Source: a virus
Taxonomy: Duplodnaviria; Caudoviricetes
Length of the DNA stretch: 55,651 bases
IMG/VR virus record: IMGVR_UViG_3300027749_000134
Location: 1-55,651 of that record
Direction: 5' to 3' (one strand)
A model generated the notes under the pieces. It searched no databases, had not been told where the DNA came from, and saw only the letters and a program-made list of their open reading frames with translations. The translations under genes and the position numbers were made by a program. Positions within the stretch are counted from its first letter, which is position 1. Each line of letters opens with the position of its first letter. Of this stretch, positions 1-55,651 are shown piece by piece.

Positions 1-1
1 T

Positions 2-1033
2 AAATGTAATACCTCTTATAGAATTATAAAACTGACAATTTTGAATTACAGGATTAACAATATCGTAATTTGATCTAATACAATAATATAATCCGTCAAA
101 TTCACAATTGTCAACTAATAAATTATTCGATGATACTGTTAAATTTTCCGAACTTGGATATCCTCTAAGTTGTATTCCAGAATGTCCACCGTTAACATTA
201 TCTATGGTATCACCGATGACATGATTACCTGCAAATCTAACATCTCTAAAAATAGCATTTTCGGCGCAATCTAAACTCACTAAAGGGCGACATCCTGATA
301 CACCACTTAATAATGGATCATATTGTATGGTAAGACCTTCTATGTGAATGTAGTTAGGTTGAGCACGGCCTGATGATATAGTTCCTGTGTCAAATATTAC
401 ATTACTTCCATTTATATCATTGATGTCAGCATCTCTGGTTAATATAGCATGGCTATCATTTAATGCAATTAAATTAATAATAGTTTTTCCAATTCCTTCT
501 CCAACAATAGTTGTATATGCTGGTAAAAGTAAAGGTTGATCTATATTGTAAACACCTGCTGGAAAATATAAAACTTTGGCACTATGCTTTCCATAAACAG
601 AGCCATCCTTTAAAGGATCAAGAAACAATTTGTCAATGGCATTTTGTATTGTTAATACTTCATTAGCATTGCCTCCCTCACCTACAACACCAAAATCTTT
701 GATATTAACAAAATCATCGAGCTTTTTATTGATATCTCTTATAACCGCAAGACCTGTATCAATATTAGCAGTGATGGGTGGATCTGTATCTGCACGATAG
801 GTGTAGTCAGCAACTGCTGGAGAATTGAATATATTTTCTGTGGGTAGAAGATCGTTCTCTGTTAGAATTCTAACATTGGCATCTCTTGCACCACCGTCAT
901 CTCTGCGTAGACCAATGTATAGATGTTCAGTGTCAGCTGCCCAACCAAATTCTCCACCTGCAAGTGTAGGTATACCTGTTTGATTTTCTTGTCCTCTTCG
1001 GACTTGTATTCTGCTGATTTCCACTACGGCCAT
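2..1033 (-). CDS. Tailspike/tail fibre protein with pectate-lyase-3-like beta-helix start (partial, runs off left edge)
   Basis: Missing from the ORF track because no stop codon lies in the window. ATG at 1033 gives MAVVEISRIQVRRGQENQTGIPTLAGGEFGWAADTEHLYIG (major-tropism-determinant-like N-terminus), then KLDDFVNIKDFGVVGEG...IQNAID...LYFPAGVY...TIVGEG, typical of Pectate_lyase_3 tailspikes. A GAGG SD-like site and a GATAAATA box lie upstream. Confidence 0.75.
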   Translation of the reverse strand, partial: MAVVEISRIQVRRGQENQTGIPTLAGGEFGWAADTEHLYIGLRRDDGGARDANVRILTENDLLPTENIFNSPAVADYTYRADTDPPITANIDTGLAVIRDINKKLDDFVNIKDFGVVGEGGNANEVLTIQNAIDKLFLDPLKDGSVYGKHSAKVLYFPAGVYNIDQPLLLPAYTTIVGEGIGKTIINLIALNDSHAILTRDADINDINGSNVIFDTGTISSGRAQPNYIHIEGLTIQYDPLLSGVSGCRPLVSLDCAENAIFRDVRFAGNHVIGDTIDNVNGGHSGIQLRGYPSSENLTVSSNNLLVDNCEFDGLYYCIRSNYDIVNPVIQNCQFYNSIRGITF

Positions 1034-1072
1034 AATAATATCCCTCGCTATGAGATATTTATCCTGATCAGG

Positions 1073-1774
1073 CTACTTAGTTAGGGCGTAGTATTCTTCT
1101 ACTTTGTTTAACCAAGCATCTTGCCACTTGTTAAAGTCTTTAGGTTCTAATGTGAATTGCTGATATTGCAGATCTCTGCTACACATAAAGATAACGCCCT
1201 TGCGAATAGTGGTGCCATACACTTCATTATGTGCCATTATATACGCCATTAACTGCAAATAATAATCATCAACCCATTCTGCCTTCTTTGGTTTATTAGT
1301 TTGTTTATGATCGCAAACTGCTGGCTCACCTTCGTGTACGCCAATTAAGTCAGTGGTGCCACTGTATAGTCCTGGAAAGTAAAGACTTTGTTCCATTGCC
1401 CAAACTTCACTCATTTTGCTTAGACCATTTTCAATAATGATATCAGCCATTTTGTTAGCTTGTACATGAACTGGATTGCTGCCCGGTTGACGTTGTTCGC
1501 CAATTAAGAAACGTTCCAAATTGGCATGCATGGCTGTACCTACTCCAGCAGCCTCTGTGGTAATTTGCTGTGCCTTGGCATGCCCGATACGATCCCTCCA
1601 TTGATTCAAATGGGTCATATCTTTAGTAGCACCGAGAATAGTAGTTACACTGGGCAACTTCTCACCATCTGGAGTTTGATAAACTCTTTTACGAGTTAAT
1701 GGATCATTGATTTGAACACAGTTTTTATATTGGAAACGCTCGATAAATGCAGGAGGAGTATAGGTTGTTGTCAT
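1073..1774 (-). CDS. PD-(D/E)XK exonuclease (Cas4-like/MGME1-like phage exonuclease)
   Basis: LPSVTTIL, GTAMHANLE, E..L...YSGTTDLIG...VCDHKQ and YYLQLMAY motifs of phage PD-(D/E)XK nucleases. Confidence 0.8.
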   Translation of the reverse strand: MTTTYTPPAFIERFQYKNCVQINDPLTRKRVYQTPDGEKLPSVTTILGATKDMTHLNQWRDRIGHAKAQQITTEAAGVGTAMHANLERFLIGEQRQPGSNPVHVQANKMADIIIENGLSKMSEVWAMEQSLYFPGLYSGTTDLIGVHEGEPAVCDHKQTNKPKKAEWVDDYYLQLMAYIMAHNEVYGTTIRKGVIFMCSRDLQYQQFTLEPKDFNKWQDAWLNKVEEYYALTK

Positions 1775-1783
1775 ATAGTGTTA

Positions 1784-1812
1784 ATTATAACACTACAAGA
1801 CCTATATAGCAA
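1784..1812 (-). promoter_or_regulatory. Sigma70-type promoter for the exonuclease
   Basis: Minus strand TTGCTA-17 nt-TATAAT with extended -10 (TGT TATAAT). The -10 lies within the inverted repeat tagtgtta-N4-taacacta, about 10 nt from the ATG. Confidence 0.65.
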
Positions 1813-2169
1813 CTATTTGGTTATAGTTTTGGCATTCTTGGATGCCATAGCGTCAATAGCAGGACTTGCGCCGCCTGCTTGTTGAGCTTGGTCTTTATTA
1901 GGATTTTGTGCTGTGGTTTTAACTATTACAGATCCATCATCTAATACACTGTCAATAACTGCTTTAGCGCCGGGAACTGTTTCGACCCATTTACGTATTC
2001 CGTCTATGGTGCTAATACCTAAATCGAATCGATCTAACAGATTAATCATTGCAGAAAAAGGCACAGTCAAAGACTGGCCTCTTCCTGCTGATCCTAGTTG
2101 ATTAGCATTACTTTGTAGAATCCTCAGAACGTCGCTTGCGGATCCAAGATCTACTTCAAATAATTTCAT
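1813..2169 (-). CDS. Hypothetical protein (possible head-associated protein)
   Basis: 118-aa ORF abutting the upstream gene, N-terminus MKLFE. Confidence 0.7.
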   Translation of the reverse strand: MKLFEVDLGSASDVLRILQSNANQLGSAGRGQSLTVPFSAMINLLDRFDLGISTIDGIRKWVETVPGAKAVIDSVLDDGSVIVKTTAQNPNKDQAQQAGGASPAIDAMASKNAKTITK

Positions 2170-3585
2170 TTACTTTGCCAATGAGGACATGATGTTATGT
2201 GATTCAGCTAGTTTGCGAGCAAACTTGCTTTCACGCATTTCACGTCCGGTTGTTCCCATACCTGCTGCTGCATCTGCTGCACCAAATTCATCACCAGCTG
2301 GTTCTGGATTCATCTCGTCAGGTGCGCTCATATCCATACCTGGCTCTGCTGGCATTTCTGGTTCCATACCCATTGCTGCATCTGGAGTGGCTTCACCTGC
2401 TAGTGTTGCAACTGCTCCACTTACTGCTTCACGTTGTTGAGTTAGTGTCTCAAGTGTGGCGGATAGTGCTGGTCCAACTGCGGCCTTGAATGCTTCTGCT
2501 TCTTGTGCTCCAAAGTCTGCTTTAATTGCATCAGCTAATTCAATCATTGTTTTAGTTTGATATTGACCAACACGTTGCATCCAACTTGTAAAATCATTAA
2601 CCATATCACCGGCTGCGGTAATAGCCTTGGCTTTACCTTCTTCATCTTCTTGTAGTAAGAATGCCAGACTTTCATTAACAAAACGTACATTGTGTTTGAA
2701 GTTGCTTTCTTCTAATGTACCAGCCTTGGCCTTGTCAGCACGGATCTTACCTGCTACACGTTCACCAGCTTCTTTACTACCATAACGCTTGCCTGCATCT
2801 TTGGCAATCTTTTTAAACATCTTACCTGGTTTGCCTTCATCCTTGCCTTCATACATGCCCATGCACTCTTTGCAATCACAATCCTTAGGATGCTTACCGC
2901 CTTCCTTAACTGGAGTACCTTTTTTATCTTTCAATTTCATTGTATTTGCTGGGCGACGTTCGTCTTCTGGCGGCTTCTTATAATCAGATTGATTGCCATA
3001 AGATTTGCCTTGAACTCGGGTACTTGGCAAATCAGCCATTTTAACTTCTGCAACTTTCTTTTCTTTTGAAGATTTTGTCAAATCGTTTTTACCTTTGCCA
3101 TCTGCTGCAAAAGCTGGGACACTTTTACCATTGACTTTTTTCATTGGCATTGAGCCTTCTTTAAAATTATCACTAGTTGCTTTAGCAATGGCTTTCTTTT
3201 TAGGAACACCACCAGCTGTCATGCGAGCAACTTGAACATCGTCAAAGTCTTTCTTACCATCACCAGTTAGGTCTTTTTTCTTACCTTCGCTTAGTTCCAT
3301 CATTTTGTCACGTAGTTGTTTGATATTTTCGCCTAGCATTTCTTTAATCCTTGTATTAAGCAAGTCCAACATGGCCTTGTCTTTTTGGTATGTTTCGTTG
3401 GTTAGCAAGTCATTGATACCTGCTGAGCCTTCCTGTTGGAAAACACGGGTACGTAATTTATTACGCATGTCTTCTAGTTGTTCTCTTGAATAGTTTTCCA
3501 ACTTAACTCGTACACCGAACATTTTGTTCATGTTTTCGTTGAGTTTGGCACTTGTTAGCGGAGAGTTAAAATCACTTGTTTTCAT
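2170..3585 (-). CDS. Putative prohead core/scaffold or internal head protein
   Basis: 471 aa, charged and low complexity, with many hydrophobic-X-Glu motifs (LSE, FKE, VAE, VKE, LEE, VNE, LQE, MRE, LAE) like T4-type prohead protease sites. CTAAATA box at 3613-3619. Function is inferred. Confidence 0.5.
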   Translation of the reverse strand: MKTSDFNSPLTSAKLNENMNKMFGVRVKLENYSREQLEDMRNKLRTRVFQQEGSAGINDLLTNETYQKDKAMLDLLNTRIKEMLGENIKQLRDKMMELSEGKKKDLTGDGKKDFDDVQVARMTAGGVPKKKAIAKATSDNFKEGSMPMKKVNGKSVPAFAADGKGKNDLTKSSKEKKVAEVKMADLPSTRVQGKSYGNQSDYKKPPEDERRPANTMKLKDKKGTPVKEGGKHPKDCDCKECMGMYEGKDEGKPGKMFKKIAKDAGKRYGSKEAGERVAGKIRADKAKAGTLEESNFKHNVRFVNESLAFLLQEDEEGKAKAITAAGDMVNDFTSWMQRVGQYQTKTMIELADAIKADFGAQEAEAFKAAVGPALSATLETLTQQREAVSGAVATLAGEATPDAAMGMEPEMPAEPGMDMSAPDEMNPEPAGDEFGAADAAAGMGTTGREMRESKFARKLAESHNIMSSLAK

Positions 3586-3615
3586 AGTTAATCCCGGAAA
3601 GATTGATAATATTAT

Positions 3616-4089
3616 TTAGTTAAATTGCATAAGTTTATTAAAACTTCTCATCACGGTTTTGAGATGTTGTTCCTTCTTATACCTATCTATTTTAGCCTTG
3701 GTATACATAACATCAGCACGATCTATCATTTTAGTTTTTATATTCTTGTCAGCCAACTTAGTATGTAGTTCTTCATTAAACAATGAATATCCATAATTTG
3801 TATCAGCATCTACAACTTCATCATCGATGTATTTGCCTAATGCTAGTCTATTAGCTATTACTGCTGCTGTTTGTGGGAGATTAATTTTGTCTAGGATTAC
3901 TTCTTTTTCGAAGTCTAAAATGCAATAAAACCCATCTTTTTTTCGTTTAATTGCATAGTTTCCTACGTTAATGGTGCCATCTTTGCTTCTAATAGGCATG
4001 ACTACACCTTGTTGTAATAATTTTGATTTAGCGTCTTTGCTGAGTTTTTCTATTGTTGAATAGACATCATTAGGCAGTTGTTGTTTCAT
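3616..4089 (-). CDS. Hypothetical phage protein
   Basis: 157-aa ORF in an overlapping gene chain. Confidence 0.7.
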   Translation of the reverse strand: MKQQLPNDVYSTIEKLSKDAKSKLLQQGVVMPIRSKDGTINVGNYAIKRKKDGFYCILDFEKEVILDKINLPQTAAVIANRLALGKYIDDEVVDADTNYGYSLFNEELHTKLADKNIKTKMIDRADVMYTKAKIDRYKKEQHLKTVMRSFNKLMQFN

Positions 4090-4282
4090 CTAGTTTCTTT
4101 ACCATTGTTCGGTTATCATTACTTATCGAGTAAATTCCCTTGCGGACAAGGTTTTGAGCCAACCAAAGGTCGTGCTCATCCAAACTGGTAATAGATACAT
4201 TATCCTTATGTCTATTGACAAAAGATTGTTCTTCATTGGTAAGAACAATATGCATCCCTGATAATAACTGCCCTATTTTCAT
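4070..4282 (-). CDS. Hypothetical protein (small, possibly winged-helix-like)
   Basis: 70 aa, ATGA overlap with the upstream gene, LAQNLVRKGIY motif. Confidence 0.65.
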   Translation of the reverse strand: MKIGQLLSGMHIVLTNEEQSFVNRHKDNVSITSLDEHDLWLAQNLVRKGIYSISNDNRTMVKKLDETTTA

Positions 4283-4626
4283 ACTCTAGGTGGTTGCTGC
4301 ATTTGCTGCTGCATCTGTTGTTGTTTTTGTTTTAGACCTACGATCTGTGCTGCAATCTTATCAAGGTCTGTCATTGTGGTTTGCATACCTTGTTGTAGTG
4401 CAGGATTAGGTGCTGGTGCTGTAGTAGGTGCTCCAGTAGCAGGAGCAGGTGTTGTACCAGTAGCAGGAGCAGGTTGTTGTCCAGGAGTAGCAGGAGTTTG
4501 TCCCGGAGTCACTGGTGGAGTTGTTCCTGGTTGATCAGATGGTTGATTTGGTGGGATGTTGGGTTTAGCAATAGGTTGTGTGCTTGAACCAAAAGGCACT
4601 GCTTCTAGTAATTCTTGTATTTTCAT
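4279..4626 (-). CDS. Pro/Thr/Gln-rich disordered protein, possible internal head protein
   Basis: N-terminus MKIQELLE, PAPAT/TPGQ repeats, Gln-rich coiled-coil end. Confidence 0.65.
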   Translation of the reverse strand: MKIQELLEAVPFGSSTQPIAKPNIPPNQPSDQPGTTPPVTPGQTPATPGQQPAPATGTTPAPATGAPTTAPAPNPALQQGMQTTMTDLDKIAAQIVGLKQKQQQMQQQMQQPPRV

Positions 4627-4627
4627 T

Positions 4628-4948
4628 TTATTTTAGGATACTTAATAATGTATCGCCATGTGCTGTAATCCATCCTAATGCTGCTATTGCGCCTGCACTA
4701 AGATAAACCCATTTTGTTTTGAACTGCTCAAGGTCTTTGATCTTACCTGCTAATTCACTGTGCTGATCAATATTGGCCTTATGCATTACTTCCAGTTGAT
4801 CCATAATGCTATCACGAGTTTTATCTAGACAGTTATGCATTTCTTTGACATCTACTTTAAGATCATCGATCTTTTCTTCAATGTTATCAACTTTTGTTTC
4901 TAATACGCTAACACGTTCTGGAACGGTTGCTAATGCCGATGTGGCCAT
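4628..4948 (-). CDS. Coiled-coil protein with C-terminal transmembrane helix (holin/XhlA-like candidate)
   Basis: Heptad coiled coil ERVSVLETKVDNIEEKIDDL followed by hydrophobic KWVYLSAGAIAALGWI. AAGGAG SD upstream. Confidence 0.5.
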   Translation of the reverse strand: MATSALATVPERVSVLETKVDNIEEKIDDLKVDVKEMHNCLDKTRDSIMDQLEVMHKANIDQHSELAGKIKDLEQFKTKWVYLSAGAIAALGWITAHGDTLLSILK

Positions 4949-4995
4949 CTCAAGTTTCTCCTTTAGGGTGTACGAATTTCCAACTATTATGTTGC

Positions 4996-5421
4996 CTAAA
5001 TTGTGCCTTTGATTGCCTTGATGATGGTATTCTTGGAAGCGCTATCTATTAGTTCGAAAATAGCCTTCTCGATATTTATCGTTTCAGTTAACTTTTCAAC
5101 AACAGGTACACCATGTACATCTTCAAGTAAGCAGCCTATATCGTTATCACCTTTAGCATATGCTCCTGATCTATCAGGGCTAAATCTAAATGTCCATACA
5201 GCTTGTTTGCCTTTGTACTTAGAACCAAATCCTAGATCCTTAACATCTATGACTTGTTTCTCAGGTGAGAAATCATAGGAAATAATTGATCTAAGTTCTG
5301 CACATTGTTTTAATGTTGTAAAGTTTCTATTTTGATCTATTTCAAGTTGTGTACCTTGATTGGGTCTTGATACTCTTGTGTTAGTAATATCTACCAGTGT
5401 TTTTATTTCAATTAGTTGCAT
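4996..5421 (-). CDS. Hypothetical phage protein
   Basis: 141 aa, ATAAATA box at 5439-5445 upstream. Confidence 0.7.
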   Translation of the reverse strand: MQLIEIKTLVDITNTRVSRPNQGTQLEIDQNRNFTTLKQCAELRSIISYDFSPEKQVIDVKDLGFGSKYKGKQAVWTFRFSPDRSGAYAKGDNDIGCLLEDVHGVPVVEKLTETINIEKAIFELIDSASKNTIIKAIKGTI

Positions 5422-5450
5422 AATATACCTATATAATATATTTATGTCGT

Positions 5451-5477
5451 AAAAAAAGGAAGTTAAAAAACTTCCTT
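5451..5477 (-). terminator. Rho-independent terminator
   Basis: Stem aaggaagtt/aacttcctt with a 4-nt loop; the plus-strand A7 run gives a U-tract on the minus strand. Confidence 0.75.
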
Positions 5478-5496
5478 CTTTATTCTTTAATTTATA

Positions 5497-5913
5497 TTAA
5501 AGAGCAACTCCACGGATCTCTGCTGCTACAGTAGTATTAGCATTGTCATATCCTTGCAATGCACCTGTAACAGTGGCCATAGCAACAATAGCTTGTTGGC
5601 AAGCAAGAGCAAAAGTTTCAGTATCATCATCACCGTCATAGTCTTGTGTACCAAATGCACCACCTAATGCTGCTACAGCAATAGATAATGTTGTGTTACT
5701 AGATGAATATCTAGGAGTACCAATGATTTCAATACTGGCTATCTTAGCAATAGCATCTAATGCTTGTACCACTGGACTTTGAACGCCTGCAACTCTTCCT
5801 AGGTTATCAGTTAAATCTGCACTAGGAAATGTAATTGTTACAAACTGTAGTGTAACACCATTTTTATATGCTGGTGCAATTAACGTTTCATGTGTTTTTG
5901 TAATTCCTGTCAT
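5497..5913 (-). CDS. Small Ala/Gly-rich putative structural protein, paralog 3
   Basis: Start reassigned to ATG at 5913 (MTGITKTHETLIAP), which has a GGAG SD and CTAAATA at 5936-5942. Clear paralog of 6002-6412 (APxYKNGVxLQ..T.TFPS; SPVV.A.DAIA..ASIEI.GT). Confidence 0.7.
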   Translation of the reverse strand: MTGITKTHETLIAPAYKNGVTLQFVTITFPSADLTDNLGRVAGVQSPVVQALDAIAKIASIEIIGTPRYSSSNTTLSIAVAALGGAFGTQDYDGDDDTETFALACQQAIVAMATVTGALQGYDNANTTVAAEIRGVAL

Positions 5914-5958
5914 AATAAATATCTCCGATTGTTTATATTTAGCAAGTTTACTCAAAGG

Positions 5959-5982
5959 AAAAGGGAGTTAAAAACTCCCTTT
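5959..5982 (-). terminator. Rho-independent terminator
   Basis: Stem aaagggagtt/aactcccttt, similar in sequence to the 5451-5477 terminator. Confidence 0.7.
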
Positions 5983-6001
5983 AATATCACTAATTTTTAA
6001 A

Positions 6002-6412
6002 TTATAGTGTAATTGCTGCTACTGCACAGCTAGCCAAGTTCACACCTTGATGTGTACCGGCAGCCTGTACTAAACGTGTCAAGTAAGCAGCAAAATCTTC
6101 GCTGTCTGTACCATCCCACTTAGCTGTACCAAAGTCGCCACCAGCTGCGGCTACTGCGAAACGCATATCACGTCCAACACCACCAATGCTTAGATTTTGT
6201 ACTGTACCAAAAATCTCAATGCTAGCAGCTTGAGCAATTGCGTCAAACGCAACTACAACAGGGCTACGTGGAGTACTTGGATAGTTTGTATAGTCTGTGT
6301 CTAATTTAGCAGCCACTGTGCTTGGAAATGTTAGTGTGAACCACTGTAGACTTACACCATTCTTATAAAACGGTGCTACGATCGTTTCATTCTTTTTTGT
6401 TAATGTTGCCAT
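6002..6412 (-). CDS. Small Ala/Gly-rich putative structural protein, paralog 2
   Basis: 136 aa, AGGAG SD, own late box and terminator, paralogous to 5497-5913. Confidence 0.75.
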   Translation of the reverse strand: MATLTKKNETIVAPFYKNGVSLQWFTLTFPSTVAAKLDTDYTNYPSTPRSPVVVAFDAIAQAASIEIFGTVQNLSIGGVGRDMRFAVAAAGGDFGTAKWDGTDSEDFAAYLTRLVQAAGTHQGVNLASCAVAAITL

Positions 6413-6432
6413 TATATTTTCTCCTGATCTTG

Positions 6433-6482
6433 TTTTTTAAGTTTCCCTATGAAACTTTGTATGCTTTTATTTATCAGTTTTG
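6433..6482 (-). repeat. 50-bp leader/promoter repeat, copy 1
   Basis: Identical to 6950-6999. Contains the GATAAATA box and the hairpin aagtttc-N5-gaaactt. Confidence 0.9.
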
Positions 6483-6485
6483 GTC

Positions 6486-6514
6486 AAAAAGAAAGGGGAT
6501 AATAATCCCCTTTC
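6486..6514 (-). terminator. Rho-independent terminator
   Basis: Stem gaaaggggat/atcccctttc, loop aata, U-tract on the minus strand. Confidence 0.75.
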
Positions 6515-6531
6515 AATATGTCTACTTAGTA

Positions 6532-6927
6532 TTAAGCAGAGAATGTGCCTGCGTTTGTAAGTGTTGTATAAGTATTTACAGTTAATTTGTCAACTGTAGT
6601 AATACCTGCTAGAACAACCGCATCCTTCAATGCACCATATGCACCGGAAGTAGTTGCACCAGCACCAGCATTGAAGCTAGGGCCATCAACGATACATGTG
6701 AAGTAATGAGCATCTGTACGAGCGCCAAGCCATACAATGCTGCCCAATGATTCTACAGCCTCAACAGCTTTAGTATAACCACCTTTAGTGATTGCACCAG
6801 TAGTGCCGCTAACTGTATCTGCTGTGAAAGCAGCAGAATCGGAATCAGTAATCTTAATTACTAGTGGGGAATAACCGTAAAATGCACCGGCTGCTACAGC
6901 GCCGTGTTTTCTATCTAATGAAGCCAT
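6532..6927 (-). CDS. Small Ala/Gly/Thr-rich putative structural protein, paralog 1 (divergent)
   Basis: 131 aa, AGGAG SD, same size, composition and regulatory layout as its two neighbours. Sequence similarity to them is weak. Confidence 0.7.
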   Translation of the reverse strand: MASLDRKHGAVAAGAFYGYSPLVIKITDSDSAAFTADTVSGTTGAITKGGYTKAVEAVESLGSIVWLGARTDAHYFTCIVDGPSFNAGAGATTSGAYGALKDAVVLAGITTVDKLTVNTYTTLTNAGTFSA

Positions 6928-6949
6928 TTTTAAATCTCCTAATCTTATT

Positions 6950-6999
6950 TTTTTTAAGTTTCCCTATGAAACTTTGTATGCTTTTATTTATCAGTTTTG
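6950..6999 (-). repeat. 50-bp leader/promoter repeat, copy 2
   Basis: Identical to 6433-6482. Confidence 0.9.
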
Positions 7000-7023
7000 A
7001 AAAAAACTTATATAACCAGACGC

Positions 7024-7323
7024 TTAATCGTCGTTTTTAACATCACCGTCGATGACTTTTAGATGTTTGGCAACTTCTTTGTTATCTCTAAGTCTACGTA
7101 TACTGCGTGTAAACTTGCTAGGATCGCTGCCTTTGATGCTGTTAATTAGTCTACGTTCTAACTCATAGGCATCTTCGGTAGAGAAATTTTCTCTGATTAG
7201 AGTTAATAGGTTAATAGCGCTATCAATTACATGAGTAGCCCTGGCTTCTATGATGGCCTCACTGTTCTTCTTTTCCGTTATGGAATTGAGTTCTTCTAAT
7301 AGGCTACGTGTTGTTCGTTTCAA
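7024..7323 (-). CDS. Hypothetical helical phage protein
   Basis: 99 aa, TTG start with AAGGA SD, CTAAATA at 7345-7351. Confidence 0.7.
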   Translation of the reverse strand: MKRTTRSLLEELNSITEKKNSEAIIEARATHVIDSAINLLTLIRENFSTEDAYELERRLINSIKGSDPSKFTRSIRRLRDNKEVAKHLKVIDGDVKNDD

Positions 7324-7386
7324 GATGTCATCCTTGTTATATGATATTTAGTAGATTGTAGCACATATGTTTGGAAAAATAAAGTC

Positions 7387-7416
7387 TTGCGAAATTGTGC
7401 AGTTGCAGCATAAAAT
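7387..7416 (+). promoter_or_regulatory. Sigma70-like promoter with TGCA-GT-TGCA palindromic box in the spacer
   Basis: TTGCGA-18 nt-TAAAAT. The spacer contains tgcagttgcagca (7398-7410). Confidence 0.45.
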
Positions 7417-7476
7417 AGATAAGTATATTAGTAGAACTACTGAGTCTCTACAATATTTTAACAACAAGGAGAAAAT

Positions 7477-7653
7477 ATGTTAAACCGATTAGCTGAATAC
7501 TTCCACAAGATGTTTCAGAATTTTGATAAGCCACAAACTTATGGAACAGCATTAGAAGCATACATTATGCGTAATTCACCACAGAGCGTAGGTGATGTTG
7601 ATAGATTAACTCGTCAGTTTGATCTAAGTCAAGTAAATCATAGAGGATGGTAA
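7477..7653 (+). CDS. Small protein, DUF3563-like candidate (58 aa)
   Basis: Not in the ORF track. AAGGAG SD. MLNRLAEYFHKMFQNFDKPQTYGTALEAYIMRNSPQSVGDVDRLTRQFDLSQVNHRGW; EAY...D.DR..RQFD resembles DUF3563 from memory. Confidence 0.6.
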   Translation: MLNRLAEYFHKMFQNFDKPQTYGTALEAYIMRNSPQSVGDVDRLTRQFDLSQVNHRGW

Positions 7654-7655
7654 TC

Positions 7656-7793
7656 ATGAGAGTACTAAAAGCAATCTACAATTTTTTAGGTGAAGTAGGC
7701 CGTGTACGTGCTGCTACACATCTAGCACACAAGGGCGATCATGCAGGTGCTCAACGAATCATGTCAATGAAAGAATTTAAGGGGTGGATATGA
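7656..7793 (+). CDS. Small basic amphipathic protein (45 aa)
   Basis: MRVLKAIYNFLGEVGRVRAATHLAHKGDHAGAQRIMSMKEFKGWI. Starts 2 nt after the previous stop, GAGG SD. Confidence 0.55.
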   Translation: MRVLKAIYNFLGEVGRVRAATHLAHKGDHAGAQRIMSMKEFKGWI

Positions 7794-7948
7794 ACATCGA
7801 AGAAATTTTTACCCTACACTTTTTGTTTATGATATCACTTATGGTCATACACTTTGTCAAAGAAACATTGACCAACTGGTGGCCTGTTTCTAATGAAGAG
7901 TGGGAGAGATTAAATTATCCTGAACGTTTTAAGAAAAAATGTTCATAA
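7790..7948 (+). CDS. Small membrane protein (52 aa)
   Basis: ATGA overlap. MNIEEIFTLHFLFMISLMVIHFVKETLTNWWPVSNEEWERLNYPERFKKKCS with a hydrophobic N-terminal half. Confidence 0.45.
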   Translation: MNIEEIFTLHFLFMISLMVIHFVKETLTNWWPVSNEEWERLNYPERFKKKCS

Positions 7949-7957
7949 CAGTTGCAA

Positions 7958-7965
7958 TATAAATA
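7958..7965 (+). promoter_or_regulatory. T4-type late promoter TATAAATA
   Basis: Exact consensus upstream of the 8013 gene. Confidence 0.6.
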
Positions 7966-8012
7966 ACAATGCAGTACAATTACTGCTTACACACATACAC
8001 AAGGAAATAAAA

Positions 8013-8294
8013 ATGTTTAATAAACTATTCGCACCGTATCTAACACTTGAAGCACATATTGATGCTTTCCAACAAACCAAGCGAGGCCTAACAGATAAGA
8101 TCATTACAGATCCTACGCTGAACAAGGCCGCACACGAATACATCGATGCTCAGACTGAATTTGCTAAAATGTTAGCACACAACTTCACTGACATCGCCAA
8201 GTATTCTGTAGACTCTATTACTAATAAATGGTTTCCTAAGAATGAAGAAGTAGCCCAGGCTAAGGCTACACGTAGCAAACGTGCTACTGCCTAA
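8013..8294 (+). CDS. Phasin-like amphipathic helical protein (candidate)
   Basis: 93 aa, all-helical (HIDAFQQTKR...YIDAQTEFAKML), AAGGA SD after a CA-rich leader. The phasin resemblance is unverified. Confidence 0.5.
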   Translation: MFNKLFAPYLTLEAHIDAFQQTKRGLTDKIITDPTLNKAAHEYIDAQTEFAKMLAHNFTDIAKYSVDSITNKWFPKNEEVAQAKATRSKRATA

Positions 8295-8319
8295 GACATA
8301 CACACACAAGGAGAAAATT

Positions 8320-8589
8320 ATGTCAACAATTAAAGCACCTGAAGTTAAATTCAACAAGAATGGTTATGAAATCCGTACAGACATTTTAGATATGGCCAAA
8401 GGTCTTGTCAGTGAAGAATATCACAGCAAGTTTCGTGGCTGGGAAATGTCAGTTCAGCGTGATGAAAAGACTGGTCAAGTAGTTACTCGAGTAGATATGC
8501 CAGAGTTTCCAGGACTTGATAAAGTTCTTGAGACAGCAGAAAAAATGTATTCATTTGTCAATGCTGGTAGTACTACATCTAAAAAATAA
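8320..8589 (+). CDS. Hypothetical phage protein (89 aa)
   Basis: Start moved to ATG 8320 after an AAGGAG SD: MSTIKAPEVKFNKNGYEIRTDIL...AEKMYSFVN. Confidence 0.7.
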   Translation: MSTIKAPEVKFNKNGYEIRTDILDMAKGLVSEEYHSKFRGWEMSVQRDEKTGQVVTRVDMPEFPGLDKVLETAEKMYSFVNAGSTTSKK

Positions 8590-8619
8590 TACTAAAAAAT
8601 ATATAGGACGTAGTCCAGG

Positions 8620-8647
8620 AGCCCCGGCATTAGATCGGGGCTTTTTT
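8620..8647 (+). terminator. Rho-independent terminator
   Basis: Stem agccccgg/tcggggct followed by T6, between convergent genes. Confidence 0.8.
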
Positions 8648-8655
8648 ACAACTGA

Positions 8656-9060
8656 TTAGATTGGGCGGCTTTTTAAGAACTCAGGATATTGCTTGTTGAA
8701 GTTTCTCATTATAACACCGGCAATTTCATGTGCTTGATTTTCTTCAGGACTACCAGTGGCACCACTTTCATCATTGAGTTCATTTCTGATATCTTGTCTA
8801 TAATGTACAAGTTCGTGTGCTACAGTTCTAAGTATATCCACGGGATGACGATTCAGTATAGCAACGTGTAAAATTTTATCTTCGTTGTTATACATACCAA
8901 AACTTGGTTGACTACCTGATTTTACTTCAGGTTCAAAGTCCATCTTAGGTAGTCTATCAATCTCTAAGATCTCCATGGCCAAGGGAAGAAACTTTTTAAA
9001 CATATCAACGAATGTTGCTCGAGATTCCTTGCCCTCAAATAATAGATCTTGTATCTTCAT
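8656..9060 (-). CDS. HExxH zinc metallopeptidase-like protein
   Basis: LRTVAHELVHYRQ plus a downstream ENQA glutamate. N-terminus MKIQDLLFE, CTAAATA at 9067-9073. Confidence 0.7.
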   Translation of the reverse strand: MKIQDLLFEGKESRATFVDMFKKFLPLAMEILEIDRLPKMDFEPEVKSGSQPSFGMYNNEDKILHVAILNRHPVDILRTVAHELVHYRQDIRNELNDESGATGSPEENQAHEIAGVIMRNFNKQYPEFLKSRPI

Positions 9061-9073
9061 AATATGTATTTAG

Positions 9074-9178
9074 TGCCGGTGACTTTATCCGGCTCCTACT
9101 ACGCGAGGAAGTTCAATTGCGCGGACGCCCGGGCAAGCAAGCCTGCCCCCGTGACGACAACGGTCCCTAAGGTGAGAT
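9074..9178 (-). ncRNA. Putative structured RNA of unknown class
   Basis: 63 of 100 nt at 9075-9174 are G/C in an AT-rich genome. Stems: 9075-9093, cgcg 9102-9105/9120-9123, 9131-9148 (G-CUUG-C tetraloop on the minus strand), 9149-9163. Confidence 0.5.
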
Positions 9179-9265
9179 CTATACTGGACTATATGGATTA
9201 CGGGGTCTATCCGTGCCATCGTCCTCCGGGTATACCGGATAATCATTAGGGTTATTCTGTGGCAT
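9179..9265 (-). CDS. 28-aa acidic Pro-rich micro-ORF
   Basis: MPQNNPNDYPVYPEDDGTDRPRNPYSPV, overlapping the nuclease stop by 14 nt. Confidence 0.45.
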   Translation of the reverse strand: MPQNNPNDYPVYPEDDGTDRPRNPYSPV

Positions 9266-10070
9266 TTGCACCGCATTTAGCACGTTTGGCTTTGGTCAAC
9301 GATCCAAAATCTACAGGCCATTCAGCACCCGGTGCTAGTTCAATTGCACCTGCTGGGAAAGCATACTTAACGCCGGCTTCTTGCATAATGTTAGCAATTG
9401 GTTGACGGAACTTAGTTAAGTCGTTGCCTAGGTTAACATATGGCTTTGTATGTGGGAATCTCCAGCCTGCTACTTCTTTAGTGGCATTATTAATTACAAT
9501 CTTATAATATCCGTGCGGTACAATAACACCATTACCGATAAACTCATCACCTTGTCCGTAGAAAGCACCTACATAGATAGTGTATGGTTGATTGCGTTGT
9601 ACTGCCCAACCACGTACACTAGTTTCTAATAGTTTCCAAATTCCTCTGTTTAATGATCCATGCTGTGGATACATATTAGTCATTAAGAAACTTTCGTATT
9701 CTACCTGTTGGCTCCAACTTAGATCACCGTCTGGACTTGCATGTCCTTTGTCGTAGCCTGTACCAGCATAGTCATCTGGGCGAGCACCACCTGGTACACT
9801 TTGATCTGCCACAAATGCATTGGTACGTGGAAAGCATCCTAGAGCATTTTGCGGTAATAATGTGTATGCTACATACACAGGAATCTTTACAGGAGCGTCA
9901 TAGGCAACCAAATATGCTTCACGGCAGATAGGCTGTGCTGTACGCTGTGTAGAAGCAAATCCGTATGGGCTGTGTACAGCACAGGTTTGTACTGGATTTA
10001 GGGCACGTTGGTCCCAGGCTTGGGCTAACCCTGCTACGAATAGCAGAGCAATAGTTAGTAGTTTTTTCAT
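9252..10070 (-). CDS. DNA/RNA non-specific endonuclease (NucA/Serratia His-Me finger family) with signal peptide
   Basis: YDKGHA, ESFLMTNMYPQ, LNRGIWKLLE, VPHGYYKIVI motifs. N-terminal MKKLLTIALLFVAGLAQA is a Sec signal. Confidence 0.9.
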   Translation of the reverse strand: MKKLLTIALLFVAGLAQAWDQRALNPVQTCAVHSPYGFASTQRTAQPICREAYLVAYDAPVKIPVYVAYTLLPQNALGCFPRTNAFVADQSVPGGARPDDYAGTGYDKGHASPDGDLSWSQQVEYESFLMTNMYPQHGSLNRGIWKLLETSVRGWAVQRNQPYTIYVGAFYGQGDEFIGNGVIVPHGYYKIVINNATKEVAGWRFPHTKPYVNLGNDLTKFRQPIANIMQEAGVKYAFPAGAIELAPGAEWPVDFGSLTKAKRAKCGANATE

Positions 10071-10093
10071 AATAGTCCTTGGTTAACTACTAA

Positions 10094-10101
10094 TATTTAT
10101 A
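10094..10101 (-). promoter_or_regulatory. T4-type late promoter TATAAATA
   Basis: Exact consensus 24 nt upstream of the nuclease start. Confidence 0.6.
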
Positions 10102-13100
10102 TTATCTACGCACGAAATGATAATCGCCATCTGGGCCATTATTGCTAAACAGTCCTAGACAATCATAGCCCAATGAATCCATATAAGCGATTACAGTATC
10201 TTTTAGTGGAGCACCTTTATTGTACTCTACTATCTGTAATTCTAATATAATGTGTTTGGCAGTTTTAATAGTTTCCTGTGCGCCTTTAAGTACATCCATT
10301 TCTGCGCCTTGCACATCCATTTTAATTAGATCAGGTGGTGGATATTTATTAAGGCTAACCACTGCATCGAGTGTAATAGTTTTAAGTTTTCTTACATATT
10401 TGTCACTGTACAGAGTTGCTGCTGCTGGTTGAATATCAGGATTTTCTCTGTAATAGCTATTGCCGCCAGGTGCTTCATTGTTTTGATAGAAGTCTACTTC
10501 TTTGCCGCTTTCATTGCTGAGTACACCAATGAAGTATTTTACACCAGCTTCCTGATATAAGAACTCGTGTACATCTGCTGCTTCAAATGCTACAACTTCT
10601 GCTTCAGGCCATATATTTCTAACTCTATCTGTCCAATGCAATACACATGCACCAATGTCATAGATGACCTTAGGTTGTACGCCACCTTCTTTTAGTTTAT
10701 CAAGGTATTCGATGTGTGCTGGAGGGAATGGATATGGATCACGTAGCTCTCTTAGAAATTGTTTAATATCAACAATAGTACCATTTGTTTCTATCACAGG
10801 TGTATTCTGATCAACGTTGAATGTAAAACTTCCAATATGTCTACATAATATTCCAGGATCTGCCCAAATAGTAAATCCGTTTTCTCCTGCCTTTCTACAG
10901 AAATCTACATCTTCGGATACAGTATCATTGATGCTTATAGCACTATGGTATTTAAATTGAGGATATCCTATTTTTCTAAATACTTCTCCCTTGATCAACG
11001 CACAGCCAAATCCACATCCTGCAACTTGTGTTAAGGGCCTACCTTTTAATTTTCCATAAGGCATATTAATCATACCACCTGTGGGAGTATGTTCGTATAT
11101 TTCTATAATATGTTCTCCAGGTTTACGTTGTATGTATATACCGCTAACAACATCTTTATCATGTGATAACATTCTTGCCAATGTATCAGGTGCAAATGCA
11201 ATATCACTATCTACCGCAAGTAGATAATCAAATCCATGTACCACCCAATCTGCAATTAAATTGCGTACTTGATCTATGTTATATCCATAGAAAAATTGAA
11301 ACATTGTTTCATAACCGTCTGGTATGATAAGATCGTAGATACTTTTAAAAGTATCTGGCTCAATATTTTTAGCTGTGGGTATTGCTATAAGTATCTTTTT
11401 TTTAGGTTGAATCATTTTCTGTACTATCTCATGTGCATTTTTATTTTGTTCTACTGCATTAACCTTATAATCATTTAAAGGACTTGCATCATTATAATTA
11501 TATACAATATCTTGTAAGCATTTTACCTGGTTAGGATCTGCTTGTTCTATTAATGCGTAAAATACGCTACCATCGCCACCGGCTTTGTACCAATTACCAT
11601 TACTATCTTTAAATGAACTATCATTGATATTGTTTAACAATGACTTTTTAAATGTTCTTAAATGTGTATAAGGTAATATCCAGTTAAAATGATGATCTCT
11701 ATAGGATTTATTTTGTTTAACTGCTTCAGGATAAGGTTGACTGATCAGTGGAATGTTATCAACCATGCTCCAGCAACTACCATAGGTAAATTCAGTGGTA
11801 CCGTCATAGATAGAATTGTAATAAGAGAATACTGTATTATCATTAATAAGACTGTCATCTCCGTCTAACAACATAACAATGGTATCATCTGCGACCATTG
11901 ATCTAATGTTTTGTATTTGATTTCTAACTGCGCCTAAGTTTTCTTTATTAGAGATAACAGTGAACTTACTTCTAATATCTTCTGGTAATGTTTTCAATGT
12001 TTCTATAATAACCTGTACAGTATTATCTGTACTAGCATCATCAATTAAGATATGTTCATAGTTATCGTAGTCCTGTACAGCCACACTGGTTATACAACGA
12101 GAAATATACTCAGCACAATTATAAAAAGGACTAACAACTACTATCTTTTGTTCATTGCCTGATTTATAATGTTCTAATTCGATAGTGTTAGTAAACCTGC
12201 GATTCCATATCTTATGTACTTTGTGATTAATCTTTGATACGCGACGGTATCCATCTTTAGATAGATATTTGCCCAGCCGCTGCGCCATTAATTGTTTCCA
12301 CTGTAGAGCAACACTATCCCATCCTGCTACATCTTTAACAATATTACAGTAGTATTGTTTTTGTTGATGTAGATATCTATTATGATAGGCTTGTATAGTC
12401 ATCTTTACAAATTTATTAATTTGTTCTTCACTATTGATATCAGGGAACAAGCCGTTAGGTTCTATAGCATAGTCAATATGATAACAAGCACCTTCTAGAG
12501 CAATTTCTTCCAATGCGCCAAATCTACAAGTAAGTATAGGAGTATTGTAGAGTAAACTTTCCAGTGATGATATACCAAATGTTTCAGGAAACGCAGCAGG
12601 GTAGATCATAAAACTTGCTGATGTAAGTATATCAGCAATTTCTCGTTGAGGAATAACTCCTGTGTATTCTATACCTAATTCTAAGTTACGTGGATCGGCC
12701 GCCATAATGCGCCAATCTTTTTCCTGTTGATCAGGTTCCGATGCTTGACTAAATCTATAATATCCGCCTATGATTTTTAATCTAGCACTGGGTATCATTG
12801 CTTTAACCTTGGGCCAAATATGATTCACTAATGGGATCATACCTTTAGTCACACTGGCGTTATAGACAAACAAGTTATGATCTTTAGCACCAATGTCAAC
12901 TTCTTTTCTATAATTACGAGCACCATTACGTGTAATAAACATCTTACGTTTAAGTACTTCAAAATTACGTCTACGTCCGTGATGGCAGTTAGCCACGTAG
13001 GTTAAGTGAAAATCGCTGAGTGTGAATATATCAGTGATGCGATCTGCTACCACAAGTTCTTCAATGATATTATCACCGAGACAAAATGTATCATGCATCC

Positions 13101-13473
13101 AAAGTATACGCATGGTAGCCTTGGATAGTATTCTATCATACAAGTTCATACTGTGGAATGGATATGCTCTACCATCGCCTAACTTTTCGTAGTCTTTAGG
13201 ATCAGTAAATGGTATTACAGTTCTTGAGCTTATAACAATATCAAAAATATAATCGTTGGCTAATTCATCAAGTGTACGATATTCAACACCTTGATAATTT
13301 CCAGGATGAGCATGATCTGTATTGCAGTTATTAAACACTGTCACATCAAATCCAATTTGGGCCAATTCATAGGCCATGAGTGTTACAGCACTTTCGCTGC
13401 CTCCCAATCCTTGATTGTCTATGGTATTACCATCATAGGGTATGCCAATAATATCTATAATAGCAAGTTTCAT
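10102..13473 (-). CDS. Multidomain glycosyltransferase: GT-B (GT4-like) + GT2 + GT-A-like + FkbM methyltransferase
   Basis: GLGGSE and ETFGISSLES (GT4); VVSPFYN..YISRCI...ILIDDASTD...LDGDD (GT2); ILIAIPT...VDSDI...GCGFGC...SEDVDFC (GT-A); YDIGAC and IKMDVQGAE (FkbM). Confidence 0.85.
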   Translation of the reverse strand: MKLAIIDIIGIPYDGNTIDNQGLGGSESAVTLMAYELAQIGFDVTVFNNCNTDHAHPGNYQGVEYRTLDELANDYIFDIVISSRTVIPFTDPKDYEKLGDGRAYPFHSMNLYDRILSKATMRILWMHDTFCLGDNIIEELVVADRITDIFTLSDFHLTYVANCHHGRRRNFEVLKRKMFITRNGARNYRKEVDIGAKDHNLFVYNASVTKGMIPLVNHIWPKVKAMIPSARLKIIGGYYRFSQASEPDQQEKDWRIMAADPRNLELGIEYTGVIPQREIADILTSASFMIYPAAFPETFGISSLESLLYNTPILTCRFGALEEIALEGACYHIDYAIEPNGLFPDINSEEQINKFVKMTIQAYHNRYLHQQKQYYCNIVKDVAGWDSVALQWKQLMAQRLGKYLSKDGYRRVSKINHKVHKIWNRRFTNTIELEHYKSGNEQKIVVVSPFYNCAEYISRCITSVAVQDYDNYEHILIDDASTDNTVQVIIETLKTLPEDIRSKFTVISNKENLGAVRNQIQNIRSMVADDTIVMLLDGDDSLINDNTVFSYYNSIYDGTTEFTYGSCWSMVDNIPLISQPYPEAVKQNKSYRDHHFNWILPYTHLRTFKKSLLNNINDSSFKDSNGNWYKAGGDGSVFYALIEQADPNQVKCLQDIVYNYNDASPLNDYKVNAVEQNKNAHEIVQKMIQPKKKILIAIPTAKNIEPDTFKSIYDLIIPDGYETMFQFFYGYNIDQVRNLIADWVVHGFDYLLAVDSDIAFAPDTLARMLSHDKDVVSGIYIQRKPGEHIIEIYEHTPTGGMINMPYGKLKGRPLTQVAGCGFGCALIKGEVFRKIGYPQFKYHSAISINDTVSEDVDFCRKAGENGFTIWADPGILCRHIGSFTFNVDQNTPVIETNGTIVDIKQFLRELRDPYPFPPAHIEYLDKLKEGGVQPKVIYDIGACVLHWTDRVRNIWPEAEVVAFEAADVHEFLYQEAGVKYFIGVLSNESGKEVDFYQNNEAPGGNSYYRENPDIQPAAATLYSDKYVRKLKTITLDAVVSLNKYPPPDLIKMDVQGAEMDVLKGAQETIKTAKHIILELQIVEYNKGAPLKDTVIAYMDSLGYDCLGLFSNNGPDGDYHFVRR

Positions 13474-13484
13474 ATATGCTATTA

Positions 13485-13512
13485 ATTATACACTAAATGA
13501 TAACAATGTCAA
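13485..13512 (-). promoter_or_regulatory. Consensus sigma70 promoter for the glycosyltransferase
   Basis: Minus strand TTGACA-16 nt-TATAAT, ending 11 nt before the ATG. No obvious SD. Confidence 0.7.
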
Positions 13513-13523
13513 AGATCTTGATA

Positions 13524-14498
13524 CTAAAAAAACATTGAGGCGCTACCAACAGCAGCAAAGTTTGGGGTAAACTTATATATTCTGTATCCGTTTTCTATAC
13601 TAGTTGTGTAATTGCCTGTGATAGTAAATGGATGATTATATATTGCTGGCCACCAGAATATAGCAACACCGTCAGCGCTCCAAGTACCTTCACCGCCATA
13701 ATATGTACCCCAACCTCCACCTGCACCGTTGCCCGTATTACTACCGTAGGTTGATACAGCACTACCTCCAACGCCTCCTGCAGCAAAAGTTCCTGAATAT
13801 GATGAACCGTCAGCTATATTAACATAAAGCCCAGGACCAGGGGTGTTACCCACTGCGGCCCCACCGGCTCCGCCGCCTGCGCCCTGGGAGCTGCTGGATC
13901 CACCTCCACCATACCCTCCATAACCGCCAAAAATAGAACCGGGTCCATTATAATTTCCACCAGCACCGATACCATTACCTGAACCTGAGTTATCACTGCC
14001 AGCACCCCCGCCACTACCGCCAGAACCGCCACCACCGTTGACTCCGCCATTACCACCTGCGTAAGCCACCTTAGATCCTATAGGTGCGTAAGTAGAAAAA
14101 GACAAAACGGTGGAGCCGGGAGACCAACCTCCGTAATATGCTCCCGATCCTGCGGCGCCACCACCTAATTTTTGTCCCTGTGAGCTTCCACCAAAACCCC
14201 CATTACCTATTTGAAGTCCTACTGTCGCACTAATATTTGTAAGCATGGTAAAAGTACCTAATTGTAGTCCACCGCCACCGCCTCCACCAGGAGTACCACC
14301 GTAAGATGTGCCAGCACCGCCGTAGCCGCCACCACCGACTAACAAATAATTCATAACTGGTATTATGTTGTTGGGCCAATTACCCGAATATTTTGCTTGA
14401 ACTTGGTCCTTTGGGGTCCAAACGGTTCCCGAAGAAGCAATGGATACACTAGGATATAACGCAGAACCTGTTATAAGTTTTCCAATAAATTTACTCAT
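13524..14498 (-). CDS. Glycine-rich domain tail fibre/adhesin-associated protein
   Basis: YLLVGGGG...GGGGGGG...GVAIFWWP...GYRIYKF, N-terminal SG.VW...GNWP motif. Confidence 0.75.
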   Translation of the reverse strand: MSKFIGKLITGSALYPSVSIASSGTVWTPKDQVQAKYSGNWPNNIIPVMNYLLVGGGGYGGAGTSYGGTPGGGGGGGLQLGTFTMLTNISATVGLQIGNGGFGGSSQGQKLGGGAAGSGAYYGGWSPGSTVLSFSTYAPIGSKVAYAGGNGGVNGGGGSGGSGGGAGSDNSGSGNGIGAGGNYNGPGSIFGGYGGYGGGGSSSSQGAGGGAGGAAVGNTPGPGLYVNIADGSSYSGTFAAGGVGGSAVSTYGSNTGNGAGGGWGTYYGGEGTWSADGVAIFWWPAIYNHPFTITGNYTTSIENGYRIYKFTPNFAAVGSASMFF

Positions 14499-14504
14499 AA
14501 TATA

Positions 14505-15374
14505 TTAATAGAAGTTGATTGTTCCATTTCCAGTCCAAATATAGGTTGTATATCCTGTGCTATATGGTGCCCCTCTGTACAAATAAAGGTTGGTAGCCTT
14601 TGCGATTGGAATATAATCCGGAACACGTATTATAACAACACCATTGCCGCCGGCGGCACCAGGGTAATACCCACCACCAACAGCAGCATCGTTATTCCCG
14701 CCACCGCCACCGCCAGTGTTTGGTGCCCCAGACGCCGAGTAATCAATTTGCTGATATCCTCTACTGAACCCACCGCCGCCTACGCCGCCTCGACCCACGC
14801 TGGTGTTCCAGGTCACGTAGGGGCTACCACCGCCACCACCAAAGTAAACCTGACCTCCGGAGACTTCACCAACTCCTAATAATGTTGCAAGTGCAGTTGA
14901 AATTATGGTAGTAGTAAGACCAGTCCCTCCATTACCACCAGAATCACCAGAAGTCTGACTCCCTAAGTTGATGTGGTTTGAACCATCACCATGGGCGGCA
15001 TAGTCAACGTTGCCACCGTTAGCCTGTTGTACATATGAATTAACGGTAACACCTGAAATTATACTAGGACTGCCGTTACTTGGTCCTCCGCTACCGCCAA
15101 GTCCAGCTGTAATATTATACAATCCCGGATATAAGATGGTACTAGTTGACAAAATGTTTCCTCCATTTCCACCAGGACCGTAATGTAAACCGGGATATGC
15201 AGTTGTGCCGCCGCCACCACCACCTATTAAAAATAGATCCGCAGGAAATTTAGTTGGCCAATTACCTGATTTTTTTGCATTGAATTCATCAGTGATATTA
15301 AAAAATGCATTAGTTGCCGAAATAGCAGCTACAGGTTTATTTGCACTAACAATTCTTCTGTAATAATTCGACAT
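14505..15374 (-). CDS. Glycine-rich domain tail fibre/adhesin-associated protein
   Basis: LFLIGGGGG...YFGGGGG...NTGGGGGG...GGNGVVIIR...YIWTGNGTI, and a SGNWP motif like its neighbour. Confidence 0.75.
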   Translation of the reverse strand: MSNYYRRIVSANKPVAAISATNAFFNITDEFNAKKSGNWPTKFPADLFLIGGGGGGTTAYPGLHYGPGGNGGNILSTSTILYPGLYNITAGLGGSGGPSNGSPSIISGVTVNSYVQQANGGNVDYAAHGDGSNHINLGSQTSGDSGGNGGTGLTTTIISTALATLLGVGEVSGGQVYFGGGGGSPYVTWNTSVGRGGVGGGGFSRGYQQIDYSASGAPNTGGGGGGNNDAAVGGGYYPGAAGGNGVVIIRVPDYIPIAKATNLYLYRGAPYSTGYTTYIWTGNGTINFY

Positions 15375-15383
15375 AGATGTAGA

Positions 15384-15764
15384 TTATGTTGAAGCTGAAA
15401 TTAGTTCATATACTGCTATATATTCCAACGCTGACGCTACTGCGCTTTGCACATACAAACTTGAACCTTCTGATATATATAAAAAGTTTCCTTTATCTAC
15501 TAATTGCAAACTGGAATTAGCAGGTATATAAATGTTGTAGGCTAATCTATAACTTATACCTGTTCCGTCTGCTCTATCATTCATCCATACAGTGGTTCCT
15601 ACGGTATTATCTGTTACATTAGTAATAATCATTGAATTTACTTTATAGATTAGATTAGTATCTGGGAAATTATATAACATTACATTTGGTGTAATATTAG
15701 CCGGAATAAGTCCTCGCCAACCTGCAAGAATTGATGATACATTAACTATATTTGGGTTTGCCAT
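15384..15764 (-). CDS. Small beta-rich virion protein of the tail fibre cluster
   Basis: MANPNIVNV...IPANSSLQLVDK...YELIS, 126 aa, tightly packed with its neighbours. Confidence 0.7.
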   Translation of the reverse strand: MANPNIVNVSSILAGWRGLIPANITPNVMLYNFPDTNLIYKVNSMIITNVTDNTVGTTVWMNDRADGTGISYRLAYNIYIPANSSLQLVDKGNFLYISEGSSLYVQSAVASALEYIAVYELISAST

Positions 15765-15770
15765 TTTAAA

Positions 15771-16052
15771 TTATCCTCCGAATATCATTGCCATGGCAAT
15801 GCCTTTACCTGTTGTGATGCCAGGATTACCTGCTGAACCTGTATATCCTTGATTACCTTGATAACCCTGACTACCAGTATATCCGCCTGCCTGTCCACGA
15901 CTACCTACAAAACCAACACTGCCGGTATATCCTCCAGCAGGGCCTGTACTGCCTACAAAACCAACGCTGCCTGTAAATCCTCCAGCAGGGCCACGACTAC
16001 CTGTAAAACCTACAAGATTTGATCCTAAAATTTGTTGTATACTTATTGTCAT
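15771..16052 (-). CDS. Short collagen-like (Gly-X-Y) protein
   Basis: Repeated GFTGS/GYTGS/GFVGS triplets, C-terminal GKGIAMAMIFG. Confidence 0.7.
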   Translation of the reverse strand: MTISIQQILGSNLVGFTGSRGPAGGFTGSVGFVGSTGPAGGYTGSVGFVGSRGQAGGYTGSQGYQGNQGYTGSAGNPGITTGKGIAMAMIFGG

Positions 16053-16053
16053 T

Positions 16054-17532
16054 TTATCCCCAGAACTGATATGGTAATGGTGTTATACCATTAGTTATAG
16101 TTTCACCAAATTTCTCATAGATGTTTACAGGTTTTAAATTCAATGTTGATCCTACCTGATTAATTAATCCTCGAATAGTTGTAATATTTGTATTATTGAC
16201 TATTATAGGAACTGGTACAAATTTTTCAAATATGATATTCTTAGGTGAATCATTTTTGCTAAAAGCATCTCTACCCACCAATGTTGCCGACGTTATATTA
16301 TTTATTGTTGGGAATGGCGACCAATTTTCAGATACAATAATTTTAGGTATATTAATTAGTCCAAGAGCATTTTTACTTACTAATGTTGCTGACGTTATAT
16401 TATTTAATGTTGGTCCCGGAGCAAGTGTTTCAATATATACTACGCGATTATATCCAGGTGCAAATACATTATATGATATTGTAGCTGTACTTGCTGTGCT
16501 TATTGTTGTTAATATTGGCAGCGAACTAACATTACCTATACCTAACGCATTTCTAGTTGCACTAGCAGTATTAATTGTTAACGTTCCACCGGTTTGATTA
16601 TTTTTTCCTATTGATGTTTTAATAGATGAACCGATATCAACAACTATAATACTACCAAGTTGATTATTTTTTCCTATTGATGTTTTATATGACGAGCCAA
16701 TATCAATAGGTTCTATGGCCATACTACTAACATTTATCTGACCTAACGCATTTCTAGTTGCACTAGCAGTATTAATTGTTAACGTTCCACCAGCAAGTGT
16801 TTCAATATATACTACGCGATTATATCCAAGTGCAAATACATTATATGATATCGTAGCTGTACTTGCTGTGCTTATTGTTGTTAATATTGGCAGCGAACTA
16901 ATATTTGTTGGACCTAAAGCATTTCTAGTTGCACTAGCAGTATTAAGTGTTAACGTTCCACCGGTTTGATTATTTTTTCCTATTGATGTTTTATATGACG
17001 AGCCAATATCAATAGGTTCTATGGCCATACTACTAACATTTATCTGACCTAACGCATTTCTAGTTGCACTAGCAGTATTAATTGTTAACGTTCCACTGGT
17101 TTGATTATTTTTTCCTATTAATGTTTTTTCAGATGAAGAAGGGACAGTTAATGAAAAAACAGAAGACGACTGTGTAGTAATTACAAATTTAATTAATCCA
17201 GTACCAATTGTTAAGAAATTTGCAGCGCCAGTTCCTGTAGATAAAGCTATATTATAACTTCCATAGACAGTAAGTGTATTGACATTAAGCGTACCCTTAT
17301 CAATGGTTAATGCACCATCGGGGTAAATTACATTGAAATTTGCACAGGTAGCGGCGGTGTCTAATGTAACAGTCCAAACGCCTGTACCTACATTTGAATT
17401 TGTATCAAAATATACATCATCTAGATAAGTAGGAGCGCTAGCACCACCACTACCGCCGGAAGTAGCTGACCAATTTGTAGTAGCACTAAGATTCCATGTG
17501 CCATTACCGAGCACCCAATAACGATTGGCCAT
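16054..17532 (-). CDS. Tail fibre-associated protein with mosaic internal repeats
   Basis: MANRYWV.G.GTW...NWSATSGGSGGAS.P...DDVYFD N-terminus, repeat blocks, C-terminal QFWG. Confidence 0.7.
   Translation of the reverse strand: MANRYWVLGNGTWNLSATTNWSATSGGSGGASAPTYLDDVYFDTNSNVGTGVWTVTLDTAATCANFNVIYPDGALTIDKGTLNVNTLTVYGSYNIALSTGTGAANFLTIGTGLIKFVITTQSSSVFSLTVPSSSEKTLIGKNNQTSGTLTINTASATRNALGQINVSSMAIEPIDIGSSYKTSIGKNNQTGGTLTLNTASATRNALGPTNISSLPILTTISTASTATISYNVFALGYNRVVYIETLAGGTLTINTASATRNALGQINVSSMAIEPIDIGSSYKTSIGKNNQLGSIIVVDIGSSIKTSIGKNNQTGGTLTINTASATRNALGIGNVSSLPILTTISTASTATISYNVFAPGYNRVVYIETLAPGPTLNNITSATLVSKNALGLINIPKIIVSENWSPFPTINNITSATLVGRDAFSKNDSPKNIIFEKFVPVPIIVNNTNITTIRGLINQVGSTLNLKPVNIYEKFGETITNGITPLPYQFWG
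16420..17125. repeat. Near-identical in-frame mosaic DNA repeats
   Basis: About 16420-16620 matches 16792-16992 (offset 372); about 16660-16790 matches 16966-17096 (offset 306). The TASATRNALG block occurs 4 times and the IGKNNQ block 4 times. Confidence 0.85.
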
Positions 17533-17596
17533 TTAATATCCTTAACCTAATTGATTTATAATAGAATCTATGACAATCAAGGATATCACAGATAAA

Positions 17597-19822
17597 TTAT
17601 CCTTTTATTACTAATCTACCATTGGAAAAACCTTGGGCTGTATAAGCAACGTTATGTAAACCACCTACATAATAGATACGATTATCACTAGCAACCACGT
17701 TACAGAATGCTGTATATAGTCTTGCTCCATTACTATACATGCTTGTACCATAACCCATAGGCGAGTTAGCAATCTGGTTGGTACCAGAATTCATTACAAT
17801 TGGCAATCCTGCTGCTATTGGTCCTGGACCTGTTGCATATATAGGATGTGGATAGTTGAATTGAGCTCTTACAACATAACCGTTGGCGGCAAGTGCTGAA
17901 ATACCAGTCTTCTTAGGACTAATCCAGAATTGTCCTCTAACTGGAACAATATTAAGATCGCCACGATAATCATATATAACACCAGTGGATCCCATAGCAG
18001 CACTAGCTACTGGTAAACCAGCAGCAGCACCAGGTAAGAATGGAGTTATAGAAGTAGTTACAGTGCTCAATGTGGTTGTACTTACCTCATATATAAATCC
18101 AGGAACAGTAGATGACCCACCAACTGCAAGATAAACCCTATTAGCCGCATTATCAACATAGAAGCTAGTTGGAGCATCTGATGCCGCCGCTGTTGAACCA
18201 AGAGGGAATTTAGGATTGTATGTTCTAATTAATTCATTGCCTGTATCAGCAAAATATTTAGAAATGTACATATGATTAGCGGTTGCTGATATTACACCAC
18301 CTTGAGAAGCTATATACACGTTGCCAAGATAGTCAGGCACAGGAGTACCAAGACCAGATGCTACTGCGGTTGCACTACTAAGTGTATATGTACTCGATTG
18401 CAAGAAATTAGATCTTGCAAATGAATATACTTGCATCAAGTTGGTCGAAGATGTTCTATGTGTGGCATAGATATATTTCTGATCAATGGCCAAGAATGCT
18501 GTTCCTGTTGTAATAGCAGCACTTGCACTAAAGGTAGGAGCAAATGTCTCAGTATCAATGGCCACAACACCAGTGGTTGTGGAAGCATAAATTGTTCTTT
18601 GTCCATCATGCACAATATCCCATACTGATCTATCAGTGGCTAAGTTAGTATATCGTTGAGTAATACCGGAGTTTTGACCTTGACTTGCATCCCAGGTATA
18701 AACACCCTGGTTAGTGGCCATCCAAACGGTAGAACCTATAGCAATTACTTTTCCTACAATAACAGAACCGGCTTGTCCATAGACAGCAGTAGTACCGGTT
18801 GAGAAGTTAGTATATGAAGCATTGTTCCATGATTGTTCACTGCCGCCATTTAATGGTAATAATAAACATTCGGTGCTTGCACCACTAGCACTTGGCCAGC
18901 CGCCTGTACCGTCAAGGTTGACAAATGTAGTATCTAATGCACCGCCTAATGGTTTAGTAATGCCCACATTGTAGGCTCTACCCACTGGCATAACTTTAAG
19001 CATGGCATCTGCTGCTATTGGACTTACGATAGTTTTTAATGTATCCCAACCATAAGCCAATGAAGATGTGGAAAAGTATCCCGATCCGTAATATGAACCA
19101 AGATGTAATTTGTTTGGATCAAGTGAGGTAGGTTGTGTAATGCCCTGTGTATAAATTGGAGGGAACATTCCTCTATTGGTTGTAGGAGCATAAATTCTTG
19201 CCGCTGCTGCACCAACAGATCCGTCTGGTGCTCTTGGGAACGCCATCATGATTTGACTGTAAACAGTTTCATTAAATTGTCCGTATGGACTACCAAGCAT
19301 CAAACTATTTGTCCATGCCCAACATGGTACTGGACTACCTGTAGTAACGTCTTCGCCGGCTACACGTTCAAATTCAAATACACCAGTCCACATACCTGGT
19401 TCACTTCTAATAAATGTCCAAATTATGCAATGTCTAGCTGTAGCAGATACAAGGATAATACTATCTTTTAAATCATAGTTTTGTGTAAATGCTCCAGCAC
19501 CATGCCATGTTTCATTGGTTGGAAGGTGAGCAGAGTTATCCCAACTTTCACAAGATGACGTATTAATTGTCAGGGTCATTGCATTAATACGTAGAATAAT
19601 GTATTTGTAAGTAACAGCATCTGCATTAAGTACACGATACACATATGTACTTATAGGGGTAAATGTATAACCTGCTGAACCTGCAATTGTAGAATCATAC
19701 AGCGTCCATCCTCCTTTAACCATACCCTGGTTAATGGCGACGATGATGTTAGAAGAAGTAGTTTCATTAGAAACGTTAATTCTTAAACTATTTGTTGTAT
19801 ATGATGATGTTGTTACTGTCAT
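17597..19822 (-). CDS. Putative virion structural protein (C-terminal half beta-propeller-like)
   Basis: 741 aa, S/T/G-rich, short beta strands (VWMATNQGVYTWD, IYASTTTGVVAID, GNVYIA). Preceded by TATAAATA. Confidence 0.55.
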   Translation of the reverse strand: MTVTTSSYTTNSLRINVSNETTSSNIIVAINQGMVKGGWTLYDSTIAGSAGYTFTPISTYVYRVLNADAVTYKYIILRINAMTLTINTSSCESWDNSAHLPTNETWHGAGAFTQNYDLKDSIILVSATARHCIIWTFIRSEPGMWTGVFEFERVAGEDVTTGSPVPCWAWTNSLMLGSPYGQFNETVYSQIMMAFPRAPDGSVGAAAARIYAPTTNRGMFPPIYTQGITQPTSLDPNKLHLGSYYGSGYFSTSSLAYGWDTLKTIVSPIAADAMLKVMPVGRAYNVGITKPLGGALDTTFVNLDGTGGWPSASGASTECLLLPLNGGSEQSWNNASYTNFSTGTTAVYGQAGSVIVGKVIAIGSTVWMATNQGVYTWDASQGQNSGITQRYTNLATDRSVWDIVHDGQRTIYASTTTGVVAIDTETFAPTFSASAAITTGTAFLAIDQKYIYATHRTSSTNLMQVYSFARSNFLQSSTYTLSSATAVASGLGTPVPDYLGNVYIASQGGVISATANHMYISKYFADTGNELIRTYNPKFPLGSTAAASDAPTSFYVDNAANRVYLAVGGSSTVPGFIYEVSTTTLSTVTTSITPFLPGAAAGLPVASAAMGSTGVIYDYRGDLNIVPVRGQFWISPKKTGISALAANGYVVRAQFNYPHPIYATGPGPIAAGLPIVMNSGTNQIANSPMGYGTSMYSNGARLYTAFCNVVASDNRIYYVGGLHNVAYTAQGFSNGRLVIKG

Positions 19823-19867
19823 GAGTTTTCCTATTATGTTAAAACAGACTAAGCTGTAAATTTAATG

Positions 19868-19875
19868 TATTTATA
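19868..19875 (-). promoter_or_regulatory. T4-type late promoter TATAAATA
   Basis: Exact consensus in the intergenic gap upstream of 19822. Confidence 0.6.
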
Positions 19876-19896
19876 CCTAATAATCAGTTTTTAATA

Positions 19897-20733
19897 TTAA
19901 ATTGGCTGGTATAATACCTGTACATACAAGTCTTCGCCCGGTTGTGCGCCGGTTCCTACAGATAAAACGTTAACTGTTAGGTAATCTCCCGTGGATAATG
20001 AGTAAGTAGTTGTGTTTGTTGCTGTAGTTGTTGCTTGTGCTTGAATGGTTTGTGAAAATAACGAAGTTCCATTTTTTAATAAATTTAAAGAAATAGGCAA
20101 ATCCGCAGAAGTTCTAACCCTAGGAGTTACAGATGTTATAATAGAGTTAGTAGGCGAATACCACCTTGCTGTACCTGTATATGTTACTAACTTTCCAGGT
20201 TGTTGCAATGTAATATTATTACCCCCAAGACTACCTGTGTATCCTATATAACCACGGGGTCCAGTAGTTGATGTCACTTGCCACGTTGTTCCATTGAATA
20301 CAAATTCAAATGTGGAACCCTTGAGATCTAAACTTATATCTTCGGTTAAATTTTCAATGGTATTACCATTTCTTAATACTGTAATTGGATATCCGTTGCT
20401 AAAATCATTACCATCTGTGATCTGTATATATGATCCTGTATATGCACCGCCGGGCAATGAAATACTAAATGATCCAAACTTATTATCTGCAATAATTCTA
20501 TCACCATCTCTGGCTGTATAATTAGTGGATGTACTAAACCATGGATTTGTAGCAGATCCAGTTAGTCCTGGCTCACCTTGACTACCAGTATAACCAACAC
20601 TACCTGTATATCCTATAGTAGTACTAATAGCTTTCCAAAATCCACTAGGACCACCGGTCCATACCCATGTACGGTCTCCAAAGGTAAAAACGTATCCGGT
20701 TGCGGTTGTTACTGGGAAATTAATAGCTGTCAT
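19897..20733 (-). CDS. Tail fibre protein with short collagen-like segments and a T4 proximal-fibre-like domain
   Basis: MTAINFP...TWVW...W, GYTGS repeats, YTARDGDRIIAD...ISLP...ITVLRNGNTIE...FVFNGTTWQV. Confidence 0.7.
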   Translation of the reverse strand: MTAINFPVTTATGYVFTFGDRTWVWTGGPSGFWKAISTTIGYTGSVGYTGSQGEPGLTGSATNPWFSTSTNYTARDGDRIIADNKFGSFSISLPGGAYTGSYIQITDGNDFSNGYPITVLRNGNTIENLTEDISLDLKGSTFEFVFNGTTWQVTSTTGPRGYIGYTGSLGGNNITLQQPGKLVTYTGTARWYSPTNSIITSVTPRVRTSADLPISLNLLKNGTSLFSQTIQAQATTTATNTTTYSLSTGDYLTVNVLSVGTGAQPGEDLYVQVLYQPI

Positions 20734-20755
20734 GTTTATATTTATTAGTCTGAAA

Positions 20756-23700
20756 TTACCTGTTAGATAATTTTATTGGTGGTACAAATACCTGTGATGT
20801 ATAACGTGCTACACCTTTGGTTAAACGTACATCTTCCATGTATCCTTGGAAATAGTTAGGAGTGGCAGTACTTGTATTTAGATTACCAACAGCCACTGAT
20901 GGGAATGTATAATTATACGTATCTGTTTGTGTACTAACAACAAAAATACCATTGATAAACACACTAGTAACTGCATTCTGTCTTGCCACTGCAATATGTG
21001 TCCAAGTAGATGTGCTAATACTTAAACTTGTACTTGCAGTAGAAGTAGCCACTGTAGCATTAAAATATGAAAGTCTATCAGAATTGTATCTTAAACTTCC
21101 GCCGGCGCCAGCGCCACCGTGATCTAACAAATATGTCAAACTAGTATTCCATGTTGAACTTGTTGGATATATCCACATTTCCCAGGTAAAATCATTTGAT
21201 CCATATACGAACGATGTACTACTTGTAGCAATTAAAACATCAGAACTTCCATTGAAACTTAGACTATACTGATTATATTTCGTTGTTAGATTAGAAATAG
21301 TATATGTAGTTGTATTATTTGTTCTAATTGTAGTATTACCTGAATAATCAACTGCCTTGCTGTCGGTGAAGTTTAACAACAAGTTAGTAGGATTACCAGA
21401 ATACAATGCTAATGGTATCTGTGATGGATTAAAGGTACTATTGTATAGTGCAGTTCCTTTGATAATTCTAAAGTTAGACATATAACCATACAAGTATTCA
21501 TTGTATGTTGGAGCCGTTGTATACTGTACTGCTCCTATAGTCAATGGCGAGACAGTATCTACTACGGTAGCCACTGTGGAATATACACATACTCCATTGA
21601 GATATATATTGACAGCAGTACCATCATAAACATAGGCAATATGATTCCATACATTAGGCGGTACAATTGTAGTAGATATATATTGTGTACCATTATAAAA
21701 TGCTATATAACCAGTAGTTATAGCAAGATATCCTTCGTAGGAAGTATCAGCTGCACCGCTGGTATTTCTCTTAGCAAATAAAGCATTATAATTAGTATAA
21801 TTTCCAGGATGATTTAACCATAACTCAATGGTCCATGGTCCACCAGCAATATTCAATGAAGTTGTGTTAGGGAATATCATAACACTCTTGCCATTAAAAT
21901 ATCCACTTAGATTATTTGTAGAGAATGGTGAATATACCGTTGTCTTAGGTGCACCACCGGCTACTAAAGTGCTAGAATATTTTGAGTTATCCTTAACATA
22001 TTCATCCTGCAATGTTAACAATGATGTTTTGATAGCAGTTGTTGCTGGGAACGTTACCGTATTTGTTAATGTACCTACGTTCGATGTAGGAACACCAATA
22101 AATGATCCAAGGTAAAGTGCAGCATCTTTTACAACTCTAAGATTACTCATGTATCCGTTGAAGTTTTCAGAAGTATTTAAAACTCCACCTATAAAGAAGT
22201 TTTCATTGCTATCTGATATAATTGCTGATGTTAGATTACTAACAGATGATGTAGTGATAGCACTAAATGCATTAACTGTATCAGTTATAATGGTTCCTGT
22301 GCGTGTGTCATTATAAGTATCTTTAATGTAGTAAACATAAATCTTATAATTTGTACCTGCAAGCAATGCAATTGTTTCAGATTCTTGAGCAACATTGTTT
22401 ACATCGTCTATGGATATAGTTAAATTATTTCCAATTTTAATAGCATGAAGTCTAAAATTATTAGATGCAATAGCAGGATTAATAGCGTAATAAATTAAAC
22501 GTCTAGCTATAGGTAAATTATATGTTGCATACCACGCCCATTCAGCTGCCTGTGTGTATACCATGGTACTAAGATTAATATATCCCATGCCCAAATAACC
22601 AGTAGCTAATCCAATTCCATTAAATCCAATACTAAATTCAAAATCACTGGCATTAGTTGCACCAAATATATATGTAGATGATGTAATAGTAGTTGGATTA
22701 TTGGTCAATACTAATTGTGTAACTGGTGATCCAACAACCTGTGTTGTGGTCAATGTAGTAAACGAAGAAGTTGTAAAAATACGATTTCCATTTACATACA
22801 TACTTAATTGATGATAATCACGAAGAGTATTATATGTATAAGCAACATGATTCCATGTACCAGTGGTCAATGCAGTGGTAGAAACTTGAAAATTTTGATT
22901 AGATCCATCATAGGTAGTAAATGCTAGATAACCATTACTTGCATTTAGATATCCCTGATACGAAGTTGATGTATTTGAAGGAAGGATTGTTCCAAATGGT
23001 GATAGTACCGAAATAGTAGGAGAATTGACTAATGTTATTGATGCAGTATTATAACTATGATCAACTACCGTTGTTTCTGTCCCTATAAAGTTTGCAGTCA
23101 ATAATACCGTTGATGATGTTTCGTATACATATCCAGTGTAGATATATGTAGCATTAGTTGCCACTGATACAGGAGTAGTTGCAGTATTAGCTATACTTAG
23201 ATTATTTGTACTATTATCTACAATAATATTAGATTGTGCAGTTAATAACTGTACATAACTTGCTGTAGTAATTGCAGCAGTACCTGTACTACTAATTTGT
23301 AAATTTTCAAAAGGTGCAGTCTGTGGTGTAAATGATGATTGATACAATGCTTGTCCACTAACTATACGAAGATTAGATACATATCCTTTTAGATAGGTAG
23401 AAGTGGTACCATTATTATAATAATTATAATATCCAATATAACCAATATTGTTAGGATTTGAAAAATTCCAATCATTTGCGCCTGCTGTAAATGCAACTAA
23501 AATACCATTTTTAAACAATGAAAGTTCGTTGCCATTTCTAACCATGGCAATGTGTGTCCAAGTAATTAGAGGAACTCCTGCACCTGCGCCAACTATTAAA
23601 TTAGTAGTCCATGTGCCAGCAGCATCACTATTAACGCTCAGTGAATTAATATCTTGTCCAAGATTTAAATACCATCCTGTGGCATTATAACCATAAAACC

Positions 23701-26700
23701 CAGTAGGTGTTCCATAGGTAAATTGTAAAGGTTTTCTAAATTGCCCACTGGTGTTTGGTCCACCACTAGCACTAGTACCACTGGCAAATATAAATGACAA
23801 GGCACCTGTTCCGGCAATATTAAATCCACCGCCTTGTCCAAGAGGCGCAAGTGATGAATATACTAGTGTATTAGGATTAGCGATTGTATTAGGTGTTGTG
23901 CTTGAATCTGTTATATATGTGCCAGAAGATGCTACTTTGAGCAATAGTGAAGTATAGCTTGCAGTTGATATGGCTCTTATACCTGATAGTACACCAAACG
24001 GATTTAAAACACTATATGTAGCTGGAGAACTACTATTTGTAATACCAGTTATTACACCACTGCTATCTGTTAATATTGATCCACTATCACTGGCCAACAA
24101 TAATAATTTTGTATTATTAACAGTAGTTAATGGTGAAGTAGGTACACTGCCTGTGAAAGGACCTGTATAATATCCAGTGCCGACTATTAATCTAATATTG
24201 GTAAGATAACCTGTAAAATATGCCAGCCATCCACCAATATAACGTATCTGTGTAAAATTAACAGTGTTAGAAACGCTGCCGTTGAACGCTCCATTTAAGT
24301 ATATAGTCAAAGTTCCAGATATTCTCACCACTGCTACATGAGTCCATGCATTAAGAGTAAGGGCATTAGTACTACCTAAATAATCAGTAGTACTATAGTT
24401 TGTTACATGTATTCTATTGCCATCACTTTGTGTTTCAATACTCAAACCGCCACCTACTCCACTGGTTATGAACTTGGTAAAGTTTGCCATATTTGCAGTA
24501 GGGTAAATCCAAAACTCAATGGTGAAATCACTGGTACCAACTGCTAATCGACTGTCTACAGGCAAGATTATGGAGTTGGCGCCGCCTGCAAATGATAAAC
24601 TACCACTTGTGTTTGTCAGAGCGCCAGATTGAGTGGTATTTAATGCACTTGTAGGTATGGTAAAGTTGCCAACATAAACTGCTACTCCCTTTACAATACG
24701 TAGATTTGTTACATATCCATTTTGATAATAGGTATTGTATGCACCCATGGTAAGTGCATACGAAACAGAAGACTGCGGAGTTCCGATAATTGCTGTTGTA
24801 GTTTGTGCAACACCATTTACAAACAATGTAATACCACCCGAAGTCTTGGTCATAGCAATATGAGACCAATAGTTAAGAGGTACCGTATTTGTAGAAACTA
24901 CACTTTGTCCTCCGGCAGTTCCTTCATAGTAATAAAAACGAATTTGTCCTGTGGCGCTACCAATACCAAATGACCAATAATTTGTAGCAGCATTGAAGGC
25001 CATATTACCAACAGTGGTTGGTGGGGAATTAGTGGTAGCAGAATACCAACCAGTATACGTAGTTGGATATATCCAACATTCAATGGTATAATCAACTCCA
25101 GATGTATACCAATCAAACAATGCAGTTGAATAAGCTGTTGTTAGATACTGATTCGTACCATTAAAATACAAACTACCACCACTAATTCCAGTACTTGCTG
25201 GCAATCCAGGATATCCCCCAAGTGTATGCCATACTCCATTTTTACCAATCCACTGTTTATTTGTAGTTGGATTATATGCTACATTTATTACATCACCTAT
25301 TACATATGCACCTAACGCACCGGGTTGTAGATTATCATTAATATAGATATTGCCATCGTAGAGATAAATTCCAGAATAATTAGCACTACCAGAAACACTG
25401 GCTCTGGCCAAGCCAATTACAATTCCTTTATTTCCTGTTGTTGCAGTTATAGCTATTTCTAAATAGTAATTCTTATCTTCCAACAATGCTGTGGTTCTTG
25501 CACCACCAGAGGAAGATTGTATACCTATTGTAAAGGCACCAAACTGCCAAGTACCTGTGCCACCAGCTGACATCAATGAATAATCAGTTCCACTATCTTC
25601 CCAGCCCCAGTTTGGTGTTGAACTGCTTGTGTGTGAATAAGTAGAACTAGCTACTGGTACATAGTTAGGGCTAAGAGGAGTTGCTGTTCCAAACAGCACA
25701 CTAGCAGTAGTCGAATACCCAGACAAGTATACCCAAGCTTCAACTGTAAAATTAGTACCAGTTGAGAAACTAAAGGACGATGTTGATATCTGCAAATATT
25801 GACTGCTTGTGGTAATATTAAAAGCAGCACTATAGGTAGGATAGAATAATGTTGGATTAATAGTGGTACTAACAGTGGCTGTATTAACATTTATTGGCAG
25901 AGCTCTAGTGCTATAATCTGCGATAAGATTATATTGTGCTGTTAATAAAGATACATTGCTGGCGGTGGTGATAGCAAGAATATTTGTTCCACTATTTTGT
26001 GTGGTCTGCAACATCTGTGACGGTGCTGTAAAGTTGCCTGTGTATATTGCTTGTCCTCGAACAATACGAAGATTACTCAAATACCCTTTATAATTAGTAT
26101 TTCCATAAAATCCACTTGCTCCTATATTCAATGTTTCTGCAACACCACCGTCTATAGTTGATATATTATTCGTTGTACTTGATAATGTTCCGTCAACATA
26201 TAGATTAAATGTTGAGCTACTTCTAACAATAGCCATATGATGCCAAGAACCATCATTCAAATTAGTAGCAGTTGAAATTAAGTCTGTTCCTGTGTTATTT
26301 TTGCTATTAAAACTTAAACTACCTGTTAAATTTTGTTCATTGGATCCATTAAATGTAATCATCCATGAATTAGTTGATGCGGTATATGTAGTACCAGTTC
26401 CGTTGCCCATGATTTTTGAATTAGAAGTTGAAGTTGAATTCATCCAAAATTCAATGGTGAAATTATTACTACCCAAGGCTTGAACAGAACTAGTTGATAA
26501 CGATATTGGAGAATTATTAAAATTTATACTACCGCTAGCAGGCAAAGCAACCTGACGATATTTAGTCAATGGTGCTGTGGGTACTGTAAAGTTACTGGTA
26601 TAAAGTGCTACGCCGTTCATTGCACGAACATTAGATATATATCCTGCAAACTTATATCCAGTTTTTTGTCCACCTATGTAAGTATTGCCTATTGATAAAT

Positions 26701-29700
26701 CATAAGTTGATGAATTTACCTGTGTAAGACCAGCTTGGATACCATTGACAAACATTCGCATATTTGTACCACTTCTAGATACAGCAAGATGTTGCCATAC
26801 ATTATTAAGTCTTCCGGCACCCACGGCATAATCCCAACCGCTGCCGCTACCACCCCAACCCCAAGAGTTAGCAGTTGAACTATAACCCATGAAGAATCCA
26901 ACACCATTAATACCGCCACTGTATGGACTATTAGTGCTATATAAAACAGTAGTAGTATTAGTTATTGTAAAACTTGATGTACTTGTATCAGTTATATATG
27001 TTGCAGAGCTTGCTACATTTAATAATAATATTGTAGTGTTGCTGGCTACATTGGTAGAACTATTGGTACTTTGAGTTAATCCTAATGGAGTAGTGGGTAC
27101 TATAAAGTTGCTGGTGTATACTGCTTGACCGTTGACTACTCTAAAATTAGTTATATAACCATTATAGTAACCTGTATAAGATCCAGCTGTACCAGATTGA
27201 TTTTGACCACCTATATTATACCAAACACTGGTATCATTGACAACTGCGATGGCTCCAACATGTGACGACAAATCAACAGTTAGTGTTTCTCCTACTCCAT
27301 TAATATAGATTGTAATAGCTGTAGTACCAACACAGACAAATGCTATATGAGTCCATATACCTTTAGGCACAGATGCAGTGGTATAAACAACACTTGCGGC
27401 ACTGACACTAGTTGTGTAGGTAAAAGAGAATTTATCATAATTATTAATCCCTAATGCAAATCTACCGTTTACAGCCGATGCTACCCAATTTCCAAATATG
27501 TTATATTTGTCATAGGTATATCCTACATCTCCAGCACCTGATGCAATGTAATAGGTCCAAAATTCAATGGTCTTAGATCCAGTTCCTAGATTTCCAAAAG
27601 CATTGAAAAAACTAACTGAATTAGCAATTTTTAAATACTGACTTGTACCATTAAAACTCAAACTACCACCAATACCACTTGCTGATATAATTAAATTATC
27701 TGTAGACTGAGCAACAGTTGGATATACCCATGCTTCTACCGTAAAATCACTTTGACCAAAATTCAATGATGAAGTAGGAAGGGCTGTCAAGTATTGTGAA
27801 CTACCATCAAATTTTACACTGGCATTAAATATTGGACCCAGTGTTGTGCCGGCAACTATGTTAAAATTTGATATAAGAGTTCCAGCGGTATAACTTCTAT
27901 CAACAATGATATTTGATAGACCGTCAAATTGTCCAATAATTAATACGGTACCAGTGGTAATTGCATTGGTGTTAAATCCACCAAATGGATTACTAGATTG
28001 TGTGATAGTTAACGATTCATTGGGTACTGTGAAATTACCTGAATACACGGCTGTACCATTGACTATACGGAAATTAGCTATGTAGCCATTCATTAGATAA
28101 GTGGTGCTGTAATATCCACCTATGGCTAAATTTGTTGTATAGTTATAGTTAGTAGTATCATTGGTTGCAACAACATATCCAACTCCATTAACATATAGAG
28201 TCAATACCGTTGAACTACGAACCAATGCTACATGGTTCCAATTATTAGTAGACATTGGGCTAACTGCCAAATCTAAATATGTACCTGCAGTACCGTAGTA
28301 TATGCGCCAGCCGCTAGTAATAGATGCCAATGCAAGACCACTAATAGTTGCAGGTAATGTAGTTGCGGCTAAATGCCAAACACCATTATTAGTACCGCCT
28401 GCAATATAATTAACCCAACATTCAATGGTAAAATCACCAGTACCAAATTTAAATGCAGTGGAGTTAACCACAGCCAAATATTGATTAGTACCATTAAATG
28501 ACAAGGCATTGAATGAGCCTGCATTACGTTTTGCAAATAATACATTATTATTGGCGTAATTTCCATTGGGATTTACCCAGGCTTCTACAGTCCACTCTGT
28601 ACTGGTTGAAAAATTAAATCCGTCAAAATTAGCTGCACCAACAAAAGAGCTACCATCAAAATATGTACTATAATTTGTATTGAATGGTGAGAATGCTTGG
28701 AATGATGTAGCTGTGGTTGAGTTTGTAATTGCAAATGAATTAATTGATCTATCAATAAATGTAGTTTCGGTGCTTAATAATGTTAGTAGCACAGTATTAG
28801 TAATTGTAGATATATCACTCATAGGTGGAGTAAAACTTGTGATATATTTTGCTGTACCTTTTACTAGATGTAAATTACTGATATATCCATTAAATGTAGT
28901 TGCAGCATTACCATTAATATCTGAACCTATAGCAACTTTTATTGTATTATTAATAGTATTACCAGAACCACTAATTGTATAATTAATAAACGATGGTAAA
29001 GATGCATTATAATATGTTGCACCAGTATTACTCATAGTTGAGAGACCAGTTGTATCAACTATTTTATTGGCATCACTATTAACTAATAATAATAATTTAG
29101 TACCACTAACATTTGATGTTGCATCTAATATATTTGAAGAAGTTAATGGATTAAATGAACTTGTATATAAAGCAGTACCTGCAACAAATCTTACTCCAGT
29201 TATATAACCAACAAATGGATAAGATGCTGTATCTGTATATCTTCTACCCAAGGCAATTATTGTGGTACTAAGACTTATATTATTTGAATTACTTGCACTA
29301 CCTTGCAATATACCATTTCTAAAAAGTCTTACAGTACCAGATTGATTTGACAATGCCACATGAGTCCATGTATCAGTTACGAAAGTACTCAACCAAGGCA
29401 CAAGGGTGTTGGGACCACTTCCATTAGCAGGAATTAAGCCTCCACCTGCATCACGGGTTATCGCAAATCCTGAGGCCGCGCTGCTAACGCTGGCTAAAAA
29501 TGATGCATAATTAGCATCAGATCCTGTACTATTTAAATATACCCAACATTCTACAGTGAAATCACCAAGACCAACAGCAAACTCACCATTAGTAGCCGAT
29601 ACATTATTACCAGAAGTGATACTCAATGCACCTGCCGCTGACACTATTACTGGAGTTAATGTTGCGCCGGCAGGAGTACCAGATCCGTTTATCTGTCCAT

Positions 29701-32700
29701 TGATATAGAATGTAGTTAGCGCATTATATCTCACACATGCCACATGTGACCATTGATTCAATGGAACCGCGGCAGTTGAAAACAATCCTGTGCCTGCTCC
29801 AATTTGAAAATATAATAATCCACTGGGATAAATCATCCATACCCAATCAGTGGTAACAAGATAACTAATTGGTCCTACAATCACAGATCCATATACTGTA
29901 TTACGTGTTGTTGGATATATCCATGCTTCCATGGTAAAGTCACCGGTGCCAAAGGCAAACGAATTAGAAGAAGGTAAGGTCAAATAATTATATTGACTAT
30001 TGAAGTATGCACTACCACTACCACCAAATGGGGTGTATGGAGCAACCACAGTAGCAGTGGTAACATTTGCTGTCAATAATCTTACAAAATTAGAATTAGT
30101 TGAATTATCAATTAAATTATTTTGTAGAGTTATTAACTGTGTATTTGAACTTGTAGTTAATGCTGTTGTTGGAACAGTGGTAGTTGCATTATTGTAAATT
30201 GACCGACCAACTAATATACGAACACTGGAAATATAACCATAGAATGTTTGATTGCTAGCAGTGACAGGACTATTTAAAAATAATGTTTGTATTATAAATG
30301 CTGTGGTATTTGGGTATGCTATGCCCACCATATATCCATTGATATACATGGCAATGGTAGAACCATTTCTAACCAATGAAATATGATTCCAAGTATTTAA
30401 AAATACAGATCTAGTTGAAGTTATTAAATCAGTACCACCTGTGGCTTGGAATCTAAGTGTTCCATTAGCCGCAAGATATAAAACAGGTACATTAGCAGTG
30501 GCACCACCGTTGGTTCGCCAATCAAGTATAATGCCACCCGATGAGTTATATAATGTTGGGTAGATCCAGCATTCAACGGTAAAGTCTCCGCTGCCCAATG
30601 CTGATGTAGCTGCTGTTCCAAAATTTAAGTTTTGACTACCAGCAGTAGAAGTACTAAAATATACACTGCCACCAACCATGGATTTATTGTATTCACCGGG
30701 TATTTTATAAGGTGTGAATTTAGTTATAGTTGGAGAACTGTTTAAAGTTCCAGTGGTAATATATTGATTATAAACACTGTCGTCTACATGATTATTGTTT
30801 GCTGCAATTAATAAACTTGTATTATCAATTCTTGCCAATGGTGAGCTAGATGGTGTAAAATTACCAGTATAAAGTGCTGTGCCATTTACCATTCTAAAGT
30901 TAGATAGATAGCCAGGATACATGCTGGTTATAGCAGAACCAGCTGTGCCTATAAGCATACTTGCTGTGCTATTGTAGGGAGTAATAATTTGTGAAGGAGG
31001 AATTGCAGTTAAGAATCTTGTACTAGTATTAAATGTAATAGCGTTGGTATTTGTTCCACTCCAGGGATTTGTTGGTTGCTGTGTGGTTAACACTCCGGTG
31101 GGTGGTACAAAGTTTGTTCCAGTATAAACTGCCACACCGCTGACTATTCTAAAGTTGCTGATATAACCTGTTAGATAAGTTGATGTGGCTGTACTAAATC
31201 CCATGTAACCAAGACGTAGAGTATTCTGTTCTGTATAACTGGTAATTATTGTTGATGAAGTTCTAACACCATTTACATACATTGACGCAGTAGTACCTAG
31301 TCTTGAGAATGCCACGTGATTCCAAGTGTTCAGTGTAAATAATTGTGTTGGTAAAGATGAAACACCTAGTAATAATGATATATAACTTGCAGTTAATACA
31401 GCCTGTGTATTAACACCTCCAAATTGGGTTGAAATTGATAGACTAATTGGAGGAGTAAAGGTACCGGTATATACTGCTAAACCTTTAACTATGCGTATAT
31501 TGTTAATATAACCTGGGAAGAACCAAGTTGGGCTTGATGCATCATTGTTAGCACCAATAAACAATGGATCGGTACTGGCTATAATAGTTGAAGCAGCTAC
31601 TGTTGCAACTTGAATTCCGTTAAGATATAGATAAAAATTAGCACCATTTCTTGTCCATGCTACATGATTCCAGGTGTTTAAACTAATAGTTCCACCACTC
31701 AACCCAGAAGCATTCAATGTTACAGCAACAGCGCCGCCAGTAGTAGTATAAAGAATCCAGGCTCTACCTGGAGCAGCATGATATAAAGCAAGTAAGGTTA
31801 AAGATGTAGCACCGAATGATGTTTGATAAAACCAACATTCAACAGTAAGGTCTCCTGAACCAAATGCAAATGCTGCATTATTTGCCACAGATACATAATT
31901 ACTGGTACCATTGAAACTCAAACTACCAGAAGAACCATAATAATTGCTAGGATTTAATGTTGTACCATTATTTGTTGGTGTAAACCCAATGCCGCCTTGA
32001 TCAGTAAGAAGTTGTGCAAGGCTAGGTGATGGAGATGAAGTAAAAGAAGTTGAAACAAACGTTGTCACCGCACCAGAAGATCTATATCCTAGTGTCATGT
32101 AATAGTTGTTTATACTCCATTCCCACCCAGTAGTGCCAACACCGTCGTATGTTCCAGCTATCAACATACTAGAATAAGTTAAGGTATTTAAATTAACCCA
32201 AGCCTCAACGGTGTGATCACCATAGGTCAACCAACCAGTAGATGATGTTGCGCTTAATGAACTATTACCATTAAAATATAAACTACGTAAAATAGTAGTA
32301 AATGGATTTAATGTACTTAGACTAACTGTGCCTGAACCTATGGTTATCGCAGAAGTGTTGGTACTATAATCCACTATGTTAGTAGTGTACGGTAATAATG
32401 TTAATAACGATGTGTAAGTACCAGTGGATATTGCCTGTACATTACTACCTCCGTAGGGATTGGCAGTTTGTGTAATGGTTAATGGTTGACTGGGTCTAGT
32501 GAAGGCGCCGGTATATACTGCTAAACCTTTAACGATACGTAAGCTAGAAATATAACCGTTAAAAAAACTTGTCAATGCTGCGCCGCCGGAATAAGATGCA
32601 GCTATTTGTTGGGCACTAGCAACATATGTATTAGCATCTGTGTAGGTACTACCTGTTTGTGTTCCATTCAAATACAACTTAGTTGATCCACTTAAACGAA

Positions 32701-35700
32701 CCAATGCCACATGATACCAAGTGTTTATAGACAACGCTGAACCGGTAATTCTTATTACACTATTTGTATAGTAAGCAATAGTTCCTGTAGTTTGAGTTAT
32801 ATACAATGTAGGATAAAGTCCCTCTGTGCTTGCTAGTCTACCGTCAATTAGCAACATATTAGCAGCACCATTAATTGCTGTAACATATATCCACATTTCA
32901 ATAGTAAAATCAGTACCACTTGCATAACCAAATGCTGCATTGGATGGTACAGTTAATGATTGACTTGTACCATTAAAGTACATACTACCACCCCATACTG
33001 TAGGGTCGCTAGTAGTTGGAAAGGGGGAGAATGGCTGTATGCTTGGGGTACCGTTAACTGTTAGTGCAAAGGCATTAGTACTATTATCAACAAATATATT
33101 ACTTTGGCAAGTTAGTAAACTTGTATTAGTGATTGCAGTTAATGGAGCAGTTGGGGGTGTAAAAGTACTAGTGTAAAGAGCCAATCCGCTTACATATCTT
33201 AAATTACTAATATTTCCAATAAATGGTTGTGAATTAACACCAGTATAATCCATAAATCGACCAATATGAACTGCACTAGGATTGCTACTATTAAATTGAG
33301 ATTGTGTGCCTGATCCTACCTGTACACCATTTACATAAAAAGTTATTGCAGAACTGTTACTAACCACTGCCACGTGCTGCCACGTATCAAAATTAATTAC
33401 TCCTGCAGAACTAGTTACAGAATAATCACCGGAACTAGGACTATAATAAAATGACACATCTCTAGCCGTACTGGTTGCTGCGTTAATATATATAGCCCAA
33501 TCTCTATTTGTAGTTGTTCCTTTGCTTATAATTGTAGCATACGCTATATTAGTACTACTAGGATTTATCCAGCATTCTATAGTGAATGTTCTAACCGTGC
33601 TTGGATTCATTGCAGTTCCAGAAACCGTTAAATCAAGATTATTGCCGCCGGAAGTATAATTACTCCACCCACTTGAACTAATAGGCGGAGCAAGATTAGT
33701 TGCAAAAGTATTACCCACGCTGGTTATATAATTAGGAATAACACTATAATCTACAGCAATACCACCTTCACTGACAATAGGAGAAGATCGGCCTATCAGC
33801 AAACTTGTACCAGCGGTAATAGCTGGTGTATTATTACCATTTTGATTGGCCAATTGTGTGGTAGTTAACTGTGATGATGGTACAGTAAAGTTACTGGTAT
33901 AGATTGCTGTACCTTTAATAATACGTAAATTGGAGATATATCCTGTCCATGGTTCAGCAGGCCACGTGGCATAAACTCCGCTGATTCCAATAATTAATGG
34001 ATTATTACTGGATAAATTAGTGCTTCCTAGCGGAAATGCCTGTGTTGAAGTTGTAACGTCATTCCCATTTAACCATATTTTTCCAGTGGTGCCTGATCTT
34101 GTTGCCGCTATGTGATACCAAGTATTACCAACAATGGTACTTGGTCCACCCCATCCATTTACTGCCCAAGTATCCCACGATGCAAGTCTCCAATAGTTAC
34201 CAATATATTGTAATTCCCATGAAGCATTATTAAAAGGAATTATATTACCTACAATTGCGTGTTGAGCCCCATCAAAAGGAACCGTGCTTGGCCAATACAC
34301 CCAAGCTTCTACGGTAAAATCACCAGTTCCAAACGTCCAAGCACTATTAGCAGGTATTGAAAGGAATGATGTTGATGTACCCCTGAAGTACATACTATTA
34401 AATGTACTAGTTGATGAGATAGGTGGATATAAGTTTGCCGCAGCAACTCCTGTATTTGTTACTACAAAATTATTAGAACTATAATCATCAAAGAAATATC
34501 TACTAGGATTAACAAATCTACCCGTTAATAACTGTGTAGTGTTGGTGAAATTAGCCGACGCCGCAGTAAGTGCGGCATTTTGTATATTAGACAAAGGACT
34601 AGTTGGTACTACAAATAGTGAACCAGAATACAATGCTAGACCTTTGACTATACGTACATTACTGATATAACCGTTGAAGAAATAACCATTCCCAGAAGTC
34701 CATCTACCAATTGATCCTACTAAGGTGTTACTGCCTATTGCCGACGCTGCCGCAGTAGGAGTATTGCCAATTCCATTAATATAAATTGTAATATTTCCTG
34801 CAAGACGTACTACTGCAAGGTGGGCCCAAGCATTTAAAGGTATTGTAGCAGTTGTTGTTATGGTCGACACCAATGAAACACTCGTGGCCCATTGGAAATA
34901 AACAACACCTGAATTGTTTATCCAAAATTGGCACGATCCAATTGTATATGCACCTACAAGACCATTCCAAAAATCTATTATCATGCCGCCCGGGCCGCTT
35001 CCATAGGTTATTGGATATACCCAACTTTCCCAAGTAAAATCACCAGTACCAAAGTTAAATCCAGCGTTGGCCGGTAAATTTAAATAACTTGATCCATTAA
35101 AATATAAACTATGATATTGACTTTGATCATAAGGATCCAGTGAGGAGTATGTTAGATTACTCGGTACAGCAACAGCAGAATTAATACTAGAATCGGAATA
35201 AGCACTTCCATAGGTAAATGCTTGCTCTTGACCATTAACATATACACTGAATTTTAGCCCCGAACGAACAAAGGCAAGATGAGACCATGTACCTGTTGAT
35301 ATAGCTATTGCAGAAGTAATTGCGACACTATTAGTTGCTGTGGTATTGGCCAATGTCAATGTTGGTTTATTTGTCGAAGATAAAGATATACCAAATGGTG
35401 CAACATTGTTGGTATTGAATTGTCCAGCAATATAAGCAGTCCCTGTGTTGGCTGTAAGATATGCCCAGGTTTCTATGGTCCAATCATTACTACCCACTGT
35501 AAAAGCAGGTATATCTGGTACAACCAAATAATCAGTGAGCCCGTTGAAGTATGTACTCCAGTTATTACCAAATGGGCTGAATGTTCCTTGCCCTGGAAAA
35601 TTTGAAGAAACAGCACCTAAATTGTATGCACCATAATCAACAAAATTAGATGGTGCTAGACCATAGGTGGAATATTTAAGAGTTAATAAACTTGTACCAG

Positions 35701-38029
35701 TTGTTATAGCAGAGGTATTATTGCCACCGTAGGGATTTGCCACTTGTGTGGATTGCAATGAACTAGTAGGTGGTGTAAAGTTTCCAGTATATACTACTAC
35801 GCCATTTACTATTCTAAAATTACTTATATAACCATTAAACCGATATTGCACACTTGAGCCCGAAGCAACTGATCCAAATAGACCAATCTGCAAAGTGCCA
35901 CGGGCAGTCCACGGCCCCGAATTTCCACTACCAACTTGAGAACCATTGACAAATAGTGTAGCAGTGACTCCTGATCCTGTGAGTGCTACATGATACCAAG
36001 TAAACAATGACAATGGTATACTGGCGCCCGCACCGCCGTTACCTAGGTTCAAATATTGATAAGACACGCCAATACCAGACGTACTAACAACCCAATTCCA
36101 CGAGTATATAGTACCCGAACCAGGTCCTCCTAATTCACATGCAATTGTCATTGTACCAGTAGCATTTAAATAAATCCATGCTTCCATGGTGTAATTGCTG
36201 GCTAACCAGCTACCCGACGCTTTAGTTAAACTTAGATATTTGCCAGTACCATTAAAATAAACACTTTCATTCAATGTAGATGTAAATGGATTTAATGTAC
36301 TTGCACTAACACCTACATTTGTTATTGAATTTGTTAATGTACTATAATCTGTAATTGATGTACTTGTAGTTGCAAATCTTCCTACCAATGCAGATGTACC
36401 TGATGTAATAGTTGCTACATTTATTGAAGGCGCAAATTGTATTGTACTTAATGGTTCTCTTGGTATCACAAATAAACCTGAATAAACTACAGTTCCATTC
36501 ACCAAACGTAAATTAGATATATATCCATTATAAAAATTACCACTTGATCCAGATTGTCCTATTGTTAGTGCAAATGTAGAATTGGATGTAACACCTACGC
36601 CAAACCCTCGAACAAATGTACCCGAAGGATTACCATTAATATAGAATGCTCCAGTATTTCCTGTATAATTCCATGTAACTGCAATATGCGACCAAACATT
36701 AGAAATTATTGTTCCAGCACTAGTAGCTTGAACAATAAAATTTCCGCCACCGCTGGCAACGGTAAAAGCAATATTTCCACTTGAGGTAATTTGTACACTA
36801 CCACCTACATAATTTGCATTCCCGGCATTGGTACTAAAAATAAAAGGATTAGAAGTTAATAAAGTTGGATAAGCCCAAAACTCTACAGTAACAATGGCTG
36901 CGGTGCTGTGTATAAAATTAAAATTAGTATTAGCACCTATGGTCAGATAACTACTACCGTTAAAATATATACTATGATAAAATCCCGGATCAAATGGATT
37001 GAGAGTAGCAGCAGTGACTCCATCATTAGCCATAGCTAAACCATTTCCACTGAAGTCTGTAAAAATATTATAAGTTAATAAAGAAGAATTACCAGATGTA
37101 CCTGTAGTTGCATTCAACAACAATGCATTATTACGGAAGTATGGATCTGATTGGTTGTCAGGGTATAAATTCTTAGGAATAGCATAGCTTAGTATAACAA
37201 TACCACTACCACCAGCACCACCGACACCAGTAGTTGATCCGCCACCGCCGCCACCACCACCGGAGTATGAAGAACCTGATGCACCAGCAGGTGATGTGGT
37301 AGTTCCGCCTGCGCCGCCACCACCAGTTAAGCTACCATTAGCATATCCAGCGGCATTTGCTCCACCACCGCCACCGCCACCAAAGTATAGTGGAACACCT
37401 GTTATACGTGTAATTGTTCCTGTACCACCACGGCCGGCAGCACCTGAATTAGCCGTGTCACCAACTCCGCCCGAACCGCCACCTGCACCTCCATAAGTGG
37501 TTTGCGATCCACCAGCGCCACCTGCAAAACCCTGACCACTTATTCCAGTGCCACCTGTGCCGGAGCCGGAGCCGCCTCCACCTGAGCTGCCATTGCCACC
37601 ACTACCGTTTAAAGGAGCACCTCCTGGGCCTCCGCCCAGAGCTGTAAGCACAGTTAGACCATTAGTCACTGTAGAACTTTGTCCAACTACATTGGTTGCA
37701 CCGCCGGCACCAATTTGTATTACAAATGAAGTTGTAGTTATTGAAAATGTAGAAGAATTTATAACTCCGCCACCGCCACCACCACCACCTACACCTCCAC
37801 TAACAGCAGGGCCACCACCGCCACCACCTCCGCCTACTACCAATAGTTGTGCAGTGGTAGTGGTAACAAAACTTGGTAAAGTAAATGGGCCTGATGAAGT
37901 GAACAAATGTACAGCATAGTAGGAACTACCTGTAGAATAAAATCCTACAAAGCTACTTCCGTAGGTACCTGTGGTTATTGAAGGAGGTTCTCTTCTTTGT
38001 CTTTTAATTACACCTAAATCGTATGGCAT
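20756..38029 (-). CDS. Giant (5757 aa) tail fibre/adhesin: Gly-rich domain + many LamG/concanavalin A-like modules + SPRY-like module
   Basis: Roughly twenty recurrences of SxxFNG..YL / DFT(V/I)E.W / W.H.A..R / F.GYISN.R.V.G.A.Y in one uninterrupted ORF. Confidence 0.85.
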   Translation of the reverse strand: MPYDLGVIKRQRREPPSITTGTYGSSFVGFYSTGSSYYAVHLFTSSGPFTLPSFVTTTTAQLLVVGGGGGGGGPAVSGGVGGGGGGGGVINSSTFSITTTSFVIQIGAGGATNVVGQSSTVTNGLTVLTALGGGPGGAPLNGSGGNGSSGGGGSGSGTGGTGISGQGFAGGAGGSQTTYGGAGGGSGGVGDTANSGAAGRGGTGTITRITGVPLYFGGGGGGGANAAGYANGSLTGGGGAGGTTTSPAGASGSSYSGGGGGGGGSTTGVGGAGGSGIVILSYAIPKNLYPDNQSDPYFRNNALLLNATTGTSGNSSLLTYNIFTDFSGNGLAMANDGVTAATLNPFDPGFYHSIYFNGSSYLTIGANTNFNFIHSTAAIVTVEFWAYPTLLTSNPFIFSTNAGNANYVGGSVQITSSGNIAFTVASGGGNFIVQATSAGTIISNVWSHIAVTWNYTGNTGAFYINGNPSGTFVRGFGVGVTSNSTFALTIGQSGSSGNFYNGYISNLRLVNGTVVYSGLFVIPREPLSTIQFAPSINVATITSGTSALVGRFATTSTSITDYSTLTNSITNVGVSASTLNPFTSTLNESVYFNGTGKYLSLTKASGSWLASNYTMEAWIYLNATGTMTIACELGGPGSGTIYSWNWVVSTSGIGVSYQYLNLGNGGAGASIPLSLFTWYHVALTGSGVTATLFVNGSQVGSGNSGPWTARGTLQIGLFGSVASGSSVQYRFNGYISNFRIVNGVVVYTGNFTPPTSSLQSTQVANPYGGNNTSAITTGTSLLTLKYSTYGLAPSNFVDYGAYNLGAVSSNFPGQGTFSPFGNNWSTYFNGLTDYLVVPDIPAFTVGSNDWTIETWAYLTANTGTAYIAGQFNTNNVAPFGISLSSTNKPTLTLANTTATNSVAITSAIAISTGTWSHLAFVRSGLKFSVYVNGQEQAFTYGSAYSDSSINSAVAVPSNLTYSSLDPYDQSQYHSLYFNGSSYLNLPANAGFNFGTGDFTWESWVYPITYGSGPGGMIIDFWNGLVGAYTIGSCQFWINNSGVVYFQWATSVSLVSTITTTATIPLNAWAHLAVVRLAGNITIYINGIGNTPTAAASAIGSNTLVGSIGRWTSGNGYFFNGYISNVRIVKGLALYSGSLFVVPTSPLSNIQNAALTAASANFTNTTQLLTGRFVNPSRYFFDDYSSNNFVVTNTGVAAANLYPPISSTSTFNSMYFRGTSTSFLSIPANSAWTFGTGDFTVEAWVYWPSTVPFDGAQHAIVGNIIPFNNASWELQYIGNYWRLASWDTWAVNGWGGPSTIVGNTWYHIAATRSGTTGKIWLNGNDVTTSTQAFPLGSTNLSSNNPLIIGISGVYATWPAEPWTGYISNLRIIKGTAIYTSNFTVPSSQLTTTQLANQNGNNTPAITAGTSLLIGRSSPIVSEGGIAVDYSVIPNYITSVGNTFATNLAPPISSSGWSNYTSGGNNLDLTVSGTAMNPSTVRTFTIECWINPSSTNIAYATIISKGTTTNRDWAIYINAATSTARDVSFYYSPSSGDYSVTSSAGVINFDTWQHVAVVSNSSAITFYVNGVQVGSGTQSQFNSSNPSAVHIGRFMDYTGVNSQPFIGNISNLRYVSGLALYTSTFTPPTAPLTAITNTSLLTCQSNIFVDNSTNAFALTVNGTPSIQPFSPFPTTSDPTVWGGSMYFNGTSQSLTVPSNAAFGYASGTDFTIEMWIYVTAINGAANMLLIDGRLASTEGLYPTLYITQTTGTIAYYTNSVIRITGSALSINTWYHVALVRLSGSTKLYLNGTQTGSTYTDANTYVASAQQIAASYSGGAALTSFFNGYISSLRIVKGLAVYTGAFTRPSQPLTITQTANPYGGSNVQAISTGTYTSLLTLLPYTTNIVDYSTNTSAITIGSGTVSLSTLNPFTTILRSLYFNGNSSLSATSSTGWLTYGDHTVEAWVNLNTLTYSSMLIAGTYDGVGTTGWEWSINNYYMTLGYRSSGAVTTFVSTSFTSSPSPSLAQLLTDQGGIGFTPTNNGTTLNPSNYYGSSGSLSFNGTSNYVSVANNAAFAFGSGDLTVECWFYQTSFGATSLTLLALYHAAPGRAWILYTTTGGAVAVTLNASGLSGGTISLNTWNHVAWTRNGANFYLYLNGIQVATVAASTIIASTDPLFIGANNDASSPTWFFPGYINNIRIVKGLAVYTGTFTPPISLSISTQFGGVNTQAVLTASYISLLLGVSSLPTQLFTLNTWNHVAFSRLGTTASMYVNGVRTSSTIITSYTEQNTLRLGYMGFSTATSTYLTGYISNFRIVSGVAVYTGTNFVPPTGVLTTQQPTNPWSGTNTNAITFNTSTRFLTAIPPSQIITPYNSTASMLIGTAGSAITSMYPGYLSNFRMVNGTALYTGNFTPSSSPLARIDNTSLLIAANNNHVDDSVYNQYITTGTLNSSPTITKFTPYKIPGEYNKSMVGGSVYFSTSTAGSQNLNFGTAATSALGSGDFTVECWIYPTLYNSSGGIILDWRTNGGATANVPVLYLAANGTLRFQATGGTDLITSTRSVFLNTWNHISLVRNGSTIAMYINGYMVGIAYPNTTAFIIQTLFLNSPVTASNQTFYGYISSVRILVGRSIYNNATTTVPTTALTTSSNTQLITLQNNLIDNSTNSNFVRLLTANVTTATVVAPYTPFGGSGSAYFNSQYNYLTLPSSNSFAFGTGDFTMEAWIYPTTRNTVYGSVIVGPISYLVTTDWVWMIYPSGLLYFQIGAGTGLFSTAAVPLNQWSHVACVRYNALTTFYINGQINGSGTPAGATLTPVIVSAAGALSITSGNNVSATNGEFAVGLGDFTVECWVYLNSTGSDANYASFLASVSSAASGFAITRDAGGGLIPANGSGPNTLVPWLSTFVTDTWTHVALSNQSGTVRLFRNGILQGSASNSNNISLSTTIIALGRRYTDTASYPFVGYITGVRFVAGTALYTSSFNPLTSSNILDATSNVSGTKLLLLVNSDANKIVDTTGLSTMSNTGATYYNASLPSFINYTISGSGNTINNTIKVAIGSDINGNAATTFNGYISNLHLVKGTAKYITSFTPPMSDISTITNTVLLTLLSTETTFIDRSINSFAITNSTTATSFQAFSPFNTNYSTYFDGSSFVGAANFDGFNFSTSTEWTVEAWVNPNGNYANNNVLFAKRNAGSFNALSFNGTNQYLAVVNSTAFKFGTGDFTIECWVNYIAGGTNNGVWHLAATTLPATISGLALASITSGWRIYYGTAGTYLDLAVSPMSTNNWNHVALVRSSTVLTLYVNGVGYVVATNDTTNYNYTTNLAIGGYYSTTYLMNGYIANFRIVNGTAVYSGNFTVPNESLTITQSSNPFGGFNTNAITTGTVLIIGQFDGLSNIIVDRSYTAGTLISNFNIVAGTTLGPIFNASVKFDGSSQYLTALPTSSLNFGQSDFTVEAWVYPTVAQSTDNLIISASGIGGSLSFNGTSQYLKIANSVSFFNAFGNLGTGSKTIEFWTYYIASGAGDVGYTYDKYNIFGNWVASAVNGRFALGINNYDKFSFTYTTSVSAASVVYTTASVPKGIWTHIAFVCVGTTAITIYINGVGETLTVDLSSHVGAIAVVNDTSVWYNIGGQNQSGTAGSYTGYYNGYITNFRVVNGQAVYTSNFIVPTTPLGLTQSTNSSTNVASNTTILLLNVASSATYITDTSTSSFTITNTTTVLYSTNSPYSGGINGVGFFMGYSSTANSWGWGGSGSGWDYAVGAGRLNNVWQHLAVSRSGTNMRMFVNGIQAGLTQVNSSTYDLSIGNTYIGGQKTGYKFAGYISNVRAMNGVALYTSNFTVPTAPLTKYRQVALPASGSINFNNSPISLSTSSVQALGSNNFTIEFWMNSTSTSNSKIMGNGTGTTYTASTNSWMITFNGSNEQNLTGSLSFNSKNNTGTDLISTATNLNDGSWHHMAIVRSSSTFNLYVDGTLSSTTNNISTIDGGVAETLNIGASGFYGNTNYKGYLSNLRIVRGQAIYTGNFTAPSQMLQTTQNSGTNILAITTASNVSLLTAQYNLIADYSTRALPINVNTATVSTTINPTLFYPTYSAAFNITTSSQYLQISTSSFSFSTGTNFTVEAWVYLSGYSTTASVLFGTATPLSPNYVPVASSTYSHTSSSTPNWGWEDSGTDYSLMSAGGTGTWQFGAFTIGIQSSSGGARTTALLEDKNYYLEIAITATTGNKGIVIGLARASVSGSANYSGIYLYDGNIYINDNLQPGALGAYVIGDVINVAYNPTTNKQWIGKNGVWHTLGGYPGLPASTGISGGSLYFNGTNQYLTTAYSTALFDWYTSGVDYTIECWIYPTTYTGWYSATTNSPPTTVGNMAFNAATNYWSFGIGSATGQIRFYYYEGTAGGQSVVSTNTVPLNYWSHIAMTKTSGGITLFVNGVAQTTTAIIGTPQSSVSYALTMGAYNTYYQNGYVTNLRIVKGVAVYVGNFTIPTSALNTTQSGALTNTSGSLSFAGGANSIILPVDSRLAVGTSDFTIEFWIYPTANMANFTKFITSGVGGGLSIETQSDGNRIHVTNYSTTDYLGSTNALTLNAWTHVAVVRISGTLTIYLNGAFNGSVSNTVNFTQIRYIGGWLAYFTGYLTNIRLIVGTGYYTGPFTGSVPTSPLTTVNNTKLLLLASDSGSILTDSSGVITGITNSSSPATYSVLNPFGVLSGIRAISTASYTSLLLKVASSGTYITDSSTTPNTIANPNTLVYSSLAPLGQGGGFNIAGTGALSFIFASGTSASGGPNTSGQFRKPLQFTYGTPTGFYGYNATGWYLNLGQDINSLSVNSDAAGTWTTNLIVGAGAGVPLITWTHIAMVRNGNELSLFKNGILVAFTAGANDWNFSNPNNIGYIGYYNYYNNGTTSTYLKGYVSNLRIVSGQALYQSSFTPQTAPFENLQISSTGTAAITTASYVQLLTAQSNIIVDNSTNNLSIANTATTPVSVATNATYIYTGYVYETSSTVLLTANFIGTETTVVDHSYNTASITLVNSPTISVLSPFGTILPSNTSTSYQGYLNASNGYLAFTTYDGSNQNFQVSTTALTTGTWNHVAYTYNTLRDYHQLSMYVNGNRIFTTSSFTTLTTTQVVGSPVTQLVLTNNPTTITSSTYIFGATNASDFEFSIGFNGIGLATGYLGMGYINLSTMVYTQAAEWAWYATYNLPIARRLIYYAINPAIASNNFRLHAIKIGNNLTISIDDVNNVAQESETIALLAGTNYKIYVYYIKDTYNDTRTGTIITDTVNAFSAITTSSVSNLTSAIISDSNENFFIGGVLNTSENFNGYMSNLRVVKDAALYLGSFIGVPTSNVGTLTNTVTFPATTAIKTSLLTLQDEYVKDNSKYSSTLVAGGAPKTTVYSPFSTNNLSGYFNGKSVMIFPNTTSLNIAGGPWTIELWLNHPGNYTNYNALFAKRNTSGAADTSYEGYLAITTGYIAFYNGTQYISTTIVPPNVWNHIAYVYDGTAVNIYLNGVCVYSTVATVVDTVSPLTIGAVQYTTAPTYNEYLYGYMSNFRIIKGTALYNSTFNPSQIPLALYSGNPTNLLLNFTDSKAVDYSGNTTIRTNNTTTYTISNLTTKYNQYSLSFNGSSDVLIATSSTSFVYGSNDFTWEMWIYPTSSTWNTSLTYLLDHGGAGAGGSLRYNSDRLSYFNATVATSTASTSLSISTSTWTHIAVARQNAVTSVFINGIFVVSTQTDTYNYTFPSVAVGNLNTSTATPNYFQGYMEDVRLTKGVARYTSQVFVPPIKLSNR

Positions 38030-38049
38030 CTCTTCTTTCTCTATATTAC

Positions 38050-41000
38050 TTATTTAACCGAAGATGCTTTCTGGGGAATTGCGAAACCAGAATAATATGT
38101 ACTTGTTGAAGTAATTGAGTAACGTGCTACACCTTTGGTAATGCGTACTTCGTCTATATAACCATTAAAATATCCAACACCTGCTACACCAAATCCTATA
38201 CGTATAGTTGAATTAGTAAAGTTTTGTGTTATACTACCAGAATACGGATTACCTTCTTGTATTCCGTTTAAAAATAATACAAAAACATTATTTCTTCTAA
38301 CCAATGCTATATGATGCCAGAAATTTGTTGGCAACGGAGTTGTACCAGTAATATAAATTAAACCAGTTGTACTAAAATTTAATGTACCGGTGGCAGTTAA
38401 ATAAATGTCAAAACCAACATTAGCAAGATTTATTGTTCTCATATCAAATAATGATCTAACTGTAGCAGGTTGTAATTGTGTACCAACCCAAGTTGATACT
38501 GGCAATGCATAAACCCACATTTCTACAGTGAAGTCGGACACTCCTAATGCATAGGTAGCTGTAGATCCAGCTGGTGTTATACTAAGATAATCGGATATAC
38601 CATTGAAATAAAAACTTCCTGGATTATACTTAACCACTGAGGTAGATATTATAGGACCATCCTGCGGAGTAAGATTAGTTAGTGCAGTTTTATCAATCAA
38701 AGATGCTTGATTAAAATTCAATAATAAACTTGTAGAAGTACTTAGATCAACAGTGGTCAATGGTGCTAAAGGTGGGTTAAATGTATTTGAATATAACGCA
38801 CGTTTAACTATTCTAAAGTCTGAAATATAACCATTAAAATATGATGTAGCTGTTGGGCCATTTCTACCTATTACTAGTTGACCTGCTGAATAATTAGTGG
38901 TTGTGTTATATCCCAGTGTTGGAGAACCATTTTGGAATATAGATATTAATGGACCACTTCTAACCATGGCAATATGATTCCAAGTAAATGGAAGTATAGC
39001 ACGATTTGAATTAGGTGAAGTAGAATTATTTGTAGCTATAGAATAAAATCCAGATGTTGCTAGGTTCAAAGCTAATGAATCGGGTCGAAGAGTATTACCA
39101 TAATTCCCTGCAAGATCAAATACAGTCTGTGCAGCGGCCAATGAATTTACATAAAGCCACATTTCTATGGTAAAATCACCCCCAGTGTTATATGAAGATG
39201 AAACTGAATTTACTGTAGCTATGGCACTGGTACTATAATCTGTGCTAGCAGATACCCAACCTTGTGCATTATATGCTGCATCTGCTGCAATGGTAGTCCC
39301 ACCTGAATATGTTGCATTAGTAAATCCTGCTGGTGGAGAATAAGTATTGGCTGTATAATATCTAAATGTACCAGTTGTCGATGAACCAAAGCTGGCACCG
39401 CTCATAATTATAAAACGTAAATTTCCAGTTCCGGGTATAGTACTTCCTGCGGTGCTTACAGGATCTAAATACCATACAGCATTTCTACCAATCCATACTT
39501 TATTTGTTGATGCATTATAGGCTATTCGTATTATATCACCGCTGGAAAATGGGGCTGTAAGTGTAGTTCCACCAGTCATTCCCCCATAGCCGGTGCCATC
39601 ATACGCATATATTGATGGCACATTACTATATCCGCCGGTGCTAGTATCTCGTGCTAATCCAAATAAAGGAAAATCACCACTGTTATATACTACTTCAAAA
39701 TAGTAACTGCCTGAATCACGTAGAGCAGTACTTCTTGCACCGCCTGAACTACCTTGAATATTGTTAAAAGAAAAACTAAAAATACCAGTCGCAGCAGATT
39801 GAGCAGCACTAATATTTGTTATACTTAAACCTGATCCACTAAGTTGTAATGCGGTTGATGTACTAGTTAATGTATTTGTATATATAAAATCTGATGTACC
39901 ATTAAACAATGCACTACCACCTAATGTTGCAGGATTATATGCAGATCCTAATGGGAATGGTGAGAATCTTTGTATCTTAGGTGTACTAGTTGCTGTGCCT
40001 GTACTAAGAGCAATTGTAGATGTACTACTATCAACAAATTGATTGCTGTTCATAGTTAGTAAAACTGTATTAGCACTGGCAGGTAATGGACTAGTTGGTA
40101 CACTAAATGATGGTAATACGTTAGGATAAGTTCCAGTGACAAACACAGGTGTAACAGCAGGAGTTATAGAAACTGCATTTATAGAGCTATCTACAATTGT
40201 TGCATCTGTGGGTAATAATGTTAATAAAACTGTATTTGTAATTGAAGTTAAACTAGTTGTAGGCGGTGTAAAGTTAGAAGTATATATTGCTGTACCTATA
40301 ACCAAACGTACATTGCTAAGATAACCATTAAAACAATTACTAGCAACATCCCACTTCCGCCCAATATACAATGTACTTGTGGTGATTGTTGCTACAGCAA
40401 CAGATCCAGGAGAAACTGCAATTTTAACTCCATTTAAATATAAATTATGTTGAACACCGTCATACACACCTGCAACATGACTCCAACGATATAATGGTAA
40501 TTGAGTAGATGAAAGTGCTCCAATCATACCAGCATTGTAAAAACCAAAAAATAAATTAGATCCGCCGTCGCCCGGCGAGGAAGTACAGGTACATAGAATA
40601 AAATGTGCATTGTTGTTATATATAGCTGTACCAAAAATATATTGACCAGCTGTAACGTTTGGAAATACCCAACACTCCAAAGTGTATGGTGTTAAATATA
40701 AACCTAAAGCAGGTAAACTATACGATCTTGAAATACTTAAACTTTGATTAGTTCCATCAAAATACAAACTCTTCTGATTCAAATTTGTAGGATCACGACT
40801 ATAAAGTGCTGTCCCTGATACGGCTCTTAAATTACTAATAAATCCATTATAGTATTTGGCACCATACGCACCTATTACCATACCCTGAGTTTGTGTGGTA
40901 TTAGTAAGTGTGCTAATAGTTGAAGCTGTGGTAATTTGATAAATTCCATTAACAAAAATTGTAGGTGTTCCTGCATTAACTACCCACGCCACGTGATTCC

Positions 41001-44000
41001 ATGAACTAGTTGATAAGAAATTAGTTGCTGTTATAAAATAATTTGTATTAGCAGAATCTCTCCAATATAGCATTGGTCTATTTTGAGAATCAATGCCCAC
41101 ACTCCATGCTAGCTGTCCACCTGTAGGTGATGCATCACCTAATATAACCGATGATGTGCTGGCAGTTTGAAATCCGTTTGGATATAACCATGATTCAACA
41201 GTGAACGTTTTATTTGCTCCAAAGAATGTATTTTGTGCAAACGCTGTTCCTGTGGAAGTAAAACTAAAATAATCTGATGTACCGTTAAAAGCTGTGCTCC
41301 ACAACGAACCATATGGACTAAATGATCCTTGTGTAAATGTAAGAGATCCTGTATTAAGATTAGAAGTAAGGTAGTTATAACTTGTATCTATCACAGCTCT
41401 ATTATTAATAGTTGATGATGTGATTGTTCCAGATACATAAGTTGTTGTATTAAATAGAGTTGATGTAGAAAAACTTAAAGTTCCTGTAGCAGTAAAAATA
41501 TAAGTTTTATAACCACCGGTATTAATAAATGTTGCGGTTCCCGGAGTATAAGTTGCATCTTGTATTACACTATTATATCGAATGACAACTACACCAGAGC
41601 TACCAGTGGTACCAGAAGTAGATGTTGAGCCACCAAGTCCGCCACCACCTGTACCATTGGACGGTATTGTATAAGGAGTATTTGTATTAACATAAACAAC
41701 ACCTCCAACATTGCTGACCACATTAGCATATATGCTTGAATCATATGTACTTTGTGGAACCAATAACAATGATGTATAACTTGCTGTTAATATTGCCTGT
41801 GTATTACTACCGCCATATGGATTGGCAGCTTGTGTGGTTTGTAATGAACTTGTAGCAGTGGTAAAGTTGCCAGTATATACTGCTAGACCTTTAACTATAC
41901 GTGCATTAGTTATGTAGCCAGTGAATGGTTGTGTACCTGCACTACTTGCCCCAATGGATATAGTATTTGTTGCAGCATAAAGGCTGGGTGTACCAATTGA
42001 ATATGTTACAACAGAAGTACCATTTAAGTATAAAGTAAATGTATTACTATTTCTAACAAACGCAATATGATTCCATTGATTTAACGGTATAACTGTACTC
42101 GATATACTATCTGTTAGTACGGCCGTGCCATCGGTAGATAATAAAAATCTAGCATATCCATTTGTATCATTGCTGGTGATAACTGCCCAGGACAGAGTTG
42201 TACCGCCAGTAGATCCGGACCATTGGCAAAAAAATATGTTTTGTGCTGTCCAGGCTACAGATCTAAAAACCCAAGCTTCAGCAGTAAAATTATTTGTACC
42301 AAATTGGAATGTTGTACTGGTTGGAACAGTCAAGTAACTACTACCATTAAAACTCAAACTACCGGGTATACCATTACCATAACTAATAGCACCGGCTGTG
42401 GCTCCATTACCAGAACCGCCGCCGGCAAAATAAACAGATGTTCCTACAACTTGTCCAACGCCTGCATATGCCGCTATAGCCGCTGTAATTATAGTAGATG
42501 ATGAACCTATACCACCAGTGCCTCCAACAGTGGTAGGGCTCGCAACGGTTCCAGTAGTACCGGTGGTGCCAGCACCGCCACCACCACCGCCAGGATATGC
42601 AGTAATGTTAATATTAATGTTAATAAACCCATAAGTAACAGGTGCACCGGCATTTCCTTGAACTACAATGCCGCTGCCACCAATAGTTTGCCCGGTACCG
42701 CCACCGCCGCTGCCGCCCGCGCTACCTGCTTGGCCATAGGTTGCACCGCCACCACCACCATAGGCCACGATATTTGTATTACTAAAACTAATACTTGAAT
42801 TAGTACCACTACTACCATTATTTGGACTTGCACCACCAGTACCACCAGATCCTCCTGAGCCCACAGTAATAGTATATGTGGTGGTGTTTAATGTATATGT
42901 ACCATCACTATTAAGAGTACCAGGTAGTGGATACCCAAGGGCTGCTAACAAACCACCACCACCACCACCACCACCACTAATACCGGCAACAGAATATGAT
43001 ATTACAGAGGCTGCTGATGGAACATTTGAATTAAATGTAACTCCGCTAGGATTTGCTGGAGTAAGAGGACTACTACTACTATCAGTTAGATATGCTCCGC
43101 TACTTGCTACATTTAATAATAATTTTGTATTAGTAACATCGGCCATGGGTATACCCGGTATAAACCCACTTGGGAAAAGTGTAGTAGTATACGCCGCAGT
43201 TCCATTTATTACCCTAACACCAGTGATGTATCCAGTAAACGGATCGTTATAGCGGCTGTTGACCGATTCATCACCTATACTAAACGGATAGCCTGAATTT
43301 CCAATAGTATCTGTAATTTGATTACCACTATAGCTATAAAATACCCCGTTGAGCCAAAGATTATGATTTCCGTTATAGCGAACATAAGCAACATGATACC
43401 AAGTAAACAACAGTATCCCGCCGGCGGGGGCGGCGGCGGGTTGGGAATACACGCCGCCGGTTCTTCTAGTTACTATATAGAGACCACTGGAGTACATAAT
43501 AAGACTGTATCCGTCGGTGTCACCACCACTCTGCCCACCATTGGAAAATACCATTTTGCCATGACTATTTGGGCCAGTAAATGAAGTTGGATATATCCAC
43601 ATTTCTACTGTGAAATCACCAGTTAGCAGGAATGCCGATGCACTATACGGAACTGTTATGCTATTACCACCACTAAAACTTAAACTACCACCCGTCCATG
43701 GTGATCCAGACAGAGACGGTAACGTTGTATTTTCCCATGTGACACCACCGTTATTGGTTACTGGGAAAGCATTTGTACTTGAGTCAAACAATTTAGTGAG
43801 ATCTGTATTAAACAACAATAATACTGTGGTATTGGCTCCAGCTGACAGAGGCGTGGCTGGGGTAAACGTAGTATTGTATAATGCCTGTCCTTTGGTTATA
43901 CGAACATTGGTGATATATCCAGTCCATCTGTATGATGAGCCAAGGCCACTCTGCCCAATATATAGTGCCGAAGATTTAGAGACGTTAGCTGGTGTTAAAT

Positions 44001-47000
44001 CAGCACTACCGATGTCTTGAACGTTAGTAACATCTACACCTCCTACCCATATTTTTCCAGTGGTGCCAGATCTTGTGGCTGCTATGTGATACCAGGTATT
44101 GCCAACTGTTCTTCCTTGTCCTACTATATTATTTCCAGTTATGCCCCACAATGGGATATCATTGACGCCTACCAAGGTGCCATAACCAACAAATCTCCAT
44201 GTATTGTTATAGTATTGCAGTTCCCAAAAACGATTTTCAGCAGAGGTCATATTACTTAAAATTGCGTATTGACCAGTGTCAGTGGGCATGGTGCCTGGCC
44301 AGTATACCCAGGCTTCTACGGTAAAATCACCAGAGAATGACCATGCCGATTGATAGGTAGCGGCAATGGTTAAATATTGACCATTCCCAGCAAAACTTAC
44401 AGCACCAGATATTGTTCCTGCACCACTAACTGAAATAGTAGATGTATTGCCGCCTCCGCCGCCTCCGCCACCTGCAACTACCAAATAGTCAATGGTTACT
44501 GCAGATCCAGTACTTCCATACACCGGTAGTTTATATGTAGTTGGTTGATTAGCTGATAATAATAGTGTGGTATTTTTAAAATATGTATCACTGGCACCTG
44601 TAGGATATCTATCTGCATCACCTAAGTTTGCAGGATAGCGGAATACAACAATACCACTGCCACCAGCGCCACCAGCGCCTCGCCAGTCAAACGCACCAGC
44701 AATTTGACTGCCACCACCTCCACCACCTCCTGTATTTGTTAGGCCTGCAATTGCAGGAAGAGTACCTATCCCATCTTTATATCCTGATCCGTCACCACCA
44801 CCGCCTAATCCACCGGGGCCTCCGGTTCTACCAGCATTAGCGGGATAATCGCCACCACCACCACCGCCACCATAAGCTGTAGAAACACCTGTATAATTAA
44901 AGTAAGCACCATCGCCGCCGCGCCCGCCTTCCCACCCTACAAAGCCTTGGCTAGCAACTTCTATTAAACATAGTTGTCCTGGACTAGCATATCCGCCACC
45001 GCCGCCAGAACCGCCGCCGCTAGTTCCATTGATACTTCCTCTACCACCGTTGTAGCCTTGTCCAGGAATACCTGCACCACCTGGAGCATCATATCCGCCA
45101 CCGCCCCCACTTCCGCCTATTTGTCCTGAGCTAGCCTGGGCACCTCCACCACCACCACCGCCTACTGCTCTTACTAAATCACTTTGTATATTTGTAGAAC
45201 TAAATGCATAGAACGGAGACATCATCGATGATGTTGTTACTGCCGTTCCAGATGTTGTAAACGTAACATTATTATTAGAAAAATCAGTGGTTATTGAACT
45301 GTTATTTTGACTAACCAACGTCAATAAAACAGTTTGAGTAGTTATGGCAGCAATTGTACTTCCTGATATTACATTTATACTTTGGCTTGTTGTTAAATTT
45401 TGTGTAGGAGGAGTAAAATTTCTTGTGTATACGGCGGTGCCTTTTACTATACGTACATTTGTAATAAACCCTGAAAATTTACTCGCACCAGCGGCATCAC
45501 TGCCAATTACAAGGGGAACGGCAGGATCGTCCCATAATGTAAAACTAGTGGTGATCGATGCTGTTGAAACACCATTTGCCCATGTTGAAAATGTATTTCC
45601 AAAACGTGTAGCGGCCACATGAGACCAAGCATTGGCAATAACAGGAGTTGTACCCAATGATGTGACAAGCCACCCACTACCGCCGCCATTATTCATAGAA
45701 TATAATTTAACAAGATTATTTTCTAACAATAGAATAAATGCACCTGCACTAGAAACAATACTTGCATTCTTTGTTATAATTTGTTGTTGTGCTATATTCA
45801 CCGCAGTAGGATATATCCAACATTCAATAGTCCAATCTCCTGAGCCAAATGTAAAGTCTGCTGAACTTGGTATTGTTAGATATTGTGTACTACCATTAAA
45901 ACTTAAACTACCACCGGTGCTGAATGGAGTAGCAGCATTGTATGTAACGCTGCCAACATTGGTGATATTAGTATTTCTTAGAGAACTATCATTTAAATAT
46001 GCACCAGAAGATGCTACATTTAATAATAATGATGTATATGTAATGTTAGTTACTGGATTAGTATATACAGTTAACGGCGTAGATGAAGGAACAAAAGTAC
46101 CTGTATAAACTGCCACACCATTGACCAAACGTAAATTACTTATATATCCAGCATAAGTTAGATATTGAGCGCCACCTGCTATGGATATATTAGTAGTAGT
46201 AAAAGTTATTGCATTTGAATAGTTGTAGGTAAGGCTATCAGGTACACCATTGATCCATAAATTAAAATAATTTGATTTTCTTGTTAGTGCTATATGTGTC
46301 CATTTATATGCAGTAATTGTTCCATTGCTAAGAAAGTATTGTGTACCGGGTGGATTCACAGACAATGAATATCCTTGTCCAAACCCAAGTTTATAATTAG
46401 GATCTAAATAAAAGTCCCAGCTTCCGGTAGGTACATCAGGATTTCTTGTATCAATCAACGTGCGATTATAATTTGCACTTGTTTTTTCAGGTCCTGCAGT
46501 GGGATAAATCCACATCTCAATGGTAAAATCACTAGAGCCAAAATTAAATGATGAATTAGATGCTCTTAGTTTAGTATTAAAGAAATATCCCGAATAATAT
46601 GAAAATGTAGTAGATGTTGGATAGAATAAACTATCGCTGCCATTTCCACCGTTTAATCCCGCTGATTGATTTGTTCCTGTGAGAATTGCAGCAGTGCTAC
46701 CACCAGCACCTACCACTACGTTCCAAGTTGTTCCAGAAGTTATATACCCTGTTCCAGCAGGAACTGGATTTGGATAATATCCTGTATAATTACTTAATGT
46801 AGAAAATCCTGTTGGAGGAGCATAGATATTTTCATTACCTGCACGAAATAAACCGTTTAATGTTCCACCTGCTGCGGCACCAGAAAACATTATTAGTCTT
46901 ATAGCATTGGTTCCTGTAAACCCTGTTCCACTTACAGAATTTGGATCAAGATACCAGGTATTATTTTTACCAAAAAATACCTGTGCGGGATTTGCATAGC

Positions 47001-47706
47001 ATTGATATGCAATTTGCAAGGTATCACCTGCAACAAAATTTCCTAATGCTGTTCCACCGGTTGTACCACCAAATCCTGTACCACCAACAAGGTATATACA
47101 TGGAACATTAGTATAACCACTCAATGGTACACCATCTCTAATTAATCCAACAAGTACATCGGCACGCGGTAGTGAGCGTATATATATTTCAAAATAAAAT
47201 GCTCTATTTCCCTGAGCATCAGCTTCGGGCAAAGGCATACTTCTTGCGCCGCCGCTGGCATTTTGTACATTACGCCAATCAAATAGAAAATTACCAGTTG
47301 CTCCTGTAAAATCAGTAACATTAGTACCAGTAATCCAACCACCTGCAACAGCAGCAACAGAAGATGTTGTTGCTGCAATATACAACGGGCTTGGAACTAC
47401 CCTAGATACTGGAGTTAATTGCCCAGTAAGTATTCCTCCAGCACCGCCTCCAGCGGCACCTGCCTGTCCGTTAAAAGAAGAACCACCGGCACCACCACCA
47501 CCAACTGCAAACCACTCTAGTGGGTATACAGTGGAAGTAACTGTGAATATACCCGATGAGGTAAAAATATGGGCAATATACGTTGTGCCATTATAAGTAT
47601 AGGAAGTAATTGTACCACCACGAGCATATGTACTAGTAGTTACATTAGCCGCCGTAGCAGTTGATACATAACGTTGTCTGCGAATTATACCTAAATCAAA
47701 TGGCAT
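38050..47706 (-). CDS. Giant (3218 aa) tail fibre/adhesin: Gly-rich, SPRY-like and LamG modules
   Basis: Same module motifs as 20756-38029, with paralogous N- and C-termini. Confidence 0.85.
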   Translation of the reverse strand: MPFDLGIIRRQRYVSTATAANVTTSTYARGGTITSYTYNGTTYIAHIFTSSGIFTVTSTVYPLEWFAVGGGGAGGSSFNGQAGAAGGGAGGILTGQLTPVSRVVPSPLYIAATTSSVAAVAGGWITGTNVTDFTGATGNFLFDWRNVQNASGGARSMPLPEADAQGNRAFYFEIYIRSLPRADVLVGLIRDGVPLSGYTNVPCIYLVGGTGFGGTTGGTALGNFVAGDTLQIAYQCYANPAQVFFGKNNTWYLDPNSVSGTGFTGTNAIRLIMFSGAAAGGTLNGLFRAGNENIYAPPTGFSTLSNYTGYYPNPVPAGTGYITSGTTWNVVVGAGGSTAAILTGTNQSAGLNGGNGSDSLFYPTSTTFSYYSGYFFNTKLRASNSSFNFGSSDFTIEMWIYPTAGPEKTSANYNRTLIDTRNPDVPTGSWDFYLDPNYKLGFGQGYSLSVNPPGTQYFLSNGTITAYKWTHIALTRKSNYFNLWINGVPDSLTYNYSNAITFTTTNISIAGGAQYLTYAGYISNLRLVNGVAVYTGTFVPSSTPLTVYTNPVTNITYTSLLLNVASSGAYLNDSSLRNTNITNVGSVTYNAATPFSTGGSLSFNGSTQYLTIPSSADFTFGSGDWTIECWIYPTAVNIAQQQIITKNASIVSSAGAFILLLENNLVKLYSMNNGGGSGWLVTSLGTTPVIANAWSHVAATRFGNTFSTWANGVSTASITTSFTLWDDPAVPLVIGSDAAGASKFSGFITNVRIVKGTAVYTRNFTPPTQNLTTSQSINVISGSTIAAITTQTVLLTLVSQNNSSITTDFSNNNVTFTTSGTAVTTSSMMSPFYAFSSTNIQSDLVRAVGGGGGGGAQASSGQIGGSGGGGGYDAPGGAGIPGQGYNGGRGSINGTSGGGSGGGGGYASPGQLCLIEVASQGFVGWEGGRGGDGAYFNYTGVSTAYGGGGGGGDYPANAGRTGGPGGLGGGGDGSGYKDGIGTLPAIAGLTNTGGGGGGGSQIAGAFDWRGAGGAGGSGIVVFRYPANLGDADRYPTGASDTYFKNTTLLLSANQPTTYKLPVYGSTGSAVTIDYLVVAGGGGGGGGNTSTISVSGAGTISGAVSFAGNGQYLTIAATYQSAWSFSGDFTVEAWVYWPGTMPTDTGQYAILSNMTSAENRFWELQYYNNTWRFVGYGTLVGVNDIPLWGITGNNIVGQGRTVGNTWYHIAATRSGTTGKIWVGGVDVTNVQDIGSADLTPANVSKSSALYIGQSGLGSSYRWTGYITNVRITKGQALYNTTFTPATPLSAGANTTVLLLFNTDLTKLFDSSTNAFPVTNNGGVTWENTTLPSLSGSPWTGGSLSFSGGNSITVPYSASAFLLTGDFTVEMWIYPTSFTGPNSHGKMVFSNGGQSGGDTDGYSLIMYSSGLYIVTRRTGGVYSQPAAAPAGGILLFTWYHVAYVRYNGNHNLWLNGVFYSYSGNQITDTIGNSGYPFSIGDESVNSRYNDPFTGYITGVRVINGTAAYTTTLFPSGFIPGIPMADVTNTKLLLNVASSGAYLTDSSSSPLTPANPSGVTFNSNVPSAASVISYSVAGISGGGGGGGGLLAALGYPLPGTLNSDGTYTLNTTTYTITVGSGGSGGTGGASPNNGSSGTNSSISFSNTNIVAYGGGGGATYGQAGSAGGSGGGGTGQTIGGSGIVVQGNAGAPVTYGFINININITAYPGGGGGGAGTTGTTGTVASPTTVGGTGGIGSSSTIITAAIAAYAGVGQVVGTSVYFAGGGSGNGATAGAISYGNGIPGSLSFNGSSYLTVPTSTTFQFGTNNFTAEAWVFRSVAWTAQNIFFCQWSGSTGGTTLSWAVITSNDTNGYARFLLSTDGTAVLTDSISSTVIPLNQWNHIAFVRNSNTFTLYLNGTSVVTYSIGTPSLYAATNTISIGASSAGTQPFTGYITNARIVKGLAVYTGNFTTATSSLQTTQAANPYGGSNTQAILTASYTSLLLVPQSTYDSSIYANVVSNVGGVVYVNTNTPYTIPSNGTGGGGLGGSTSTSGTTGSSGVVVIRYNSVIQDATYTPGTATFINTGGYKTYIFTATGTLSFSTSTLFNTTTYVSGTITSSTINNRAVIDTSYNYLTSNLNTGSLTFTQGSFSPYGSLWSTAFNGTSDYFSFTSTGTAFAQNTFFGANKTFTVESWLYPNGFQTASTSSVILGDASPTGGQLAWSVGIDSQNRPMLYWRDSANTNYFITATNFLSTSSWNHVAWVVNAGTPTIFVNGIYQITTASTISTLTNTTQTQGMVIGAYGAKYYNGFISNLRAVSGTALYSRDPTNLNQKSLYFDGTNQSLSISRSYSLPALGLYLTPYTLECWVFPNVTAGQYIFGTAIYNNNAHFILCTCTSSPGDGGSNLFFGFYNAGMIGALSSTQLPLYRWSHVAGVYDGVQHNLYLNGVKIAVSPGSVAVATITTSTLYIGRKWDVASNCFNGYLSNVRLVIGTAIYTSNFTPPTTSLTSITNTVLLTLLPTDATIVDSSINAVSITPAVTPVFVTGTYPNVLPSFSVPTSPLPASANTVLLTMNSNQFVDSSTSTIALSTGTATSTPKIQRFSPFPLGSAYNPATLGGSALFNGTSDFIYTNTLTSTSTALQLSGSGLSITNISAAQSAATGIFSFSFNNIQGSSGGARSTALRDSGSYYFEVVYNSGDFPLFGLARDTSTGGYSNVPSIYAYDGTGYGGMTGGTTLTAPFSSGDIIRIAYNASTNKVWIGRNAVWYLDPVSTAGSTIPGTGNLRFIIMSGASFGSSTTGTFRYYTANTYSPPAGFTNATYSGGTTIAADAAYNAQGWVSASTDYSTSAIATVNSVSSSYNTGGDFTIEMWLYVNSLAAAQTVFDLAGNYGNTLRPDSLALNLATSGFYSIATNNSTSPNSNRAILPFTWNHIAMVRSGPLISIFQNGSPTLGYNTTTNYSAGQLVIGRNGPTATSYFNGYISDFRIVKRALYSNTFNPPLAPLTTVDLSTSTSLLLNFNQASLIDKTALTNLTPQDGPIISTSVVKYNPGSFYFNGISDYLSITPAGSTATYALGVSDFTVEMWVYALPVSTWVGTQLQPATVRSLFDMRTINLANVGFDIYLTATGTLNFSTTGLIYITGTTPLPTNFWHHIALVRRNNVFVLFLNGIQEGNPYSGSITQNFTNSTIRIGFGVAGVGYFNGYIDEVRITKGVARYSITSTSTYYSGFAIPQKASSVK

Positions 47707-47716
47707 TGCTTAGTTC

Positions 47717-48121
47717 TTATTCAGGTGGATTTTCACTAGGAACTTGTTCAGTAATCAGTGGGATTATTATAACCTTCCACGATACTGTTTCTTCATCCCA
47801 TTGATAATAAGTTCCAGTGCTTGGATCAGCTGCGGGCATTTCAACGGGTGCATCCCAAATACATGTATCTTCATTTAAAATCCAGCTTGGATATGGTTGT
47901 GGTGAATAAAATGCATCGCGTTCTAGATCATATACAGATCCAATGCCTGCATAGTTTTTACGTAAAGGGGTGCCGCCTAATTTATGTTCACCGGCATAGG
48001 TATTATAGCTAGTTTGTACCCAACTTCCAGGATCTCCAAATAAACCAGTATTAATTACATCTTGTTCTACAACAATAACCTGTGTTACTAGACCGTTTTC
48101 AACTTTTGCAAAATGACTCAT
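47717..48121 (-). CDS. Putative tail fibre assembly/accessory protein
   Basis: MSHFAKVENG.V..VIV...WVQTSYNT...RKNYAGIG..YD..RDAFY.PQPYPSW.L.E.TC.W..P...YYQWDE, a type commonly found beside Gly-rich fibre genes. Confidence 0.65.
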   Translation of the reverse strand: MSHFAKVENGLVTQVIVVEQDVINTGLFGDPGSWVQTSYNTYAGEHKLGGTPLRKNYAGIGSVYDLERDAFYSPQPYPSWILNEDTCIWDAPVEMPAADPSTGTYYQWDEETVSWKVIIIPLITEQVPSENPPE

Positions 48122-48203
48122 TTTTATTAACCTTCCGTGGTACGTATATGATATTTATTAATCTAAATATCAATGTGATTAATATTTTTGAAGATTGAAA
48201 AAT

Positions 48204-49181
48204 TTACCAGCTTGTGGCTATAACTATACCATCGCCGCCCTTGCCGCCTGCGCCGGAAGTTGATAAATTTCCTGTAAGACACCCGCCACCGCCGCCACCA
48301 CCGCTGCCAAAAGCACCATCACCGCCTCTGCCACCGCTAGATCCTGCTACTGCACTACCACCGGATGATCCACCACCCGAGCCGCCATAAAAATACCACA
48401 ATCCGCGTATTGGTTGATTGCCATGTGAACCAGCGGTGCCGCTACCCGTTGAAGTACCACCTGCACCACCTGCAATTGTAGGGAATACTCCGGCACCTGT
48501 AATGGCACCGCCAGCATTTCCAGCTGTTGCTGTTGCTGGAAGAGTACCTCCACCTGCTCCCGAGTTTACAATTATTCCTGTGACACCTATTGTAATAGCA
48601 GCACCACCTATAGCACCAATAACGCCAGCAGTGTTAAGGTTATTAGCGGCAGATGAAAAGAATGTTCCAAGCGTACATAAAGGAGCCTGTGCTACAGTAA
48701 CTTGTGCAGCTAATGCACCAGCGGTACCAGCAGTAGCACCAGTACCACCACCTGCACCACCACCACCATTCGCTCTAATTAATAAGTTATTGGCATTTAG
48801 AGCTGTATCAGGATATATAGCAACATAACTATTAATACCAGCTGTACCTGCTACGCCATTACCAGCAGTGGTTAAAACTGCTGTTCCGCCAAGACCGCCG
48901 TTGCCCACCGAGATATATAATACATCAGGTAAGGCCCATGCTGGAAATGTAACAATAGATGGGGAACATGACGCACCACCACCACCACCTGCTGCGGCAC
49001 TAACTGCACCTAGTACACCACTACCACCTCCGCCACCCCCTGCAAATACAAAAAATTGTACAAAGTTAATACCACGCGGTTTAACCCATGTAACCCAGTT
49101 TGCACCGGCTACAGGAGAATTAGCATTAAACACCTGTAGATCATATTTAGGATTACCAGCAAGATGGCTTATATCTAACAT
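48204..49181 (-). CDS. Glycine-rich domain protein
   Basis: TWVKPRG...FAGGGGGGSG...GGGGGG...GGKGGDGIVIATSW. Confidence 0.75.
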   Translation of the reverse strand: MLDISHLAGNPKYDLQVFNANSPVAGANWVTWVKPRGINFVQFFVFAGGGGGGSGVLGAVSAAAGGGGGASCSPSIVTFPAWALPDVLYISVGNGGLGGTAVLTTAGNGVAGTAGINSYVAIYPDTALNANNLLIRANGGGGAGGGTGATAGTAGALAAQVTVAQAPLCTLGTFFSSAANNLNTAGVIGAIGGAAITIGVTGIIVNSGAGGGTLPATATAGNAGGAITGAGVFPTIAGGAGGTSTGSGTAGSHGNQPIRGLWYFYGGSGGGSSGGSAVAGSSGGRGGDGAFGSGGGGGGGCLTGNLSTSGAGGKGGDGIVIATSW

Positions 49182-49184
49182 AGA

Positions 49185-49949
49185 TTAATACTTTCCACCT
49201 ATACCCATTACATACCAACCTGTGGCCACGTTTTGTCCTAGGCCAACAAATACTCTGTATCCCGGTGGCAATGCCAAGTTCATTGGATAGTCAAGTTCGG
49301 TGGTAGCAGCATTGATAGTGGCTGCTGTAGCAGGCAATGACAATTCACCATAAAACATATTGTTAACCACATAGTCTGAAGGGTTTGCCAACTGTCCTGC
49401 TATAATAGGCACGGTTTGTGTAAATGTAGTAAGTGTTGAAGAAAAATAAACATATTCTCCCTGCGATACAGGTCCAGTATATATACGATAACTAACTGCT
49501 CCACTGACACCTGCCCATGACCAACTAATTGAACCCAATGGTCCGACTACGTTAACTGCACTAGATTCAGCAGATTGATTACTTAATCCGCCCCATTGAT
49601 CAATTGCTTGAATTTTAGCATAAAATGTACCAGTGCTTAATGTTCCGCCAGATGCACTAGGAGTACCAGTAGGTGTACCAGGCGTGGTTAATGGAGATAC
49701 AACGTTTAATAAACCTTCATTGATCCATATACGAGCCACAGTTGCTACGTTGGCACCGTCTGCTTTGGCTTTAAATCTTATTCTTTGTATAAACCCGCCA
49801 TTGGTAAGATCTGCTGTAAAAACTGGAACAACATATGTACCTGTACCTGCAAAGTCTGCAACAGCAGAGTTAGTTGAAGAGTTAACGATCAATACACCGC
49901 CCTGTATGTCTCCTACTCTTGAAAAAATTGGGGATGAATTTCCAGCCAT
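49185..49949 (-). CDS. Virion protein of the tail fibre cluster with an Fn3-like insertion
   Basis: MAGNSSPIF...ATVARIWIN...LALPPGYRV...GGKY. The central GGTLSTGTFY...SWAGVSGAVSYRIY segment is Fn3-like. Confidence 0.6.
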   Translation of the reverse strand: MAGNSSPIFSRVGDIQGGVLIVNSSTNSAVADFAGTGTYVVPVFTADLTNGGFIQRIRFKAKADGANVATVARIWINEGLLNVVSPLTTPGTPTGTPSASGGTLSTGTFYAKIQAIDQWGGLSNQSAESSAVNVVGPLGSISWSWAGVSGAVSYRIYTGPVSQGEYVYFSSTLTTFTQTVPIIAGQLANPSDYVVNNMFYGELSLPATAATINAATTELDYPMNLALPPGYRVFVGLGQNVATGWYVMGIGGKY

Positions 49950-49984
49950 GTTTAGTATTCCTTAAATGTGTTAACTGTACGTAT

Positions 49985-52900
49985 TTATGGTAGGTACCAA
50001 CCAGCAGCGCCAGTTATGACAGAATAGTAAGAACTAACACCGGATGCACCTGTATCACCTTTACTGCCCACAAAACCGTTATTTCCTGATGGACCCATTG
50101 CACCCATTGAACCAGTGAATCCATTAGATGCTGTAGCTGGCCCAACCCATGTCCATTCATTAACAGCAATTTTTATCAAAGAACCAATGGCATATTGCTG
50201 ATTTAATATAGGAAAATCAGTATAATGCAGCGTAACCGCACCAGAATATGGAGATATTGTTACAGGTCCTACACCAAATTGTTGAATATCAACTCGTTGT
50301 CCAATTGCAAAAGTAACATCAGCATCACGTGGAATAACTAATGTAGTTCCCACGGCATTGTTTATTTCAATCAAATATCCAGCATCACCGGACACTAAAG
50401 TATATGTAGTACCTGTTTGTACATTGAATGCTTGTACAGCATTAAATCCACCAATACTTCCAGTATATCCAAAACTTCCAGTATATCCAGCTGATCCAAT
50501 ATAGCCAGTGCTACCAGTGTAGCCTTGGCCACCAGTTGGTACAACAAATAACCATTCATTAGAATTAGTTTTTACCAATGACCCTAGACTATATTGAGCA
50601 TTCAGTATAGGATAATCTGTGGATACAATTGTAACACCGGAATCACCTACTACTGTAATACCACCTATACCAATCTGTTCTATATCTAAACGACTACCTA
50701 TTGGAAAGTTTACTGAACTTTCCACAGGTACTGTTAGTGTAATAGGAAGTGTGTTATTTAATTTTAATAGATTTCCAGCATCAGTTAATGCCAATGTATA
50801 AGTTGATGATGTAATGGTATTAAATGCTTGTACCGCACTGCTGAAATTACCCTGACTACCAGTATAACCAAAGCTACCACCAAACCCGGCGCCTGCACTA
50901 CCAGTATATCCTGTTTGTAATACAAAGTTTAATACAGCCTGTCCAAAGTTTCCAGAGTTAGAAACAGTAGATGTAGTTCCACTGATTGTAACTGTTCCGA
51001 GTTGTACAGTGGCAGCAGTTCCTGTACTGCCTGTATATCCAATATCACCGGTTCTACCAAAAGATATAGCCAATGCATCTACTGCTGATGGAATTTGAGC
51101 ACCAGCAACATATACTGAATTTAATGTATAGTATCCTGAATTGTTGACAACAGATAATATAGCAAATACATTGGTTAAAGTATTAAGATTAGAATTATTC
51201 TTAACCTCTAAATATCCTTTTACTGAATTTGAACTAGCACCCATGGAACTAAACCAGGATGTAAGATCTGCTCCATATATATCATTAGCATCCATATATA
51301 TGGCAGTAACTGAAGCCACTGATGTACTATTATATCTAATAGCACCATTTACCAATGAAGTTAACGTAGTAGTGGTTGACTCAAACGCATATTGAAAACC
51401 TGGCTTTTGTCCTTGACTACCAGTATATCCCCTACTACCCCAATATCCTGTAGCTCCTATACTACCTATCCATCCTTGACTACCAACATAACCGATAGAT
51501 CCCATTGGCCCAGTATCACCTAAATATCCCTGAGGACCTTGGATACCTTGACTACCTGTATAGCCAATGATTAATCCAACATCTAACCATGATCCACCAT
51601 TCCATACCCACATATGACCTGTGCTTGTGGTAACATATGTATCATTAAATGCACCTGTATAGCTACTTGGCCAACCTGGCAAATCTAAATATGTTGATGT
51701 TGTTCCTACGATAACAACGCTGGTACCAGTTGCACCTTGACTACCTGTATAGCCAAGTTGTCCTTGGAATCCGCTGGCTGATATTTCAATCCATTGAACA
51801 CTATCACCATCATTGGTCCATACAAGTTCAATACCATAATTAGTATTAAACCAACGGTCGCCGGGTACTGGGAATGGTGGAGCATCGGGAGAATAAGTAT
51901 AAGAACTTTCACCCATGATACCTTGTACACCCTGGATACCTTGTACACCCTGGATACCTTGAATACCTTGAACATTGGCATCATTACCCTGAATACCTTG
52001 TAATCCCTGAATACCTTGGATACCTTGTATACCTTGTATACCTTGGCTACCATCTTGACCTATATATCCAGCTGTACCTTGTATACCTTGGCTACCTGTA
52101 TAACCAATAAATGATCCAGCATCTGTCCAAGCAGTACCGTCCCAGACCCATAAATGACCATTACTTTGAACTATATATCCATCACCGATAGAACCTGTAT
52201 AGGTCATCGGAGTTGGAGGTGTTTGATAACCAGGTAATAAATTATATGTTGAGGTACTACCTTTAATTACAACGCTAGTACCAGCATCACCTTTGCTACC
52301 TGAATATCCTACACTACCGCCATAACCCTGTACACCTTGAATACCCTGTATACCCTGTACACCTTGACCAGTAAGACCCTGTACACCTTGTATACCTTGA
52401 ATACCCTGATAGCCCTGTGTACCTTGTAATCCCTGTGTACCTTGAACACCTTGGCTACCAGTATAACCACGTGGTCCCTGATCACCTGTAGTACCTTGAC
52501 TACCGGTATAACCTTGGCTACCGGTATATGCTCTACTACCAGTATAACCTACACTACCAGTAAATCCAACTCCACGTTCCTGACCACTTATGAATAGTTG
52601 TCCTGTAACGTAAAATGCTCCTGCAACATTTAAATCGCCGCCAATGCCAACGCCACCAACAACAGTTAATGCACCATTGGTACTGGTTGTAGAACTGGTA
52701 GCAGAATATATTGCCACTCCAGTTTTATTCATGGTCATTACATGAGTAGCAGTAGTGGCACCAAAGTCAGTAGTTACACCTGGTAATGCAGTTCCGTCTG
52801 TATAGAATTCAATATTTGTATTAGTGTTAGCATTGGCAATGACTAAATTTTGGCCCTTGTTGATGAGATATCCATCATTTGCGTTTGTTATTCCAAAATC

Positions 52901-55651
52901 AGGAGTTGAATAAGCACTATTGTTAATACCAAGATTTATATAGTAGTTGGTATCTGTACCAATATCAGAAGTTAATACTAAATCAGTACTGGCAAACGCA
53001 TAAGGGCTAAGATTTTGTATATTAACTTGTAAAGAATTATTAATATCACCAGTTACTTGCAACGGAACATTAGGTAATAATGTTTCATTTAAATTTGCAC
53101 CAATTTTTACTTTACTTGTTACATTTAAATTACCACCAACCCCAACACTACCTGCTACTGTTAACGCACCTGTATTAGTTGATGTAGTATTAGTAGTATT
53201 AGTAATTGATATTGCGTTGGTAGTAGTATATCCACGGTCAGTAACAGTTTGTAGTGTACTAGTATTCCAAATTGTAATATTACCAGTGCTGGTGTTTACT
53301 GCTGTATCGGTGCCAGCGGTTATAGTTGTTGCAACTATTGGGCTATTACCTAAGTTTAAAGTAGAGCCTTCAGCTAAAGTTAAATTTCCACCAATATATA
53401 AATTACCACCAATACCAACGCCACCTACAACTTGTAATGCACCTGAGTTAGTTGATGATGCTTGATTGTTTCCTGTTAACGTTAATGTATTTTGGAAACG
53501 TGGAGAATTTGTACCATAACTTACTAAAATACTGCCAGTGGAACCTGTACTAACAAATCCTGTAGCATTAGTAGAAGTTTGATATAATAATTGTCCAGGC
53601 CCGCCGCCAGTTATATAAAGTGCTGAATCAGCAGTTCCACTTACAGATCCTGTAAATGTACCAACAAAATTGCTTGCGGTAAGAACACCTATTACATTTA
53701 AATTACCACCTACATTTAAATTACCGCCAATACCAACGCCACCGGCAACAACTAAAGCACCTGTGTTTGTTGAAGTTGATACTGTTAAATTAGAAATACT
53801 AATAGCTTGATTAGTAGATGATCCTCTATTTGTAATAGTTTGGAAAGTACTAGTATTCCATATTGTAATATTACCAGTGCTGGTACTAATAGCAGTATCA
53901 GTGCCGGCAAATATAGCAGTTTGGCTGGCGTATTGATTAACAGTGGCGCTGGTTAAAACAATTGCTCCATTAGCATATGCATTGCCACCAACATATAAAT
54001 CTTTGCCAATACCAGCACCGCCGCCAATTTGTAAAGCGCCAGAAACAGTTGAGTATGACTGAGTAGTATTATATGTGCTAATAATATCATCAGTGGTTAT
54101 CAACGTGGTAGTAATTGTAGTGAGTTGTACAGTTATTTTCTGTGCAACAATTTCACCACCTACATATAAATTACCACCTATTCCAACACCACCAATAACT
54201 TGTAATGCACCAGAGTTTGTAGATGTTGCTGATGTAGTATTTGTAATATAAACAACTTGGTCAGTAGTACCTGTAAAGCTACCAGTAATACCCTGTATAC
54301 CCTGTATACCTTGACTACCGGTATAACCTACAATACCCTGGATGCCTTGTAGGCCCTGTGTTCCTTGTATACCCTGTATACCCTGACTGCCGGTATAACC
54401 TACAATACCTTGCAGGCCTTGTAGGCCCTGGATGCCTTGTAATCCCTGTATACCCTGACTGCCGGTATAACCTACAATACCCTGGATGCCTTGCAGGCCC
54501 TGGATGCCTTGCAATCCTTGTATACCCTGACTGCCAGTATAACCTACAATACCCTGGATGCCTTGTAGACCCTGTGTTCCTTGTATACCTTGTATGCCTT
54601 GTAATCCATCAAGTCCTTGTATACCCTGTATACCTTGCGTGCCCTGTGCACCGGTAGCACCGCGAGGACCCTGTCCACCTTGACTACTCTTTTCAAGGGC
54701 AACATAGTCAATCCATGTTCTATGTGCTGTATTACCAAAACTAACGTGATAAATTCTAAGACTAACATTACCACCAGAAATATATGGTGTTGAATCAATT
54801 GTGCCAAGAATAAACTCAAACCAACCTGTAGAACCAGAATAGGTAGTAAATGTATCCCATTGACTTTGAGCATAGTTATATAAATCAATATCTTGTGTAT
54901 GTCCAGATGCTTGTGTATAGTTAATATTCAATACAATTCTATTGAAATCTGTAATATTACTAAATCCAACATAAACAATATGGGCAGGTTGTGTAGCCGC
55001 ATCATGGATACTATAATATCCTGTATTTGTTCCAGTGTTAAAGTCGTTGAATGTCCAGATATCACTAACACCACCAAAGTCATAGGTTCCATAAACTGTT
55101 GTAGTATTGGCAATTGTTGCCAATCCAGATACACTGCCTGGATTATTGGTAATGTAGGTAGCAGTATGTGTAACTGTTTGTAAATCGACGGCAGTAAGAA
55201 TTTTAGAACTATTAATATAACTGGTTGTAGTTATATTCAACACACCATTTACTTGCACATCACTATTAATTGTAGTCAATGTACCAGCAGGGTCAAGTGT
55301 AAGGTCGCCGGAATTCGTTACTAAACTACCGCCACTTAATACTAAACTTCCAACACTAACGCTAGTTGGTAATATTACTGCATTGTTAGATCCGTCGGTT
55401 ACTGTAAGTTGTCCTAGATTTCCTAGATTGACTTGTGCATTGCCAAAACTTACATCTCCAGTACGTTGATTAACTAAGAAACTTTCTCCTACACGGAAAT
55501 CACCGCCTTGATCAACTGTTTGATAATATACCTTACCACCATTTATCTGTATAACTTCGTCGGCCTGCACAACCAAACTGGTATCATCTGATGAATCTTT
55601 ACCTGCGCCAATATGACTTACGTTAAAAGCAATAAGTTTAATATCGGTACC
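49985..55651 (-). CDS. Long collagen-like tail fibre protein (partial, start beyond right edge)
   Basis: The frame is open to position 55651 ([19 protein letters not shown]...). It has G-X-Q and GYTGS collagen tracts, repeated [15 protein letters not shown] motifs and two C-terminal YTL...DAG.L domains. Confidence 0.85.
51910..52560. repeat. Collagen-coding 9-bp-period repeats
   Basis: Repeated ccttg(t/a/g)ata(c)-type units encoding GIQ/GVQ/GTQ and GYTGS. Confidence 0.8.
54290..54680. repeat. 72-bp tandem repeat (4 copies) within a collagen tract
   Basis: ataacctacaatacc at 54323, 54395, 54467 and 54539, giving a 24-aa unit [21 protein letters not shown]. Confidence 0.85.

Follow-up and report, generated by a model that had tools for sequence, protein, structure and literature searches.

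The window analyzed here, by which we mean the whole 55,651-nucleotide stretch of DNA, comes from an uncultured freshwater virus and encodes a giant fiber-like protein of 5,757 residues (P0001) in which LamG domains are split by other domains, some of them split in their turn. Because there are inserts within inserts, the connectivity of the domains is that of a tree and not of a chain. The nest is present at the level of sequence, its splits are conserved, insert-free alleles exist among relatives, and the assembly holds; we consider it very probable that the explanation as a whole, modules inserted into loops of a tree-like giant adhesin, is correct. The initial annotation had read five layers in this region (LamG > LamG > SPRY > LamG > LamG). 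Four of them (LamG A > LamG F > SPRY-like G > LamG H and I) are firmly supported by partial profile matches and by excision; the fifth, which would place I within the tail of H, concerns the terminal strand element alone and is suggested by the bookkeeping of such elements, which is also valid in three orthologs.

P0001 is made up of an N-terminal Gly_rich_2, 22 LamG (Laminin_G_3) modules, 16 of them continuous and six split, one SPRY-like module and one module that we call X. A self-built LamG HMM, trained on 19 intact domains, and the Pfam family Laminin_G_3 (PF13385, ConA-like lectin/glucanase superfamily) independently return the same complementary partial matches, balanced and non-crossing. 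Over both giant frames PF13385 matches in 34 places, 33 of which lie above the gathering cut-off of 27.6 bits (two of them only when combined with neighbors in frame), with the remaining place, 25523-25807, reaching 19.2 bits; the fragment aa 4040-4960 matches the family in 4 stretches (E 7.3e-46). The features that concern domain A and its inserts are as follows.

20756..38029 (-): giant ORF, a single open frame without a stop codon, 5,757 aa
28514..28681 (-): A_N, N-part of LamG A, aa 3117-3172, hmm 5-58
27989..28513 (-): B, complete LamG, first module of A's insert, aa 3173-3347, hmm 4-184, 180 bits
27680..27826 (-): C_N, N-part of LamG C, aa 3402-3450 (LamG HMM, Pfam, rejoining)
27062..27679 (-): D, complete LamG within C, aa 3451-3656 (LamG HMM)
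26558..26884 (-): C_C, C-part of LamG C, aa 3716-3824 (LamG HMM, Pfam, rejoining)
25991..26542 (-): E, complete LamG, aa 3830-4013 (LamG HMM)
25676..25834 (-): F_N, N-part of LamG F, aa 4066-4118 (LamG HMM, Pfam, rejoining, orthologs)
25193..25675 (-): G_N, first part of SPRY-like module G, aa 4119-4279
24626..25189 (-): H, complete LamG core, aa 4281-4468 (LamG HMM, Pfam)
24110..24616 (-): I, complete LamG core, aa 4472-4640 (LamG HMM, Pfam)
23834..24109 (-): a pair of 'LL(L/T)...D.S' strand elements following I, aa 4641-4683 and aa 4684-4732
23687..23833 (-): G_C, second part of SPRY-like module G, aa 4733-4781
23294..23686 (-): F_C, C-part of LamG F, aa 4782-4912 (LamG HMM, Pfam, rejoining, orthologs)
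22967..23293 (-): tail of A's insert, two more LL...D.S elements, aa 4913-5021
22751..22966 (-): A_C1, second of the three pieces of LamG A, aa 5022-5093, hmm 59-129
22244..22750 (-): X, a module of ~170 aa in the second loop of A, aa 5094-5262
22061..22243 (-): A_C2, third piece of LamG A, aa 5263-5323, hmm 122-182
21404..21919 (-): intact sister LamG, aa 5371-5542, basis of the structural model

The eight strings by which the initial annotation had marked where domains break off and resume all lie within a few bases of where it had put them, in one open frame. LamG A is interrupted behind FAKRNAGS at aa 3172 (nt 28516), where B begins directly, and resumes 1,849 residues further on at TSYQGYL, aa 5022 (nt 22966); the intact sister, as had been noted, reads FAKRNTSGAADTSYEGYL contiguously at aa 5417-5444 (about nt 21698-21781). 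The LamG HMM accordingly aligns to A in three pieces, 3117-3170 (hmm 5-58), 5018-5093 (59-129) and 5263-5323 (122-182), to C in two, 3402-3449 (7-54) and 3716-3824 (69-180), and to F in two, 4066-4150 (6-87) and 4779-4912 (58-182). The N-part of F ends with VLFGTATP at aa 4118 (nt 25678), and its C-part begins with NATGWYLNLG at aa 4782 (nt 23686). The SPRY-like module within F is interrupted at aa 4279 (nt 25195) and taken up again at aa 4733 (nt 23833), its halves mapping onto contiguous stretches of the intact copy in the neighboring gene. Further in, the end of TTQSG lies at aa 4469 (nt 24625) and the start of IRAISTASYTSLLL at aa 4684 (nt 23980). E is joined directly to C_C (5-aa gap), and I directly to H (3-aa gap). 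The two strand elements that follow I would close first I and then H; the LL..D.S profile being too insensitive, they were located by regular expression and reading by eye.

Three more split LamGs, d3, d8 and d11, lie upstream, outside the coordinates of the initial annotation, which had also overlooked the splitting of C by D and the second insert (X, aa 5094-5262) in A's C-half.

35141..35566 (-): d3_N, aa 822-963
31070..32296 (-): d8_N (aa 1912-1995), d9 (2030-2203) and d8_C (2226-2320) (LamG HMM, rejoining, orthologs)
30818-30985 (-): d3_C, aa 2349-2404, closing d3
28793..30019 (-): d11_N (aa 2671-2788), d12 (2797-2972) and d11_C (3000-3079) (LamG HMM, rejoining, orthologs)

The insert of d3 spans 1,385 aa and contains d4-d8, so that d9 within d8 is a LamG in a LamG in d3, and d12 sits as a LamG within LamG d11. 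The recursive pattern A1-B1-C-B2-A2 is found where A holds F, F holds G, and G holds H and I; further nestings are d3 with d8 and in it d9, A with C and in it D, and X within A.

In-silico excision of the inserts, the check that had been proposed for the nest, turns each pair of halves into one full-length domain by profile score. Rejoined A scores 84.2 bits as opposed to 25.2, 23.2 and 40.5 for its pieces, and it and the intact sister are reciprocal best paralogs. The other rejoined LamGs reach 136.5 (C), 113.5 (F), 124.2 (d8), 132.2 (d11) and 112.5 bits (d3), and the rejoined SPRY-like module 144.6 bits over profile positions 11-201 of 219. The N-parts and C-parts of the protein, six of each, stand in a balanced, site-matched bracket order, which arises by chance in 2,378 of 1,000,000 random orders.

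The label SPRY, as opposed to the module itself, is weak. PF00622 matches aa 4100-4290 with 19.2 bits (E 0.0014), below its cut-off of 26.3, and the intact copies of the module in P0002 give no SPRY match at E up to 1. A profile search of the PDB returned 0 matches; in the ESM Atlas (score 0.96), 29 of 30 matches fall in viral clusters in which 25-40% of members carry PF00622. We therefore call the module SPRY-like.

The splits recur in relatives. A is split at hmm 53-59 in all nine family members (P0001 and 8 relatives, 28-66% identity), and at locus L010 as well; in three orthologs and in the sister, the place of A's break falls exactly between FAKRN.. and TSYQGYL. Both halves are always kept together, in bracket order, with A_N 54-70% identical across relatives and the LL...D.S elements in the tail of A's insert 38-56% identical in orthologs. 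For C_C, the best match in orthologs is not at the orthologous domain. Insert-free alleles, which the initial annotation had suggested seeking, exist at four split sites, those of d8, d11, F and X in A. The halves of d8 map to P0014 1640-1775 and 1777-1891 with 79-89% identity, those of d11 to P0014 2182-2331 and 2338-2386, and A_C1 and A_C2 to P0014 3398-3461 and 3460-3523; the halves of F map to one intact domain in an ortholog. Module X, for which no Pfam family matched, is shared with P0003 only, and in other proteins occurs free-standing, in series. At least 20 of the 66 giant relatives have one or more such nests, at sites clustering near hmm 60, 80-90 and 130-140, and these counts are lower bounds, since the parser missed the three-piece domain A in P0001 itself. 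A DNA search of phage records gave a sole match of 48 nt.

Structure prediction bears on the nest in two places. The AlphaFold2 model of the intact sister (pLDDT 79.4, pTM 0.75) is a β-sandwich of LamG/pentraxin type whose top Foldseek matches in the PDB are the LamG-like domain of PAPP-A, 4dqa, PTX3 and an agrin LG domain (E 3e-8 to 1e-6, TMq 0.44-0.54). The insertion sites fall between strands, in three loops of this model, and are thus predicted to be loops. Its downstream LL..D.S element is modeled at pLDDT 72-86 and the upstream one at 53-58; in the complex of A, which is without the downstream element, the upstream element touches the domain. An LL..D.S element may thus belong either to the core before it or to the one after it. 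Folded as two chains, A_N and A_C gave ipSAE values of 0.82, 0.81 and 0.79 (best of 3 controls, 0.00), with 340-366 contacts, at least 87% contact agreement between runs and partner pLDDT of at least 75, module X lying outside the predicted interface. In the tool's calibration, which is only rough here because our own alignments were used, 58 of 80 solved complexes attain this ipSAE mark, as do 2 of 110 mismatched pairs. The halves of A are hence predicted to fold together; the result is not partner-specific, and it may stem from the model having learned the LamG fold. For F(G(H,I)) the proposed structural check gave no usable prediction: the single-chain AlphaFold2 model of the inner nest (aa 4020-5021, 7-row alignment) is unusable (pLDDT 40.1, pTM 0.29). 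MAFFT --auto never opened the long gaps, and rows of intact LamGs, SPRY and half-domains collapsed onto H, so that only rows collinear with the query were usable.

That the giant ORF might be a chimera of collapsed or mis-joined LamG repeats, a misassembly that the initial annotation had listed among the refuting outcomes, is exceedingly improbable and is largely refuted by the data. The gene is highly repetitive at the protein level, and a read/contig comparison does list joints; these, however, have sides of only 20-31 nt at the conserved DFT.E.W motif, are flagged as typical cross-matches, and are read as such on account of those short sides. The gene is without long near-identical DNA repeats: identity between copies is 60-88%, over no more than 94 nt. 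In runs X2 and X3, whose year and habitat match the possible source and which may represent one campaign, contigs bridge every junction with 0 mismatches, and a contig of run X5 (2022) bridges 25678. P0003 and seven other relatives, from other contigs, share the same splits.

Nor does it seem at all probable that the halves are decayed leftovers of recombination, serving as linkers only in a string of intact domains, even though the AlphaFold model of the nest is of low confidence and lone pieces score weakly (A_N 25.2 bits, A_C1 23.2 bits). The halves are conserved as well as intact domains or better (d8 79-89%, A_N 54-70%), are always retained jointly in bracket order, and, in the case of A, are predicted to interdigitate through those 340-366 contacts. 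A third reading would have the halves complement one another between the chains of an oligomer, the nest encoding an interlocked multimer by domain swapping. Fiber proteins are often oligomeric, and as the two parts of A were modeled as separate chains, pairing within and between chains would give the same result; single-module inserts and the short connections at their starts (0-8 aa gaps), on the other hand, fit pairing within one chain, and we regard swapping as very improbable.

The reading we favor is loop insertion in a single chain. The gene would encode one giant adhesin or fiber protein of lectin-type LamG β-sandwiches, with whole cassettes placed in frame in one of three surface loops of a host LamG. 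A cassette would consist either of LamG cores (one or several), each closed by a short strand element, or of another β-sandwich (SPRY-like, X), and the host's remaining strands would return hundreds to ~1,850 residues later, completing the sandwich. Inserted domains are themselves hosts (A > F > SPRY-like G > H (> I)), and LamG lends itself to such nesting, the N- and C-terminal ends of its chain being adjacent. Since relatives differ at the same loops in the presence, absence and number of cassettes, the nest may be an evolving way to add, drop and exchange probable binding heads. The initial annotation had the protein growing by in-frame insertion into surface loops: rejoined scores, contiguous alleles in orthologs, the SPRY-like copy and the loop sites support a cassette mechanism by which the protein grows or shrinks in its loops, any one difference being either a gain or a loss. 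As a process the mechanism is one that we infer, and the branched three-dimensional shape would likewise follow from the topology.

A more far-reaching version can be entertained tentatively, the balance of probability, for the whole of it, tipping somewhat against. Each LamG core would need one short 'LL..D.S' hairpin, a cassette having its core first and its hairpin last, and a core directly before another core would have its hairpin postponed until the inner cassette closes. The nest in the window's protein would then run to six or seven layers (A > C-tail or B > ... > F > G > H > I), and the protein would fold into a branching bush of lectin heads whose inserts are ten times as large as their hosts. 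If true, no larger recursive domain nest would have been described in a virus protein, and the bracket grammar would predict architecture from sequence in a wide family of phage and giant-virus fibers.

From its genomic context P0001 is a candidate virion-surface adhesin or fiber protein with a putative binding function. Its neighbors match tail-fiber PHROGs (a collagen-like fiber at 49985-55576; phrog_972, phrog_863), and no Dit family was found among the Pfam families of P0001. A pectate-lyase-like ORF is also present in the window. Searches for NCLDV capsid, T4 capsid, sheath and T4 portal gave no match in the window and four orthologous fragments; on such fragment records two controls were also without any match, so this has no bearing on virus type. 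A T4-type capsid gene was found only in a more distant record, behind L012.

The design is real and varies between relatives, and it extends a known principle of protein architecture. A virion adhesin that grows as a tree, with binding heads in three permissive loops of a lectin fold, would have a plausible route to altered particle binding that leaves the rest of the protein undisturbed. For annotators the lesson is that partial LamG matches in genes of this kind mark the halves of real domains and should not be taken for pseudogene debris, and for protein engineering, the three sites are natural, repeatedly used points of insertion in a common β-sandwich.

Among the closest known systems are tandem LamG arrays in structural proteins of cyanophages and uncultured phages, which share the domain family, the fold and similarly giant genes; they are beads on a string, whereas the present family interrupts its beads. 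By our parser, which may miss nests, 46 of the 66 giants examined are plain arrays. Tandem LamG proteins carry annotations such as 'Concanavalin A-like lectin/glucanases superfamily', 'structural protein' and 'baseplate wedge initiator'. The 'evolved Dit' and other decorated siphophage adhesion proteins, as described in PMC7291167, bear one or two carbohydrate-binding modules in loops of a galectin domain. These too are phage adhesion proteins with modules in loops of a lectin-type domain, but the insertion is single-level and in a conserved baseplate protein; here it is recursive, with host and most inserts of the same family.

The initial annotation knew of no nesting of this depth in phage fibers, and in the literature searched we found no published description of multi-level nesting there; as a property of proteins at large the depth is not new, since PMC13114784 describes a six-level nest in cyanobacterial RNA polymerase. 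In Si3 of the cyanobacterial β' subunit, recursive insertion of SBHM/hybrid motifs builds several domains (SBHM-2 to -5) from distant parts of the chain (PMC10895346 and PMC13114784). There, as here, domains of the same fold lie recursively inside one another and non-nested relatives exist (E. coli Si3). Si3 differs in pairing small SBHMs with an essential enzyme, as against LamGs of ~190 aa in a virion adhesin, and its whole region measures ~640-690 aa, compared with single inserts of 1,849 and 1,385 aa here, where insertion makes use of three loops as well as of the core-tail junction and close relatives differ in content. [quoted passage not shown] P0001 shows its defining pattern, nested A1-B1-C-B2-A2 included, and with inserts up to ~ten times the size of the host contradicts the regularity reported there.

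The region in which the initial annotation had seen LamG and SPRY domains nested inside one another lies entirely within one giant fibre-like open reading frame, P0001, next to a second giant, P0002:
20756..38029, minus strand: P0001, uninterrupted ORF of 5,757 aa holding the whole nested region
38050..47706, minus strand: P0002, ORF of 3,218 aa just upstream of P0001
Both products begin with an N-terminal glycine-rich domain (PF21722), and the bulk of each consists of Laminin_G_3 domains (PF13385). In P0002, which has an N-terminal motif in common with P0001, Gly_rich_2, SPRY-like and LamG modules alternate; an intact counterpart of the SPRY-like module that is split in P0001 is present there.

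The break and resume strings quoted for the nest were all found in P0001, each within a few bases of the position first given. A LamG profile was trained on 19 uninterrupted domains from the two giants and run against P0001, where it returned 16 full-length and 13 partial matches, the partial ones being complementary in profile coordinates. The split LamG domains are as follows, the last three lying upstream of the nested region:
A, minus strand: aa 3117-3170 (profile positions 5-58), 5018-5093 (59-129) and 5263-5323 (122-182)
C, minus strand: aa 3402-3449 (7-54) and 3716-3824 (69-180)
F, minus strand: aa 4066-4150 (6-87) and 4779-4912 (58-182)
d3, minus strand: aa 822-963 (6-147) and 2349-2404 (128-183)
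d8, minus strand: aa 1912-1995 (5-92) and 2226-2320 (89-183)
d11, minus strand: aa 2671-2788 (7-127) and 3000-3079 (108-183)
Pfam's own PF13385 model independently gives the same partial pattern, for example:
28460-28627, minus strand: model positions 9-62
22745-22975, minus strand: model positions 41-113
27650-27808, minus strand: model positions 1-51
26612-26935, minus strand: model positions 39-143
23357-23716, minus strand: model positions 32-142

Were these halves spare parts of neighbouring domains, the cores between them should need them; those cores are complete alone (B and D, profile positions 4-184; H, 4-182; I, 4-183), so the halves are not. When the inferred inserts were removed in silico and the rejoined halves rescored against the profiles, every pair became a single domain spanning the whole LamG profile: A at 84.2 bits (pieces 25.2, 23.2 and 40.5), C at 136.5 (47.5 and 87.7), F at 113.5 (31.4 and 80.3), d8 at 124.2, d11 at 132.2 and d3 at 112.5. 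By the same profile, all nine LamGs of P0002 are continuous. The six N-parts and six C-parts of P0001 follow one another like balanced brackets, with split sites that match; of 1,000,000 random token orders, just 2,378 do so.

For the SPRY layer of the claimed nest (module G), the split stands and the name is weak. Against a profile built from six intact modules, taken from P0002 and two of its relatives, the rejoined G halves reach 144.6 bits (pieces 110.0 and 31.7) and cover positions 11-201 of 219; by BLASTP G_N and G_C correspond to P0002 2630-2746 and 2759-2817, contiguous there and 453 residues apart in P0001. The Pfam SPRY score, by contrast, is 19.2 bits, below the cut-off of 26.3, a profile search of the PDB returned no match, and in the ESM Atlas the module falls within viral clusters where PF00622 is present in 25-40% of members. 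The evidence for SPRY being weak, the module is here termed "SPRY-like".

A search of a large protein collection with aa 3100-5340 recovered 65 giant proteins, P0001 included, and the overall plan of P0001 is common to eight relatives at 28-66% identity (P0003, P0004, P0005, P0011, P0012, P0013, P0014 and P0019). In nine of nine family members, and at the orthologous locus L010, the split in A lies at profile position 53-59 and a complete LamG comes directly after it. When the halves of A are aligned to the intact sister (aa 5371-5542, a paralogue of A) and to three orthologues, the break falls precisely between "..FAKRN.." and "TSYQGYL..". Rejoined A and the sister are each other's best match among the paralogues (38% identity). 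The insert of A in six relatives is four uninterrupted LamGs, and there the C-half of A is continuous; C with D inside it, the SPRY-like nest and the module X are shared, among the relatives, by P0003 alone, which has two further units. Domain d8 is continuous in P0004 and P0014, and d11 is continuous in P0014 and encloses one, two or three LamGs elsewhere. The proposed search for insert-free alleles succeeded in P0014, where halves from P0001 align to contiguous stretches of intact domains:
P0014 1640-1775 and 1777-1891: d8_N and d8_C, 79% and 89% identity
P0014 2182-2331 and 2338-2386: d11_N and d11_C, contiguous
P0014 3398-3461 and 3460-3523: the two C-pieces of A, contiguous and without X
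P0014 3068-3155 and 3193-3327: F_N and F_C, within one intact domain
The misfit is C, whose N-part aligns to the orthologous domain and whose C-part has its best match elsewhere. Each of these differences may be a gain or a loss.

Upstream, d3 (30818-35566, minus strand) encloses a 1,385-aa insert with five LamGs, among them d8, itself split by d9, which makes three layers; this nest lies outside the coordinates of the original observation and is kept in nine of nine family members. A simple parser found at least one matched split LamG around a full LamG in at least 20 of 66 giants (the 65 matches and P0002), and the same pattern in at least one of the 120 mid-size homologues listed; it overlooked the three-piece A, so that these counts are lower bounds. 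Split sites in this survey concentrate around profile positions 60, 80-90 and 130-140.

The third piece of A is set apart by module X:
22244-22750, minus strand: X, aa 5094-5262, about 170 aa inside a loop of A
X matched no Pfam family, and 1.84 billion cluster representatives yielded 10 homologues. In the homologous proteins it is one link in a series, with other modules on either side (two LamGs in P0188, for example), and free-standing copies elsewhere neighbour FN3, collagen, Gly-rich or LamG modules; P0001 and P0003 have it lodged in the loop of A.

Predicted by AlphaFold2 as a single chain, the inner nest gave no confident model (mean pLDDT 40.1); the sole sequence collinear with it was a 93%-identical orthologue, MAFFT having opened no long gaps and the intact relatives being unusable. 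The halves of A were folded as two chains, aa 3072-3172 (73 alignment rows) and aa 5022-5330 (77 rows), giving ipSAE values of 0.82, 0.81 and 0.79; three controls scored 0.00 at best. In calibration, 58 of 80 solved complexes reached the ipSAE mark, as did 2 of 110 mismatched pairs, counts that are approximate for self-made alignments. The models hold 340-366 contacts, at least 87% of them agreeing between runs, with partner pLDDT of at least 75; strands of A_N and C-half residues 1-12, 35-48 and 249-299 form the interface, and X lies outside it. This pass may stem from likeness to solved LamG folds, and halves of paralogues would probably pass too; what the prediction shows is that A's halves are complementary, partner specificity being beyond it.

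AlphaFold2 modelled the sister (aa 5323-5575, 71 rows) with confidence (pLDDT 79.4, pTM 0.75), and the fold matches PDB domains of the LamG and pentraxin types as well as "ConA-like" structural proteins of phages in BFVD. Mapped onto the strands of this model, each insertion site falls in a loop:
Site 1 (A, C, F): hairpin loop that links YNALFAKR with YEGYLAIT
Site 2 (d8): loop preceding the W.H.A strand
Site 3 (d11, X and probably d3): loop leading from the "..Y.NG.." strand pair to "L.IG"

Less clear-cut is the claim's fifth layer, I inside the tail of H. Each of the two is a complete core, with 3 residues between them. LamG cores of these giants have one short "LL(L/T)...D.S" element each; every insert begins with a core (gap 0-8 aa) and ends with an element, and element and core counts are equal within every insert of P0001 aa 3348-5021 and of loci L009, L010 and L011. 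Where cores abut, the missing element turns up at the insert end, one extra per abutting pair: in P0001 two elements follow I and two follow F_C (C_C abuts E), L009 has one abutting pair and two terminal elements, and L010 and L011 each have two pairs and three. The element after the core of the sister is modelled as a hairpin (pLDDT 72-86). This bookkeeping, with one model, supports a placement of I and its own element between the core and the element of H, and suggests that further tail-level nests exist. In the two-chain fold, however, the element before A touches A as well, which makes the assignment ambiguous.

As to a misassembly of repeats, no DNA copy within the P0001 gene exceeds 94 nt, and the copies share 60-88% identity. 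Per-run contigs from sequencing runs X2 and X3 (two other studies) cover 22000-29000 with 0 mismatches and span the junctions at 22966, 23686, 23833, 23980, 24625, 25195, 25678, 27682 and 28516; a 2022 run, X5, spans 25678. X2, X3 and the source may come from one campaign.

The window is a linear viral contig of 55.6 kb. CheckV puts its completeness at 6% and that of orthologous fragments, 39-96 kb in length, at 11-28%, and the implied genome sizes conflict; taking the relatives' fragments at 11-28%, the genome would measure several hundred kilobases. One more distant relative has a T4-type capsid gene in its record; hallmark-gene searches of the window and of four orthologous fragments gave no match. 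The virus may be a jumbo phage or a giant virus. Tail-fibre PHROG matches among adjoining ORFs include a collagen-like fibre of 1,863 aa, and the proximal tail fibre and fibre-assembly families are matched weakly; two nucleases are also nearby, together with:
10102-13473, minus strand: glycosyltransferase/methyltransferase fusion ORF, 1,123 aa, with GT1-type and GT2-type domains and an FkbM-type methyltransferase, in one strand block with the fibre genes
14505-15374 and 48204-49181, minus strand: small Gly_rich_2 ORFs, 289 and 325 aa, of the N-terminal domain type of both giants
2-1033, minus strand: pectate-lyase-like ORF running off the contig end, with a beta-helix (PF12708) and a weak Mtd N-terminal domain match
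The fusion may act in fibre glycosylation or host-surface modification, and the pectate-lyase-like ORF resembles a tailspike in sequence.

The nested-domain observation and its core interpretation hold, and the principle of nested domain insertion is already known. No published account of nested or inserted LamG in phage fibres was found in the mostly open-access main texts searched. [quoted passage not shown] Among phage adhesion proteins, "evolved Dits" are described as carrying one or two carbohydrate-binding modules in galectin-domain loops (PMC7291167). New in P0001 are the recursive nesting of one fold within a virion adhesin, inserts of very large size, the recurrent use of three loops and the variation of cassettes among relatives.
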